Positions 1 through 64,000 of a DNA stretch of 64,000 nt are shown piece after piece. The notes under the pieces were generated by a model, which had not been told where the DNA came from, searched no databases, and saw only the letters and a list, made by a program, of their open reading frames with translations. Made by a program: the position numbers and the translations under genes. Source of the stretch: Trichoplax sp. H2 (Eukaryota); assembly GCA_003344405.1 (NCBI GenBank), contig NOWV01000123.1, forward strand, positions 1 to 64,000. Direction: 5' to 3'. How positions within the stretch are numbered: position 1 is the stretch's first letter; every line of letters starts with the position of its first letter.

Positions 1-137
1 ATGCTGTTCTGTATGAACTAAGACGTATTTGAGTAAAGCATTTTCAAGCTATGAGCTTCCTTTTATTGATTCTTGTATCGACAATGTTAAAAATATACAT
101 TAAAATACCACAATGGAGAATCTTGAAAATGCTTCAG

Positions 138-3100
138 TTACATATCAACGCCAGTTATATATCACTCATTAAGAATAAGCGGTATAAAATTGTGAGTAAA
201 CTCGAAATTTTAATTACTGATGTCAAAAGTGTTCCATTACTGCAATACAACTTTACTCTAATATGTAAAACGTCAGAAGTGGTTCTGTTAGGCTGCTCTA
301 ATTGTATTATATTGCGTTTTACGGAGTAGATTCTGCATTCCCTATTAATGTAGTTAGGCAAGTCAATAAGTTAAGATATTTATCGTAGAGTAGAAGTTAT
401 TCTTACATTGCATAATAAACAGTCTGACGATTCCATGGAGTACAACTATACGCATATCAAAGCACTGATCATGACCCAAAAAGTTACCCTTGAAATGATA
501 TAGCTTTGTTACATTATATCATATTGCAATAAGTTCAAACTGCTTCATAGATCAAATAGTCCTTGATCAAGTAAGCAGTTGTAATACAAAAGGTTACTCT
601 TACCATCGGTAAAGGAATGTATGATTTGTCCTATGAAACAGTCCGATTTTATCCTTTATTAACATAGGAATCACTATAATTATACAAAAATTATTCTCGC
701 TGCTATACAAGCTCTTGATTCTATTTTTGTCACAATAATAGTAGTCCATCTAAATTATCATAGTTATTAGACTCAGCAGCCACGGAAACAATAGTATGTC
801 TGAATGACTTCTGCCCTTTATTAGATTCTGTGCTGTCATCACTCCTGTCGCCATTAACAGTTGATTTTGTGTGAATGATCTATGCTTAAAGCCGTATGGA
901 GTGGATCAAATCATGAGAATCCAGTCACTATAGCAACGTTGAATACGTAAAAACAATATGATAGCCAAGAGCAAACGATTATAATAAGAACAAATAATGT
1001 CGATTTAAGGATACAATGACATTAGTATCAATAATAGCATGCTAATAATCAAGGCGACAGCAGGAATAATGAGACAATAGCAGTTACTCTCATTTAAAGC
1101 AAATTTTAACGTATAAAGTAAATATTCTAGACTAATAAATCAGTACAACTTTTATGCTTTACATAGTCCAAAAGATCTTAACAAGGAAAATTTACGGACT
1201 ACTGTAGCAAATATAATCCTCTTAATGTTAGTTTACTTGATTTAACAATAACTAAGATGAGTCTCGATCTTAGATGTTAAATCATTTACAATTCAGTTCA
1301 GAATCAAATGATAATGACAAAATTTCTACATATACGTCGGTGAAGGCAACTACGATAAATGCGACAAGTTATATTAATCCCATCATTAAGAGTGAAGATA
1401 TTTGATTTTCATTTTCTAATTTTGACATGCACAATCGATGTATAGCTAGGGGAAAGCCTGAAAATGTTCGAAAAAAAGTCAGCTCTAAGAGGTTTGTAAT
1501 ACTTGAAACGTTTTCATTTACATTATGAGCGCAGGAAGTTAGATTTTAAACATATACTGTAGAAGCGCAAGGTAAATAACTTAAAATGTTTAACCTGAAT
1601 TAGAAATGCAGACTAAGACTATACACTACAACTAATACGCCTACAGAATGGAGATACGTTTACTGATCTCACCAAATGTTAAAGCATCTTGACACACGGA
1701 TATAAACATATAATATATCTAATCTAGTGAGAAATAATTAACTAGCAAATCCTATCCTATTACTTTGATAATACTAATGCTAAACTTAAAATGCTGATAG
1801 TTTTACATGTCGTCTAAGGCCATTTGAAAAAGGAAAGATCATGCGTGCAATTCTCGAATTTCTATAATCTTCAATAAAGTGAACGAGTATATAAGTTGAT
1901 GTATTCATTTTATTCACAAAATAGTCTGTATATCAGAATGGCCGCGAATATAGCCTAACTCATTTACAAACTACGTAGTTATAGTATTTTTTGGTTCATT
2001 TCCATACACAAATCATAAGTCTATTGATGATAGATTCATTCGCAGTAAATGTATCCTGACATACGAGTAGTAAGTGTAAGTTTTAACTTAGCCATAACTT
2101 GAAATTAAAACCTTATATGTAGTAAATTACTTCAGGAAGAATACTATAGCCTATTAATTACTGGCCTGCGCTTAGTAGTACATTTACCAAATTCTATTTC
2201 GTAATTTTAAAATTCGAAAAATCTGTCGTTACAAACAGTAATAGTAATTTAATTTAATGAATCAACGTCCGTTATTGAATAAGCCGAAATCCTTTCATTA
2301 GAATTTGTAAAAGGTCATAACGAAATTAATCATAAACAGATTAATTTGGTTATGATATATAGTTAAAACGGGATAAATTATCATTCGATCAAAATTCTAT
2401 ATAACCATCATCATAAATGAATCACGGCCATCAACTATCATAGAAACTGTTCCTTTCAATCCTAATAATTTTTTGTACTATAATTATTTACTGGTAAAAT
2501 ATTTTAGTATTACGATTATTTTAGGAATAAAATTATCATTGGCCATAAAGCAAGACCTGTAGGGCTCAAAGTAGTAATTCATTGAGCTAAATCTTACTGC
2601 AATGAAACACAGCTTGAATAACTGCTACTGCATTTTAGCATTTCTAGCATGAATTGTTTCAATCTTGAAACGGTCAGAATAATACATATTGGACTTACTT
2701 ACAACTACCTAACTTTTAAGTCAGTCAATTTTATGCTTCTTCTATTAAAATGTATTCATTAAAAAATAACAGTTGGGTTTTATTGATAAATTGGTATATT
2801 AACGTTGTGTTATTAACTATAGTACCAAAGGTAGCGTACGAAAATCTACGTTTGATAAATTATCCGGTTGGGAAACCGATTCAGATGAAAATTTGGCTTT
2901 CAAACTCGGTAAGTATCTTTAGTATCAAATTGCTCCAAATCCAAATCTAAACTCAGCAACATTAGATCCTTTTATCGCTATGTTAGCTTTATATTATAAA
3001 TAAACAAAATCACTACTAAATGATTGATGCTTGAATAAATTAATTAAAAATATACCACAGCAGAATAGAATGTATGTGTAAAATACGAGCATAAAATCAA

Positions 3101-5290
3101 GCCGAAATATTAAAATTAAAATATCTAATAATTTTAATATCCAGTAATGAATGTTAGCATTACTTTTTTTTGAAAGTAAACATGGTATCTAAGACACAAA
3201 TTTATGAGATTGTATAAATAAGATGAATATATTAATTTCTGATATTCGTCATTATAGAAATTGCAGAGTGGCAAAAAGATGGTAAAGGAAAATTGATATC
3301 GAATGGTAAGTTGATGACACTGGTGCAATGCGAAACTATCGTAAAGCAATCAATAGGTCTAGGCTATGATACCAAATAAACTAATATGAGTGTCTCACTC
3401 CTCGAAATAGTATAAAAATACATATAAGTACTTATGACGATATATATACGAGTGTATCAGCTACAGCTATATCCAAGAATGGATGTAGCCTAATCATTCT
3501 TTAATATTACATGCGTTAAATGATACTTTAAATGCAGGATAAATTTACACATATTACTTTACTCTTTTCAATCTTTGTTGCCATGTAAGAAATATTATGC
3601 GTATAGCACAAATTAATTAAACTACCTATATAAGTATATATATATATGAACGTGACCGTATGCGAAGTATACATAGTATTATAAGAAACTAATTAGTTTT
3701 CGTTCACTGAAACTGTCACTTTTTAGCTTATTCTGAAATTTGTCAGCTAGTTCAACTACTAACCCTTGAAGGCTTATCACAAGTATACAAAAATGACGTC
3801 ATAGCAATTCTTGATGATAACAAAGATGATAGTAAGCAAAATCGTGAGGGTAACGACGATAAATTAAGTTATAATGCATCGGAAGAGCAGAGAAAATGTA
3901 ACCAATCAAAATTTAAAGCCAATCTGGATAAGATTTATCAACTAGGTCAGCCTTCTAATGAGGAAAAAATAACAGATGAAAGTAGACCTGCGGCAAAGCA
4001 GAGTAAAAGTAGCAACTCTAAGTCGTTATCGAAGCATAATCAGACTAAGTTGCAGGAACAAGCTGGGCCAGAGAAAAATTTCAACGTATCCCTTCCAAGT
4101 AGTAGTAGTGGATGTAGCATCAATTCTAATAAAAATAGTAATCGGTATAAGCTAAATGATGATATGGACCACGGTGATAAGAACTCTCAATCATCTAATT
4201 TAAAATCAAAAGATACTGACAAGAAAGTTAACGAAAGTGAGAAAATTAAAACCGAAATCGATGAATTGAAAGCTATAATTTCAGAAGGTACTAGTTGTAA
4301 ATCACCATTTCGGCATGATTCTGTTGATTCTGAAAACAATTCTAACATTAGCTCATGTGGAGAACCGATAGAACTTGCAATTTGGCCATCAGAAAATAAT
4401 AAAGAAAGAATATGTAGCTGTGATAAATGTGATAATTTCGCTCATAGCTATCCTTATTACTACTTTAAGCCATCTGTAGCAGGATCAAACTTAGTTATGA
4501 AACGAATATGCCCACATTCACGACCTATAACAGCATTAAATAAGTCACTCACAAATAACCAGCGAGATGATACGAAAAAAATTACGAACAAGATATCACG
4601 AGAAGATTTTCAAGCTATCATGGAAAACAAGCCTGAGCAAAATATCAAGCGTAGAGTGAGATCAGCTAACTCTTTAAATCCCTATCATGCCAGTAGCTAC
4701 CCAATTCCTCCAGCCACCCCATCATCTTCACCTCGCCCTCATTTATTAATGACAAACCAGAAACGAAAGTTTTCAGCAACATTAGGCAGATTTATTAGCA
4801 TAAGCAATCAGAATGATAAGATTAAATCAGATCAACAAATACTAGACCCCAGCCAATACCGAGAGTGGAATTATACAACTCCTTACCGCTTTAAAACCTT
4901 AATATCTGGCAATAAAGTACGGCTGCATCAATTGCGAATGAAAGCAAGTCCTTCCAAAAATTCTATTAAGAAAATGTCTCCTAGTAGTCAGGAAATTCGT
5001 ATAATCCAGGAACGTAAGGTAGATCTTACATGATTTAGATTTCCTTTTATTACTGGTAATAACTAACTAAATCGTATGACTTCATAATCAAATAAGTCAT
5101 TAAACTGAATGCAAACAGTATGTACTAATGTAATACCAATAATTTCATTTATCATTAAACGTAGTTTCAAGAAATAAGGGGACAGAAACATCAAAAAAAT
5201 TCACGAATCAATAACGTCAAGCATTTGCAGCCTTTCCAGCTTAAGAAACAAACGCAATCCAAAGCAACTATCAATTTTCGTAAACAGTAA
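138..5290 (+). CDS. Spliced gene for an unknown, largely low-complexity (Ser/Asn/Lys-rich) protein; the 5' end probably lies upstream of the window
   Basis: Phase-consistent GT-AG exons 138-191 (tentative), 1167-1226, 1450-1491, 2823-2908, 3258-3305, 3727-5018 and 5165-5290 read through as ...PKDLNKENLRTTVANIILLMGKPENVRKKVSSKSTKGSVRKSTFDKLSGWETDSDENLAFKLEIAEWQKDGKGKLISNAYSEICQLV...QERKFQEIRGQK...NFRKQ*. The long exon contains ORF 4050-5033. No domain recognised. Confidence 0.75.
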
Positions 5291-5964
5291 ATACTAAATG
5301 CCCGTTAAAGTATAGGCGTGATTATAATCTTAATTATTCACTTATATTTAAATGATGCAAAAATCTACAGGTATTCATTCAAGAGCGAATTATCTTGGAT
5401 AAATTTATATTTAGGGATAATAACTCTGATCAATCAATATCTTGGAGTGTTCATGGCCAATGTCAAGAATATTATTCATGCTACGTTATGCCATCAACGC
5501 TGCCTAGCCATAAGTTACCCATGAGGTATCGTATAACGTAAAAGCAAATCCTAATACCTTAACAATATAATTTGTTCCTAGCTTTTAGCAAATTTAATTA
5601 GTCCATAGAACCTTCATAGATCATTAAAGAAATTGATCTGTTTTCTAGGATATCTATCTACAGTAGCTTTAAGTGCAACTTGCAGTATAGCATTTCATAT
5701 AAATTTATGCAATTCTTGTTGCCTATACTGTACGTATTATCTGGCATAATGTCGCCTTAAGGTGTAATGCTAAAATTTTATTTATCGACATTCAAGGCCA
5801 ACTGCCTATCATGGATACTCTATTCCCTCACCTAGATGATAAGTAATCTGGTTATAGAATGGCACTGCCGTATCTTATAGATCTAGCCGTGGACCCTTCA
5901 ATAAGTTCTCATGATATTATTTTACACTACTTATAGTAGACCTATTAAACTATTAGCTGAAAAA

Positions 5965-6185
5965 TGTTATACGCCGGTTTAATAATGAATTATTCAAACG
6001 GAATCTTCGCAAATTTCTTTCTCAAATTAGAGCACTAGATCTTCAAGTTGATATGCCTTTTATTATATTATCAATAGTGTTAAGCGACGGTTTAATAATA
6101 AATTATTCAAATGAAATCTCCACAAGTTTCTCAACTATTTCTTTCTTAAATTAGAGCACTAAACCTTCGAGTTGATATGTCTTTC
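5965..6185. repeat. Imperfect tandem duplication, period about 113 bp
   Basis: cggtttaataat(g/a)aattattcaaa...aaattagagcacta...agttgatatg(c/t)cttt starts at 5975 and again at 6088. The second copy has a short insertion. Confidence 0.85.
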
Positions 6186-8845
6186 ATAACCAATAATTCA
6201 TTTGAATTCTTTATTAATCAGTCAGTGACTACATGTAAGAGTATCTTCACGAGCTTTAAATTATAAGTAAACACTTTATTTATCATATTTAAAAATGAAT
6301 CATTAACGGTATCTCAATACTATTGTTATGGTTTCAATTAAAACGCTTGCGTAAAAATTAGAGCACGTCTTCAGGATATTATCATATTATCAGGAAATGA
6401 AATATAAATACAAAAAAACAGATCTTGTCATAATTTGCTAATAATTCGATAAACTAATTGAAAATATTTATGTTTAAAAATTCAATCGCTAACGGTCATA
6501 TCACATTCTATCAATGTGCTTCCGTAAGATAAAGATATATTATTATAAATATTGAACTAATGTTAACGAAATCTTTTTGATGCTATTACCATTACGAAAT
6601 CAAAGCTATACTTCTCTTTCATCCTTTTTACTTCCTTTTATCCATTACCATAACATAAAATTAAAGCTACCTTAAGAACTATGTCACCACTTACAATATT
6701 TAAATGTTTATTATATTTTAATAACAAATCTTCTATGATCTTGGGAAAATACTTTTAAAAGATCGGAATAAAAGGCAAGTCATCTTGCATAATGAAATAA
6801 CAAATTTTTATCGTGCAATCCTGCCGATTCTAATTTATGATTTTATTATATCTCTCTTTTATGATAAGAAGAAATTCAATAAAGAATTACAAATTTAATA
6901 GATTGGTATTAGAAAGACTAATTAGGGTGTAGCTTTCACAGACCATTTACTCATTTCTCTCTCAGCTCAAGTCTGTAGATAGCTATTATCATAGCGCATG
7001 TAAGTAATTAAATTCTCACATGTTGAGCTGAGCTCATACTAACCGAATTCAGACTAAAATGGCTGACTTATTTACTAAGATTGCTACTCTATATAGCGGA
7101 CCTGCTTGAACTAAAATATCGTAAAGAGGCTCTAGAGCAGCTGCTGCTATTTCCTCAAAAGTACTCTTTGTATGTGTGTAGCAGTTTCAGCTAATTACAG
7201 TAGTAATTGAAGTATGGCAGCATTAAGACGTAGAATAGTCTACTATACTTATAAGATAATTTCATGATTGCTGATGATGAAACGGTGTAATTATACTATT
7301 CTTACAATGTGTGTATATACAGCCACAGTAGTCGGATATGTGAGGCGATGTTTTTGTGCAGCGTCTTGATATAACTGTTAGATAATATGGAATTGGTATC
7401 GGGAGACGAAGTCGATTATCCGATTTATCGTAGGCGCTTTCGACTGTTATTATGAGGGAAGAAAAGTGGATTCTTCTCTTGTCAAGCGTTCTATTAATAA
7501 ACGGATATTTTTAAGGTTAAACACGGTGTTTGTCTGATCTTGTGTCATGTTAGAGATTTACTCAATTTTAATAACTCAGATTTTGAGTTAGACGATTGCG
7601 AATCTAAGGGATTATAAAACCCAAGCACTACATAATTTGGCGCCGCGAGTAACGTAGTTATTCTGTGTCATAGATACTGCACTAATCTTCGTACTTTTGA
7701 GGAGGGAGGGAGCGTTATGGATTTATTAAAACGAGCACTGCACGGCATATATGACTATAAAATAGAGAGACAAATAGGCTAATTACGAACATCTAATACC
7801 CAACAAAATCTCATACAGAATTAACTTAAAAGAGACTTTTGATATTTATGTACCTTTCATCGATAAAATTTGATAACTTTATAGTCATAAATTTGATATT
7901 GTCCGTAAAATACTTCCTTTACAGCATCCTTTAGATCTGGTACTGTCAACTCTCATACTTTGATTAACAAATTAAATTTTTGTGTTGCAATATTCTTTAA
8001 TTAACTATTAATAATAATTATAATCGTCGCAACTATGAAACTTTATCAATATTGGGGCAATCTTGTACGTCTGATTAATAAATCGTTAGATATGTTAAAT
8101 ATGACTAATTAGCGGAATTATTGCACTAATCATATTCTATATTTCGATACTGTCCTAATGAGTCATTCTATTAGACTATTTATCAATTAATTGATATAAC
8201 GTAAGTCGATATAAAAATACGTACTTAGCTATTAGTCCAGTAACTATGATATCTCGTGGGCAATCTTTAAGTGTTTAAATACTGTCTTGACCATCTGATT
8301 TACGATCTGGGGTTTAAGCTTGTATGTATACAGCGGAATATTATCTCGATTAAAGAATCTATTGATACCATAGCTTGAGCAACATCCTTAAAAGTCATAT
8401 TCTAATCCTGTCCTAATTAGACAATCTATTACTTGTCATATGTGTAAGGTCAGCTCTTTAAATAATAGAACACTGACTCAATTAGCAATCTATTTTAAAA
8501 ATCTCGAGGTCAATCTTCAATGCTAGTATGCTATTTTGGTCATTCAATTTATCATTCGCGATATCTCAATACGTATCTTTCGAATCGGTTTTATAATATC
8601 ATCTTCATCAGAAGATCAATTTTATAATAGGTTCATCAAGATTAATTCTTTACATATAGAAACACTATCTGGATTAACAAACCTATTACGTACACTATCT
8701 CAAGGTCAATCCTACAATATTGAAACACCATCTTGATTATTCAATTCATTACTTATAACATCTACATTCAAAACGTCCATTTTCGAAGACTGCTTGATTT
8801 AATGATTCGAGGGCATTCCGTTTATTTTACCTTGTAAGGTAGAAA

Positions 8846-10823
8846 ATGGATACGCCGAAATCAGTTTGCAGGACCGAGGCCATCTATAGAAATAAGGATA
8901 TTGTTAATGTTTTCTTTACAATGATTGAAGAATGCAATGGCGATCAAAACACAGTTCGTCGCTATCGTTGTAGCTGCGGAACAATTCGCAAGCAAAATAC
9001 TCGTTATGGCTACACTAATTTAATCAATCATATTTACCGTAGTCATGTAGATTGGCGCGATGTCATGGCTTCAGTTTATGGCTACTATACTTCCAAAGAT
9101 AACCGAAAATCCATTTCCAATCAATTCCTTAATAATGCTTTTGTGTGGATTGAATGGATAGTAATGGAAAATCGAGAAATTTGGCTATCAGAAAGTAAAT
9201 GGACCAAAAAAAATACAATGTTAAAAGATGTTTCCATAACAATTATTATAAAATACATTGCACTACTAGCAAATGAAGTTGAAAAGATTTTGACGCAAAA
9301 TTTATCTGATCGCTTAGGCATTGTAATAGATGATAAAGTAGATGATTCTAGTCAATACATTGCAATTTATGCCTTCAATTCACAGCAAAATCAAGAACAA
9401 GAAAATCCAGAAAAACATCCACAACTCCATTACTACCTATTAGATATATTACATCCAATTGTTCATGACTTATCGACAGAAAACTTCCGTAATTTAATCT
9501 GTTCCATCCTGCACCGTTATTCCAAAGATTTCAGTTGCATTTCCTATTTTGTAGGTGCAACATGCGAGAAGAATAAAGCCCTTGCTGAAAGTATCGGTAA
9601 ACCGTTAATTGCTTGTGCATGTTACCGTTTAAACTTAGCTATTAAACACTACCTAGGTGAAGAACAGTCCTTAATTAACCGTCTATTAGTCTTTATGACA
9701 AAACTAAACAATACCAAGATGATGGCATCGTTACAAAGAACTGGAAATTTGGCTGTCATATTAAGTAAGACGATGCAATGGTCATCCACCTTTCAAATGA
9801 TTAGTCATTATTTCGAGTTAAAGCCCTATTTAGACCTTCAAGATNNNNNNNNNNNNNNNNNNNNATTACTTATTACTTCTGTGAACACATTGTTCTGCAC
9901 AGAGTCTACAACAAGTATAATTAGACTACTAATAATGTTATAATTACCCCATAGTTAATAAATAAATGTTGTTGCCAATTAATAAAATCTTAATTACTAT
10001 TTACCAAGGCTAATGCCACAATTAATTGATGGAGTCTATACTCCGTCACAACCGTCTATTAGTCTTTATGACAAAACTAAACAATACCAAGATGATGGCA
10101 TCGTTACGAAGAACTGGAAATTTGGCTGTCATATTAAGTAAGACGATGCAATGGTCATCCACCTTTCAAATGATTAGTCATTGTTTCGAGTTAAAGCCCT
10201 ATTTAGACCTTCAAGATCCTGAGTTAGCCAAGTTACTGCCATCGCCTAAAGACGATGTTAAGTTAACGGAAAAGATGAAAGATTTAGCAGCATTTGAATC
10301 AGTCTACCACAAATTACTCTACTCGCCAGATATTGATCATAATACTTTACGACAATTATTTGACGCCTTGATCCGACAATTCCCTCAACTCGACCTCTAC
10401 CTAGCCGCAGATTCAGTGCGTGTTTATAGTGTTGCTTTTGAAACAGGAATTGCCAAAATTATTACGGGACAAGAACCGAGTTTGACAAAAGATGAACAGG
10501 AGGTTTGCCAACCCTTTAGAGTTACAGACGATACTGCGGATAAATCTGCTATGGATTCTATTATAAATGATAACCTCTCGTTTGCTGAGAAGGTCTTGTC
10601 AAAGCAAACATCGAAGGTAACGAAGTCTTCCGCATATGAAGATGTATCTTATATACCAGTTATGTCCACTGTAACTCAGCAATTAACCCGTAATAATATC
10701 ATTGATCTAACTAAGAGCAATGATGTCATGAATCCCATTTACTTACGGTGTATCTTTCTAAAGCTGAATCGCCGTTTGTGGGATTTACCATTACTCAAGA
10801 AAGTAGTTCACAGATCAACTTAA
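8846..10823 (+). CDS. Intronless BED-type zinc finger / hAT-transposase-derived protein (about 534 aa when 8846-9844 is joined to 10218-10823 across the gap); catalytic residues degenerate
   Basis: N-terminal YRCSCGTIRKQ...GYTNLINHIYRSH (CxC...HxxxH BED-like). hAT-like motifs GIVIDD, YFVGATC, CACYRLNL and QWSSTFQM, plus a C-terminal dimerisation-like segment (IPVMSTVTQQL...LKLNRRLW). The two ORFs overlap by a near-identical 167 bp (9678-9844 vs 10051-10217). Confidence 0.85.
9865..10050 (-). mobile_element. Probable terminal fragment of an LTR-like element inserted in one allele of the hAT-derived gene
   Basis: Unrelated sequence after the gap ends in ...ccgtcaca (reverse complement TGTGAC, the same start as the element at 49407) exactly where the transposase sequence resumes. 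Confidence 0.55.
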
Positions 10824-13116
10824 CTGAAATATAAGAGTCCAGAAAGCTTGCTCTGTGGCTTACTCTGTGGCATCATTTTCTAACCTAATATATAAATCTG
10901 TAAATTGTCAACAGTAATCAATTTATAATTAATTTGTAGGGGAAATCTAGCTATATAATTTACTGGCTCAAATTAATCAGTTTATTGATTCATTTACAAG
11001 CAAAATCAGAATCTAAGGTCTACAATCACAATACTGGTATGTTATTCTGCGCTATTGAAAGATGTGGTGCAAGAATCTGTAATAAAATCAAGTTAACCAA
11101 TGAACTTGCTCTACTTTAGATATCGCATATTCGAAACTTGGCTTATAAATCGCTGGTTTATGTAATTAATTGATTCCTTACAGGTATATGAATCACTGAT
11201 ATATTATTATCTAACATGATGTACTCATCTATTTACAGTAGAAAGGAAAACTGATTCATCTATTGATAGTAGTAGGAAAAATCGAAAAATCACGCTATTT
11301 AATTTACTGGCTCTCGTAAATTCTTCTGCATTTTCTTTAGATTTGATGTTAGAATTAGTTGATGTAAAAATTTGTCTGTTGATAGTGGAAATTAATTGAT
11401 TAATTGGTTAAGTTGTACGTAAATTAGGATCTCGAGATATGAGATACACTTTAGCTTGTGTTACTGAACGCTACCTTTTAACTTGATTTAGTTTAATATA
11501 ATCCTATTGTATCGTATACTTATTTTAGTCACAAGGAAAAAATTATAGCATAAAATTTATTAACCCTCACTGGGTGAAAAAAAATCGCAACGTTAGTGTT
11601 AAAGTAACAGATAAATTTACTAATATTACAACCAAGCTACCACAAAATTGATTACCATTGAATTTTCATAATCACTAATTGTCGTAGTAAAAATAAACTT
11701 CTAATTTGACTACATTGCTCGGTATGTCCTATTTCGAAATGTACATTAAATCAAAGCATAGTACATCACAAATAGAAATCCTTCATTTCGTTTCATATTG
11801 CTTCTTATAGCATTAAACCAATTTTTTCGATGCAAGTAAGAAGCAAATTAAGCGCCACATCAAATTACAACCACAAAATGTAATAAAATGTTATCAGATT
11901 AACTTCAGATTTGTAATCATGTATACTTATCGAGACGAAAAGCGATATCGATATCATTAAATCAACTTTACGTTATCACATTTGATTTGCTAGGTAGCAT
12001 GAACTACATAGGCGAAAAAAATTGATAAATATCATCGGATTAATCTTAAGCTACTCTATACAATCTAATAATTGTTGCAAAAAACGGAAGATAAAAATCT
12101 TATTAAATAACTTTAGACGACAGTATTAAATTAGATTCATAATCTATTTCATCAGGCTATTAAGACGAAAAATCTTTAAATATCATTGTATCAATCTCAA
12201 TACATCCTACTTGATTCATTAGCTGCTACACCGGGCTATTTAAACAAAAGATGTTCAAATAGTACTTTATCAACAAACGACTATCCTATTCGGTTGAAGA
12301 AATATTTTATCAGGTTAATAATGCTTCAATATTAATAGTATTAGCTCAGTTTCAAATTATCTCATCTAGCTTATAATCTAGTTAAGAATGCTCTACGTTC
12401 AAATTCTATTTGACATAAAATTAATTAATTGGATAAGCCAAAGTTAAAATTCAACCAGTAGACAAATAGGGATAGCTGAGATTTTCGTCGACAAATCTAT
12501 CATAAGCTTAATTAAATCTTCAGTATTCTACAGAAGTATCTGTGACTAAATCTTTCTATATGGGCTGTTATGAAATGAGATTTTAGTTAGTTATGTTGAT
12601 GCAGTCTCTATAGTATTAGCTCATTACAACTTTAACTTATTCTGTTTGACTATAGTAGCACAATCATTTAGGCATAAAATTTGCAGTATATAAGTTCATA
12701 GAAGAGATTATTGATTAAATAGTTGCCTGAATGCATTCTGATGTGTTATCATTTGTTATGAATTACATATCGGCTGTTATCCTATTTACAACAATGCTAT
12801 CGCATTCGTTGGTATTAGCAATATGCCGCTAGTAAACCGTTAGCTTTGTTCGACTGTATAACGGTATAGTATGGACAATAAAGTTTAATTCAATACTCTA
12901 GCTCTACTGGACTCGTCTGGAGATTTCTAGCAAATCTTCCTTGTTAAAAAGTGCAAGATTTTCGAAAACGTAACAATGGCATTATACAGGATGAAGTAAT
13001 TGGCTAACATTTCACTTCCGGAGACAAGATGAATATCCTATCAGCCCGAAGTAGATAGAAACAAAGCCTCAAAATATAGAAGAAATACCCATTTAAAGTA
13101 AGAAAAGATTGTAAAC

Positions 13117-16100
13117 TTAAAATCTTTCTGTAGTAACCCAATGGGTATCTGGATTTCTTTTAAATTGATCAACCCAAAACATAATCTTTTCTGCAGTCAG
13201 AGGATATTCTTTATCCTCAACTTCAATTTCTTTCTCCATTGAGAGTGGAGGATAAAATGCAGCACGCCTATGATTATTCCAGTATAGAATGCAAAGACGA
13301 GGATAGCGATAAAGTAGCGGTTTGAAATCATCGCCATAGATTCGGTATTCTGTCAAAATGAATGGATAATATGATTATGTATGCTAGCTGAAGCAGTCTT
13401 TCAGATATGATAAGGGCACGTATTACAACATTTATCTTGTCGCGCAAAAGATTGATTAACGCGGATCGAAATGTTACGATAGCTTTAGTGAATATTGTAT
13501 ATCAATAAAAATGATAAGCTACGAGTGTAGTAAGACAATTATAATTAGCTCTTGAAATCTATCCAGCTTACTCTTTATTTGTTCTTTATGATAGCCAATG
13601 GGAACAAACTGTGAAGCCCAAGTTGGAAATTCTTCTACGTTTAATAAAGTAATGGCAACTTTTTGATATAATGCATAGGCAGCTTTTAATAATTCCTATT
13701 TGTCGAGAATAGTATTAAATTAAAATAAATTATAATAAAGCTTTATTAAGTATTAGTAGGATAAAAATGATAGACTATATGGATAAATGAGGGCAATAAT
13801 CAGAATATACGACTGCACTTCTTAAAAAAATAATATACCTTGTAAAATGTACTTGACTCTTGAGAATCTACTTCATTGACTATAGCAACCAGAATTGGCT
13901 CATCAGGAGCAAATGCAGCATGATAACCTGCGCCTTTACTTCCAATTCTAGTATGATATGAAATAATACATAATTGAATTTGGGTTAATGAATCTTCATC
14001 AGCGTTGTCTATATAAGCTAATTATGCCCGAACTATGATTTAAAAGGACTTAAGTTAGTGTTAACTCAATTTACATCCCTTTATAAATGACCTATCTTAT
14101 CGAAATTATACCAAGTGAGCCAGAAATGAGCAAATTTACGTTAATCTATTTAGATGCCTATAAAACTGATCATGTACGATGTTATGTTTGACCATGGACT
14201 ATTAGAAGAAGACTAGGTCTTCTTCCAGTAGTCCATGGTTTAACTAACAGCAACAAGACTCGACTAAAAATATCTACTAAAATCAACATTAATTCACTAT
14301 TTTTACTGATAGAATCTGATTCTATTCAGCTAAAAGCTAAGAAAAATAATTTATAAATAAATCAAAAATTAACATTAATCTAATCTATGCCTTACTTGAA
14401 ACTGATTTAATCCACGATTTAATGTAATGCTAGTTATGTTAAATTAATATTATAATCCATTTTATAGGCATACTATATGCAGGCTTATTAAAAGCTATGG
14501 TAAATAGAATAAGCTAAATAAGCATTTTTTTGAGGATTGAAAAGTTGATCAAATTGGATTTAAGATTAAAAATAATAAGCTAGAACTGCATTAATCTTTT
14601 TCGGGCGCAAACTTGATCTGCTTATGTCTAAGTTAAAATATTACAATAAAAGCAATATTTGCGGTAGCTGTATTTCAACTAAATATAGTATTACTTACAC
14701 TCTTCTGATATGGAAAGATTCCAAAGTAATATGAGTTATAGGCAGTCTCATATGATCAATAACAAAAGATACAATATGATCTGTGCACTGAGGGTAATTA
14801 TCTTCACAGCGAATTTTTGGAGAAATTTTATATCTGAAAAATGAGTAAATTTTTAAATTAGATAAAAGCTTTAACAATTAATTATCCCCGGTCATAATGA
14901 CTAGCTATTTAGATTTCTTGAAATAGTGTATTGTTTTATATCGGGAAAGTAAATAAAATCACTAGAGGACACATCAATTTCCTATTGTTAGTGCTTATGA
15001 TTGAGAGCAATTTGAGGGTTTTAAAGAAAGTACTAGGTTAGGTAGCAGCTTTAAAAATTTAATTTTTCGTTTTGTTATCTAGATACCTCTTTTGATGGAA
15101 CTTCTTCTAAACTAGATACTATTAATAATTAAATTTATCTCTTTATCTCTTATGTGATTATCGAAAGTGTTAATATCATTTCATCAACAAACAGAACTAA
15201 ACTACTTACCTGTGAGGAGCATGAAATCGATGGATCGCATTCTTACTTTCATCTTCAATCGTTTCGGCAATGGAACGGCCATGCGTAATAATATTAGCAG
15301 TAACCTGATCTTTTCTCTCCATATTAATCTAATTATTAATTCATTTTGTCACATTTTTATCTATGTCATAAGATTCCTTCCCCATATATTAGAAGGATGT
15401 GAAATCTTTTACTGACATGTTAATAAAATTTTATTTACTTTACCTCCGATATAGCCATTGGATTCTGACCATCGCTATCTAACCAAGCAATTTTGTTACT
15501 TCGCTTATAATAGCAATCGACTTGCCCGTATATCCTTTCACAAGCTAGTTGGAAACATTTTAATGGATACCATGTCTTCTTTTGGCTGTATAGAAAACTT
15601 TTAGCTCTATTTTGGGGATATACCGTAGCTACTAGTCGCACATCTTTACTCTAAAATTACATTGCAATGTAAATATTATTAAAGCAAAGCAGGTAACTAA
15701 CTTAAGCTTTCCTCTCAGCTATCATAAATTGCATTTCATAAAAAATAAAACTTAAGATATCCTACAGTTGACCTATAATTGTATTTTATAACTACGTATA
15801 AATTACCATAGCAGATAGTTTTACTTTGTCCATTCGACTTTTCCATGGCATTGTGTTAGATATTGTAGACTTGGAAAACCAATCCATGACATACTTAGTC
15901 TGTCAGATTAAATAAGAAGAAAAAAGCATTAAATCAATTATAAAATTCATATTTATATGATGTACCTAGATAAGATCAAATATAGGCTAGAGAATGTTTA
16001 CCTCAATGGGTCCATGGTAATCCAGTCTTATATATGGAGAATCAGTAGCAGCCTTTGACAAACATTCCTCCGCTCGAAACCATCCAAAGCTACGAAAAGC

Positions 16101-19100
16101 TGACAAAGACGGAAAACCAGACACTCCATGACGTTGGCAACTCAGTGGATCATGATCACAATTGGTGATATATATGGAAGCATGATCTAATTGGGGTAAT
16201 AATATAGTGCAAGTGTAATCAGGATGCAGCTAATAATAATATTTTAGCAGATTGCTATAATAACTAGAGTATAAAATTAAGAATTAAGGATTTATTCTTA
16301 CCCATATGTTGTACTAATTTGGCGATATCTTGAAAGGTTTGCGACTTTTTTTTACAGGATTTGCAATCATTCTTAGTAAAGATAACCTAAATTTATTGGA
16401 GTCATAATAAAATTATAACCCTTGAAACGCTACAAGCGCATTAGCTGGAGAGATATTAACGTAAATCCTATAGACAAGTATCTGGTATAACGCATATAGT
16501 TTGTTAACGTAGATTCTACAACTAAGATCTACCGTAATATATACAGTTTAGGATAACTTTAGCCATGTCTCGATTATTCAAAACATAAATCGCTGACTGT
16601 ATTTATTTAATCATAATTGTTAATGGCGAGAAAATTAAACGAATAAAGGTGCTTTAAATATCAACGGAAGTCAATTCAGCTGATGCTAATGCTTTAGGAT
16701 TGATTGCATTATTTTATGTGTTTGTTCATTAACTGTATAGGTGTCATCAATGAGTACCTAATAGCTGATATTTTTATTTAATTTAAATCTACTAAAATCA
16801 GCTATGTTTTAGAATTAATTTACTAACTAATGTCAGACAAGCTGGTTTTAAAGTATCAGAAACGAGTTATTCAATTGAACAACCTATTGACGGTGTTAAA
16901 TAACGTAATGGTAAAAGTAATTGATATCTGAACTTAAAGTTGTTATGATAAAATTAATTTACTATACGCGGCAGCGCTATTTACCATTTAAGAACTTATT
17001 GTCGATAGCTATGTAAGAATCGCTACGTTAAATTTAAATCTATCAATATCTGAAATTTAGTAGGAGCCATTCAATTAATTTCAAAGTATTAGTACTGAGG
17101 TATTCTATTAATTTAGCCAGGGCATTGAAGCAAAAACAGCTTGTAAGACAGTGTAATATTGTATTTTAAGTTGATGATATATTTAGTAATGTCTACCGTA
17201 GGTGTTGTGTTCAACATGTGATAGATATTCTCGTTAGAGGCTTAAGTATTAAATATAGCTAGCTTAGTAACTGTAATCCTTTTAAAGAGGAGCGCTACAG
17301 TGCTCACACTAGAGCTTCACATGAAAGGTGTAAACTATCCTGTATTTGAGATGCTAATACTGAAGTGTGTAGTAAGTAAGGTGCTAAGACTGTAAACGCG
17401 GAAAAGTATATAAGCGAGTAGTTTTGTATAGTAAGATAGTCCTTTCTCGTTAGAGGTCCTCAGCTAATAGATTACGTTGTATCTTCGTAAAGGAGGTTTT
17501 GTTCAATAAATCTTAATTTTCTAAAGTTTTGATGATTCTTGATCTATCAACCTCACACTGCTCAAAGCCATTAAAATGATGTAAATTAAAGTAATGAAAG
17601 ATTATAATACTAATTTAGAGCTGTGGTGATTGCTAATGCCTTACCAAAGATATTGCAACATTGTGTTGATCATCAGAACGCGATATTCCAGGATAGAAAT
17701 TTGTTGGCAATTTGGATCTTTCAATAACTTCCTGCCACAAATTATCTGTTATAATTGGAATTCGACCAACGGTCTTAAATTGGAGTGTTGGCATATCAGT
17801 TGACTTTGCATATTTCTCCTTCAATTAGCGCGATAGCAACGAAACCGGACAGAAAAGTAAAGAATAAGGGAAATTGAAAGAAAAGTATCCAATATACGAA
17901 CATATTGATTATAAGAACGTTGCAATTTAAACATTTATTACAGCTACTTGTTAGACTATAATAAATTGAAATAAGAAAAAGTTACAGCAATATACAAGTT
18001 AAATAGCTTAAAGTAAGGTAAAAAGTTCATCAGATGAATATATTCAAATTAATTTAAAATTTACCATCGTAGGTTTTAATATTTTGGCTTTCGTTGTAAA
18101 GTTAGATTTCTTCCTTTCTAGCATTTTTGCCGAATTATGAGCTGTAATCAAATTTTCTGCCAGATGTAACTCTCGACGCTTTCTGTCTAATATTTTTATA
18201 GTCGCTTTACAAGGCACAATTACTGATCTATTAACACTACCAAAATCTTTCAAAGCTAACACTGAACAGTTTACCTAAAAGAAAAGAACAGTAGTGTAGA
18301 AATACCCATCTTTGCCTCAATGCAATTATTACGATATCTTAACATTAACATTTATTTTAAGATATATTAAACTACTTGAGTATAAATTAAAATCTTACAC
18401 TCCGTAGCCTAGTTGCCAATCTAAAATGACATGGAGTTACTGAATCTCCAACTCCATCATGGAATGTGACATCAACACGCTTAGCGAAATCGTAAAGAGC
18501 ATATGGTGTTGGCATCGTATCAACCAGAACTTCATGTCGAATTTTTGCCTCTAAATGATAGAAAAGTCCGATAAAAACTTATATTCTAACTATTTCAAAG
18601 GTAAAAAATAAAATTGAAATCTTTATTAATCAACATTTTTTAGTAATAATTAATCGTAGTCAAACTACCTTTATTATCAAATGTCTGCCAAAATAGCATC
18701 GTAAATGGCAAAATTTGTGTCGCAGCAGGAGGAAACTTCATTACAACTAGAAGGCAGAGCAGATCGAATTCGAAATGATAATAAGGTCAATTACAGTAAC
18801 ATAAGGAGCAAGTAACAGACAAACTCTTTAAACATTTTTCATCGTTTACCATTTCGATTGTCATAAATATTAACCATGCCAAATCGCACATTAGAGCCAA
18901 AAGTAGAGTAAATTTTATGGGATTGCGATAGGCTAGCGATCATTTTAATAATGTTTTGCCCCCAATGAGCATAAAAGCAAACGACGAAAGGCTTATAAGT
19001 CCGAGTCGGTGTCAGCACTTCTTTCTTAAAATTACCCTTGAATAAGATCAGAGATCAAATACTTAATACGTATCTTATCTCCCAATAGGAGACATAGAAA

Positions 19101-22100
19101 AACAATGATTGCAATTTAGAGAAATTTTCCGATACTTAAAGCGCCATATTTGAAATGATAGAAAGTGTTACACTGATTATATGATATCGAAGTACAATCA
19201 GAGTCACTTCCCATTTACTCGTAACACAATGTTACATAAAAATTATACCCACACTTACTTCATTCACAACGATTAATTTGCTCTTATAAGCCGTCATAAA
19301 TAAATTAATCCTATTAATGTTGATATTGAATTGTCCTGTTAGCTTCAGTAAAGGCCGCACATTTTGTAGACCTGCAGCTGTATTGCAATGTATAAATACC
19401 ATTCAAGAAATCCTTTCATAATATAAAATCGAGCTCGATCTGCAGTAAATAAGAGAAAATTTAGGAATTCAATCTCTTACCAGAATTATTTAGGAATAAT
19501 AAAGTCGGAAAGGTATGGATACCAAATTGCGTGATCAGCTTACTAAATAAATTTCGAAGGAATGAGATAATTAATTTACTAGATGGAAACATCAAAAATA
19601 TGCGAAAAAGACTGTAATTTAATAACATTTAGAGAAATGAAGCATTGTATCATCAATAGATTAAACTTCTTGAATTAAAGATAATTTTACTAGGATTGCT
19701 TTTTAATGACATTGTAGATTCATAAGCTAATACTGTTATATGATCATGCCGCAATTGATGATTGTGAGATGAAAGGAAAAACTAAAATACATGGAAAGAC
19801 AATAATAATCTGAAGATATGCTGGTGCCTACTGAGTCTCATATTAAATCACTTTCTAACAGCATCTAGCCGTAACCCAATTTCTCGTAGGATTACTATTG
19901 TTAATGCATCTTAGATAGTAATGCTAGCACATAAAACTCAGAAATGCGAATCCTGTTGGAATCTATTAAGTCGATGTAAACTGATTAATCCATCGGCTTC
20001 GGAGGTATAATAACATCCTTAAAGATGAAAAACTGCCAGTGAAAATAATTTAAATAGATTTAAATCAGATGCGAACGTATTTAGAAGGAGATACTCAATA
20101 TCAGATAGTAGCTATATCTCATTTCCCATAATTTGTTAATTCGAAATCAATGGATCAGATAGGTGCTAAAAATTGGTATAGCTACATAAAGGAGAGTAAT
20201 AGTAGCGTGCATAAAGTTTATTAAAAGAAAATTTCCATCAAGAATCTTTAAATACCGTAATTTTAAAAGAGCCTTATTAACTGACGACAATAAAAGATAA
20301 AAATGATTAGGATACCTTCAACTAACTGAGTAGCGTTTATTTTAACTTAGATTTAGCTTTAAGAATCGATTACAATACAGATCAGTTAACGTTTCCATTA
20401 ACTTCAGTACCTTCCATCTTCGTTCAGGTGGTTAACGATATAGAAGTGCAAGCTATCTTTCCATCTAGCTTGTGCCTGTCAGATTCAATAAAAACTTTGC
20501 AGTTATAATAATAGCAATGACGTGTCTTAGGTGAGCTAAATGATATTATACTATCTATGTACCTGAAATAAAACGTTATCTACTATCTTGGGCTCATGTA
20601 ATCCAGTAAATGCCAGCAATGTTACACCTTTCTTGGAGAATATTTTATCAATATTGCCTATTGTATTGGCCTTTAAACTTCTCTTAAAAGCTTTCGACTG
20701 TCGTATGAGTTCAAAAATAATCCAAATAAAGGATTAAAGTTGATATTGCCTTTATTACAATGCAACCTTAAGTACTTACCATATTCATCAAATACTGGTG
20801 AAAATGGTTCTTTGCATATTGATATTTTGTGTTGTTATAAACATTAGGAATCATTAATCCGATATGGCATGCCAGTGATGGGATAGTAGATGGCATCATA
20901 GAAATATCCGATACTTCAAGCTGTGTATAAATATAGGACATTTTTTTAATTTTTTAATTAATTAATTAGATATCGAATTACACAGGCATTATCTTTTTAA
21001 TGTATCGAATTTATACTGGTTTAAAAAGGATACTTCATATTATATGCTTATTCTACGAATATTACTACATCATACATGATCAAGTTCTACAATTCCATAG
21101 TTCCATCTTGCGTACGGCATTTCTAAAGAAATTTTCTTCCAAAATTCTGCGAATTTAGCGGATAACGCTGATTTCGTAACTATATCAATGAAGAAGACGA
21201 GAAATTTACCTATTACCGCATATTGATACAGGATTATTTAACACTCAATTGTATACTGAAGTTATGTTAAGACCTATTTCTATCACTGATGAGGGAATAC
21301 TTTCCGCATGATTTATAGATTTGATTTTAGAAACTACAGTAATAAGTAATTGTGTTGGCACCAGCAAATTAAGGAAGGCAATATTAGGAGAACGAAAATT
21401 ATGGCGAAATAATTTGCACTATAAATGTCAGCTGTCAAATTATATTGCTTCAATAAATCAAGAAACCTGGACACTTTTCAGCTACGATATCTGAAACCTT
21501 CATTTATTTCTAAAATGATTATGAAGTATACTTTATATCTATCCTTCTTTCTCCAAGCAAAGAACATATTAATGTATCTTACTTCGTTGCAACCTTATTT
21601 TAAATCCATACTGAATTCATTATATACGAGCATACGGTATAAATGCTTGTCGTAATATAGGCTTATCTTTTTATTACAAATGTTAAAGTAATTTCTTATG
21701 TTATTAAACTCTAACTCTGTCTCTACTCTTATCAAGAACTCTTTCTCTCTGCATTTTCCCGCTTTCTTTCCACACGTAAGCATGTTTAAGCAATTTCTAT
21801 GATCTTACAATCCAACTCGTATATGAAATATTAGCCTTACATCAGCGAATTCAAAATCTAAAATTGATTGCTCTCTGTATATTCGTGTTCCATACAAGTC
21901 GATCAGCATTTTTTAATTCTTATTTACGTAAAGCCAATATTATGACAATAAAATTGTTTCTCTCTCATTCCAATATGTCAGCTTTCCTTCCATTTACAAC
22001 TTGTTTACGCATTTTTTATGTTCCTGTAATCTAACACTTTCTTTATACACTAACTATTAACACTATGTCAACTTGCCTAATATCCATTTAACTTCCCTGC

Positions 22101-22622
22101 ACATATCTGAGTAAACTATTTTCTTGTAAACGTATGTTAATACGAATCTTATAATATTAAAACCTAACTCTCTTCTCACTCATTCTGCAATCATTGGCTT
22201 TTCCTCTGTACGTAACATGGTTACGTATTTCTTATAAATGTTATAACTTAATCCCATATCAATTCCTCTATCCACTCTCTATTTACAGATTAGATTTCTT
22301 CTGCACGTAATAAATTTATACACTTCTTCAAGATATTAGAATCTAAAATTATATCTAGCTCTGAAATTTCCACAAACGAGTATATCAACTTTTTCTGCCA
22401 CTACAATCTTGTTAACATCTTCGTTTACATGAAAAGCAATCAAAAATTGAACTTACCTCCTTGTTGTTTACGTATATATACTGCACATGTTGGCGTTGTC
22501 GTTCTGACATTTAGCACATGTGTTTTTAACTCTGAAATGGAAATTTTCGGCAGCTCAACTGTATAAGCGAGCTGAAAACTGAAAGCTATCAGGCCAATAA
22601 TCATAAATATTGAAGACGCCAT
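13117..22622 (-). CDS. Secreted/ER multi-thioredoxin-fold (PDI-like) protein, about 20 exons
   Basis: Exon 1 (22622-22457) encodes a signal-peptide-like MASSIFMIIGLIAFSFQLAYT. Phase-consistent exons follow at 21179-21076, 20920-20780, 20475-20411, 19542-19481 and 19371-19259, with further exons down to 13117. Trx-fold motifs: FGIHTFPTLLFL, NFKKEVL...FVVCFYAHWGQNI, VIFTKNDCKSC, NCDHDPLSCQRHGVSGFPSL. Ends ...HWVTTERF*. Confidence 0.85.
14191..14239. repeat. Near-perfect intronic palindrome (23-bp arms, 3-nt loop), mini-MITE-like
   Basis: accatggactattagaagaagac-tag-gtcttcttccagtagtccatggt; 21 of 23 positions are Watson-Crick pairs. Confidence 0.9.
17142..17557 (+). mobile_element. Putative older solo-LTR-like element (416 bp) in an intron of the thioredoxin-like gene
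   Basis: Starts tgtaagacagtgtaatattgtatt (similar to the family A start) and ends cctcaca. Flanks are CAGCT/CTGCT (4 of 5 match). TATATAA at 17407, AATAAA at 17505. Confidence 0.5.
21670..22350. repeat. Degenerate pyrimidine-rich tandem repeat (period about 220 bp, two related sub-units) in intron 1 of the thioredoxin-like gene
   Basis: A motif of the type ctctcattc...gctttcc...acgta(a)catgttta(c)g(c/t)atttct(t)at...aat(c)(c/t)aa recurs near 21790, 22010 and 22227, with related half-units near 21691, 22146 and 22321. Confidence 0.5.
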
Positions 22623-22702
22623 ATTGATTATAGCCGGTATACTGGTATATAATTGCCACTTGATGGTATCATCCGTGATTCCAGCTAGACTCAATTTCGA
22701 TT

Positions 22703-22760
22703 ACGCATGCGCCCGGCCTTAGAGCTTTCTTTCGCTGCCTTGGATCGATTGCCTAGCAAC
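22703..22760. promoter_or_regulatory. Candidate bidirectional promoter with an NRF1-like site and an RFX X-box-like site
   Basis: ACGCATGCGC (22703-22712) and ATTGCCTAGCAAC (22748-22760) lie in a GC-richer patch between the divergently oriented thioredoxin-like and kinesin genes. Confidence 0.55.
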
Positions 22761-24563
22761 CGAAAAGGAGGAAAGGCAGAGCCAACTCCTATCAACTAGT
22801 CATAATATTAATAGATCTCGATGGATAGAGACATTATAATACTAATATGCTTAATGTACATCATGCTGACTTGAGTAAAAGGGAAATTAAATCGTGTTAT
22901 ATGATACAAGTAACGACTAATTACCTCTACAGAAAGTAATATTGAAGAAAGAATTAAATTCTCTCTACAAAGTGCGATCACTGAATTGATCATTTGAGCC
23001 AATTACTTAACCTTTATTGTATCGATTCTAGCTAGGCAATAGCCAAGTCGCATGATGATGGAGTTAATGGTTTTTCAGGTATGTGGAATATGTGTGTAAA
23101 ACAATCAATCAAGACTGATAAACTAATTTATATGAATTCATCATACTCCGTAACATTAAATATATCACATTCAGATAGGTAAGAATCCTTAAAATAGCTC
23201 TATCTAAGCAATCCAAACATTACTTTAACCTATCAATTATATTCTATGCTATCTGCTAGTGTTACAAACGTATTATCACGAAAATAAATCATCAATTTAC
23301 TTTTGTACTCTTTGTATTTTGACTATAATAAAGTTCAGCGAAAATATCATTAACTCTTTTAGTAAAGAAGCTGATAAAGGTTAAATTAATTTCACAACTC
23401 TTAAGGAGCAATAAGTCAATAAGGTAATACTATAAATTAATTTTGAAAATCGTACAAATAAATAAATCAGAAAGCAGCGATTGTACTTACAGGCTAAAAT
23501 TCAATAATGTCGATGTCTATTTAAAAGATCTTACAATAAATAATAGTAAATTAATTAAACCTATCTACCAAGTTAGAATTAGAGATCATATTTTGTTTAC
23601 ATTAAGAGTGAGGTATGAATATATTAGGTTAAATATTTAACGAATTTAAGCACAGCCTGTACGTTACCGTATTTAGTACAGTATTTAGCAATAGTAGCGA
23701 TAAATATCATTAAAGTTTCGAAATTAATGTCACAGTTTCGTAGAGTTGCATATCAAGATCATTATAGGAATGCGAGGGTGATTGAAATCGATGCGTATCC
23801 AAGCATAGATTCTAGCGATTATTTTAAGATTAGTATCACTAACATACTCATAACATTATTAATAAAGCGAACATGTGAAACTGAAGATTAGAATTAATAT
23901 TACGGCATCAAATCCGCTGTTTACTTTTGTTTCAAAGGTAATATCGACTTGAAACTTTGCGGTCATGCTTAGTAAATACAATTATAGTTACAAACCAATC
24001 CTAATCTGTGCACTTAGGGTCTACTGTAATAAATCTGATATTTCAAAGAGAAAAATTCAAATATAATATACTAAATATTGAAGTCAGCCAATCTTATTTC
24101 GTTATAAAATACCATTTTGCTTGTAAATTGCTGTTATCTGTTAATGATTAACAAGATAGACAAATTAATCCATATAAATAATTTTTCTGACTAAATCTAT
24201 TTTAACTTATCTTAGATTTAAAGTCACTGCATTTCTAGAAAGAAAGCTCAGTACATGGCCTAGCTGCTTCTGCATACATAAATCCCTCTTGATAAAATGT
24301 TAGTAATTTACCGAAGCTGTTGGATATCGAGCTAATCCTGACTATTGGCTATAAAAAATTAAGTTTCAACCACGTTTAAATTTTGTTGAAGACTACATGT
24401 ATTGATTATACTTACATTCAAATCAGTCCGCAAATTGATTTACTTCCAATAAATTCAATACCAATCCTATCTTCGCAGATAATCGAAAATAGATTCGATT
24501 GCAACTTTTCTATCGTTAATCAAGAGGGCTTTATCACGATAATTACAACTGATTGAAATCGAG

Positions 24564-27500
24564 ATGTTTATTTCTAGTGTTGCCAAGATTCGGCCATCGA
24601 CGGAAAATGAATCTCCACCTTCATTACAGATTGAGGAAGATTCTATAAAAAGTAAAGAAACTAATGCCACTCATACCTTCAGCCGAATATATGATGCTGA
24701 TAGTCAACCCTATCATATCTATCGGGATGCTATATCACCTTTATTGGAAGACTTTATTGCTGGTTATAATGTATGTATTTTACTATTTGGTGAGACAGGA
24801 TCTGGCAAATCACATGCCTTCGCTGGTAATCATCATGGAGATTCAGTTGGTTTATTTCAGCTCATCATTGATGAGCTATATCAAGAGATTGCCACTTTAA
24901 AAACCAATAAAATTCGCGCTAGCTACGATCATGTAGATGGTAATGAATTTTTAGATCAAGCTAGGCCGTCATCAACAGCTAGTCAGCATCAACAATTACA
25001 ACTCCCTTCTGATGAGTATCATCAACGTCGACGATTATCGCAACAACGCACTTTACCACTTTCCCGATCCGGTCAGCGAGTTAAAGATGGATTTATTAAG
25101 ATATCCATGCAATTTTGCGAGTTATATAATGAAAAAATTCATGATTTACTGCAGCCTAAATCTACAACAGCTAAGACTTTGGAAATAAACGAGAGTGAAC
25201 AAAAAGGGATCCACATTCGTGGTATAACCAGCACTCCCATTGAAGATGCAACCCAAGGTGTCACATTATTTGAAGAAGCTTGGGCTAGAAGAATCAACGT
25301 AGACACAGAATTTGGTCCAAGTAATATTCGCTCATCTGCTATTTTAACTATAACACAGACTACGGTAAGATATTGGCGGTATATTCCCAGCTATCATAAC
25401 GATACGACTAGAGTAAAGTGCAGTTTGATATAGTATTTCAAATTCATGACTTTATTATCTTGTCAATTTATTATATCAATGCATTCACTCAAAATTCACA
25501 AACTAGAAAGGAGATGCTAATACCATACCCCATAAATCAAAATTAATGTTGGTTGAATTGCCTGGTGCTGAAAAATTGGCATCAGATCCCAATCATTTGC
25601 AAATGAGGGAAGGGAGCAATTTAAACAAATCCCTTATCCACTTTGCATTAGTAGTTAAGTCATTACTGGATGTGCACCATGTTCCTAATTATAAGTAAGT
25701 TAACTATCTCCATCGAGTCTTTTGTAAACCTGATAAGGCAATCATCTACAATTAAGTCTACTATGCTATTCTGCAATGCTATGGTCATAATTCGTTCTGA
25801 AAACGTTGTTTTCTTTGCCCATTTCTTTCCTCCACGCTGACTACGTAGCAAATCCAAATTAACTCATTTACTATCAGATGTTCTCGGCGGTAACTGCCAG
25901 ACTTTGCTCTATGTGACATTGAAGCCTTATGAAACGCCCTATCTACCGACAATTTTGAGAGCGTGCAACAAAATTTGCAAAATTATTAATTATCCAGTCA
26001 CCAATGACATCTACGCTCAGGTAGGGATTCAGTAAGATATAATCTCACGCTAGACTGTTATTAATGATAATATAAGAGAATGCTGCAGGATTGAACTCTG
26101 ATTTTACCTAATTTTATACCAAATAATTTATAATCTATTGCTTGGATACGCTATAATACATGAGTAGTTAACAACATTCTGAAGTAGGAGCAGCAGGCAT
26201 AGAAGTCCTCTATCAAAGATTGTTTTTAATATGAATAATCCTTCGTAGTACTAAGAATATGACTTATCTTTCTCTCTATATATATATAAAACAGGGTCTT
26301 ATTCGTCTATATCGATGCCAAATAATCAACTTGAGGGATAAAGTCCAAAATATAGAACTATCATTAGCTAAAGAAGTTGCTAATGTCAGTCATTTGCAAT
26401 CGATTGTTGATGAAAATGCAAAGAATAAGCGTTCTGAAAGCCGACAAAGTGATGATACTTCTAAAATGGAAGAAATGAAAGAACATATTAAAAAACTAGA
26501 TCAAGAAAATGTTAGTAATTTTTATTAGCTTAGAGATAATCTAACTCATAGTAAAAATTAAGAAATAGTAAATCTATTAACTATAACACATTTGAAAGTA
26601 GTGAATCTGTTAATAATCGCTATATTACATGCTACTGATTTGCAAAAAATGTTTCAATTTTAATTTTACTATGTCAATCTCGAAATTTTGAAATAATATA
26701 TCACGGTGTATATCTGTTATCCAGCTGCAGCTGCATGATCAAGTAGAAAAACTTACCGGTAAATTAGATCGCATGCAATCCAGGTATAATGAAGTTTTGA
26801 GAGCTAAATCTGTTATATCGTCGCAGTTAATGAAAAAGGATGAAGAAAAGAATAAGGTTAGGCATTAAATTATACAGCAAAAAATACAACGACAAGATTT
26901 CTACTATTTGCTAAATTTATTTTCTGAGTAAACTACTAACTGCAAATATAAACTTTACTTGGAACAATGCAATGTGTAACGTAGTTTAAATACAAAGAAG
27001 CTGTTGATTAATGTCCTGTAGCAGAGATTTCAGGTGTAAAATCAAGTACCAATCAAGACATTATCCGATATAACCTTGATAATTATTAAATCTATACTCG
27101 CTCCGGCAGAGATTCTTATGCTTCAATGCCAAACTTTCTTGAATAATTTACACGCGATATTAGGCAATTTGTTATTCAGTAACTTTATCTTTACTTTTAA
27201 TAACACTTCATCATTAACCTTTAAACTTTATTTAACGTAAAGTATGCTTACTTTTATTATGAGTTACAATAATTTTCAACAATAATCTTAAGTTTACTTT
27301 AGACAGTACACATACTCATACAGTAACAGTCAATCGATAAATAACACTTATTAATTAATCAATAATACAGATTTATCAAGCATTAATCGATACTAGGATA
27401 GAAGTAACCAATTTAAACGACCAAAAGGAAATAGAAGGATCTGCTGACAAGAAAATTCGTATCAATGAGTTACAAAATAAGTTAACGGATCAAACAACCA

Positions 27501-30500
27501 AAGCCGACAGGCTAGATAGAGAACTGCGTCATATTAAGCAAGAATTAAATCAAATAAAAGATGAACGAGAAGAATTAATAGACGAATATCGAACATTAAA
27601 AGCAAATTATCTTACTAAAGAAGCCAATGGGAGGTTAACTGAAGTAAGTAAAGACTTATATAATATTATTCATTTAAAAAGTAAGACTTTGTTTTAAATG
27701 ATGCTAATTAGTCTTTAACTAGTTTAGAAAGCGTTATTTAAAATTGAATCTGATACTTCTATTTAAAATAGCCCGAGAAAGTAAAAATTAAAGAACTACA
27801 AGAAAAAGATAGAACTCTAGAAAAAAGGGTCAATTAAATTTAAAATTGTTAAAGTCTAATTATTGACTATGAAGCAATAAGAAATGCTCAACTAATTTAT
27901 TAATATTTCCTATCACGATATAGGTTCGTCAGTCTTATGAGAAAACTATTGAGAAAATGCAAGATGAATACGAGGAAGATACTAGGATACTAAATCAAAA
28001 AATGTATGTAAGAGTAGCTGTTGAATATTTATATAGTTTTAAGATTAATAACTAAATCGTGGATAAATGTCTACTGCGAAATCATATAGGTATTCAATTA
28101 TGATGGTTTTACATAAAAATTCTGTAACATATTTTTCATGAGATATTATAGAATATCAATACTTATAAGAAGTATCTTTCTATTCAACCTATAAAACACT
28201 TACGAATGACAGGAAAATAAAATCTATATTACACGATATTGTTGATTTCAGTCTGAGCTTAGAAAGGGAATTAAGTCAGATTAAAAGAGATGTCGCACCC
28301 AATAATTCTCATGAAAAGGATAATCACAAGGACAATACTGTTATCGATTCCTCTGATATTGATGGCGACTCTAAAGATTATCAGCAGACTAAGGTAACTT
28401 AATGCAGCATATAAATGCTTTAACATCTACAAGACAAAAAAGTATAGATTGGCAATCATTTCTTTATTTTTATAATCATTTTGGCTCTATGCAATTAAAT
28501 CTTTATTCTCGCGTTTACATTTCATAAGTATCGTAAAATAACTAGAACTATTTCGAAGAAAAATCAGAAATAACCTCCTACTATATTACACGATTTATTT
28601 CGTATAGCGTACTTTTAAACTATTAATGAAATGAAATTTGGTCATTTCAGGAGTGGATTGAACTAAAAAATCAACAAGAAGAATTACTTGCGAATAATCA
28701 TCGTCTGAAAATTAAATTAGAAGAAGCAGAGCAAGAATATCGACAGCAACTAGCAAAATATGCTGATAATATAGCAGTTAGTCAATACTATTTTGGACAG
28801 TGTAATGTAAAATTAATGATTAATCTCAGTTATGAATAGTAAATTTCTCTCACTTGGACTAATCTCCTTCACCTAGAAATTAAGCAAGCGTTTAGACGAA
28901 GAAAATGGCAATCAAGCATCTTCAGCGACACTGAAAAATCACGTTGATCGAACTGTTAGTAAATTAGTTGAATCGTATGAAAAACAAGAAAGAGAAGCTA
29001 AACAGCACATAACCAATTTAAAGCAACAGTTAATTCGTGTCAACGACAAAAACCGACAATTACATATAGCTTACAAGTAAGCCAGTACATCTAGATAGAT
29101 TTTTCTATCAATCTGCAGACTAAAATAATCTACGATATACTCGTATTTATAATCTCAGTTTTACTCTTTATAATGCAGATGAATCCCTATAATATACTGC
29201 AGTTTGGCAGTCATTTGCATCACGCCAGCTTATAATTAATTCTAAAACTTGCTTCTATCAATTAGAGCTGCCAAAAATTCACTGAAACAAAATGATTTGC
29301 CAAATGATCTCCCACAATTGGATGAAGAACAATATGCTGTACGTTAGAAAAGCCTTTTGATCTGTATAAATTACCTTTAGTACAGCTTGACTGGTGTCAC
29401 AAAACAGCTTTGTAATAAAATAACGTAATGTACGATCAATAAGTCAATTCCTTGAATCACGTATCAAGGAACGATATCTGCTCTATCAGAAACACTTTTG
29501 CTCTACTAGCAGACTACACAAAGACTTAAACGCCTCGTATTTTACGTTAAACACTAAGTTTGAGAATTCTCTTTATTGTACGATATACTGCATTTATATA
29601 CTACTCCTCAATAGTTCATGAGTCATAGTTAATACAATTAACCTCGGAATCATTTACTGAATTAGATATTAATTTTAGCTACTGCTCCCTTAATGCAGAC
29701 AACAGTATTTAAGAATATAGACATGTAATGACTAATGCAGAATAGTCAGATTACGATATGTCCTATCACGGAACATTTCCATGATAATTTACAATCTACC
29801 ATAAGTAAATTACAATCACAAGGATTCGAACTGTAAGTAGATGATTTGCATTCCCTATTATAACTATTAATTTCAGTATGTGTATAAGTGTCGCTGTCAT
29901 AGAAAGTCAGTGCTATATTAAAACACAGTATATCCAAATTAGAAGTTAACTAAATAAGGATAGTCTAACAGAATTATCCTAACATAGTTATTTCTACTGT
30001 AATACAGTATTTAACACTGTAACAACTGGTGATTAAAATTTTCGTACATCTGCCTTACCAGTATAATTACACTCGTGCAATTTTAAAATATCAGAAATAC
30101 AAATATTTTAACTTATACCTTAATAAATTATTGCCTTAGATTATACTGATGACTATATTAATACTGCTATTATCTAGCCCTATGAAATAAGGCTACTGAC
30201 CCTCAGCTAGAGCATATCATGAAAGTTTGGATGTACTGTAATGATATCTCTTACCAATTTTGTAGATGTTTATCAACATATTATCAACATAATTATTGAT
30301 CCAATTAATATTTTTAGTTGATTTATATTATGATACACAAGCATTCAGGTTTAAATTATCAGTCAATATTAAAATTAACATAATTTATATATAAGCAATG
30401 CAAATATCTACGATCACATATTTTATAAATCTTAATAAGTTAGATAGTTCAGTCCATAGTGTTATTTAAGATTAATCGGTGTTTATCTGTATATTTTACC

Positions 30501-31335
30501 GGCTGTAAAGCTACAGTAATAATATATTCTGTAAGTCTTTGTACAAGGTAATTCATAAATTGAATTTCATATATTGTCGATCCTAGGTTTCTCCAGTTCC
30601 AGAAAGAGACGAAAATGATTCATTCGTTGGGTAAACTAGTAATCAATTAATATTTCACTGTAGAAGTGTGAAGTAGGATGATAGGCAATAGATTGATGAC
30701 GATGCTAGGACATTTAATAAGTCTTAGTCAATAACTTTTTCCATACCAATAGGCCAGGTTATTATGTAGAAGAAAGCTATTGGAACCTATTGAAAGAGCA
30801 AATTCACATTTTTACATCAACTGTCCTAACCGATCTAGAAAAAGAACGAGCAACCTTGCTATCGAAATATACTGTCGCCTCTGAAGAAGTTGAGCAATGT
30901 CATCAATACATTGAAACTCAATTAATCAAGTTAGTTAGCAGATATTTGAATACTTCTGTAGCTTTCTAGTAAAATAAATGTGCAATGTCCATTTCATTCT
31001 TTTACTATCAAAGTACTGCTACGTCTCCAGGCAGAAAGAAGCAAATATCATAGCAATCGTCTTTAAACATATTGCTGATGATATAACTTACCATAATTAA
31101 GATATAGTAAGTTACTGAAATTTATATTTTATTTTAATTACGGTACATTTTCAGATATCAGAAAGAAATTTTAAGGCTAAGGAAATTGATTAATGATTCT
31201 GGTGGTAACTCTGGATCGATAAAAGATTTTAATGAAACTCCTCGTCCACCAGGATATAGATCTAACCGCCAAGTTAATCCTCATAGCCAAAAGAAACGGA
31301 ATTTGTCTCCATCAACAACCAACTATGATAGCTAA
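24564..31335 (+). CDS. Divergent N-terminal kinesin motor joined to a CCDC78-like coiled-coil tail; start codon uncertain
   Basis: VAKIRP, FSRIYD, GYNVCILLFGETGSGKS (P-loop) and ELYNEKIHDLL in 24564-25364; ELPGAE and LNKSL in 25507-25694; KSKLTHLLSDVLGGNCQT in 25849-26020. Coiled-coil exons follow from 26295 to 31335, including KDEEKNKIYQALIDTRIEVTNLNDQ and SYWNLLKEQIHIFTSTVLTDLEKERATLLSKYTVASEEVEQCHQYIETQLIKYQKEILRLRKL. Confidence 0.88.
29395..30024 (-). mobile_element. Solo-LTR-like element, family A (630 bp), antisense in a kinesin-gene intron
   Basis: Termini tgtcac...gtaaca; perfect 5-bp TSD ACTGG (29390-29394, 30025-30029); reverse-complement homolog of 49407-50036. Confidence 0.92.
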
Positions 31336-31914
31336 TCTATAGTAAATAAATCTAAAATATCAAAACTTCAGAGTAAATTTTTAGCAACAATACCCTGCAA
31401 TTAACTTTTAGCTGAGCAATATAGAATTTTAATAATACGATTAAGCTATTCAGCAATGAGAATCAATAAAATTTAAAATTTTAAATGTTTATGCAAGATT
31501 CTGACCAAATTTTTGATCAAAAAATTGGCTGATAAAAGAATTATTTCTTGTATCATTACAACTATGTCTACTATAGCTTTCGTTTATCTACTTAAGCTAA
31601 CTTCGATAAATCATTCTATAGTAATTTATTTAAATACATTTATTTAGAAATAGGATGAAATCGCTATTACGATCTTTATTGCTTATTGAATGCTTTTTAC
31701 ATAATATATGTTAAATAAAATAATCCATACACTAATTTTAGTCTAGTCGGCTTCTAGAAAAATATTTTATAATATAAATATACGCGTGCTTATCAACATG
31801 TATTTTACTAACACATTTGAGCTTTATAACAAAAATTACTAGAATTGAAAAACGATTAGAATTATTAGAATAAATGTTTTGATGTCAGATACTGGCTATA
31901 AATATGTTGGCGCT

Positions 31915-32355
31915 TGTCACGGTACGAACTACCGTGAAGAAATAGATATCTAAATTTGGTTAATATAATATAATGATATTATATTACAACTAGTTACTTA
32001 CAATAGGAATTACTCTAATTATAAATGTGTTACAGTAAATTTAATGCTGTGCTGTAATGTGCTCTGAAATGATTCTGTGAATGGACATATTGTAGTCTGA
32101 CTGTGAAAAATTAGTTAGTAGATGTTCTCACCCAAGTATTTTTATAAGATGACTTGTGAATGTTAGCTGCTGTAGAAGGGTATATAAGCCCGTCAGATAT
32201 CTGAATAAAGCAGTTCTCAATTGTATAGTTGTTCTAACGTAGAATCAAAGGCGTCTAAATTCTTGTGAGGTAGTTAAGGGATACTGAATCCCAGAGACTA
32301 TAGTAATTTAGAGATTTGTTTTACGTTATCCTTGTCACGAAGCTGGTTTGTGACA
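31915..32355 (+). mobile_element. Solo-LTR-like element, family B (441 bp)
   Basis: Termini tgtcac...gtgaca; perfect 5-bp TSD GCGCT (31910-31914, 32356-32360); TATATAA at 32181, AATAAA at 32204; homolog at 59593-60035. Confidence 0.93.
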
Positions 32356-34656
32356 GCGCTACTTATAGAAGTTATTACAAAATTTTGTTTAAAAATCTAT
32401 TGGAATTGTAGGAAATGATTGTATTATTTGAGTGATAAACATGTTATTCAACCTGTTAGAATTTTACTAGAAATTCGTACATTAGATCTATAGACTGTCC
32501 TTTTATAGCAGCTTTTGGTTACTTCATGCTGCAATTAGCCACATCTAACTCAAAGTAGCTAAGAAGAATCCAATAAAATATAGCAATGCGTTAATCTTTT
32601 AAAATTATTACTTTTAACAGTGTTTTATAGACTTCAGAACTTGTTTTATTAACAAATTTACTAATATAGGCATATATTACGGTCAAATTTACCCATTCGA
32701 TTTTTATATTCTTAGAAATTTATCAACTTGCGAAGCTCAAAAATCCAGCAGCAAATCTCAAATATATAATCTGTCATTTTCTGAATCTATCGTTTCTCAA
32801 ATGGTAAATAAATGTGCCAAATACCACTAAAGTAGAGATTGAATCGTATCACAATACATGCACCTCAGGATTCTTTTAAATTATTTGTATTATCAATACG
32901 CTTTAGTTCCAATGGATCCACAATATATATGGTAGACAACGTATTGCTATTACGCTAGTACACACCATGCAAGTTCTAAATATAATGATAGTACCTTTAC
33001 TCTGGTGTTCACTTGAAAATAAATAAGCAGTTCATCTTCCTATTATTTACCAGTACAATATTCAATTAACCTAGCACTCGATAATTAAGGTCGACAGAGA
33101 CACTCATACAATTATTAATAGATGATACAATATATATTTAATACATAAATGAGCGCAATAATTTTCAATATCACGTGGCTAAAGGATTATTCGATCTATT
33201 TAGACCAGAATAAACTCGTAACATCAGTTTAAATCTGAAAATTTCAGATATGGCTAATGTAAGGTATTGATTTGTAATTACAGTCGCAGTAAATTTTCAA
33301 CAATTTCAATCTAGCTCAATACTAAATTGATTCATTTTAGTAGCTATAATGCAAGTTTTAGGGTAAAAATTGACTTCTATTTAGTATGTTGCATCTTTTT
33401 ATTATGGCAATACGACTATCAAATAGATAAATGGATATACTATAGCGGAAGATCTCATATAAATTAGTACTGGCTATAAGATTAATCTTAAAACTGAAAT
33501 GAAGACTCTACAATAGGGTAGAAATTTCATTTCCAGAATAGGATATAAATTTATGCGTTAATTAAATCGATTCTATCACCAGATAAAGCGCATAAGTTAT
33601 AAAATTTTTGAAGTATCGACTTCAACTTGACAATTACATTTTTCGCTATTTCTACATGTCATATCGACGATTAGTGCCTTGACTTTGAATTAGATGACAG
33701 AATACAGTCAAGCATATGATGATAAAGTCATTAATCCTTTAACTAAGGCTAAGTTCAAATATGACCGCAACTTATTGATCGCAATCAATAAAATTAGGTT
33801 AAACCGGTATCCAACAGGCTCATCATAAATTTTAATTAATCGATTATTTTCAAGTATGAGTATATGATAATCGATTTATATTCAATTAATTTTGAGCTCA
33901 AACAATCTTACTAAATGGGTTATTGATGTAAAAATTACAACTGGTATTTGTTTCCATCAAATAAGTGTTATAACTCTATGCTCTTCAGGTTATACTTTTT
34001 GCCGGTACCAAATGGATTATTATTCTGTTGATAATAATCATCAGCAACGTATCTTCATGAAATGGACTATTTATGTGAAAATAACATTAGAACTATTGGT
34101 CATTATTTGTTAGCATGACTAGATTAGTATTCAATTTTCAACTAATTTAATTAAACTATATTGTATTGAAAGTAAATTTCGATTCATGTTCCAATATCAC
34201 CAATAAAGCTGAGCTCCAACTTATCTGATTCCAATAATATTTGAATGATGATAGTATATTAGTCCATTGATTAGCATATTTGATCCTTTAAAATATCGAA
34301 TAAAGTTGTTTTAATCTACTAACTAGTATGAACTATAACCAAGATTGATCCTGGAAGATAGATTAATTTATCAGGTCAACGTATGATACGGCTTCCACGA
34401 TTGTATCATCGAAAACTTAAGAGGTAAAACTGAACAATTTTGCTACTGTACTATCCTAAACAAATTCATCACTAGAAGATTGTCAGATGGATAGTAAATA
34501 TCGATTGCTTTGGTTATATCCAGCTTGAGTTAGTGGTACGGTATGAATTTTCTAAATTAAAATTTTAATCATTTGAAATGGATGTGGATAAATCTATATG
34601 GGTTTAATGTCTTGATAGCTGCCAACAGGATAAAAAAGGTCATTAAACTATTATTT

Positions 34657-37600
34657 TTAATGATTTTGTACCACGTTAGGACGACAGGAGATAAAATATA
34701 AAGCATTATCTAACAAGTATTCGTCCCAAGTTAGTATCCTAGAAAAATTAATTGAAGAGAAATCAATGTTAATAAATAATTACAGTTAGGATGGTATAAT
34801 ACCATTAAGGGGAATGACCGATTCCTCGGATTGACCGTAACAGTAAAACATTAATTTTATCATCATTTGACAAGAATAAGAAATCAGATGCTCGAACTTA
34901 ACATAATTAGAGCACTCGAAAATAATTTTATCATGCATGACGTAGAGTAGTGCACTATTGATGCTAGAGGTCAAAATAGATACGTAACTCAGATATCAGG
35001 ATATGGTTAGCTCATTATTCTTTGGTTGGTAGAGATAATGTCTATGTAAATACTACAACTGTTACCATGCTGGGATACATATAATTATAGATGGTCCGCT
35101 GTAAACTTTGTTACTAATAATTTAAATAATCGCAAAATAAGGTGTAATGTTATCATGCTGATTGAAGCTGTAAATACTATAAAAAGTATAAAAAGTAGAC
35201 AACTGTAGATTATTTAGTAGTTCTGTCTATGAGTCTTTGTAGTGGTTGTATTCGAGCTAAAGTAGAGCTATTTGTAGATTATCTTACTACAAAGGTCTAA
35301 TAAAGTTCTAATTTTCAACAAATATTGGAATTTCATGAGCGGTTTTTATCACAATATGTTTATAATATTTGAAGATCTTAATGGAAAATAATCAATAATG
35401 AGAATATTAAAACAGTTTTCATTAAGCTTAAAACTAGAATAACTCTAGAAATGATTCTAAAAGTAATAAATAATAATTAAAATCAACCACAATAGATACA
35501 AATAAGTAATTAAAATTCTTACCCATTTCTATCAGAATCACCCAGCATCAAGTAATGAATATGATATTCAACATGGCCGGGTAACTCCTGCTCCACCTTA
35601 TCTACATTCCTAAATGATCATATCATGGTATAGGATCAGAATTTTAGTTGATATTAAATTATATAAAATGATCGAGACAGATTTACCAGTATTGCTTTCC
35701 TAATAGTTTAGAAAACCAATGTGAGAAAGTCCTTTTAGCTTCAACAACTGTAATGACACCATCTTTATCGAGATCAATGGTTTGGAATGCATCTCGGGCA
35801 CGCTCAACTTCTCGATTAGTTAACATGGATAGCAAGAATTCCTAATATTTATCCAAAAAAGACATTTGTAATCATTGATAAACAATGGAACTATAAATAG
35901 ACGACGTTATATTAATGATTACCAGAACTAGAAATCTCATCTTGTCTTATGGACTAACCTTATCTCGTTTTGCTAATTTCTTAACAGCTTCAGCATTAAG
36001 AAATTCCCACCAATCCAAAGTACCAGATGAATTCTTATCCATCAATCGAAACTATAATAAATTATTAGCAAGACGAACCTAATTATCTGCAATCAAACAA
36101 GCAAACTAAAATAATTGAAACTTTATACGTGTATCAACAATCCATGAAGTAGAAAGTAGTAGCATTTACGGATTTAACCAATTCTCTAATTGATGGGATT
36201 TACTGTAAAAGCTGTAAAACTTGAATTATATTGCTGTTTCAGCCTCTTCTACATTACTATTTATTTTACTTAATAGTGAATTACTTTTTCCTGATGATAT
36301 TTCTCTTCTACTTCTGTCCATTTCTCTCTTTCTTTCTCGTATTGCGCTTTAGTTGCTTTCATATACTCTTCCAAAGTTACCGTAGAGTCTAGTTTATTGA
36401 GCATTAATTGAGAACAGTCTCAAATCTGTCTGATAATCTATACAAGCGCTTTAACTTTGAAATACCTTGATCAATATCCAGTTGCTGAAAGTGATCAATC
36501 AATTCCTGCATCTCATCCTCTTCAAGCAAGAAATGGATATTCTCCTAAAGAGGAATTTTTGATTGAAAATAGCTCAAAAATAAATTTAATTAGGGGAGTA
36601 AAAATAACCAATGGTACCAAATTTTATCCTTCCTTTCTAGAAAAACTTGATAACTAATAACTGATCGAGAATTAAGAGACTTTATAAAACTTACACATTT
36701 CGGACAACTCCAGCGAAAATTTTTGGCATTATATAATAATTCTGGAGTAGCTCCTTCTTTGCATTCTCCTAGTTTATTTAAGCATTGTTCGTGATAGACT
36801 CTTGTACATATCCGACACGGATATAATTCACTGTTGGCAACATTGTACACATTGCATACGGCACATGAAGTATCTGCTAGAACCTATATCACATTTTTCA
36901 TAAATAGGTGAGATAGATACCATAAAGCAGTGTTTCTGCAGACGATCATTTTCTAAAGTCAATTAATACAACATAGTGGACACTAGCGATCACACTATCT
37001 TTAAGCTAATGATTAATCGAATAGCAGTTCCTGGAAAAGATTATTTACGATGATATAGGAACAGTAGCTAAAATTTCGATCAAGGAAAATGCAGTAGTAG
37101 TCTACAGATATTTATTCTATATGTTAGCCCTTATGAGTGTCATTCTAGATTGCTTATTTAGTTTGGTTGTCTCTCTGATGAATGATTTCCCGTGATAATT
37201 TTAAAGATATAATAGTATCATCAGAGCACGATATCAGAGTCAGGAACTCTCAAATCGAAATATATAATAATTTATACTATGATATGTTGCAATATATACA
37301 GAAATTGCAGTTTTTGTATATGATAAATTAATAATATAATAATAAATAGTACACTTTTTATATATGTAATCCTATATCAGTATCACGACAGCATTGTACT
37401 ATGGATAACTAGTTACAGCTTTCACTATATACTTAAGTACATATTGCTGTAATTATAGTCACAGATTCCATCAGCGATTATCTTGTGAATTATGTGAGTA
37501 AATTACAAAAAGAAATGTAGAAATACTACATAAGAGCTTTACGTTAATACACTTAGTTCTTCCTCTTCAATTTCCTCTATTATAAATACGATAGCTATGA

Positions 37601-40600
37601 TTCGAGTATTTTGAGCAATATTTTTAGTGGTCCTGCTCAATATCATAGCAGAAATTCATAAATTGAATATAGAAAATTTTCACCTATTAGTTACGCACAT
37701 TTTATGGTACTTCTAGAACTAGTTCCGAACTTATTTAACAACTTAAAGCTGAAATTATGATTCATTTTTACCCAATATTAACTTTTCTTAGCTTATTTAA
37801 TTATACTAGATGTTAATCGGCTATTAATTCCATAAGGGGTAGTGTGATTAATTAGTTATTATTTGTTACCACAATTAGGTCAAATGATGACAAATGTACT
37901 CTAAAAATTGTTTGCAGTTTCGTACCTCATTTTTCAATAATAATTTTTCTTTTGTTTCCATGTCTTATATGTTACAATAAATTTCCATAATTTTACAATC
38001 TACTCACGCAATAGGAAATTTATACAATAAAACTATTGTTGAAAGGAATATGCCCAAAATAGCACATTTTTAAATAAATTTTTGCTTACTACTGTAGCCG
38101 ATCGATTCAAGTTCTACTATTTCAATAAATCTTAGCAACCGAAAAACTTCATAGTTATAAGATGATAATGTGAAAAAATCTATAATCAACAAATTGATTG
38201 CTCATGGTAGCGTAGAATAAATTTCCTAGTTACTACTTCAAATCAGCGCTAATTTCCCGTTAAAAGCTAAAATATCATCCAAACAGTATTCTATCCTCTT
38301 CATGCGTAATGATAACCAATGTTGAATACTAAATAGGTCATTTTGCTGTGCATTCTCTATTAATGATATTATTTCTTATCTATTAAAGGGCTTGATATCC
38401 CCTAAGAATATCGTTGCACTTTCAATGTTCTCTTGATAACATATTATAACACAATATCTTATCATTTTAAGGGTCCTAATTTAAAATAGAATCAACGATA
38501 AAAATAGTTATTTATTATAGAATATAAATATTGCAAATTGAATAAAAGTTGGCTCATTAATAAATCAAAGATAATCGTAACTTTAACTGATACAGAAAGA
38601 ATTTCATCTTTATGACGTAGACTTTGGTACTGTATTTTTCTTCGTTCTTTGTCGTTAGAAAATTACAATAAGTGTAAACTTTGACGTCAATCAACTATCA
38701 AAGACTCATTTTCTATGCGCCATTACCGTGATATTTAGCCTTAATTGACCGTTTAATAAAAGGCATGTATTCATTACCATCTCGATATATTAATCATGAT
38801 CTGATTATAAACTACCAATTAAGCTAAGTAATTGCATCAGCGGTTCGTAAGCATGATGCTTTACTATAAGTATGCTGTAAAATATTCATCTCCGGCTAAG
38901 ATCGTTTAAAATTATCCACCCGTTTATAATCGGATCATTTCCAAACGAAGATATTTCTAGTAGAATTGCAATTATCGTCTTCCAGTTGAACTAAGTCATA
39001 AATATAATTAGAACTGTCAATTTATGCATTTGATACATTTTTATATAAGGCGTATAGCAAGACTACATCAGCCAGTACTGATAGTCTTTAATTAGATGAG
39101 TCCAATTACTTTCCCTAAGCGTCCATCGCCATTGAAAATTATTTCATAAATCAAATACATAATGATTATGTAAGAAAAATAAATAAGAATGACGCTTACA
39201 ATTTTTATATTCTTTCTCATTAACATGATATGTATGGAACAAATTATCACCCTTATATGGCAATTTTCGATTCAATCACAGTGTACCATCGTGATTGCAA
39301 GAGACTGACATATTCTATTTAACTGAACCTTCAAATTTATTTCAATATGATGCAAATGCATACGTAGATATGAATAGTGAATAGTCTTCTTCCCGTATGT
39401 TATTTGTTTATCCTACTTTCTGATCCCATTTTAGTATAAGACAAAAATAGATACAAGATAAGCAAATAAAAACTCAAAATGTTGCTTGATTAGAGTTGTA
39501 AATGGAGCAATCAATATTTCTAAATTCTTAGGCTTGCGGGTGAGCCTTAGCGATATGAAGTATGTGCAGCATCAAAATGTCTACAGGAATTGCAGTATAT
39601 CGTATTCTATTATGCGTTATGACTGCCAAGACAAAGATCAAAATTAAAGGTATAAAATGTAAGATAATAGCCTTCATATTATCTATCGCATTAGTGTATA
39701 TATATATAACCTTACGAAATATTAACGTTATGCTATCCATCTAGAGCAGTCAGATAAACACTCTCAGGATACATTAAATATAAGAACATAGGTCAAAACG
39801 TTTTTGAAATCACCGCATTAGTCCTGTGATCACTATAACTTAATTAAGAAGTTATGGATGCTATTTGATAAATTTTACGCCCGTAGGACGATTAAAAATA
39901 TATTATATAAAAAAATTTTAAAATGAAACGAAGCTATTACGTAATCATGAATACATCAGTATTTTCTCAAAATTCTGAGATAATAAAGATAGCTATAAAT
40001 TTAAAGTAAGGACTGTTTGAGTCAAACGAGATATACGTAGTACACTGAAACTACATCGATACAAATATATGTGCAGAGAGTATGCTACGTTATTCTGAAC
40101 TAGTAATTTTAACAATTCCTTGTCTTGTAATAAAATTACCAGTTGTGATTTGAATCATTCTTTCAAGGTGGGTGCATAAAGTAACTGTTTATGCTAACAA
40201 ATAGAGAGACAGAAAGATTCATTGAAAGCTTCCAACTTTTGACAAACTGCCTGTAGTATTGGGATGACTTATTTTATTTTTAACGTTTCTAGCCTAGGAT
40301 TTTAGCTTTTATCACAAACATATATGATATCATCATTCATTAAAAGCTTGTCTTGTTTCTATCATTTAAAACTGTTACTAAAGCACATCAATCCTTGTAT
40401 ACTAAAAGTAATTACAACTACCATAGAAAAAATTAATCGTTTTCAAATAAAATTCTTCATTAACTGATACTTGATGTAAACACCGTTAATGTGCAGTATA
40501 TTTGATAGAACTATTTCCCTATATTCATCTTCATAGATAGTAATTTTAGAAGTGAAAGCATCATCGTATATGTAATATTTCATCAATCTATGATCTAGAA

Positions 40601-42421
40601 CTAAAGATAGCAAAAGATGTTTACCATCATCGCAGCACCATTAATGTTGAATCACATTTAAATATCTAATGGCTAAGACCGGCCTAATCATAAATATTTC
40701 ATAAAAAGGATTTTTTTTCGTGACTCTTTTACTTAGAAATTAATATTTTAATAAATCTATCATTAAATCACTTTCTTCTGCGGTTTGCGTATTATAATAT
40801 TGGCAAAATAACTTGTATGTTAAAAGACTTAAAATAACATGGACTATAAATGTTCTTCATCCCATTTTAAGTAATCTGTACATAAAAATAAACTATGGCA
40901 AAAGTAATCATTACTATGTAATTCAAAAACAAATTATAATCGTTCAAGCCAAAATATCCGTAAGAAAAGACTAACGCTCCAAGATTCCCTTCACCCATCC
41001 AGTAAGGTATCGTAAAGACCTCTAGCTACTCTTTATCTTATCCAATCGACAGAGTATTCATAATTAAAGGCCGTCAAGACGATTATGAGCACAATACTTA
41101 GTAATGCTATAGCCTTTATAAATTTTAAAACCCATTAAAACCCGAAACTATGCCTTTTAAATTATGTATTCGGCAGCCTTCTTCTATACGGTTCTACGGT
41201 TACAACACTCTTCAATGCATGTTATAAGGTATTATTTCTCGTTCGTTGGCAGTACATACAGTGTATATTTGATATCTTGTAAAAGTTTGAAGCAATAGCG
41301 ATATAACTTAATAAAGGAAATGGATTAATTATAGTCCTATGGACGTATTATCGGACTTTTACACTGATTTTAGAAATCATCAATATTTATGTGAAGATTA
41401 ATATTAGAAAATGACTAACCTTTTCGTCGGGACCGATTATGTATGTCAAATTAGCTTTTGGAAGCTCAGTAGTAACACCGTGATCTAAGCATAAATCAAA
41501 TGTGCCAATTTTTAATGATTTCTTCCTAGATAGCATGGCAGCCCTTAAATCATCGTCGAGAGTTGGATCATTTGCTTTCAGCCTAGCCCAAGCTTGATTA
41601 GAATCTTGATAAGTTACTTTATCGCCATTACTAGAATCGCGATCGTTACCGTTATGATTACCGGCATCTAACAAATATCATGAACATAATTGCTGTATTA
41701 GTTTTACCATTTTTCTCATTAAAGTATCTTATCCGCGTTACAAATTTACCAAATATCTCGGCAATTATTTTAAATTATACCGCTATAGAAACTATTTAAA
41801 CGTGATATATTAATTACATCGTTTCCATCAGCGAAATAGATCATTCAGATTTCAAGTTATTAAACAACTTTTAATATTTAAATCGTTACTGGTACGACTC
41901 AAAGTATTTACGAATATCGTCATCTACAAGTAATATTATTATTTCTATTGCCATCGGCATCAAGGCGTCAAGTGCAAATTATCAAACATCTCTCTATTTC
42001 AATTAGTATTACTAGAAAAGCTCTCGTATATTAGATTAGTGTTACTAATTTTCTTATCACCATAAATCATAAATTTCGCAAATTATTAAATATCTATATG
42101 ACACTTTCCAGCTATGCAGTAAGAATTTTTTATATAGATCACCCCAGCTTGTTTTTATCGTCATTAAAGATGATCAAACTCATAAGCAATAACAACATTT
42201 CGAAATGTAGTATTAACAGCAAGGCAGCCAAAATTGTTACATAACTTGCCTTGATGAATATTCTCATCACGATGAGGTAAATGATCGTTATTTTCTTTGT
42301 CTTCTTCGCCATTGACTGGTAATTTACGATGAGATCCGCTATTCTTCATATTGTTGGTCGCAACTGCAGTAGTAGCAGCCTGTACCATTTTATTGCGATT
42401 ACGACCAAAAACTATTCCCAT
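34657..42421 (-). CDS. PHF24: PHD finger and EF-hand protein, PHF24 (KIAA1045/GINIP)-like
   Basis: Exons 42421-42250 (MGIVFGR...), 41667-41420 (AWARLK), 36883-36695 (CAVC...LYPCRICTRVYHEQCL...WSCPKC), EF-hand exons 36544-35523 (LDIDQDSTVTLEEY, MDKNSSGTLDWWEF, REVERARDAF, IDLDKDGVIT) and last exon 34738-34657 (LTWDEYLLDNALYFISCRPN...). These are collinear with PHF24 motifs as recalled (AWERLR, PCRVCTRVFHDGCL, ERERARAAF, LYILAARPN). Confidence 0.88.
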
Positions 42422-45400
42422 CTTTATGTTCAATCGACTTACAACTAGAATGATGAGCTGCAATTACTGTATAAATTAGTATATCAAAAAGTACTCTAAA
42501 TCAATGGATTTTGAAATCGAAAAGAGTTAATCCAAGTGAAAAGCAGGAAGTTAAATCTGAGGGTGTTCTTTTCAATATTTAAAAATATCAGCGGGACAAT
42601 AACCTAGTTATTGAAAAATAAAAAAAAATTGATATCAACATCTTGTCAATGAAGCATTTTTCCCCTATTCTTTCATGGCAAATAAAATATAAAATATTTT
42701 CATTCCATTCACAACATCATTGTGTGTTTGCGCAGTAACTACATTTTTGGGTGTCTACTTGTAACTAATACCGTAGTAATTTATGCTCTTATATAGAGTT
42801 AGAAGTCAATTCATTACATTATTTCAGGATAAAACCATTAGTAAATAGACTAGGTCGAATATTCGCCTAGCCTATATTACTCTACATGCCTGTATTACTT
42901 TTGAGAAGAATAGACGGCAAATGTCAGACGCAGTTAATACCATTTAAAATGCTATCGATCAAAGTCATGAAAATTATTCACACATCGCACCGACTATAAC
43001 TAGAAATACAGTATACTATTGACGATTATAAAAGAAAAATTATAACTTGATTAAAGTACAAACTAATTATTTAGTTTTCAGATATCAAGTTTACACGTAA
43101 TACTAGACAAATCGATTGTTTCAAATAGAATTGTAAATGCCTGATTATCGTCATAGCACTGTACTGTATTTACAAAGTCTAATATCTGTTGAACGATGAA
43201 AATTCGTTTTACATTTTAAGTAATTACAGTAATATTGCAGCGTAATGTATCCGAAATGCTCGTCAACATATATATGATGTCATGGTAATGATAGCTGATT
43301 AAATAATTTATTAAATCTGTATTGATACTCAGTTCAGTAATAAATAGCAGAGGAGTTTATAAGATGGATAAATTAATAATTTATGTGCTCCATGTTGAAT
43401 TTTCAGTAAATGTTTCAAATAGGCATGAAAAAATTATAGGAATATAGCAATTAATCTATACAAATTTTTCATTATAATTGAAATTTACACACAGGAGGAT
43501 TATATAAATAAATATACTAATGTTATTGGAATAAAAATATTATTTGAGTAAAATTTCTTTAAGACGGTAAAATAAACGTTGTAAAAATTGGGGGAATATT
43601 ATAGGTTAAATAAAATCCTATATTATACTGCTACAAGTTTATAATAATGAGTAAGAGAGCCTTTGAACTATAGTAATTAGCTAGCATGAATTTTCCTCTA
43701 AAGTTGAGAACAGAAGGAGGATTATACAAGAAAACAATAAGGCAAATCAAATCCTATTTAAGGTATGTAACAAATATGTAGCAGACGTGAGAAAATTATT
43801 AAAGTCGAAATGCCGTCATTAATTCAAGCAGATTTCCAGTAACACAATTAATTGACGTAGAAAGATTTAGGGATACAGTAAGCTCAACCTAATCATATTC
43901 ATAATATACCAGTCGGCAATAATGATACCATATTAATGACATCCGATTTAATGGTCTATTTTAACTCTTGTAGAATTTGTGTTCAAGTAATAAATAGATA
44001 AGAAAGTACTACTCCAATACTGCAAAATGAAATCAAAAATTACTTAATTTATAAAAATTATAAATTGTGATTGAATCTAATTTCAAAAGTGTATAATCAT
44101 GAACGTTCAAATACGGCTACAGTATGTTATTTCTCACTCAGAATACGTTTCTTAAAATATAATAAAATGCGTATACTATATATATGCAAGCTATTTACAT
44201 ATATTTATTATAATTAAATGACACTAATACTTACCGTAGGTAAAATGTCCTGTCTTCAATAACTAATAATTAAGAAGAAAATTATGCTATACTATTTCTG
44301 GTATAAATAGACTAATCCTATAATACTAACGTTTTTCCATTACTGTGTATCTATGGATTTGTAGGATATTGTATCAATGTAATGTCAGCATTTTATGATC
44401 TATTGCGCTATACAATAATAATATTACTTGCAAGTACTTTATCTAAATTATACATAACAGTCGAAGAGGAGAATGTAGTATGTAAGGCTATAAACTGAGA
44501 CATAATTATTGTTAGCACAACTTGAAACTTTTACACACCTATAAACGATGCTGTTACGAAGGACAGCTCTCCTAATAAAACACAGGATTAGAGAAATTCT
44601 GAGTTGTTTTCTCGCTACCCTAACAGTAATACTGCATTTAGCGATTATTAATCTACTCAATTCTGAATGATTAATCTATTTCAAAGCCATGGTCTATTGC
44701 ATGATTGATTTTTATTAGCAGTACATAATATCTGCAATTATATTACTAAATAACTTACGTCACTTATGTATTTATCCAAAATTTACTATCAAGATATTAA
44801 GACTGGATGCGCCTTCAAAGCTACAATAAACTAATTATTTTTCTTTTCTTACAGCTAAAATTAGTCGTATTTAGAAGACTGCAAGTTTCGTCATCCTCAT
44901 GATATGTCACTGCAATTTCTTTAAATGATAAAATGGGAAGAATAAAATAAAATAATTCCCTTAATAACGACTGAAATAGTCAGCAAAATATCGTAATAAT
45001 AACATATTGGCAAGGTCTAAAAAATTTTATATTATTTAAATTCTTCGATAATTGTACCGTAACTAACTTTGTTCCTTTAAGTATCTTGCGAAAATTAGCT
45101 ATGTTATTTTATTCACAAAACTATACACATAAAGCCAAGCAGGTGTTATTTTTAATATTAAGGGTCATTAAATGAATAATTAAACTATTCTACTAGCAAA
45201 TGCTCTAAAGTGAATAGAATATGAGACTATACACGAATTATAATGACAACTGACATCATAGTCTTTATTCCAATAAAATAGACATCCTTACTACCTAAAT
45301 TTAATCGTCAATGATGTTATTTTGATATGATATTTCTATTTTATTATGCCAATCAGTGTCATCTGTGATATTTATTTTTAGTTTTGTTTTCAACTTTCAC

Positions 45401-48400
45401 CTAGCTACGATATTGATGAATGACTCGAATTTTTGAGCGATAAACTCTAATTTCAGATAGAATATCATTTTATAATTGCCTCAAAAGAGAATTGTTTATA
45501 AAAATCGTCTTAAAGTAAAAATATTGTCAACTCCTAAAATGACAGCTATAAATCCTAAAATGCTCATAATATTAAGTTTAATAGCGATTGTGAAAGTTTA
45601 TTTTATTCATTGGTCTGATTTCCTTCTTAATTAACATATAAAAAGAATTAAAATAACACCGTTTCTGCAGGTATTCTAGATTTAGGAGAAAATTTCTAAT
45701 CCTTCGAAAATGAAAGCTGAATGCTAAGAAATCAGCTTAATAAATTTGATTTTAATTATGAAACTTCAATCTAATATGTCCATTACAGTTCTGTAATTGT
45801 AAAGTAGTAAAGTGAGATCGTTAAATCGATTTTACTCGTATTTTAGATTATTAAACAGAAATTATTCTGTCCCGATAGGCAAAGCTAAAAAGTAAATAGC
45901 TATTTAATTAAACTCAAATTGGTTACAAGGCTTCATTCAATATGCTGCCTTGTTTTTCTTTCCAATTCCATAATACAAAAGAGTAACATAAGATTGACGC
46001 TATCGTGCATAACTGTGCTATTCACTGTGTCTGAATGATTTGGCTACCAAGATATACGATAAAAATCTTTCATTCCAAACGAAAAGTATTTTTAAAATAG
46101 TACAGCAATAGTCTAATTATGTAGAAAATTTCCGTAGTGAATGCTGTTGACAGATAAAAATAATATCAAATTATTTCACATACAATTTCTAACTAGTTCA
46201 ATTAATACTATAGGGTAATTCAGTCTATTACTTGGTAATAACTCTACGCATGAAATTTTCTTTGATAATGAATTAATAATTATTGTAATTTAGTTCCTCT
46301 TAACATTTACTGTTTTCGGATATCATAAAGAACGAATTAATATTCAGTGGCTGCTGCAAATAGTTATCCAACAACAATCTTAACTGAAGCAAATTACAGT
46401 TTTACATAACAATCCAATATCAATGTTTAATGTAATAGTCCGACCTTAACCTTACCCAATACTAAATTAAGCGTTATTATCTTCATACTAATGAAATTTT
46501 TAAAGATTTCTCTTAAGCATTGCAAGCGGATATTTTATCTGGCTTAATTAATCTTACCGGAAAATAAAGATATTTCATTATCCTTATCCTAATTATTTTG
46601 GACAATATAATTATGGATGTAAATGGTTTGGACTTTATTCTTTGATTTTAAAATCTTTAGACTTATATTATTGTTATAGGAATAGGCTATTACGCTTTCG
46701 TGAATTATTTTAGGTTAATATGGAATATAAAATGAGCAGTTTGAACTTGAAAAATTTTCTTGGTACATGATAGAGCTGCGTAGAACCACAGTCTTATTAC
46801 GTCTATGCAAAACTACAGAGTAGTTTATAAACTAAAGGGTATGCTTAGGAAGATCAAGAAATATTATCGCCATCGAGTTCTTGCAACTATATGAAACCAA
46901 TCACAGCTTCTATGATCGGATATTGAATTTTTACGAATTAATAATGTTATCATCTTACTTTTTAGCTATATAAATAATGGTCACCTTACAGAATTAGACT
47001 GACAAATTTTAAAGAATTTATACCACGATTGTTAGTTACACTACCAACATGATATAAAACAGATAGCTAGCTTGAAAATTTAGAACTTAATGAAGGGTAA
47101 TACGTGTGCATTGTACAGTATACTGTTCCGACTATGAAATATAGTGACGAGCTTACAAAATCGGACGGTGAAATTTTCTGGAGTAAACAGTATTATCGTT
47201 GATGTATTAGACTAGGCAAATCTAATAAGTATCGTATAAAATCAGAGCGCGAACTTCAAGTGCTCGGAGAACAATAAGCCGCAATATTATATCCATACAG
47301 AATTAATAGTTAGTTCATAAATTAGAAAGACAGTGAATTTTAAGGATCGACAGTGCTAGTCTTGCACATTATGGTCATATACTCCCAGAAATCAATAAAT
47401 GAGAGTTAGATAGAGATGTTTAAGACTAATGATTATTTTTTTTAAATTCATATGGTACGGTATGAGATTTAAGGAATAAAGCTACTATTTCTGCGATGCT
47501 GTAACTACGTAACGTCAATAGCTAGCTAACAAAATCAAAAGTGAAGAATTTTAATGGATTAAAGGACTCGAATACTATTACGGCAACTATGTACGAGTCG
47601 TAAAATCTACTGACAGCTTATAAGATCAATTAGTTATCACTTAATCACTGATAAACCTGCTATTACATTTCAATATAGAGAAAGGCATTTTAGGACGTAT
47701 AAATTCATTCTGAATGTATACAAACTAGCGTAAGGACATGAAAGAGACTATACCCATCAGTTGTATGTCCAACTTCTAAATGTGAATCTGAACGATTTTC
47801 AAAGTAGTGTACCGGGGTAGACTGAATTTATTAATTTATTTGTATCCCATGTGTACATAATTTATTACTTCTTTGATTGTGATGATCCATAATATTGGAT
47901 GCCGTTATTTTAATATCATACTTCACTTTCCTAAATTCCAAGTAGTCTATCTGCTTTGATTAGTTAATTTAAGTATTAAGGCATTCAGAGAAGCAAAATA
48001 AACAGCAGAGAATAGAATAAACTATAGCACTGTCTGTATTATGTTTAAATGGCTAAAAATTATCACTAGCAATGCTATTAATTTCGATCAGCTACCTAAG
48101 ATGTAATTAATAGCTGAGTGAATTACGTGCAAATCAACCTCATCAAGGTTATGAATAGAAATTAATCATTTTTTTAATTTATAATTTATAATATTTTCAT
48201 GTAATTGAGTAATAAATATATTGTAGTAAAAAGTAATTGATCAATTTTCTTCAATCATATTATGATAAAGAAATAAAGCCTGAACCGGTACTAGAAAAAT
48301 TCAGAATATGCTTTATCAAATGAATATAATATGTTATGTATACTGTATATGTCATAAAACATTTTAACTCCATGATTGTTTAGCAGTTTCAGTTGATTTT

Positions 48401-49406
48401 GTGTCATTTCAAATTCTGGACAAGTTAAGAGTATTAGTAGGTACTGGATTCTTGGTTCCCCACTAGACTTTCTAGGAAAATTACTTGAATAAAATCTTGT
48501 AAGTCCATCTCCTGGGACATCTAATTCAATAAATAGCACTAAGGTACGAAATTGAAAAGATGTCTGCTACAGTGAGTTACTACTTAATAAAGCAGACACT
48601 ATCATAAATTTCGTACTTTAGTGTTATAATTTGATAAATTATATAAATGATATTACAACATTTATGATTTAATATGATGGTATTTGACCAAGTAAACATG
48701 CCTGTTGTCAAATCTAAGTTTATAAATGGGTATATCTTATGCTTTATTTATGCCACGTACCGGCTATCTAAATAATAGCACTTGTGATACGGATACTTCG
48801 AAATGAAATAATTAAGAGAAGTAATAGCTTTTCATTTTTAATCACATCGTATCATAATTATAATAAGTCTGCTAGCGAATTCATGATTGTCTAAAAAACA
48901 CCAAGAGCAATTCTAAACAATGAAATAGTAGATTACGCATAAGGTATATTAGCTAGGCGTTTCTAAATAAGCCTATAACGTTTACCTTGTAATCAAGATA
49001 ACGTTATCAAAATCGATGAGTTTATACATTTTATTAATGAAGATATAATGCTAATATCACGAAAAATCTGACAATGTAATTTCACATTACGATAATAATT
49101 TACCCAATATTATTTCACCCTTAAAATCATACGTGTAAAAGTATATGATTGTGCTCTGTATAAGTAATTCTAGCTTGAATAAAATATTTGCAATACTATA
49201 AATGTATATAATCCTTTAATATGCTAAATGTGCTGGTATAATTTGAAAGCCTTTTTTTCTCGTAAAGTATCATAAGGTAATCGAATAATATGAGATATAT
49301 TGCATTATTACATAGTACATTATTAATTTAATCTACGAAATCTCAGTTTAAATTTCGCATCGATTCCTCCACTTATTTTCAGATAGTTAGCATTTAAATA
49401 TATAGT

Positions 49407-50036
49407 TGTGACAGTGTTATATACTGTATTACAGTAGAAATATCTATGTTAGGATAATTCTGTTAGCCTATTCTTATTTACTTAACTTTTAATTTGGATA
49501 TACTGTGTTTTTATATAGCACTGACTTTTTATGACAGTGACACATATACGCATACTGAAATTAATAGTTATAATAGGGAATGCAAATCATCTACTTACAG
49601 TTCGAATCATTGTGATTGTAATTTACTTATGGTAGATTGTAAATTATCGTGGAAATGTTCCGTGATAGGACATATCGTAATCTGCCTATTCTGTATTAGT
49701 TATCAGATATCTATTTTCTTAATTACTGTTGTCTGCATTAAGGGAGCAGTAGCTAAAATTAATATCTAATTCAGTGAATGATTCCAAAGTTAATCGTACT
49801 AACTATGACTCATGAACTATTGAGGAAGAGGATATAAATGCAGTATATCATGTAATAAAGTCGATTCTTAAATTTGGTGCTTAACCTTAAATTCGAGGCG
49901 TCTAAGTCTTTGTGTAGTCTGCTAGTAAAGCAAAAGTGTTTCTGATAGAGCAGATATCGTTCCTTGATACGTGGTTCAAGGAATTGACTTATTGATCGTA
50001 CATTACGTTATCTTGCTGCAGAGCTGTTTTGTGACA
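49407..50036 (+). mobile_element. Solo-LTR-like element, family A (630 bp)
   Basis: Termini tgtgac...gtgaca; perfect 5-bp TSD ATAGT (49402-49406, 50037-50041); TATAAA at 49833, AATAAA at 49854. Confidence 0.92.
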
Positions 50037-53000
50037 ATAGTCAACCATTTAAATTCATAGCCACTATTCTTCTATCACAACAGTTAACTATTATCCGTCA
50101 TTTGACTGTTTGTTAACTCTGGCATCCACCCATGAAAGTCAAACGAACTCGTAAATATCACTAAATCGAATTTCACTTCAGATTTTAACAACGATTAGGA
50201 ATCATTATTGCAACTATGTGATTTTTATTATCATTAACAGAAGCTTTCAACTTTAATTATAGTTATGATACTCGTATTGATTGTCACTAATAATTTCTTG
50301 AAGTATCTCGAAAAAATCTATGCTATAATAAATAAAGTACTATCTACCAACATAGGCTTAGGCGAAGACATAAATAAATTCTCCAAAAATGCCTAAACTA
50401 TATAGCAACCATTATACTATCCAAACAAAGACTCACAGTATCTTTTATGCTGGAATAGTTTATGATAGCAGGCCTTCCATATAATGTGATTTGGTTATTT
50501 CTCATGTCTTATGCCTCGCTCTATCATATTGCTCATTGACTATTTCAATGAATGACTGATACAATAAATAACGTACAAATACCGGATATGCGGCATATAG
50601 CTGCGAGGGCAATTTCGGCCGCGGAAACATACTTGAAATAGTTGATTTAAAAGTAGCAGTTAACGGCATTGTCTCCTACTTTGCCCAACAGTAGAGGTAT
50701 TTTAAATTTTTGGTAAGATAATATTTGGTAAACGTTAGGAAAAATCTTAGATATAATATATTAGCTATATCGGTTCAACAGATTTCTAAAGCTATTATGA
50801 CCTTGTCGAATAAGTGATATTTATTACTGCACTTTTAATTTTACCGGTATCTTAGCTAGGATGTAAGGGTAACCGAATTATAATAAAATCTAATTAGTTC
50901 AATGAATGTATATCTTGTTATTACCAATGATGATGAAGTTATCGCAGAAATTTAATTTGATAACTCTAAGTTGGAATGCTATTTTGGGTTGTCATCTTAC
51001 AGAAAATAACTAGAAATTTGATAACTCTATCTAATATGTTATATTAGAAGGTATATTTAATGCTTATTGCTAGTCTAAACTTACCTTCAGAATAGTAAAT
51101 AATCAACTGGAAATATTGTAAATCATTGCTATTGCTAAATTACTAACAGCAACATTTTTAACGACTTTTCTTGTAATAAGAATAAAACTGTATGATAAAG
51201 CGAGACTTATTTAGAGATTACAAAGAATTGAAAATTTAATAAGCTGACTGAGGAATCAGGTTATTTTTAACATATTTCTATTTCTTTTCTAACAGTAGAT
51301 AAAATTTGACAGCGCCTCTATATTTGAGCAATATTGCATTTACGTATAAACATGTAAATATACAAATATTATATTTAAGGAAACTTAAAACCAATGAGGA
51401 GAATATATTCACAGCTCAAATACAACGTTAATAAAACTTCAGTAATAATTGACCTATGCCGCTCGGGAAAATGTTGTATGATTAAATGTTTGGTTGCTAT
51501 GTACAAATTGAACATAACTAATTAATTAATCCTACCTTCGCTAGGTCTTAGTATTTGTATGACCTGTATAAAATGTGTCTGAATGTAATTGGAATAGTGA
51601 TCTTTCAACCAGTATCATCGGTTTTTTAACTAGATTTGTGTAAATTTTGTTGTAGATATCAAATTGAAAAATGGTCATGATAAACAACCTCTGATAGGGC
51701 AAATAGTCGTCATACGATGTCAAATGTATGTGGAAATAGTGAATAAAAATCGTGAAAAGCAGTTTTAAGAGATTTTCATTAAAAATAGTCTGATAGTTTT
51801 TTGAAATCAAAAAAGTAACTAACATTTTTAAGTGCTACAATAATTAAAAGTAAAGATAAGATTAATCTATCCCATTTCGTGTATGGAAGTAGATAAAACG
51901 ATAATAATGGCGATATTCGACGCTAGTAGAACAAAAATTTATTCCGATAGTCGAATATGAGTATTTGCGTATAGTAATTTATTAATCGTATCAGCATGCA
52001 AATTTTATATTATCAAATACCTTTTTGACGTGGGAAACATACGCGAGAAAAGTGTATAACGTCTCGTGTGTTATTAGTATCCATAAAATGTGATATAATT
52101 CAATTTTTCATTAAATAGCCACGATCAAATTAGCTTACGAGTATAGCAGATGGAAATGATTTTCTATTTAAAGTATGCTTTATAGCAATATGAGTACTAC
52201 AGTATTTTCATCTAAAGCATGGACGTTAGGCTGCCTTTCACTTTGTTACGCATTTATAAACTACCAAGGTACCGGTACATTATATGATGTATCATGTATG
52301 AAAACTTCCATTTCAGTTAGGGAAATAAAGTCAGCTTAGAATTTTCGTTACCAAAATCAAAACTTACAAAGTTGAACTCTTTGACAAATTTAGTGAATTA
52401 AATATGTGTTTTGATAATATTTTATATTATTGAGCTTACCACTTTTGAAGTTTTCTCCTTTATATGAGGTATTCGACTTGAAATAGAAAGAAAATTTAAA
52501 ATTCTAATACGGTAATGATTTAATCAGATTTTATTTCTTGAATTTTTATTTATCTTTTTAACCACCAAATAGAAATTGGAATAAAATGAAGAATGATAGC
52601 CACAAAACTCCACTCGGGCTATGTCAATATATCGGATACCCTTTAGGCTATCATAGTTAGCAAAGTAGAAAAGTGGCAAATAGAATCGTCAATACAACGT
52701 ATTAGGATGCCTAAGATGACATAATATTAAAGTATGTAATCAATAACATAAAAGCAAGGAGTTTTATTCGCCTTTAATCAATTGAATAAACTGAAAAACA
52801 AATAGCGCTACCTAGATTATAATGTAGCAAGTAGACGCTGAATCTACGTATCATGGATGAAGATATATAATGTTTTGTATTGATCAGCATCTACAACTAC
52901 TGTAAAGACTAGAATAGCTAATAGATTGTTAGTATACCTTTTTGAAATCGAATTGTACTACAGTATAGGGACTGAATGGATTGCCTATGGCTATAGCATG

Positions 53001-55787
53001 TAGAGTAATAGTAAAGGAAAAAGAAGAAGGAAGGGAGGGAGGGAGGGATAAACGGGCGAAGACAAATAAAAAATGCTGTAGTATTAAACGATGAAATAAA
53101 GTTTATTTTTGCTATTTATTAGGGTTTTTATTTTAAGTGACTGTAAATTTGTGAAGATGTCTCATCCCAAGTATATTTCTACTGTTAATTGTACATAAGT
53201 TTTTAGGAAGTCTGAAATCTAATTTATTACGCTATATTTTACTTACCAATAGATGACATGGCTAGCAAAAAAAGGTCTGATGGGAAATGTACCCCTAGCT
53301 AACACTTCGCGTTTTTCATCAAGCAAACTACACTGCTATTGTTTCAGAAAAGAAACGATTAATTAACGCTAGCAGTCAATTACCTTATTTGCTGTCTGTT
53401 GTTATTTTAGGCAGCATCGATGGCTCATGAAACAATATACACAAGGTAGAATCAAGTAACTGATCTTTATTGTATAGTAGGCATTGATGGTGTCTCAGTA
53501 TCGTAATATCAATGACTTGTATGTGTATTGTTAGCTTAGTAGCAGAGACTACAGGGCAGTTCCATTCAGTAGATACTAGGGAAGATATAAATGGAACATA
53601 AATGGTATTGTTACTTAGAAAGTAGAAATGGAAGAGAATAATTGCCTTGTTGTTATGTTTTCTTCGCTGAAGGCAATATTTTAATTTTCGAATACATGAT
53701 GTTTTAAATACCTTAACGTAACAGAAGAACAATAGTAAGAAATGGAGAAAAGCTGTGAAAAAATTGCCTTTACCTAACTTCAATTGTTCATATCTTAATG
53801 AAGAGAACTATAGAAATAAAATCTTGCATAATACTTACAAACTATTTTGCTTGAAAGGTTGAATCAAATCTATAACAATAGTTATTCTTTAGTTTGCAAA
53901 TACAAGTCCTGTGATGTGGGGTCTGTTTCTATTTACCTCTATTTCTTTATTCTTCATATTTTTTTCTTTACTTTTTAAATTTTTTCTAAAAGGAGACTTA
54001 GCCTAAAAGTGAACGTTGATCAATGAGTTCTGACTGATTTTATAAAATCTATTAGTCTAAAATTACTATTGTTTTTTTCAGTAGATTGCATACTTCTATC
54101 AAATTTATTTTAAACATTATTACACCAATTCTATTACAAGAAACGTACATATGAAATGCTGGAATATTTATTAATTCTATCATTACTAATTAATCACTTA
54201 TGATGTAGCAGTCTAGTACTGTGATGCTAATAAAATGAAGATAATCTGCCAATGCACAGCATATAGCATCATGTTCACATGCTATATATATTTATATTTA
54301 TTAACATACTGTATATGTATATGTAGTTCTTTCCTTGCAACTTATCTATCTATAGATCAGTTCATTAATATCTAATAAGCAGTTGGTAATGTCACCCATA
54401 ATTTATATTCTTATTATTATTTTATTGCATTTTTCGGTAATCACAAAAGATCCTTACAATAAAGATATATATGTTACGGCGAATGTCATGCTGGAATGCC
54501 ACTGAGTTAGCGAATGTATGTAATCTGATCAACATTATTGCAGTTACTTGCTACTTTCTTACGCATAGAAATAGCTTAATTAATGATCTCTCATAAGCTG
54601 GACTCTACCACTAGATAATTCTTAATCAAACCCACTTAGACATACATATTAATCTTATGCCTAAACTGGTATATTGTAAATCTATGCGACTTTTTGATAA
54701 TTTTTTTAAGGTTAAATAAAGATTTATAGTAATTAAACTTGCAGATGGCACCTAGTATTATTTTAAAGGTGCCAGGGAGGTTTGCAGTAGGTCGTTGTTA
54801 TAAGTCTTATAGTAACACGTCTGTTGCTATAGTAAATTTATCTCCATTAGCTGTTCTTTTAGTATGGTGTTGTATAGGAGGCCGCCTTCGGGTATTTTTA
54901 ATGTACTATCATATGACAGATCACCAAGCTATCTGTTATCTACGGTAAGCTTGATCCAAAATAGTAAATAAAATTCTGTGAAATGTTATAGTCATCAATT
55001 TAATAACACGGTATCACTACTCAAATGTGATTCGCGATATGCTAATCCAAACTGTCTGAAAGTCTGTAAAGTTTATTGTGCAATATGAAATTTTAACGAT
55101 TGGTTGTCTCTGTTAACGATCATCCTATTATCTTCCGTTATGTTTCAGCTTTTTGTACAAACTATTATTACCAACAGGCGTTGCCACTCACTAGAGAATC
55201 CCGCAAGAAGCATATACTTCGCCAAATTCAATACAACGCTCATGTACAATATACTACTATATTTATGTAAAATATGTGTTTCCTTTACTGTTATCCTGTA
55301 CTTAAATATTATCAGTCTACTCATATATTATACGAATATTTCAAGTACTAAGTCAACTGTTTACTCTACAATATATGCAGATAAGTTAGTGTTTCTATTA
55401 TTTATGCAAGAAGATTCGATACAAAAATAAATAATATTTATTTGCACAATAATGTTAAAGAAAAACATATAATTATAGATACATTGCATTAGGTTGATGA
55501 AACACAGGAATTCCAGTAACTTTTAGTTGATATTAATAAACAAGGCAGAACTGTTAATATTAGGTATTACTGTATACCAGTATATGGCTGTTCATATAAA
55601 ATGTATCATGACTATAAAATTAAATTAAAGCGCGTCGTCAACAGCAGTTATTATGTTTCGGAAAGTTTAGGGTCCGTCATATTTGCAATTACGCTACCAG
55701 AGTCAAATTAGCAGAGAAGTAGAGTTTATTGGAATTAGTGAAAGAGGAAAACCGTGTGAGGTTACAGTGTGTACAATGAGGTAACTA

Positions 55788-57252
55788 GTCGAATAGCTAT
55801 AGTAATGTAGAATAGGTAAAGTGTGTAAGCTTACCGTGTAACCAGTACAACTAACTAACGAGATAGATGCAAGATTAGCGCTTTTATAATGTAAGAAGCA
55901 CAGCAGGAGGAAATTATTCATAAAGCACGAATAACTATTAGGAACAGTTTAATTCTATATTAGGGTAGTAAGATACAATCAAGCTAGAGTATAAAAGATT
56001 TCCACATTATGAATAGTTAAATTTATATTATATAAATAGGGAATTATGTTACAGTCTATACGGAAATTAACTTTACTAAGAACAGACTATACCGTATTTA
56101 GAAGTATACACTACCGCAGTGATATATAGAGATAATCGTATACCGTATGTAGACAACGTAACATCAGGCAAATGGCTGATTAGCTCTCAATGATAATCAT
56201 CTTAATAACTTTGATCNNNNNNNNNNNNNNNNNNNNGTCGAATAGCTATAGTAATGTAGAATAGGTAAAGTGTGTAAGCTTACCGTGTAACCAGTACAAC
56301 TAACTAACGAGATAGATGCAAGATTAGCGCTTTTATAATGTAAGAAGCACAGCAGGAGGAAATTATTCATAAAGCACGAATAACTATTAGGAACAGTTTA
56401 ATTCTATATTATGACAGGTATACAGTACGACAAATGTTAATACTATCTGTTAAATGAGCACATTATCGTAAACCGTCAGCAAAGCGACGGGAGTTTGCAC
56501 CAGTATTATATAAATAGGGAATTATGTTACAGTCTATACGGAAATTAACTTTACTAAGAACAGACTATACCGTATTTAGAAGTATACACTACCGCAGTGA
56601 TATATAGAGATAATCGTATACCGTATGTAGACAACGTAACATCAGGCAAATGGCTGATTAGCTCTCAATGATAATCATCTTAATAACTTTGATCTACAGT
56701 TGAATTAGATTATTCTTGGCTATATCTAATATTTTATAACTTGCAGTCCGCAGCGCTAAGCAGTTCACTAGTAATATCACTTTATGATGTAGTTACAATC
56801 TCTTAGTACTGCTAATCACGCTTGGATATAGACATAAGCCNNNNNNNNNNNNNNNNNNNNTATTATATAAATAGGGAATTATGTTACAGTCTATACGGAA
56901 ATTAACTTTACTAAGAACAGACTATACCGTATTTAGAAGTATACACTACCGCAGTGATATATAGAGATAATCGTATACCGTATGTAGACAACGTAACATC
57001 AGGCAAATGGCTGATTAGCTCTCAATGATAATCATCTTAATAACTTTGATCATGCTTGGATATTTTTACGGTCTGATTTTAACGTAAAAATAATAAATAT
57101 TACCGTCTACAGTTGAATTAGATTATTCTTGGCTATATCTAATATTTTATAACTTGCAGTCCGCAGCGCTAAGCAGTTCACTAGTAATATCACTTTATGA
57201 TGTAGTTACAATCTCTTAATACTGCTAATCACGCTTGGATATAGACATAAGC
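55788..57252. repeat. Gap-associated repeated blocks (unmerged haplotypes and/or local tandem repeat)
   Basis: A 175-bp block occurs at 55788-55962 and 56237-56411. A 191-bp block occurs at 56026-56216, 56504-56694 and 56861-57051. Gaps at 56217-56236 and 56841-56860. Confidence 0.9.
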
Positions 57253-57531
57253 CAGCAGGTACTTTTACACTTAACAGACCAGAAATTACAGAGCAATTAG
57301 TATTGAATTTATTAAACAATTCAATGCACGAAGAATTTTTCAGTATTTCCTCACAATTTCCTAACTGAGACCGGCTAATAAATATGAAACAGTAAATGCA
57401 GTTCTCGAAATATTTCCACTATTGATATAAATATACACGTATGATGATCCACATGTACTCATATATATGATAAAATTAAGTACAGTAAATACGCTTATCT
57501 TTTATGATAGTCCAAATATGCCGTCTAGCTT

Positions 57532-58081
57532 TGTGATATATACCAATCACGAAATTCCAAATTTTAGAAAAATAAGGGCTTTATTGAATCTTATACAAAG
57601 ATTAACTACACAGCTCTACTCTAGCCGAATACTACTTCTAAAGACTTCTAGAACGAACTAACAGAATAATCTAAAGTTGCATGCTTTTATACTTTCCGTA
57701 GCATTCGCAGCTACAATCCGCATGGCAACCTTTTACCTTATTTTACACATAGTTAAATTATTCTTAGTAAGACTATTCTACTGCGGACCATCATTAATCC
57801 AATATGGATACGACTACAGTACTTACGTAGACATCATTCACACCAGCCAAAGTACAATGAATTAACCATATCCTAATATATGATTTACAGTTCTATTTTT
57901 ACCTATAGCCATATTAGTAACTCAACAGCTTACTGTATATAGTCATCTGTACTCTAGCATAGAGTCTCTACCATTACAGTCTATAGTTACAGCTACCAAA
58001 TATCTCTTAGGATAAATATCTACCGTACATTATGCTACACATGGCTAACAGTCTACAATCACAATACTAAGTTACATTACA
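57532..58081 (-). mobile_element. Solo-LTR-like element, family C (550 bp), presence/absence polymorphic
   Basis: Termini tgtgat...attaca; TSD AGCTT (57527-57531, 58082-58086). The other copy of the locus has a single AGCTT (59117-59121). Minus-strand TATAAAA (57685-57691) and AATAAA (57580-57585). Confidence 0.92.
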
Positions 58082-58557
58082 AGCTTATACTAGTAGTTTT
58101 AAAATAAATTTACATCATATTCTATCACTTTGAAATATCTAGTAAACATGGCTAGTAGTGTTCTAGTTAAAGTCTCATTTTGAATATCATATATCCACTA
58201 GTGCTGTATGCACGTATATCAGCGTATACTAACTGTAGGGTTACTTTCGTTTATCCTCTAACAAAAATAAAAAAAATAGCATCTAATTCACTGTATCTAA
58301 AGCTGCCAAGCTATGATGTACGCGTGAGATGCAAACAGATCAATTTTCATAGTATTTATTACCATACAAACAAAAGATTTGTCCAGTTATATATTACTTT
58401 ACAGGCGATACATTGTATCGGATTACTTTTAATATCATAATAATTCTTCATTTTATTGATACTAGTCATAACAAAATTTCTTTTAACAATCTTTCCTTGT
58501 GTACAACTACCCTAACGCATGCAATAACGTTCTAGATTAAGAACCACGTTTACTGTT

Positions 58558-58912
58558 AGTCACAAACCAGCTTCGTGACAAGGATAACGTAAAAAAAATC
58601 TCTAAATTACTATAGTCTTCCGGAATTCAGTATCCCTTAACTACCTCACAAGAATTTAGACGCCTTTAATTCTACGTTAAACTCAACTAGACAATTGAGA
58701 ACTACTTTATTTAAATATCTGACGGGCTTATATACCCTTCTACAGCAGCTAACATTCACAAGTCATCTTATAAAAATACTTGGGTGAGAACATCTACTAA
58801 CTAGTTTTTCACAGTCGGACTACAATATGTCCATTCACAGAATCATTTCAGTACACATTACAGCACAGCATTAAATTTACTCTAACACATTTATAATTAG
58901 AGTAATTCCTAT
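58558..58912 (-). mobile_element. Family B element, gap-truncated duplicate of the 59593-60035 insertion
   Basis: Same left flank (ctgtt-agtcacaaaccagc) and same sequence as the 59593 copy; runs into the N gap. Confidence 0.85.
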
Positions 58913-59592
58913 NNNNNNNNNNNNNNNNNNNNGTATTTCCTCACAATTTCCTAACTGAGACCGGCTAATAAATATGAAACAGTAAATGCAGTTCTCGAAA
59001 TGTTTCCACTATTGATATAAATATACACGTATGATGATCCACATGTACTCATATATATGATAAAATTAAGTACAGTAAATACGCTTATCTTTTATGACAG
59101 TCCAAATATGCCGTCTAGCTTATACTAGTAGTTTTAAAATAAATTTACATCATATTCTATCACTTTGAAATACCTAGTAAACATGGCTAGTAGTGTTCTA
59201 GTTAAAGTCTCATTTTGAATATCATATATCCACTAGTGCTGTATGCACGTATATCAGCGTATACTAACTGTAGGGTTACTTTCGTTTATCCTCTAACAAA
59301 AATAAAAAAAATAGCATCTAATTCACTGTATCTAAAGCTGCCAAGCTATGATGTACGCGTGAGATGCAAACAGATCAATTTTCATAGTATTTATTACCAT
59401 ACAAACAAAAGATTTGTCCAGTTATATATTACTTTACAGGCGATACATTGTATCGGATTACTTTTAATATCATAATAATTCTTCATTTTATTGATACTAG
59501 TCATAACAAAATTTCTTTTAACAATCTTTCCTTGTGTACAACTACCCTAACGCATGCAATAACGTTCTAGATTAAGAACCACGTTTACTGTT

Positions 59593-60035
59593 AGTCACAA
59601 ACCAGCTTCGTGACAAGGATAACGTAAAAAAAATCTCTAAATTACTATAGTCTTCCGGAATTCAGTATCCCTTAACTACCTCACAAGAATTTAGACGCCT
59701 TTAATTCTACGTTAAACTCAACTAGACAATTGAGAACTACTTTATTTAAATATCTGACGGGCTTATATACCCTTCTACAGCAGCTAACATTCACAAGTCA
59801 TCTTATAAAAATACTTGGGTGAGAACATCTACTAACTAGTTTTTCACAGTCGGACTACAATATGTCCATTCACAGAATCATTTCAGTACACATTACAGCA
59901 CAGCATTAAATTTACTCTAACACATTTATAATTAGAGTAATTCCTATTATAAGTAACTAGTTGTAATATAATATCACTATATTGTATTAACCAAATTTAG
60001 ATATCTATTTCTTCACGGTAGTTCGTACCGTGACA
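59593..60035 (-). mobile_element. Solo-LTR-like element, family B (443 bp)
   Basis: Termini agtcac (terminal T changed to A)...gtgaca; perfect TSD CTGTT (59588-59592, 60036-60040); reverse complement of 31915-32355 with scattered substitutions. Confidence 0.92.
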
Positions 60036-63000
60036 CTGTTACATTCATACACTCCTCCTGAAGCAGCATTAGACCGCTACTGGTGCATTTTCTATCTGCT
60101 ATTCTCGATCTACTAAACGTATGTAATTTTATAGTAGATTATATGCAACACAAACTGAAGCGTACTGGTAATCATGATAAATTCACCGGGGATAGCAACA
60201 GCTTTGCTCCAAATTAATACTTTTGGCCACGCTGCAGGTTATCAAAAGACATATTATTTTACCTAAACTATAAAACACAGCCAATAATCAGTTTACATAA
60301 TTCTGTAATTCAAATATTGTTCTTCAAATATCGTGCTAACGGTTATAAAACGGTATGTTAACAGCTTCAGTAACACGATCTTTATATCTCATTTTCCTAA
60401 ACAACCACAAGATACTCGAACATATTAAATCAATTTATTCTCATATTGAATTACATCGTCATTTATTTAATTTTTTGTATATAAATGCGTATTAATTTTT
60501 GCGCTATACTAAGACGTTAAATAAAAAGAGTTATAAATTTATTTCATCATCGATCTACGCAACCAGTTATGAACAGAAATAATTGAATTCGGGATTACAG
60601 AAAATAGAGTAAAATTCACATCCCCCCTTTTTATTACCTAATATTTAACTAGACATAAACCTCATAATTTCCTTCGTAGTTAAACCTAGCATGTTATACC
60701 GTTTAATTCTCGAAAGACAAGTTTATGTTGATAACGAACTACCACTATCTATTAAAAAAGCGTTTAAGGTGTTTAACTCTGTAATGATTATCAATAGATG
60801 ATAACCGACGTCCCTTACGTATATAACATATATATATATATATTTACACTGTAACAATATTACAGTTCTTTCGAGTTACACAAAATGATATAAATTACTG
60901 GAAAGGATGATGTAATATTGATAATTAAATTATAAGTTATTTTTTCGTTGCATATTCTGTACATGGTGTCATGTAATTATTGCTGCATAAGTTCCTGTCA
61001 ATCGTAATTTTTTATAATACAATTCCGTTGACTGTATATTTGCATCATCTTAATAAATTTACAAGTGCTAATGTATAAGTGATATAAAATACTAATTATT
61101 TCATTACATTATTAGTAAGATTGACGTCAAAGACTAATTAAAGGTATTAATGTTCAATTATGATTGCGTAATTATTTCAAAAATATCCTAGTAAATTTGT
61201 TTGCCGCTATAAATAAGCAGAAATACTTTTATATTGATCTAATATTTGGTCGTTTTCATTTCGTTATTGAACATAATCGCTCTGGCCTTGTTAATCTATG
61301 AATTATAAATCCTGAACTATTTCAACCTTTTCAAAAGTTATTAGTATTAGAATATAAGCGTATGATTCATGATAATACTGTATCAGTTAAAATGTAATTT
61401 AAAAGAAATCATTAATTTTTTTCTATGGCGGTATCGTTATTCATAATAATAGCAAATTATTCGATTTTGATGATTTTTGTAATTTCTTATGTAAGATGCG
61501 GTATTAGAACCTAAATCAGATATTATACTGATAAGTCCTAGTGTACTCAATACTATTTTGATCGTGATACACGTAAGTCTATTTAAGGGAACTAATTAAA
61601 ACATCGTAAATACTTACAAAGTTATTCTGATGATAAAAGAGCTTTTAGAAATAACATGAGTGTAATGTACGTGGGCCTGTGATTTATTCGTCTTCCGAAG
61701 TTATTCGTTGCATTTCAATCTTATTATTACAGTGCCACTGACTGAATAAATTTGTTAGAAATGATCAATATTTATTTATTCTTACGTTATTACATTACGT
61801 AAGGGCATCCCATTTTACGATTGTACTCGTCGTAAAACAGTATTTTCTATTGGCAGTTTGAAATGGCAATCTAAGTAAATATCGGTCTTGATTCCTGAAT
61901 CCATTTTGGGTGATATAACGTCCCTTAATTGCCCAGGAAAAACTCATTCACGAATATTGTACTTTTATTTTATCTCTTTCATTTAGGCTTAGCATATAAA
62001 TAATAAGTAATTGTTCCATAATCTTAATATTTCTCAATTAATAATAGAAAAAATCTAAAATATCTTGCTATAAGCATAACAATTAGCTATTTTATCACTT
62101 ACATCTATCTAAAGATGATCGTATACTAAAATATCGAAGAGAATTATTGTAGGAAACATCTGCTTATTATTAAAGTATAATTGTCTCTTCCTTCTTTTAC
62201 GACTCGTTTTATCATCAATGAATATTATTCTAGATATTAATACTTCTGGTGTACGTGGAAGAAAAGGATTTGCTTTCTAATTCATCAACATTTTCTGCAT
62301 GAACGTTATTGTATTGAGACAGTATTTTATAGATTTTAGCTCATATTTTTTTCCATACACTTCTTATAGGAGTTTTAAATTGAGTAAAATCATTATGATA
62401 AATAAATTACTGGGCTAATATTATTTCATTGCTTTCACCATTATTTCTCAATCTCAAACTTATATCAAGATATGAAATATTTTTTGTTGATAGAAATAAA
62501 TTTATAAATAAACAGTAATAATAAAAGTTATCAAATTTATTATATGCCTTTACTTCTTTTCGATATCAGTAGCATCAATGTTCAGCTATACTGATCAGTA
62601 ACTCTAACAGTAATGTTTATATCATTGATTTATGCCGCTTACTGCTCTAGTATAAAGCTTATTGTCGATTTATTATACAGTTTAGCCTATTAAATGCCAG
62701 TAGTACTCAACCCATTTTAAGTTAAAATTCCTTAAACATAACAATTTGCTCTTACTTTATGTTTTCTAATAGTGTTCCATTTTTACTCTACAATACACTA
62801 AAAATTATTCTTTGAAAGTACCATCTGATGGATAACAGTTAATATTCACAAGTCCTGTTTTATCATTGACGCTATATATTAGATTGAGATATAATTAAGG
62901 TAGATAAGGCATGTATTTTTAAGATAATCGAGAATAGAATATCGCTCCTACAGTAATTTAAGTAAATTTGAAGTTGTAAGAAGTGACAGGGGTCACCAGC

Positions 63001-64000
63001 TCATTGAAATTGGATATGAATTATCGACTGAAAAAAATGTAATTAATTCAGCCATATTTGCGCATTATATTGCAATATCATTGGTACAACAAAATTTTGT
63101 AAATATAGTAGAACTTTCTGTATTTTATTCAAATATCAACCGTAAGCAATTCTTTTTAAATGCAATTTGTATAATTTGTGTACCATATTTCGTTATTGAT
63201 ATTTCTTGTGTCGTCAATAACATTCAAGTTGTTCGGTAAAAGAATTGATTAATGACATGTAATACTGTATAACTGTAGCGTAGTTGTCATGTTAACAGTA
63301 CATAATCTAATGAATAGGCCATGGCCTTTCACCTCTATAAGTTATTTTAATAAATGGCGCATTGCTAGTAGTTACAAAGATTATAAAGTAAATGAACGCT
63401 AGATTTAAGATTAATTGTTTTTTAACAAACCTCTCTTATCATTTACCTACCATTATTACCTTTCCATCGTACCAGGCGTTTTTCTAATTCCAGTCGCAGT
63501 ATCTTACTAATATATCTTCTATGTAATTTCAGATTTTATGAAATTTCTGAGTTTATTTGTAAATTATACCGAATAAACACTTTCGAGAAAAGATTTCGAA
63601 GTATCTTATGTCATTATCAAAATTTTTTAATATAATAACTTGAACATATCACGCCGATTGAGAAGATTTTTCTATTTTATAGAAAAAGTACGCATATGGG
63701 ATTATGTTCATGTATTTCATAGATGAAGTTAATACTAATTCTAAATTATTGAAGCATCGTGAGTCGGCCTAACTGATCATTGACTTCGAGAATAGAATTT
63801 GTTCAACATGATGTTACTAATAGAAGTAATGATAGCAATTGTAATAATATCGACCGATCTAAATTGAAACTAGATTCCAATAAAATCAGTATGTTGCTTT
63901 AATATCATTAAAATGATAAAATAACGGATTGAAAATTCATTTAAAGTTCTCAGCATACGAGTATTAAAGGATTCATTTCATTATACAGTGGTTATTGAAT

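Follow-up and report, generated by a model that had tools for sequence, protein, structure and literature searches.

Ccdc78 of Xenopus, mouse and human is described at the cilium's outermost distal tip, binds Ccdc33 and bundles microtubules in vitro (PMC12796433). The same source reports that Xenopus Ccdc78 also marks deuterosomes and apical foci, and that, in isolated cilia, human CCDC78 is concentrated at the two ends; a reduction of centriole number upon CCDC78 knock-down is cited in PMC10522465. The human gene is named as a candidate for centronuclear myopathy-4, which links it to disease (PMC11394131), and a survey from 2021 describes CCDC78 as “mostly limited to Vertebrata” (PMC8470418).

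The ciliate Tetrahymena thermophila has a protein of 1,066 aa, I7LVY1, which carries a CCDC78 domain and is described as a “kinesin motor catalytic domain protein”; its level is at least fourfold lower in FAP256-knockout cilia, and it appears in the ciliary proteome as a candidate of the tip cap (PMC10522465), where it is proposed to bind the central-pair microtubules (PMC12796433, PMC10522465). Its likeness to the protein studied here, a kinesin head followed by a CCDC78-type region, is known from these published descriptions, its rank as a distant Ccdc78 orthologue is taken from the statements of the same two papers, and it was not among the 30 matches to the Trichoplax tail that were checked by name. 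The combination of a kinesin with CCDC78 is thus an architecture already known, both from RefSeq entries named “CCDC78-like” and from the Tetrahymena relative as presented in PMC12796433 and PMC10522465.

The window analysed in this study is a stretch of 64,000 nucleotides from Trichoplax sp. H2 (GCA_003344405.1, contig NOWV01000123.1, forward strand). It harbours a gene on the (+) strand, the coding sequence of which comprises 2,862 nt in 15 exons, from the ATG at 24564 to the final stop-codon base at 31335, and CDS mapping assigned GT..AG borders to all 14 introns. The encoded protein of 953 aa corresponds letter for letter to the database protein P0001, which its Trichoplax sp. H2 record calls “Chromosome-associated kinesin KIF4”. 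Very probably, the gene instead combines an ancient kinesin head and neck with a long CCDC78 (DUF4472) coiled-coil tail, and its product would act by the ciliary tip mechanism outlined below.

The original prediction held that the kinesin exons splice in frame into a coiled coil, and 26020|26295 is indeed the boundary between exons 3 and 4, in phase 0. Spliced contigs were available from four runs, each of a different study (X5, X6, X8 and X11), where X11 is recorded as RNA and the other three are presumed to be RNA; as the contigs are devoid of introns, spliced RNA is implied for the presumed-RNA runs as well. GT..AG skips were present for 13 of the 14 introns (13 in X5, 13 in X8, 10 in X11 and 7 in X6), and a single X5 contig of 3,627 nt covers the whole mRNA, from before 24300 to 31569, the latter position implying 234 nt or more of 3' UTR. 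Read-through or an erroneous gene model could in principle have united a kinesin gene with a neighbouring CCDC78 gene, an annotation or assembly artefact that would agree with the absence of the 26020/26295 intron from the contig joint table and with a record of RNA for one of the four runs. However, the intron is missing from that table because a repeat at 26262-26297 was skipped, and in three of the four runs (X11, X5, X6) one contig covers 25849-26021 and then 26298-26510, with two letters between them, which is exactly the offset that an ambiguous G|G at this splice junction predicts. The check proposed for RNA data thus turned out positive, the frame is open, and the same order of head and tail recurs in 14 tail matches and 6 profile matches from unrelated genome projects, which leaves an artefact scarcely credible. 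The gene is real, transcribed and spliced as modelled, and head and tail share one mRNA.

The head is encoded by the first three exons. Exon 1 (24564..25364, aa 1-267) begins with the start codon, scores 119.9 bits against Pfam Kinesin on its own and contains the N-terminal KIRP (24585-24596), the P-loop GETGSGKS (24789-24812, aa 76-83), a Trichoplax-specific insert of approximately 64 aa after helix alpha2 (24900-25091) that is not found in 13 relatives, and a degenerate switch I, NIRSS, which was located within 25320-25340 by HMMER alignment to a PDB kinesin. Exon 2 (25507..25694, aa 268-329), the joint of which to exon 1 at 25363/25506 is seen in all four runs, encodes the L11/alpha4 region and the switch II variant ELPGAEKL (25555-25578). 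Exon 3 (25849..26020, aa 330-387) is the final head exon and covers alpha5-alpha6, with SKLTHLLSDVLGGNCQT, and the neck-like NYPVTND (25988-26008). The complete protein matches Pfam Kinesin (PF00225) over aa 21-361 with 191.5 bits, compared with a cut-off of 29.3, and kinesin motors in the PDB match the head at 1e-32 to 1e-24. The nearest neighbour of the Atlas model of aa 1-384 (TM 0.82) is a 230-member, mostly mollusc “CCDC78-like” cluster, with 100% of its members carrying Kinesin and 94% carrying DUF4472.

The P-loop pattern GxxxxGK[ST] is present in Trichoplax and kept in 20 of 23 family proteins (N-terminally truncated fragments excluded). At switch I, the HMMER alignment places Trichoplax GPSNIRSS opposite NATSSRSH of the PDB kinesin, and NxxSSRSH is not found. 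This is a feature of the whole family: none of 28 sequences carries S[ST]R[ST]H, compared with 18 of 20 other kinesins, and the asparagine of NxxSSRSH is a glycine throughout the 21 aligned members. The arginine and the adjacent serine of NIRSS are retained in Trichoplax and eight others of these 21; in six members, among them shark and amphioxus, Y, Q, H or D stands in place of the arginine. Compared with the DxxGxE of switch II, Trichoplax ELPGAE preserves the glycine and the glutamate and has a glutamate in place of the aspartate; the family signature is xLPGAEKL, and the aspartate is present in 11 of 21 members. Conserved family-wide are also the L11/alpha4 motif REG..LNKS and the neck-like NFPVxND followed by coiled coil.

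Since the family lacks a canonical switch I, we expect the head to be atypical and perhaps immotile, and to hold on to microtubules; against this reading, the strong conservation of the P-loop suggests that nucleotide matters. Some catalysis by the Trichoplax head is conceivable, given the retained arginine and serine of NIRSS. The “motorised” form of CCDC78 that had been proposed is confirmed with regard to the kinesin head; a working motor is not established in a family without canonical switch I. Other tip kinesins accumulate at the tip by plus-end-directed walking. If the Trichoplax protein likewise walked to axonemal plus ends and delivered itself or a Ccdc33-type cargo to the ciliary tip, its accumulation there would be explained, and the conserved parts that a dead head would hardly need (P-loop, glycine and glutamate of switch II, REG..LNKS, neck with its coiled coil) as well as the arginine at the switch I position in nine aligned members would find a ready use. 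Yet the universal loss of SSRSH, the glycine in place of its asparagine, the replaced arginines and the variable switch II aspartate speak against such a motor, and head-less Ccdc78 of bony vertebrates still reaches the tip (PMC12796433). A walking motor is thus a serious but rather doubtful alternative to a holding head.

The tail starts with exon 4 (26295..26510, aa 388-459), the 5' edge of which is the head/tail junction and in which the coiled-coil stalk begins. Exon 5 (26725..26856, aa 460-503) contributes the first portion of tail block A and the beginning of the DUF4472 region, the core of which lies in exon 6 (27371..27643, aa 504-594; Pfam match aa 498-589). Coiled coil continues in exons 7 (27772..27828, aa 595-613) and 8 (27924..28003, aa 614-640), and a segment conserved among relatives, NEEL..ELLNLVNAK, is absent near exon 7 of the Trichoplax gene. 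Exon 9 (28252..28393, aa 640-687) encodes an acidic/polar Trichoplax-specific insert, followed by the conserved tail block B, represented by the EYRxRLxKY motif region in exon 10 (28651..28776, aa 688-729) and continuing in exon 11 (28877..29076, aa 730-796). Beyond exons 12 (29266..29338, aa 796-820) and 13 (30587..30630, aa 821-835), the conserved C-terminal block C (W..L..Q...FT...Q..LE.ERA.L) occupies exon 14 (30753..30929, aa 835-894) and ends with YQKEILRLRKL in exon 15 (31155..31335, aa 894-953 plus stop), which also encodes a low-complexity C-terminus. Two peptides on which the CCDC78 likeness had originally been based are both present in the spliced product: DEEKNKIYQALIDTRIEVTNL at aa 498-518, across the exon 5/6 junction 26856|27371, and the C-terminal peptide at aa 845-905, across the exon 14/15 junction 30929|31155.

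The proposed resemblance of DEEKNKIYQALIDTRIEVTNL to DUF4472 (Pfam PF14739, curated cut-off 26.6 bits) agrees with the position of the Pfam match, which is weak in this protein: the domain reaches 19.8 bits with the full-length sequence and 24.1 bits with a tail piece of 209 aa, both below the cut-off, 29.1 bits on the raw unspliced exon-6 reading frame, and 78-115 bits in relatives (shark 114.8, amphioxus 114.2). As the Trichoplax score lies below the cut-off, membership in the CCDC78 family rests on family alignments and trees. A phmmer search with aa 388-953 against 1.84 billion representatives returned 71 matches at E<=1e-3, 26 of them at E<=1e-10, and 19 of the 71 also match the head of P0001. 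Pfam detected DUF4472 in 46 and Kinesin in 19 of 72 proteins (the 71 matches plus P0001). Of the 30 tail matches checked by name, 17 are listed as CCDC78, CCDC78-like or DUF4472; no informative name is attached to the remaining 13. Three tail blocks (q444-600, q685-803 and q835-912) occur in the same order in headed and head-less relatives. BLASTP aligned the Trichoplax protein end to end with a shark “CCDC78” that retains the head (1e-94, q1-907 vs s1-902), and by its tail only with bowfin CCDC78 (4e-33, q447-938 vs s10-570), the latter alignment including the block of the C-terminal peptide. In the proposed comparison of the tail with CCDC78, all informative names among the matches checked are CCDC78 or DUF4472, and these alignments show three collinear blocks of homology between the Trichoplax tail and vertebrate CCDC78.

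The database name implies a different identity, namely a chromosome-associated kinesin of the KIF4 (kinesin-4) type, the CCDC78 likeness of which would be noise from coiled-coil composition. Apart from the NCBI name, the top sequence match in the PDB, a KIF4 motor at 2.8e-32, fits this identity. However, that match is just a few bits ahead of kinesin-8 and KIF11, and the tail has no match in the PDB sequence search. Moreover, the head falls into the clade of CCDC78-type heads (support 100), apart from a KIF27/KIF21-like group, and lacks SSRSH and DLAGSE, both of which are present in the sampled kinesin-4-type KIF27 and KIF21A-like proteins; noise would likewise not account for collinear matches in three blocks, the informative names of which, among those checked, are all CCDC78 or DUF4472, nor for a tail tree that follows the species tree. 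Head tree, switch motifs and tail matches in effect refute the KIF4 identity, which we regard as highly improbable. The misleading name is attributable to fast evolution, as reflected in a long branch, a weak DUF4472 and lineage-specific inserts.

The association of a kinesin head with a CCDC78 tail is widespread. The survey of kinesin plus DUF4472 architectures that the original prediction had suggested identified it in cnidarians, echinoderms, hemichordates, amphioxus, spiralians and sharks, and beyond animals in one choanoflagellate, one glaucophyte and one cryptophyte, altogether in no fewer than 20 proteins of full or nearly full length (14 full-length tail matches and 6 further profile matches). 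Headed RefSeq proteins named CCDC78 or CCDC78-like from sharks (Chiloscyllium, Stegostoma, Hemiscyllium), Branchiostoma, Lytechinus, Asterias, Patiria, Acropora, Nematostella and Ruditapes share with Trichoplax the order of head, neck, DUF4472 block, block B and C-terminal block, a similar length (866-946 aa vs 953) and the motifs GExxSGK[ST], LPGAEKL and NFPVxND without SSRSH. The Trichoplax protein differs from them by the 64-aa head insert, the KIF4 name and the absence of one conserved stalk segment. In a profile search, family members scored at least 355 bits and all other kinesins at most 238 bits. A Stentor kinesin (P0123, 61% query coverage) was considered as a ciliate member and rejected, as both SSRSH and DLAGSE are canonical in it and the tree places it outside the clade of the family.

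Placed in a kinesin tree, the Trichoplax motor groups with CCDC78-type heads, and all 15 family heads are separated from 20 other kinesins by one branch with a support of 100. The careful tail tree of 30 rows supports Metazoa at 97/98 and vertebrates at 100/100, broadly tracks the species tree and is congruent with the head tree. Within Metazoa, the placement of Trichoplax is weak (82/54) and on a long branch; with a tail branch length of 2.38 compared with a median of 0.71, it is the most divergent animal member. The vertebrate clade of the tail tree unites headed sharks with head-less ray-finned fishes and tetrapods, such that the motorless CCDC78 is nested inside a motor-bearing clade. Given this nesting and the occurrence of the fusion in Metazoa and three non-animal lineages, the fusion is ancient, and the earlier suggestion of a lineage-specific event is to be rejected. 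An apparently single-copy, ancient eukaryotic gene, with the Trichoplax sp. H2 copy as its orthologue, is part of the explanation that we consider very probable as a whole.

An ancestral ciliary kinesin that lost its motor in vertebrates had been put forward as the other possibility, and this is supported except for its extension to all vertebrates, as four carpet-shark species retain the head in proteins of 916-946 aa. The head is absent from all eight sampled bony vertebrates, where CCDC78 begins 0-34 residues from the tail boundary. The lack of a head in Lottia and Ciona may stem from faulty gene models, and head absence is clear for the sampled bony vertebrates only. By the topology of the tail tree, these eight CCDC78 proteins are nested head-less derivatives, whereas sharks keep the head. 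Bony-vertebrate CCDC78 shares with Trichoplax the three tail blocks, including the C-terminal block ending in EI.RLR, and orthology in the tail tree. It differs by the missing head, and by a function that was shown by experiment, compared with one deduced by likeness for Trichoplax.

By analogy with Ccdc78 and the Tetrahymena kinesin-CCDC78, we infer that the Trichoplax protein has its role at the motile cilium's distal tip. With the P-loop, the glycine and glutamate of switch II, the microtubule face (alpha4/L12/alpha5) and the neck retained, and SSRSH lost family-wide, the head would bind nucleotide and microtubules and hydrolyse ATP poorly, and would thus hold rather than walk. The tail may provide a second site for binding microtubules and partners, and the whole protein would then cross-link and stabilise the tip microtubules. 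A likeness of mechanism only would exist to KIF7, an immotile ciliary-tip kinesin of the kinesin-4 family: in both, the head would grip microtubule plus ends at the tip and help to organise a compartment there rather than transport cargo; KIF7 belongs to another family with an unrelated tail, and the heads are separate in the tree (with KIF27 as kinesin-4 stand-in). The ciliary-tip role of KIF7 goes back to He et al. 2014, as cited in PMC10522465. For the tail, the tail-type Ccdc78 of Xenopus is described to bundle microtubules alone and to partner with Ccdc33 (PMC12796433).

The original prediction placed CCDC78 in the context of centrioles and deuterosomes, a framing that is now dated. Biogenesis of centrioles or basal bodies, the role initially assigned to vertebrate CCDC78 at deuterosomes, could still be the main one in Trichoplax, rather than a function at ciliary tips, and the deuterosomal and apical foci in Xenopus, the enrichment at both ends of human cilia and the knock-down effect, all mentioned above, point in this direction. 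Trichoplax epithelial cells, however, bear a single cilium each. The deuterosome protein DEUP1 is, to our knowledge, restricted to vertebrates. It is presented as a paralogue of CEP63 in PMC8470418, and the Tetrahymena relative is found in the ciliary proteome as a tip-cap candidate (PMC10522465). We consider a main role in centriole biogenesis improbable and favour the ciliary tip.

In a wider perspective, headed CCDC78 might represent an ancient, cilium-linked family with a switch-I-less, nucleotide-binding and microtubule-holding head that predates the split of animals, glaucophytes and cryptophytes, and human CCDC78 would then be a beheaded kinesin; we offer this as a tentative proposal, to which we assign somewhat less than an even chance. 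The family may correspond to Kinesin-17, which Wickstead et al. 2010 found only in organisms that build cilia, traced by inference to the last common ancestor of eukaryotes and listed with a function then unknown (PMC2867816). The range of Kinesin-17 fits a family present in animals, a choanoflagellate, a glaucophyte, a cryptophyte and, as reported, a ciliate, and serves only as a lead. On the bony-vertebrate stem, once cartilaginous fishes had branched off, the head would no longer have been needed, because the tail, together with CCDC33, binds and bundles tip microtubules unaided. If so, the headed proteins of Trichoplax, Nematostella, sea urchin, amphioxus and sharks constitute a natural with/without experiment on the anchoring of the tip cap. 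Contrary to the 2021 survey, CCDC78 is, by the present data, the head-less remnant of a kinesin that spans protists to sharks, in which head and tail evolved jointly as one gene. These results correct the annotation of the Trichoplax gene, which is not KIF4, date the loss of the head to between cartilaginous and bony vertebrates, which is testable, and point to tractable headed species in which the contribution of the unusual head to the ciliary tip can be studied; the general picture drawn earlier for Tetrahymena stays unchanged.

Searches of the surrounding DNA yielded little. The RFX X-box consensus (at most one mismatch) had 23 matches in the window compared with 18.7 expected, none of them between 16952 and 37449, and the region upstream of the start codon contains no X-box-like site; in the absence of an X-box near the gene, the promoter lends no support to ciliary regulation. 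Rfam identified no RNA family in 22000-34000 at E<=0.01, and Pfam no family in five flanking ORFs of at least 110 aa. Intron 12 contains a non-coding dispersed repeat of 653 nt (29387..30039), of which a second, inverted copy, 91% alike, is located at 49392-50044. Contig depth reaches approximately 5000 at this repeat, and many loose contig ends cluster at 30021-30029.

The window DNA is AT-rich and eukaryotic (GC 27-35%), and the first head exon of the gene is 100% identical to a single database protein, P0001 (953 aa; head approximately aa 1-387, tail aa 388-953), which is recorded as "Chromosome-associated kinesin KIF4 [Trichoplax sp. H2]" with precomputed Pfam assignments to kinesin-type families only. 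By scripted mapping, P0001 returns exactly to the plus strand at 24564-31335, with 15 exons, GT..AG borders at 14 of 14 introns and a CDS of 2,862 nt, stop included. Its N-terminus lines up with those of its relatives and an in-frame stop lies 21 nt 5' of the ATG; the protein is therefore regarded as complete. This exact mapping bears out the coordinates, both peptides and the 26020|26295 junction of the original prediction, whose central observation, a kinesin head spliced in frame to a CCDC78-type tail, is confirmed as a whole and whose interpretation is supported with refinements.

Contigs of four sequencing runs from four studies were mapped on window 24300-31700; X11 is recorded as RNA, and X5, X6 and X8 are only presumed to be RNA. 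GT..AG skips are listed for 13 of the 14 introns (13 in X5, 13 in X8, 10 in X11 and 7 in X6), the head/tail intron being missing from the table of joints because the mapping passed over a repeat at 26262-26297. Yet the same contig crosses this junction in X11, X5 and X6, spanning 25849-26021 and then 26298-26510 with two unplaced letters between; since exon 3 ends in ...CAG|gta and exon 4 starts with GGT, the edges 26021 and 26298 are the expected footprint of 26020|26295, and the transcript joint between motor and tail is thereby found in RNA. Record 4 of X5 (3,627 nt) extends from 5' of 24300 to 31569 and represents the entire mRNA. Identity to the window is 95-99% for most RNA contigs; some runs therefore derive from close relatives, among which the splicing pattern is conserved. 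At about 40 listed sites, mostly transitions, the RNA contigs differ from window 24397-31416; these differences and the overall likeness suggest that the material labelled organism A and organism B came from close relatives of the sequenced strain or represents haplotypes other than its own.

DUF4472, the domain of the CCDC78-type tail, scores weakly in P0001 (19.8 bits for the whole protein and 24.1 bits for the tail piece, with 29.1 bits for the unspliced reading frame of exon 6; Pfam cut-off 26.6), and homology of the tail was therefore tested directly. A phmmer search with the tail (aa 388-953) as query and 1.84 billion representatives as targets yielded 71 matches at E<=1e-3, 26 of them at E<=1e-10, which split into two length classes sharing three query blocks (approximately aa 444-600, 685-803 and 835-912) in the same order. 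The P0001 head is also matched by 19 of the 71, and a Pfam scan of these proteins plus P0001 finds DUF4472 in 46/72 and Kinesin in 19/72. Names were looked up for 30 of the matches: 17 bear the name CCDC78, CCDC78-like or DUF4472-domain protein, and 13 are uncharacterised or unnamed; another coiled-coil family is named in none of the 30, and thus all informative names speak for CCDC78/DUF4472 and against a tail akin to unrelated coiled-coil proteins. With BLASTP, P0001 matches bowfin CCDC78 in the tail only (4e-33) and a shark "CCDC78" from residue 1 to 907 (1e-94).

The headed form, comprising head and tail in 785-1,125 aa, is found in hemichordates (Glandiceps, Ptychodera), carpet sharks (two species of Chiloscyllium, Stegostoma, Hemiscyllium), amphioxus, echinoderms (Lytechinus, Asterias, Antedon, Patiria, Acanthaster), an annelid (Owenia), a bivalve (Ruditapes), a flatworm (Macrostomum) and cnidarians (Nematostella, Sanderia, Acropora), as well as in the choanoflagellate Salpingoeca kvevrii, the glaucophyte Cyanophora paradoxa, the cryptophyte Guillardia theta and one MMETSP transcript. 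An Atlas cluster named CCDC78-like (230 members, mostly mollusc) carries Kinesin in 100% and DUF4472 in 94%. The head-less form (376-572 aa) occurs in bowfin, three teleosts, one frog, two birds and one marsupial, and also in Lottia (P0012) and Ciona (P0039), each represented by one old gene model; in the full-length alignment the head-less proteins start 0-34 residues from the head/tail boundary. The lineages neighbouring the latter two are headed (Ruditapes and the mollusc cluster for Lottia, amphioxus for Ciona); either Lottia and Ciona lost the head independently, or their old models are truncated.

A careful maximum-likelihood tree restricted to the tail alignment (30 rows, 582 columns, rooted on three non-opisthokonts) tracks the species tree, with the choanoflagellate followed by Metazoa (97/98), the cnidarians (100/98), Trichoplax, the bilaterians and, within chordates, amphioxus and then Ciona; the Trichoplax branch is long (2.38) and weakly placed (82/54). 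The vertebrates (100/100) unite headed sharks with head-less ray-finned fishes and tetrapods, the three-way split of which is not resolved in this tree. The head state changes three times on the tail tree: once inside vertebrates, once in Ciona and once in Lottia. In a quick head tree, all 15 family heads lie beyond a branch of length 1.11 with support 100, apart from 20 other kinesins including kinesin-3, -4, -5 and -14 representatives, and their internal order is that of the tail tree. In profile searches, family members score at least 355 bits and other kinesins at most 238 bits. From the congruence of the two trees and this gap it follows that head and tail have been one gene since before the sampled lineages split. 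The original prediction had left two histories open, an ancestral ciliary kinesin that lost its motor in vertebrates and a lineage-specific fusion. The latter is contradicted by headed forms in animals, a choanoflagellate, a glaucophyte and a cryptophyte. The former is favoured, as bony-vertebrate CCDC78 is head-less within the tree of a headed family, and judged from these sequences it is a derived, beheaded form; the loss is to be narrowed, however, since the bony vertebrates sampled are head-less but carpet sharks are headed.

The head of P0001 is recognized by Pfam Kinesin at 191.5 bits (aa 21-361). As PDB motors of several families score nearly level (KIF4 114.8, kinesin-8 about 113 and KIF11 about 108 bits), the name KIF4 has no special support. 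The KIF4 identity is rejected; the gene belongs instead to a known, ancient kinesin-CCDC78 family, within which it is divergent and mis-named. Odd switch motifs emerge from a table that compares 21 family members with 10 canonical kinesins and from a separate pattern count. The P-loop is retained in 20 of 23 family proteins (N-terminally truncated fragments left out), the exceptions being Sanderia and two probably defective models. The canonical SSRSH switch I is present in 0 of 28 family sequences, compared with 18 of 20 other kinesins, and its position reads (D/E)(F/Y)G.... instead. The aligned arginine is R in 9 of the 21 members including Trichoplax (NIRSS), K in 5 and a gap in 1; the other 6 members, shark and amphioxus among them, have Y, Q, H or D in its place. 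Switch II reads xLPGAEKL instead of DLAGSE, with D at the first position in 11 of 21. The register is borne out by a HMMER alignment to a solved kinesin, and column conservation ranks among the highest in the L11/alpha4, L12/alpha5 and neck-like segments.

In kinesins, the gamma-phosphate is sensed by the serines and the arginine of switch I, residues that also shut the active site. Given this role and the missing canonical switch I, we expect a head that would bind nucleotide and microtubules and turn over ATP slowly or not at all. That the family head is a working motor would agree with its retained P-loop, yet such a motor would have to run without the canonical switch I, and we consider it rather unlikely. 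The P0001 head also carries an insert rich in Q, R and S (about 64 residues; aa 113-176, window 24900-25091) that follows helix alpha2 and precedes the next strand. The insert is specific to Trichoplax, being absent in 13 aligned relatives, and probably forms a disordered loop.

The fused architecture is already on record in RefSeq names and precomputed Pfam architectures and, for Tetrahymena, in two papers. According to passages of the first, the 1,066-aa Tetrahymena kinesin I7LVY1 "also contains a CCDC78 domain", is at least fourfold lower in FAP256-knockout cilia and is proposed to bind central-pair microtubules in the cap (PMC10522465); a passage of the second describes the kinesin motor of the Tetrahymena relative as "absent from vertebrate Ccdc78" (PMC12796433). 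I7LVY1, considered here by its published description, and P0001 both combine a kinesin with a CCDC78 region. By orthology the Trichoplax protein may reside at ciliary tips and act there as a two-site microtubule binder, through head and tail. Kinesin-17, described in 2010 as a cilium-restricted family then without known function (PMC2867816), is a candidate identity of the kinesin-CCDC78 family. The listings and selected passages of the literature searched contain no statement that the head is kept in sharks and missing in bony vertebrates or that switch I is missing family-wide, and no placement of Trichoplax "KIF4" in this family. One survey has CCDC78 as "mostly limited to Vertebrata" (PMC8470418), wording that the spread of headed and CCDC78-type proteins contradicts.

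In the surroundings of the gene, an Rfam search of window 22000-34000 found no RNA family, five long flanking ORFs matched no Pfam family, and no X-box-like site was seen 5' of the start codon. Unusually long stop-free frames occur on the plus strand at 3711-5033, 8843-9943 and 10026-10823 (440, 366 and 265 aa; no Pfam family), the latter two connected by a 168-nt direct repeat (9677-9844/10050-10217). Intron 12 harbours a 653-nt dispersed repeat (29387-30039; no Rfam match) with a 91% alike inverted copy at 49392-50044. RNA contig depth over 29387-30039 reaches about 5000, and many different flanks end at 30021-30029; the dispersed nature of the repeat accounts for this depth and the loose ends, which in turn indicate an abundant element with transcription or co-transcription at other sites of the genome. 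Just 3' of the gene, a set of 60-317-nt repeats (31915-32354) has inverted copies, 95-98% alike, 26-27 kb off at 58559-60035, which lie in a block of nested direct repeats. These direct repeats (148-300 nt, 99-100% identical) occupy window 55788-59416, and the block has the look of an element that was duplicated recently or has a tandem structure.
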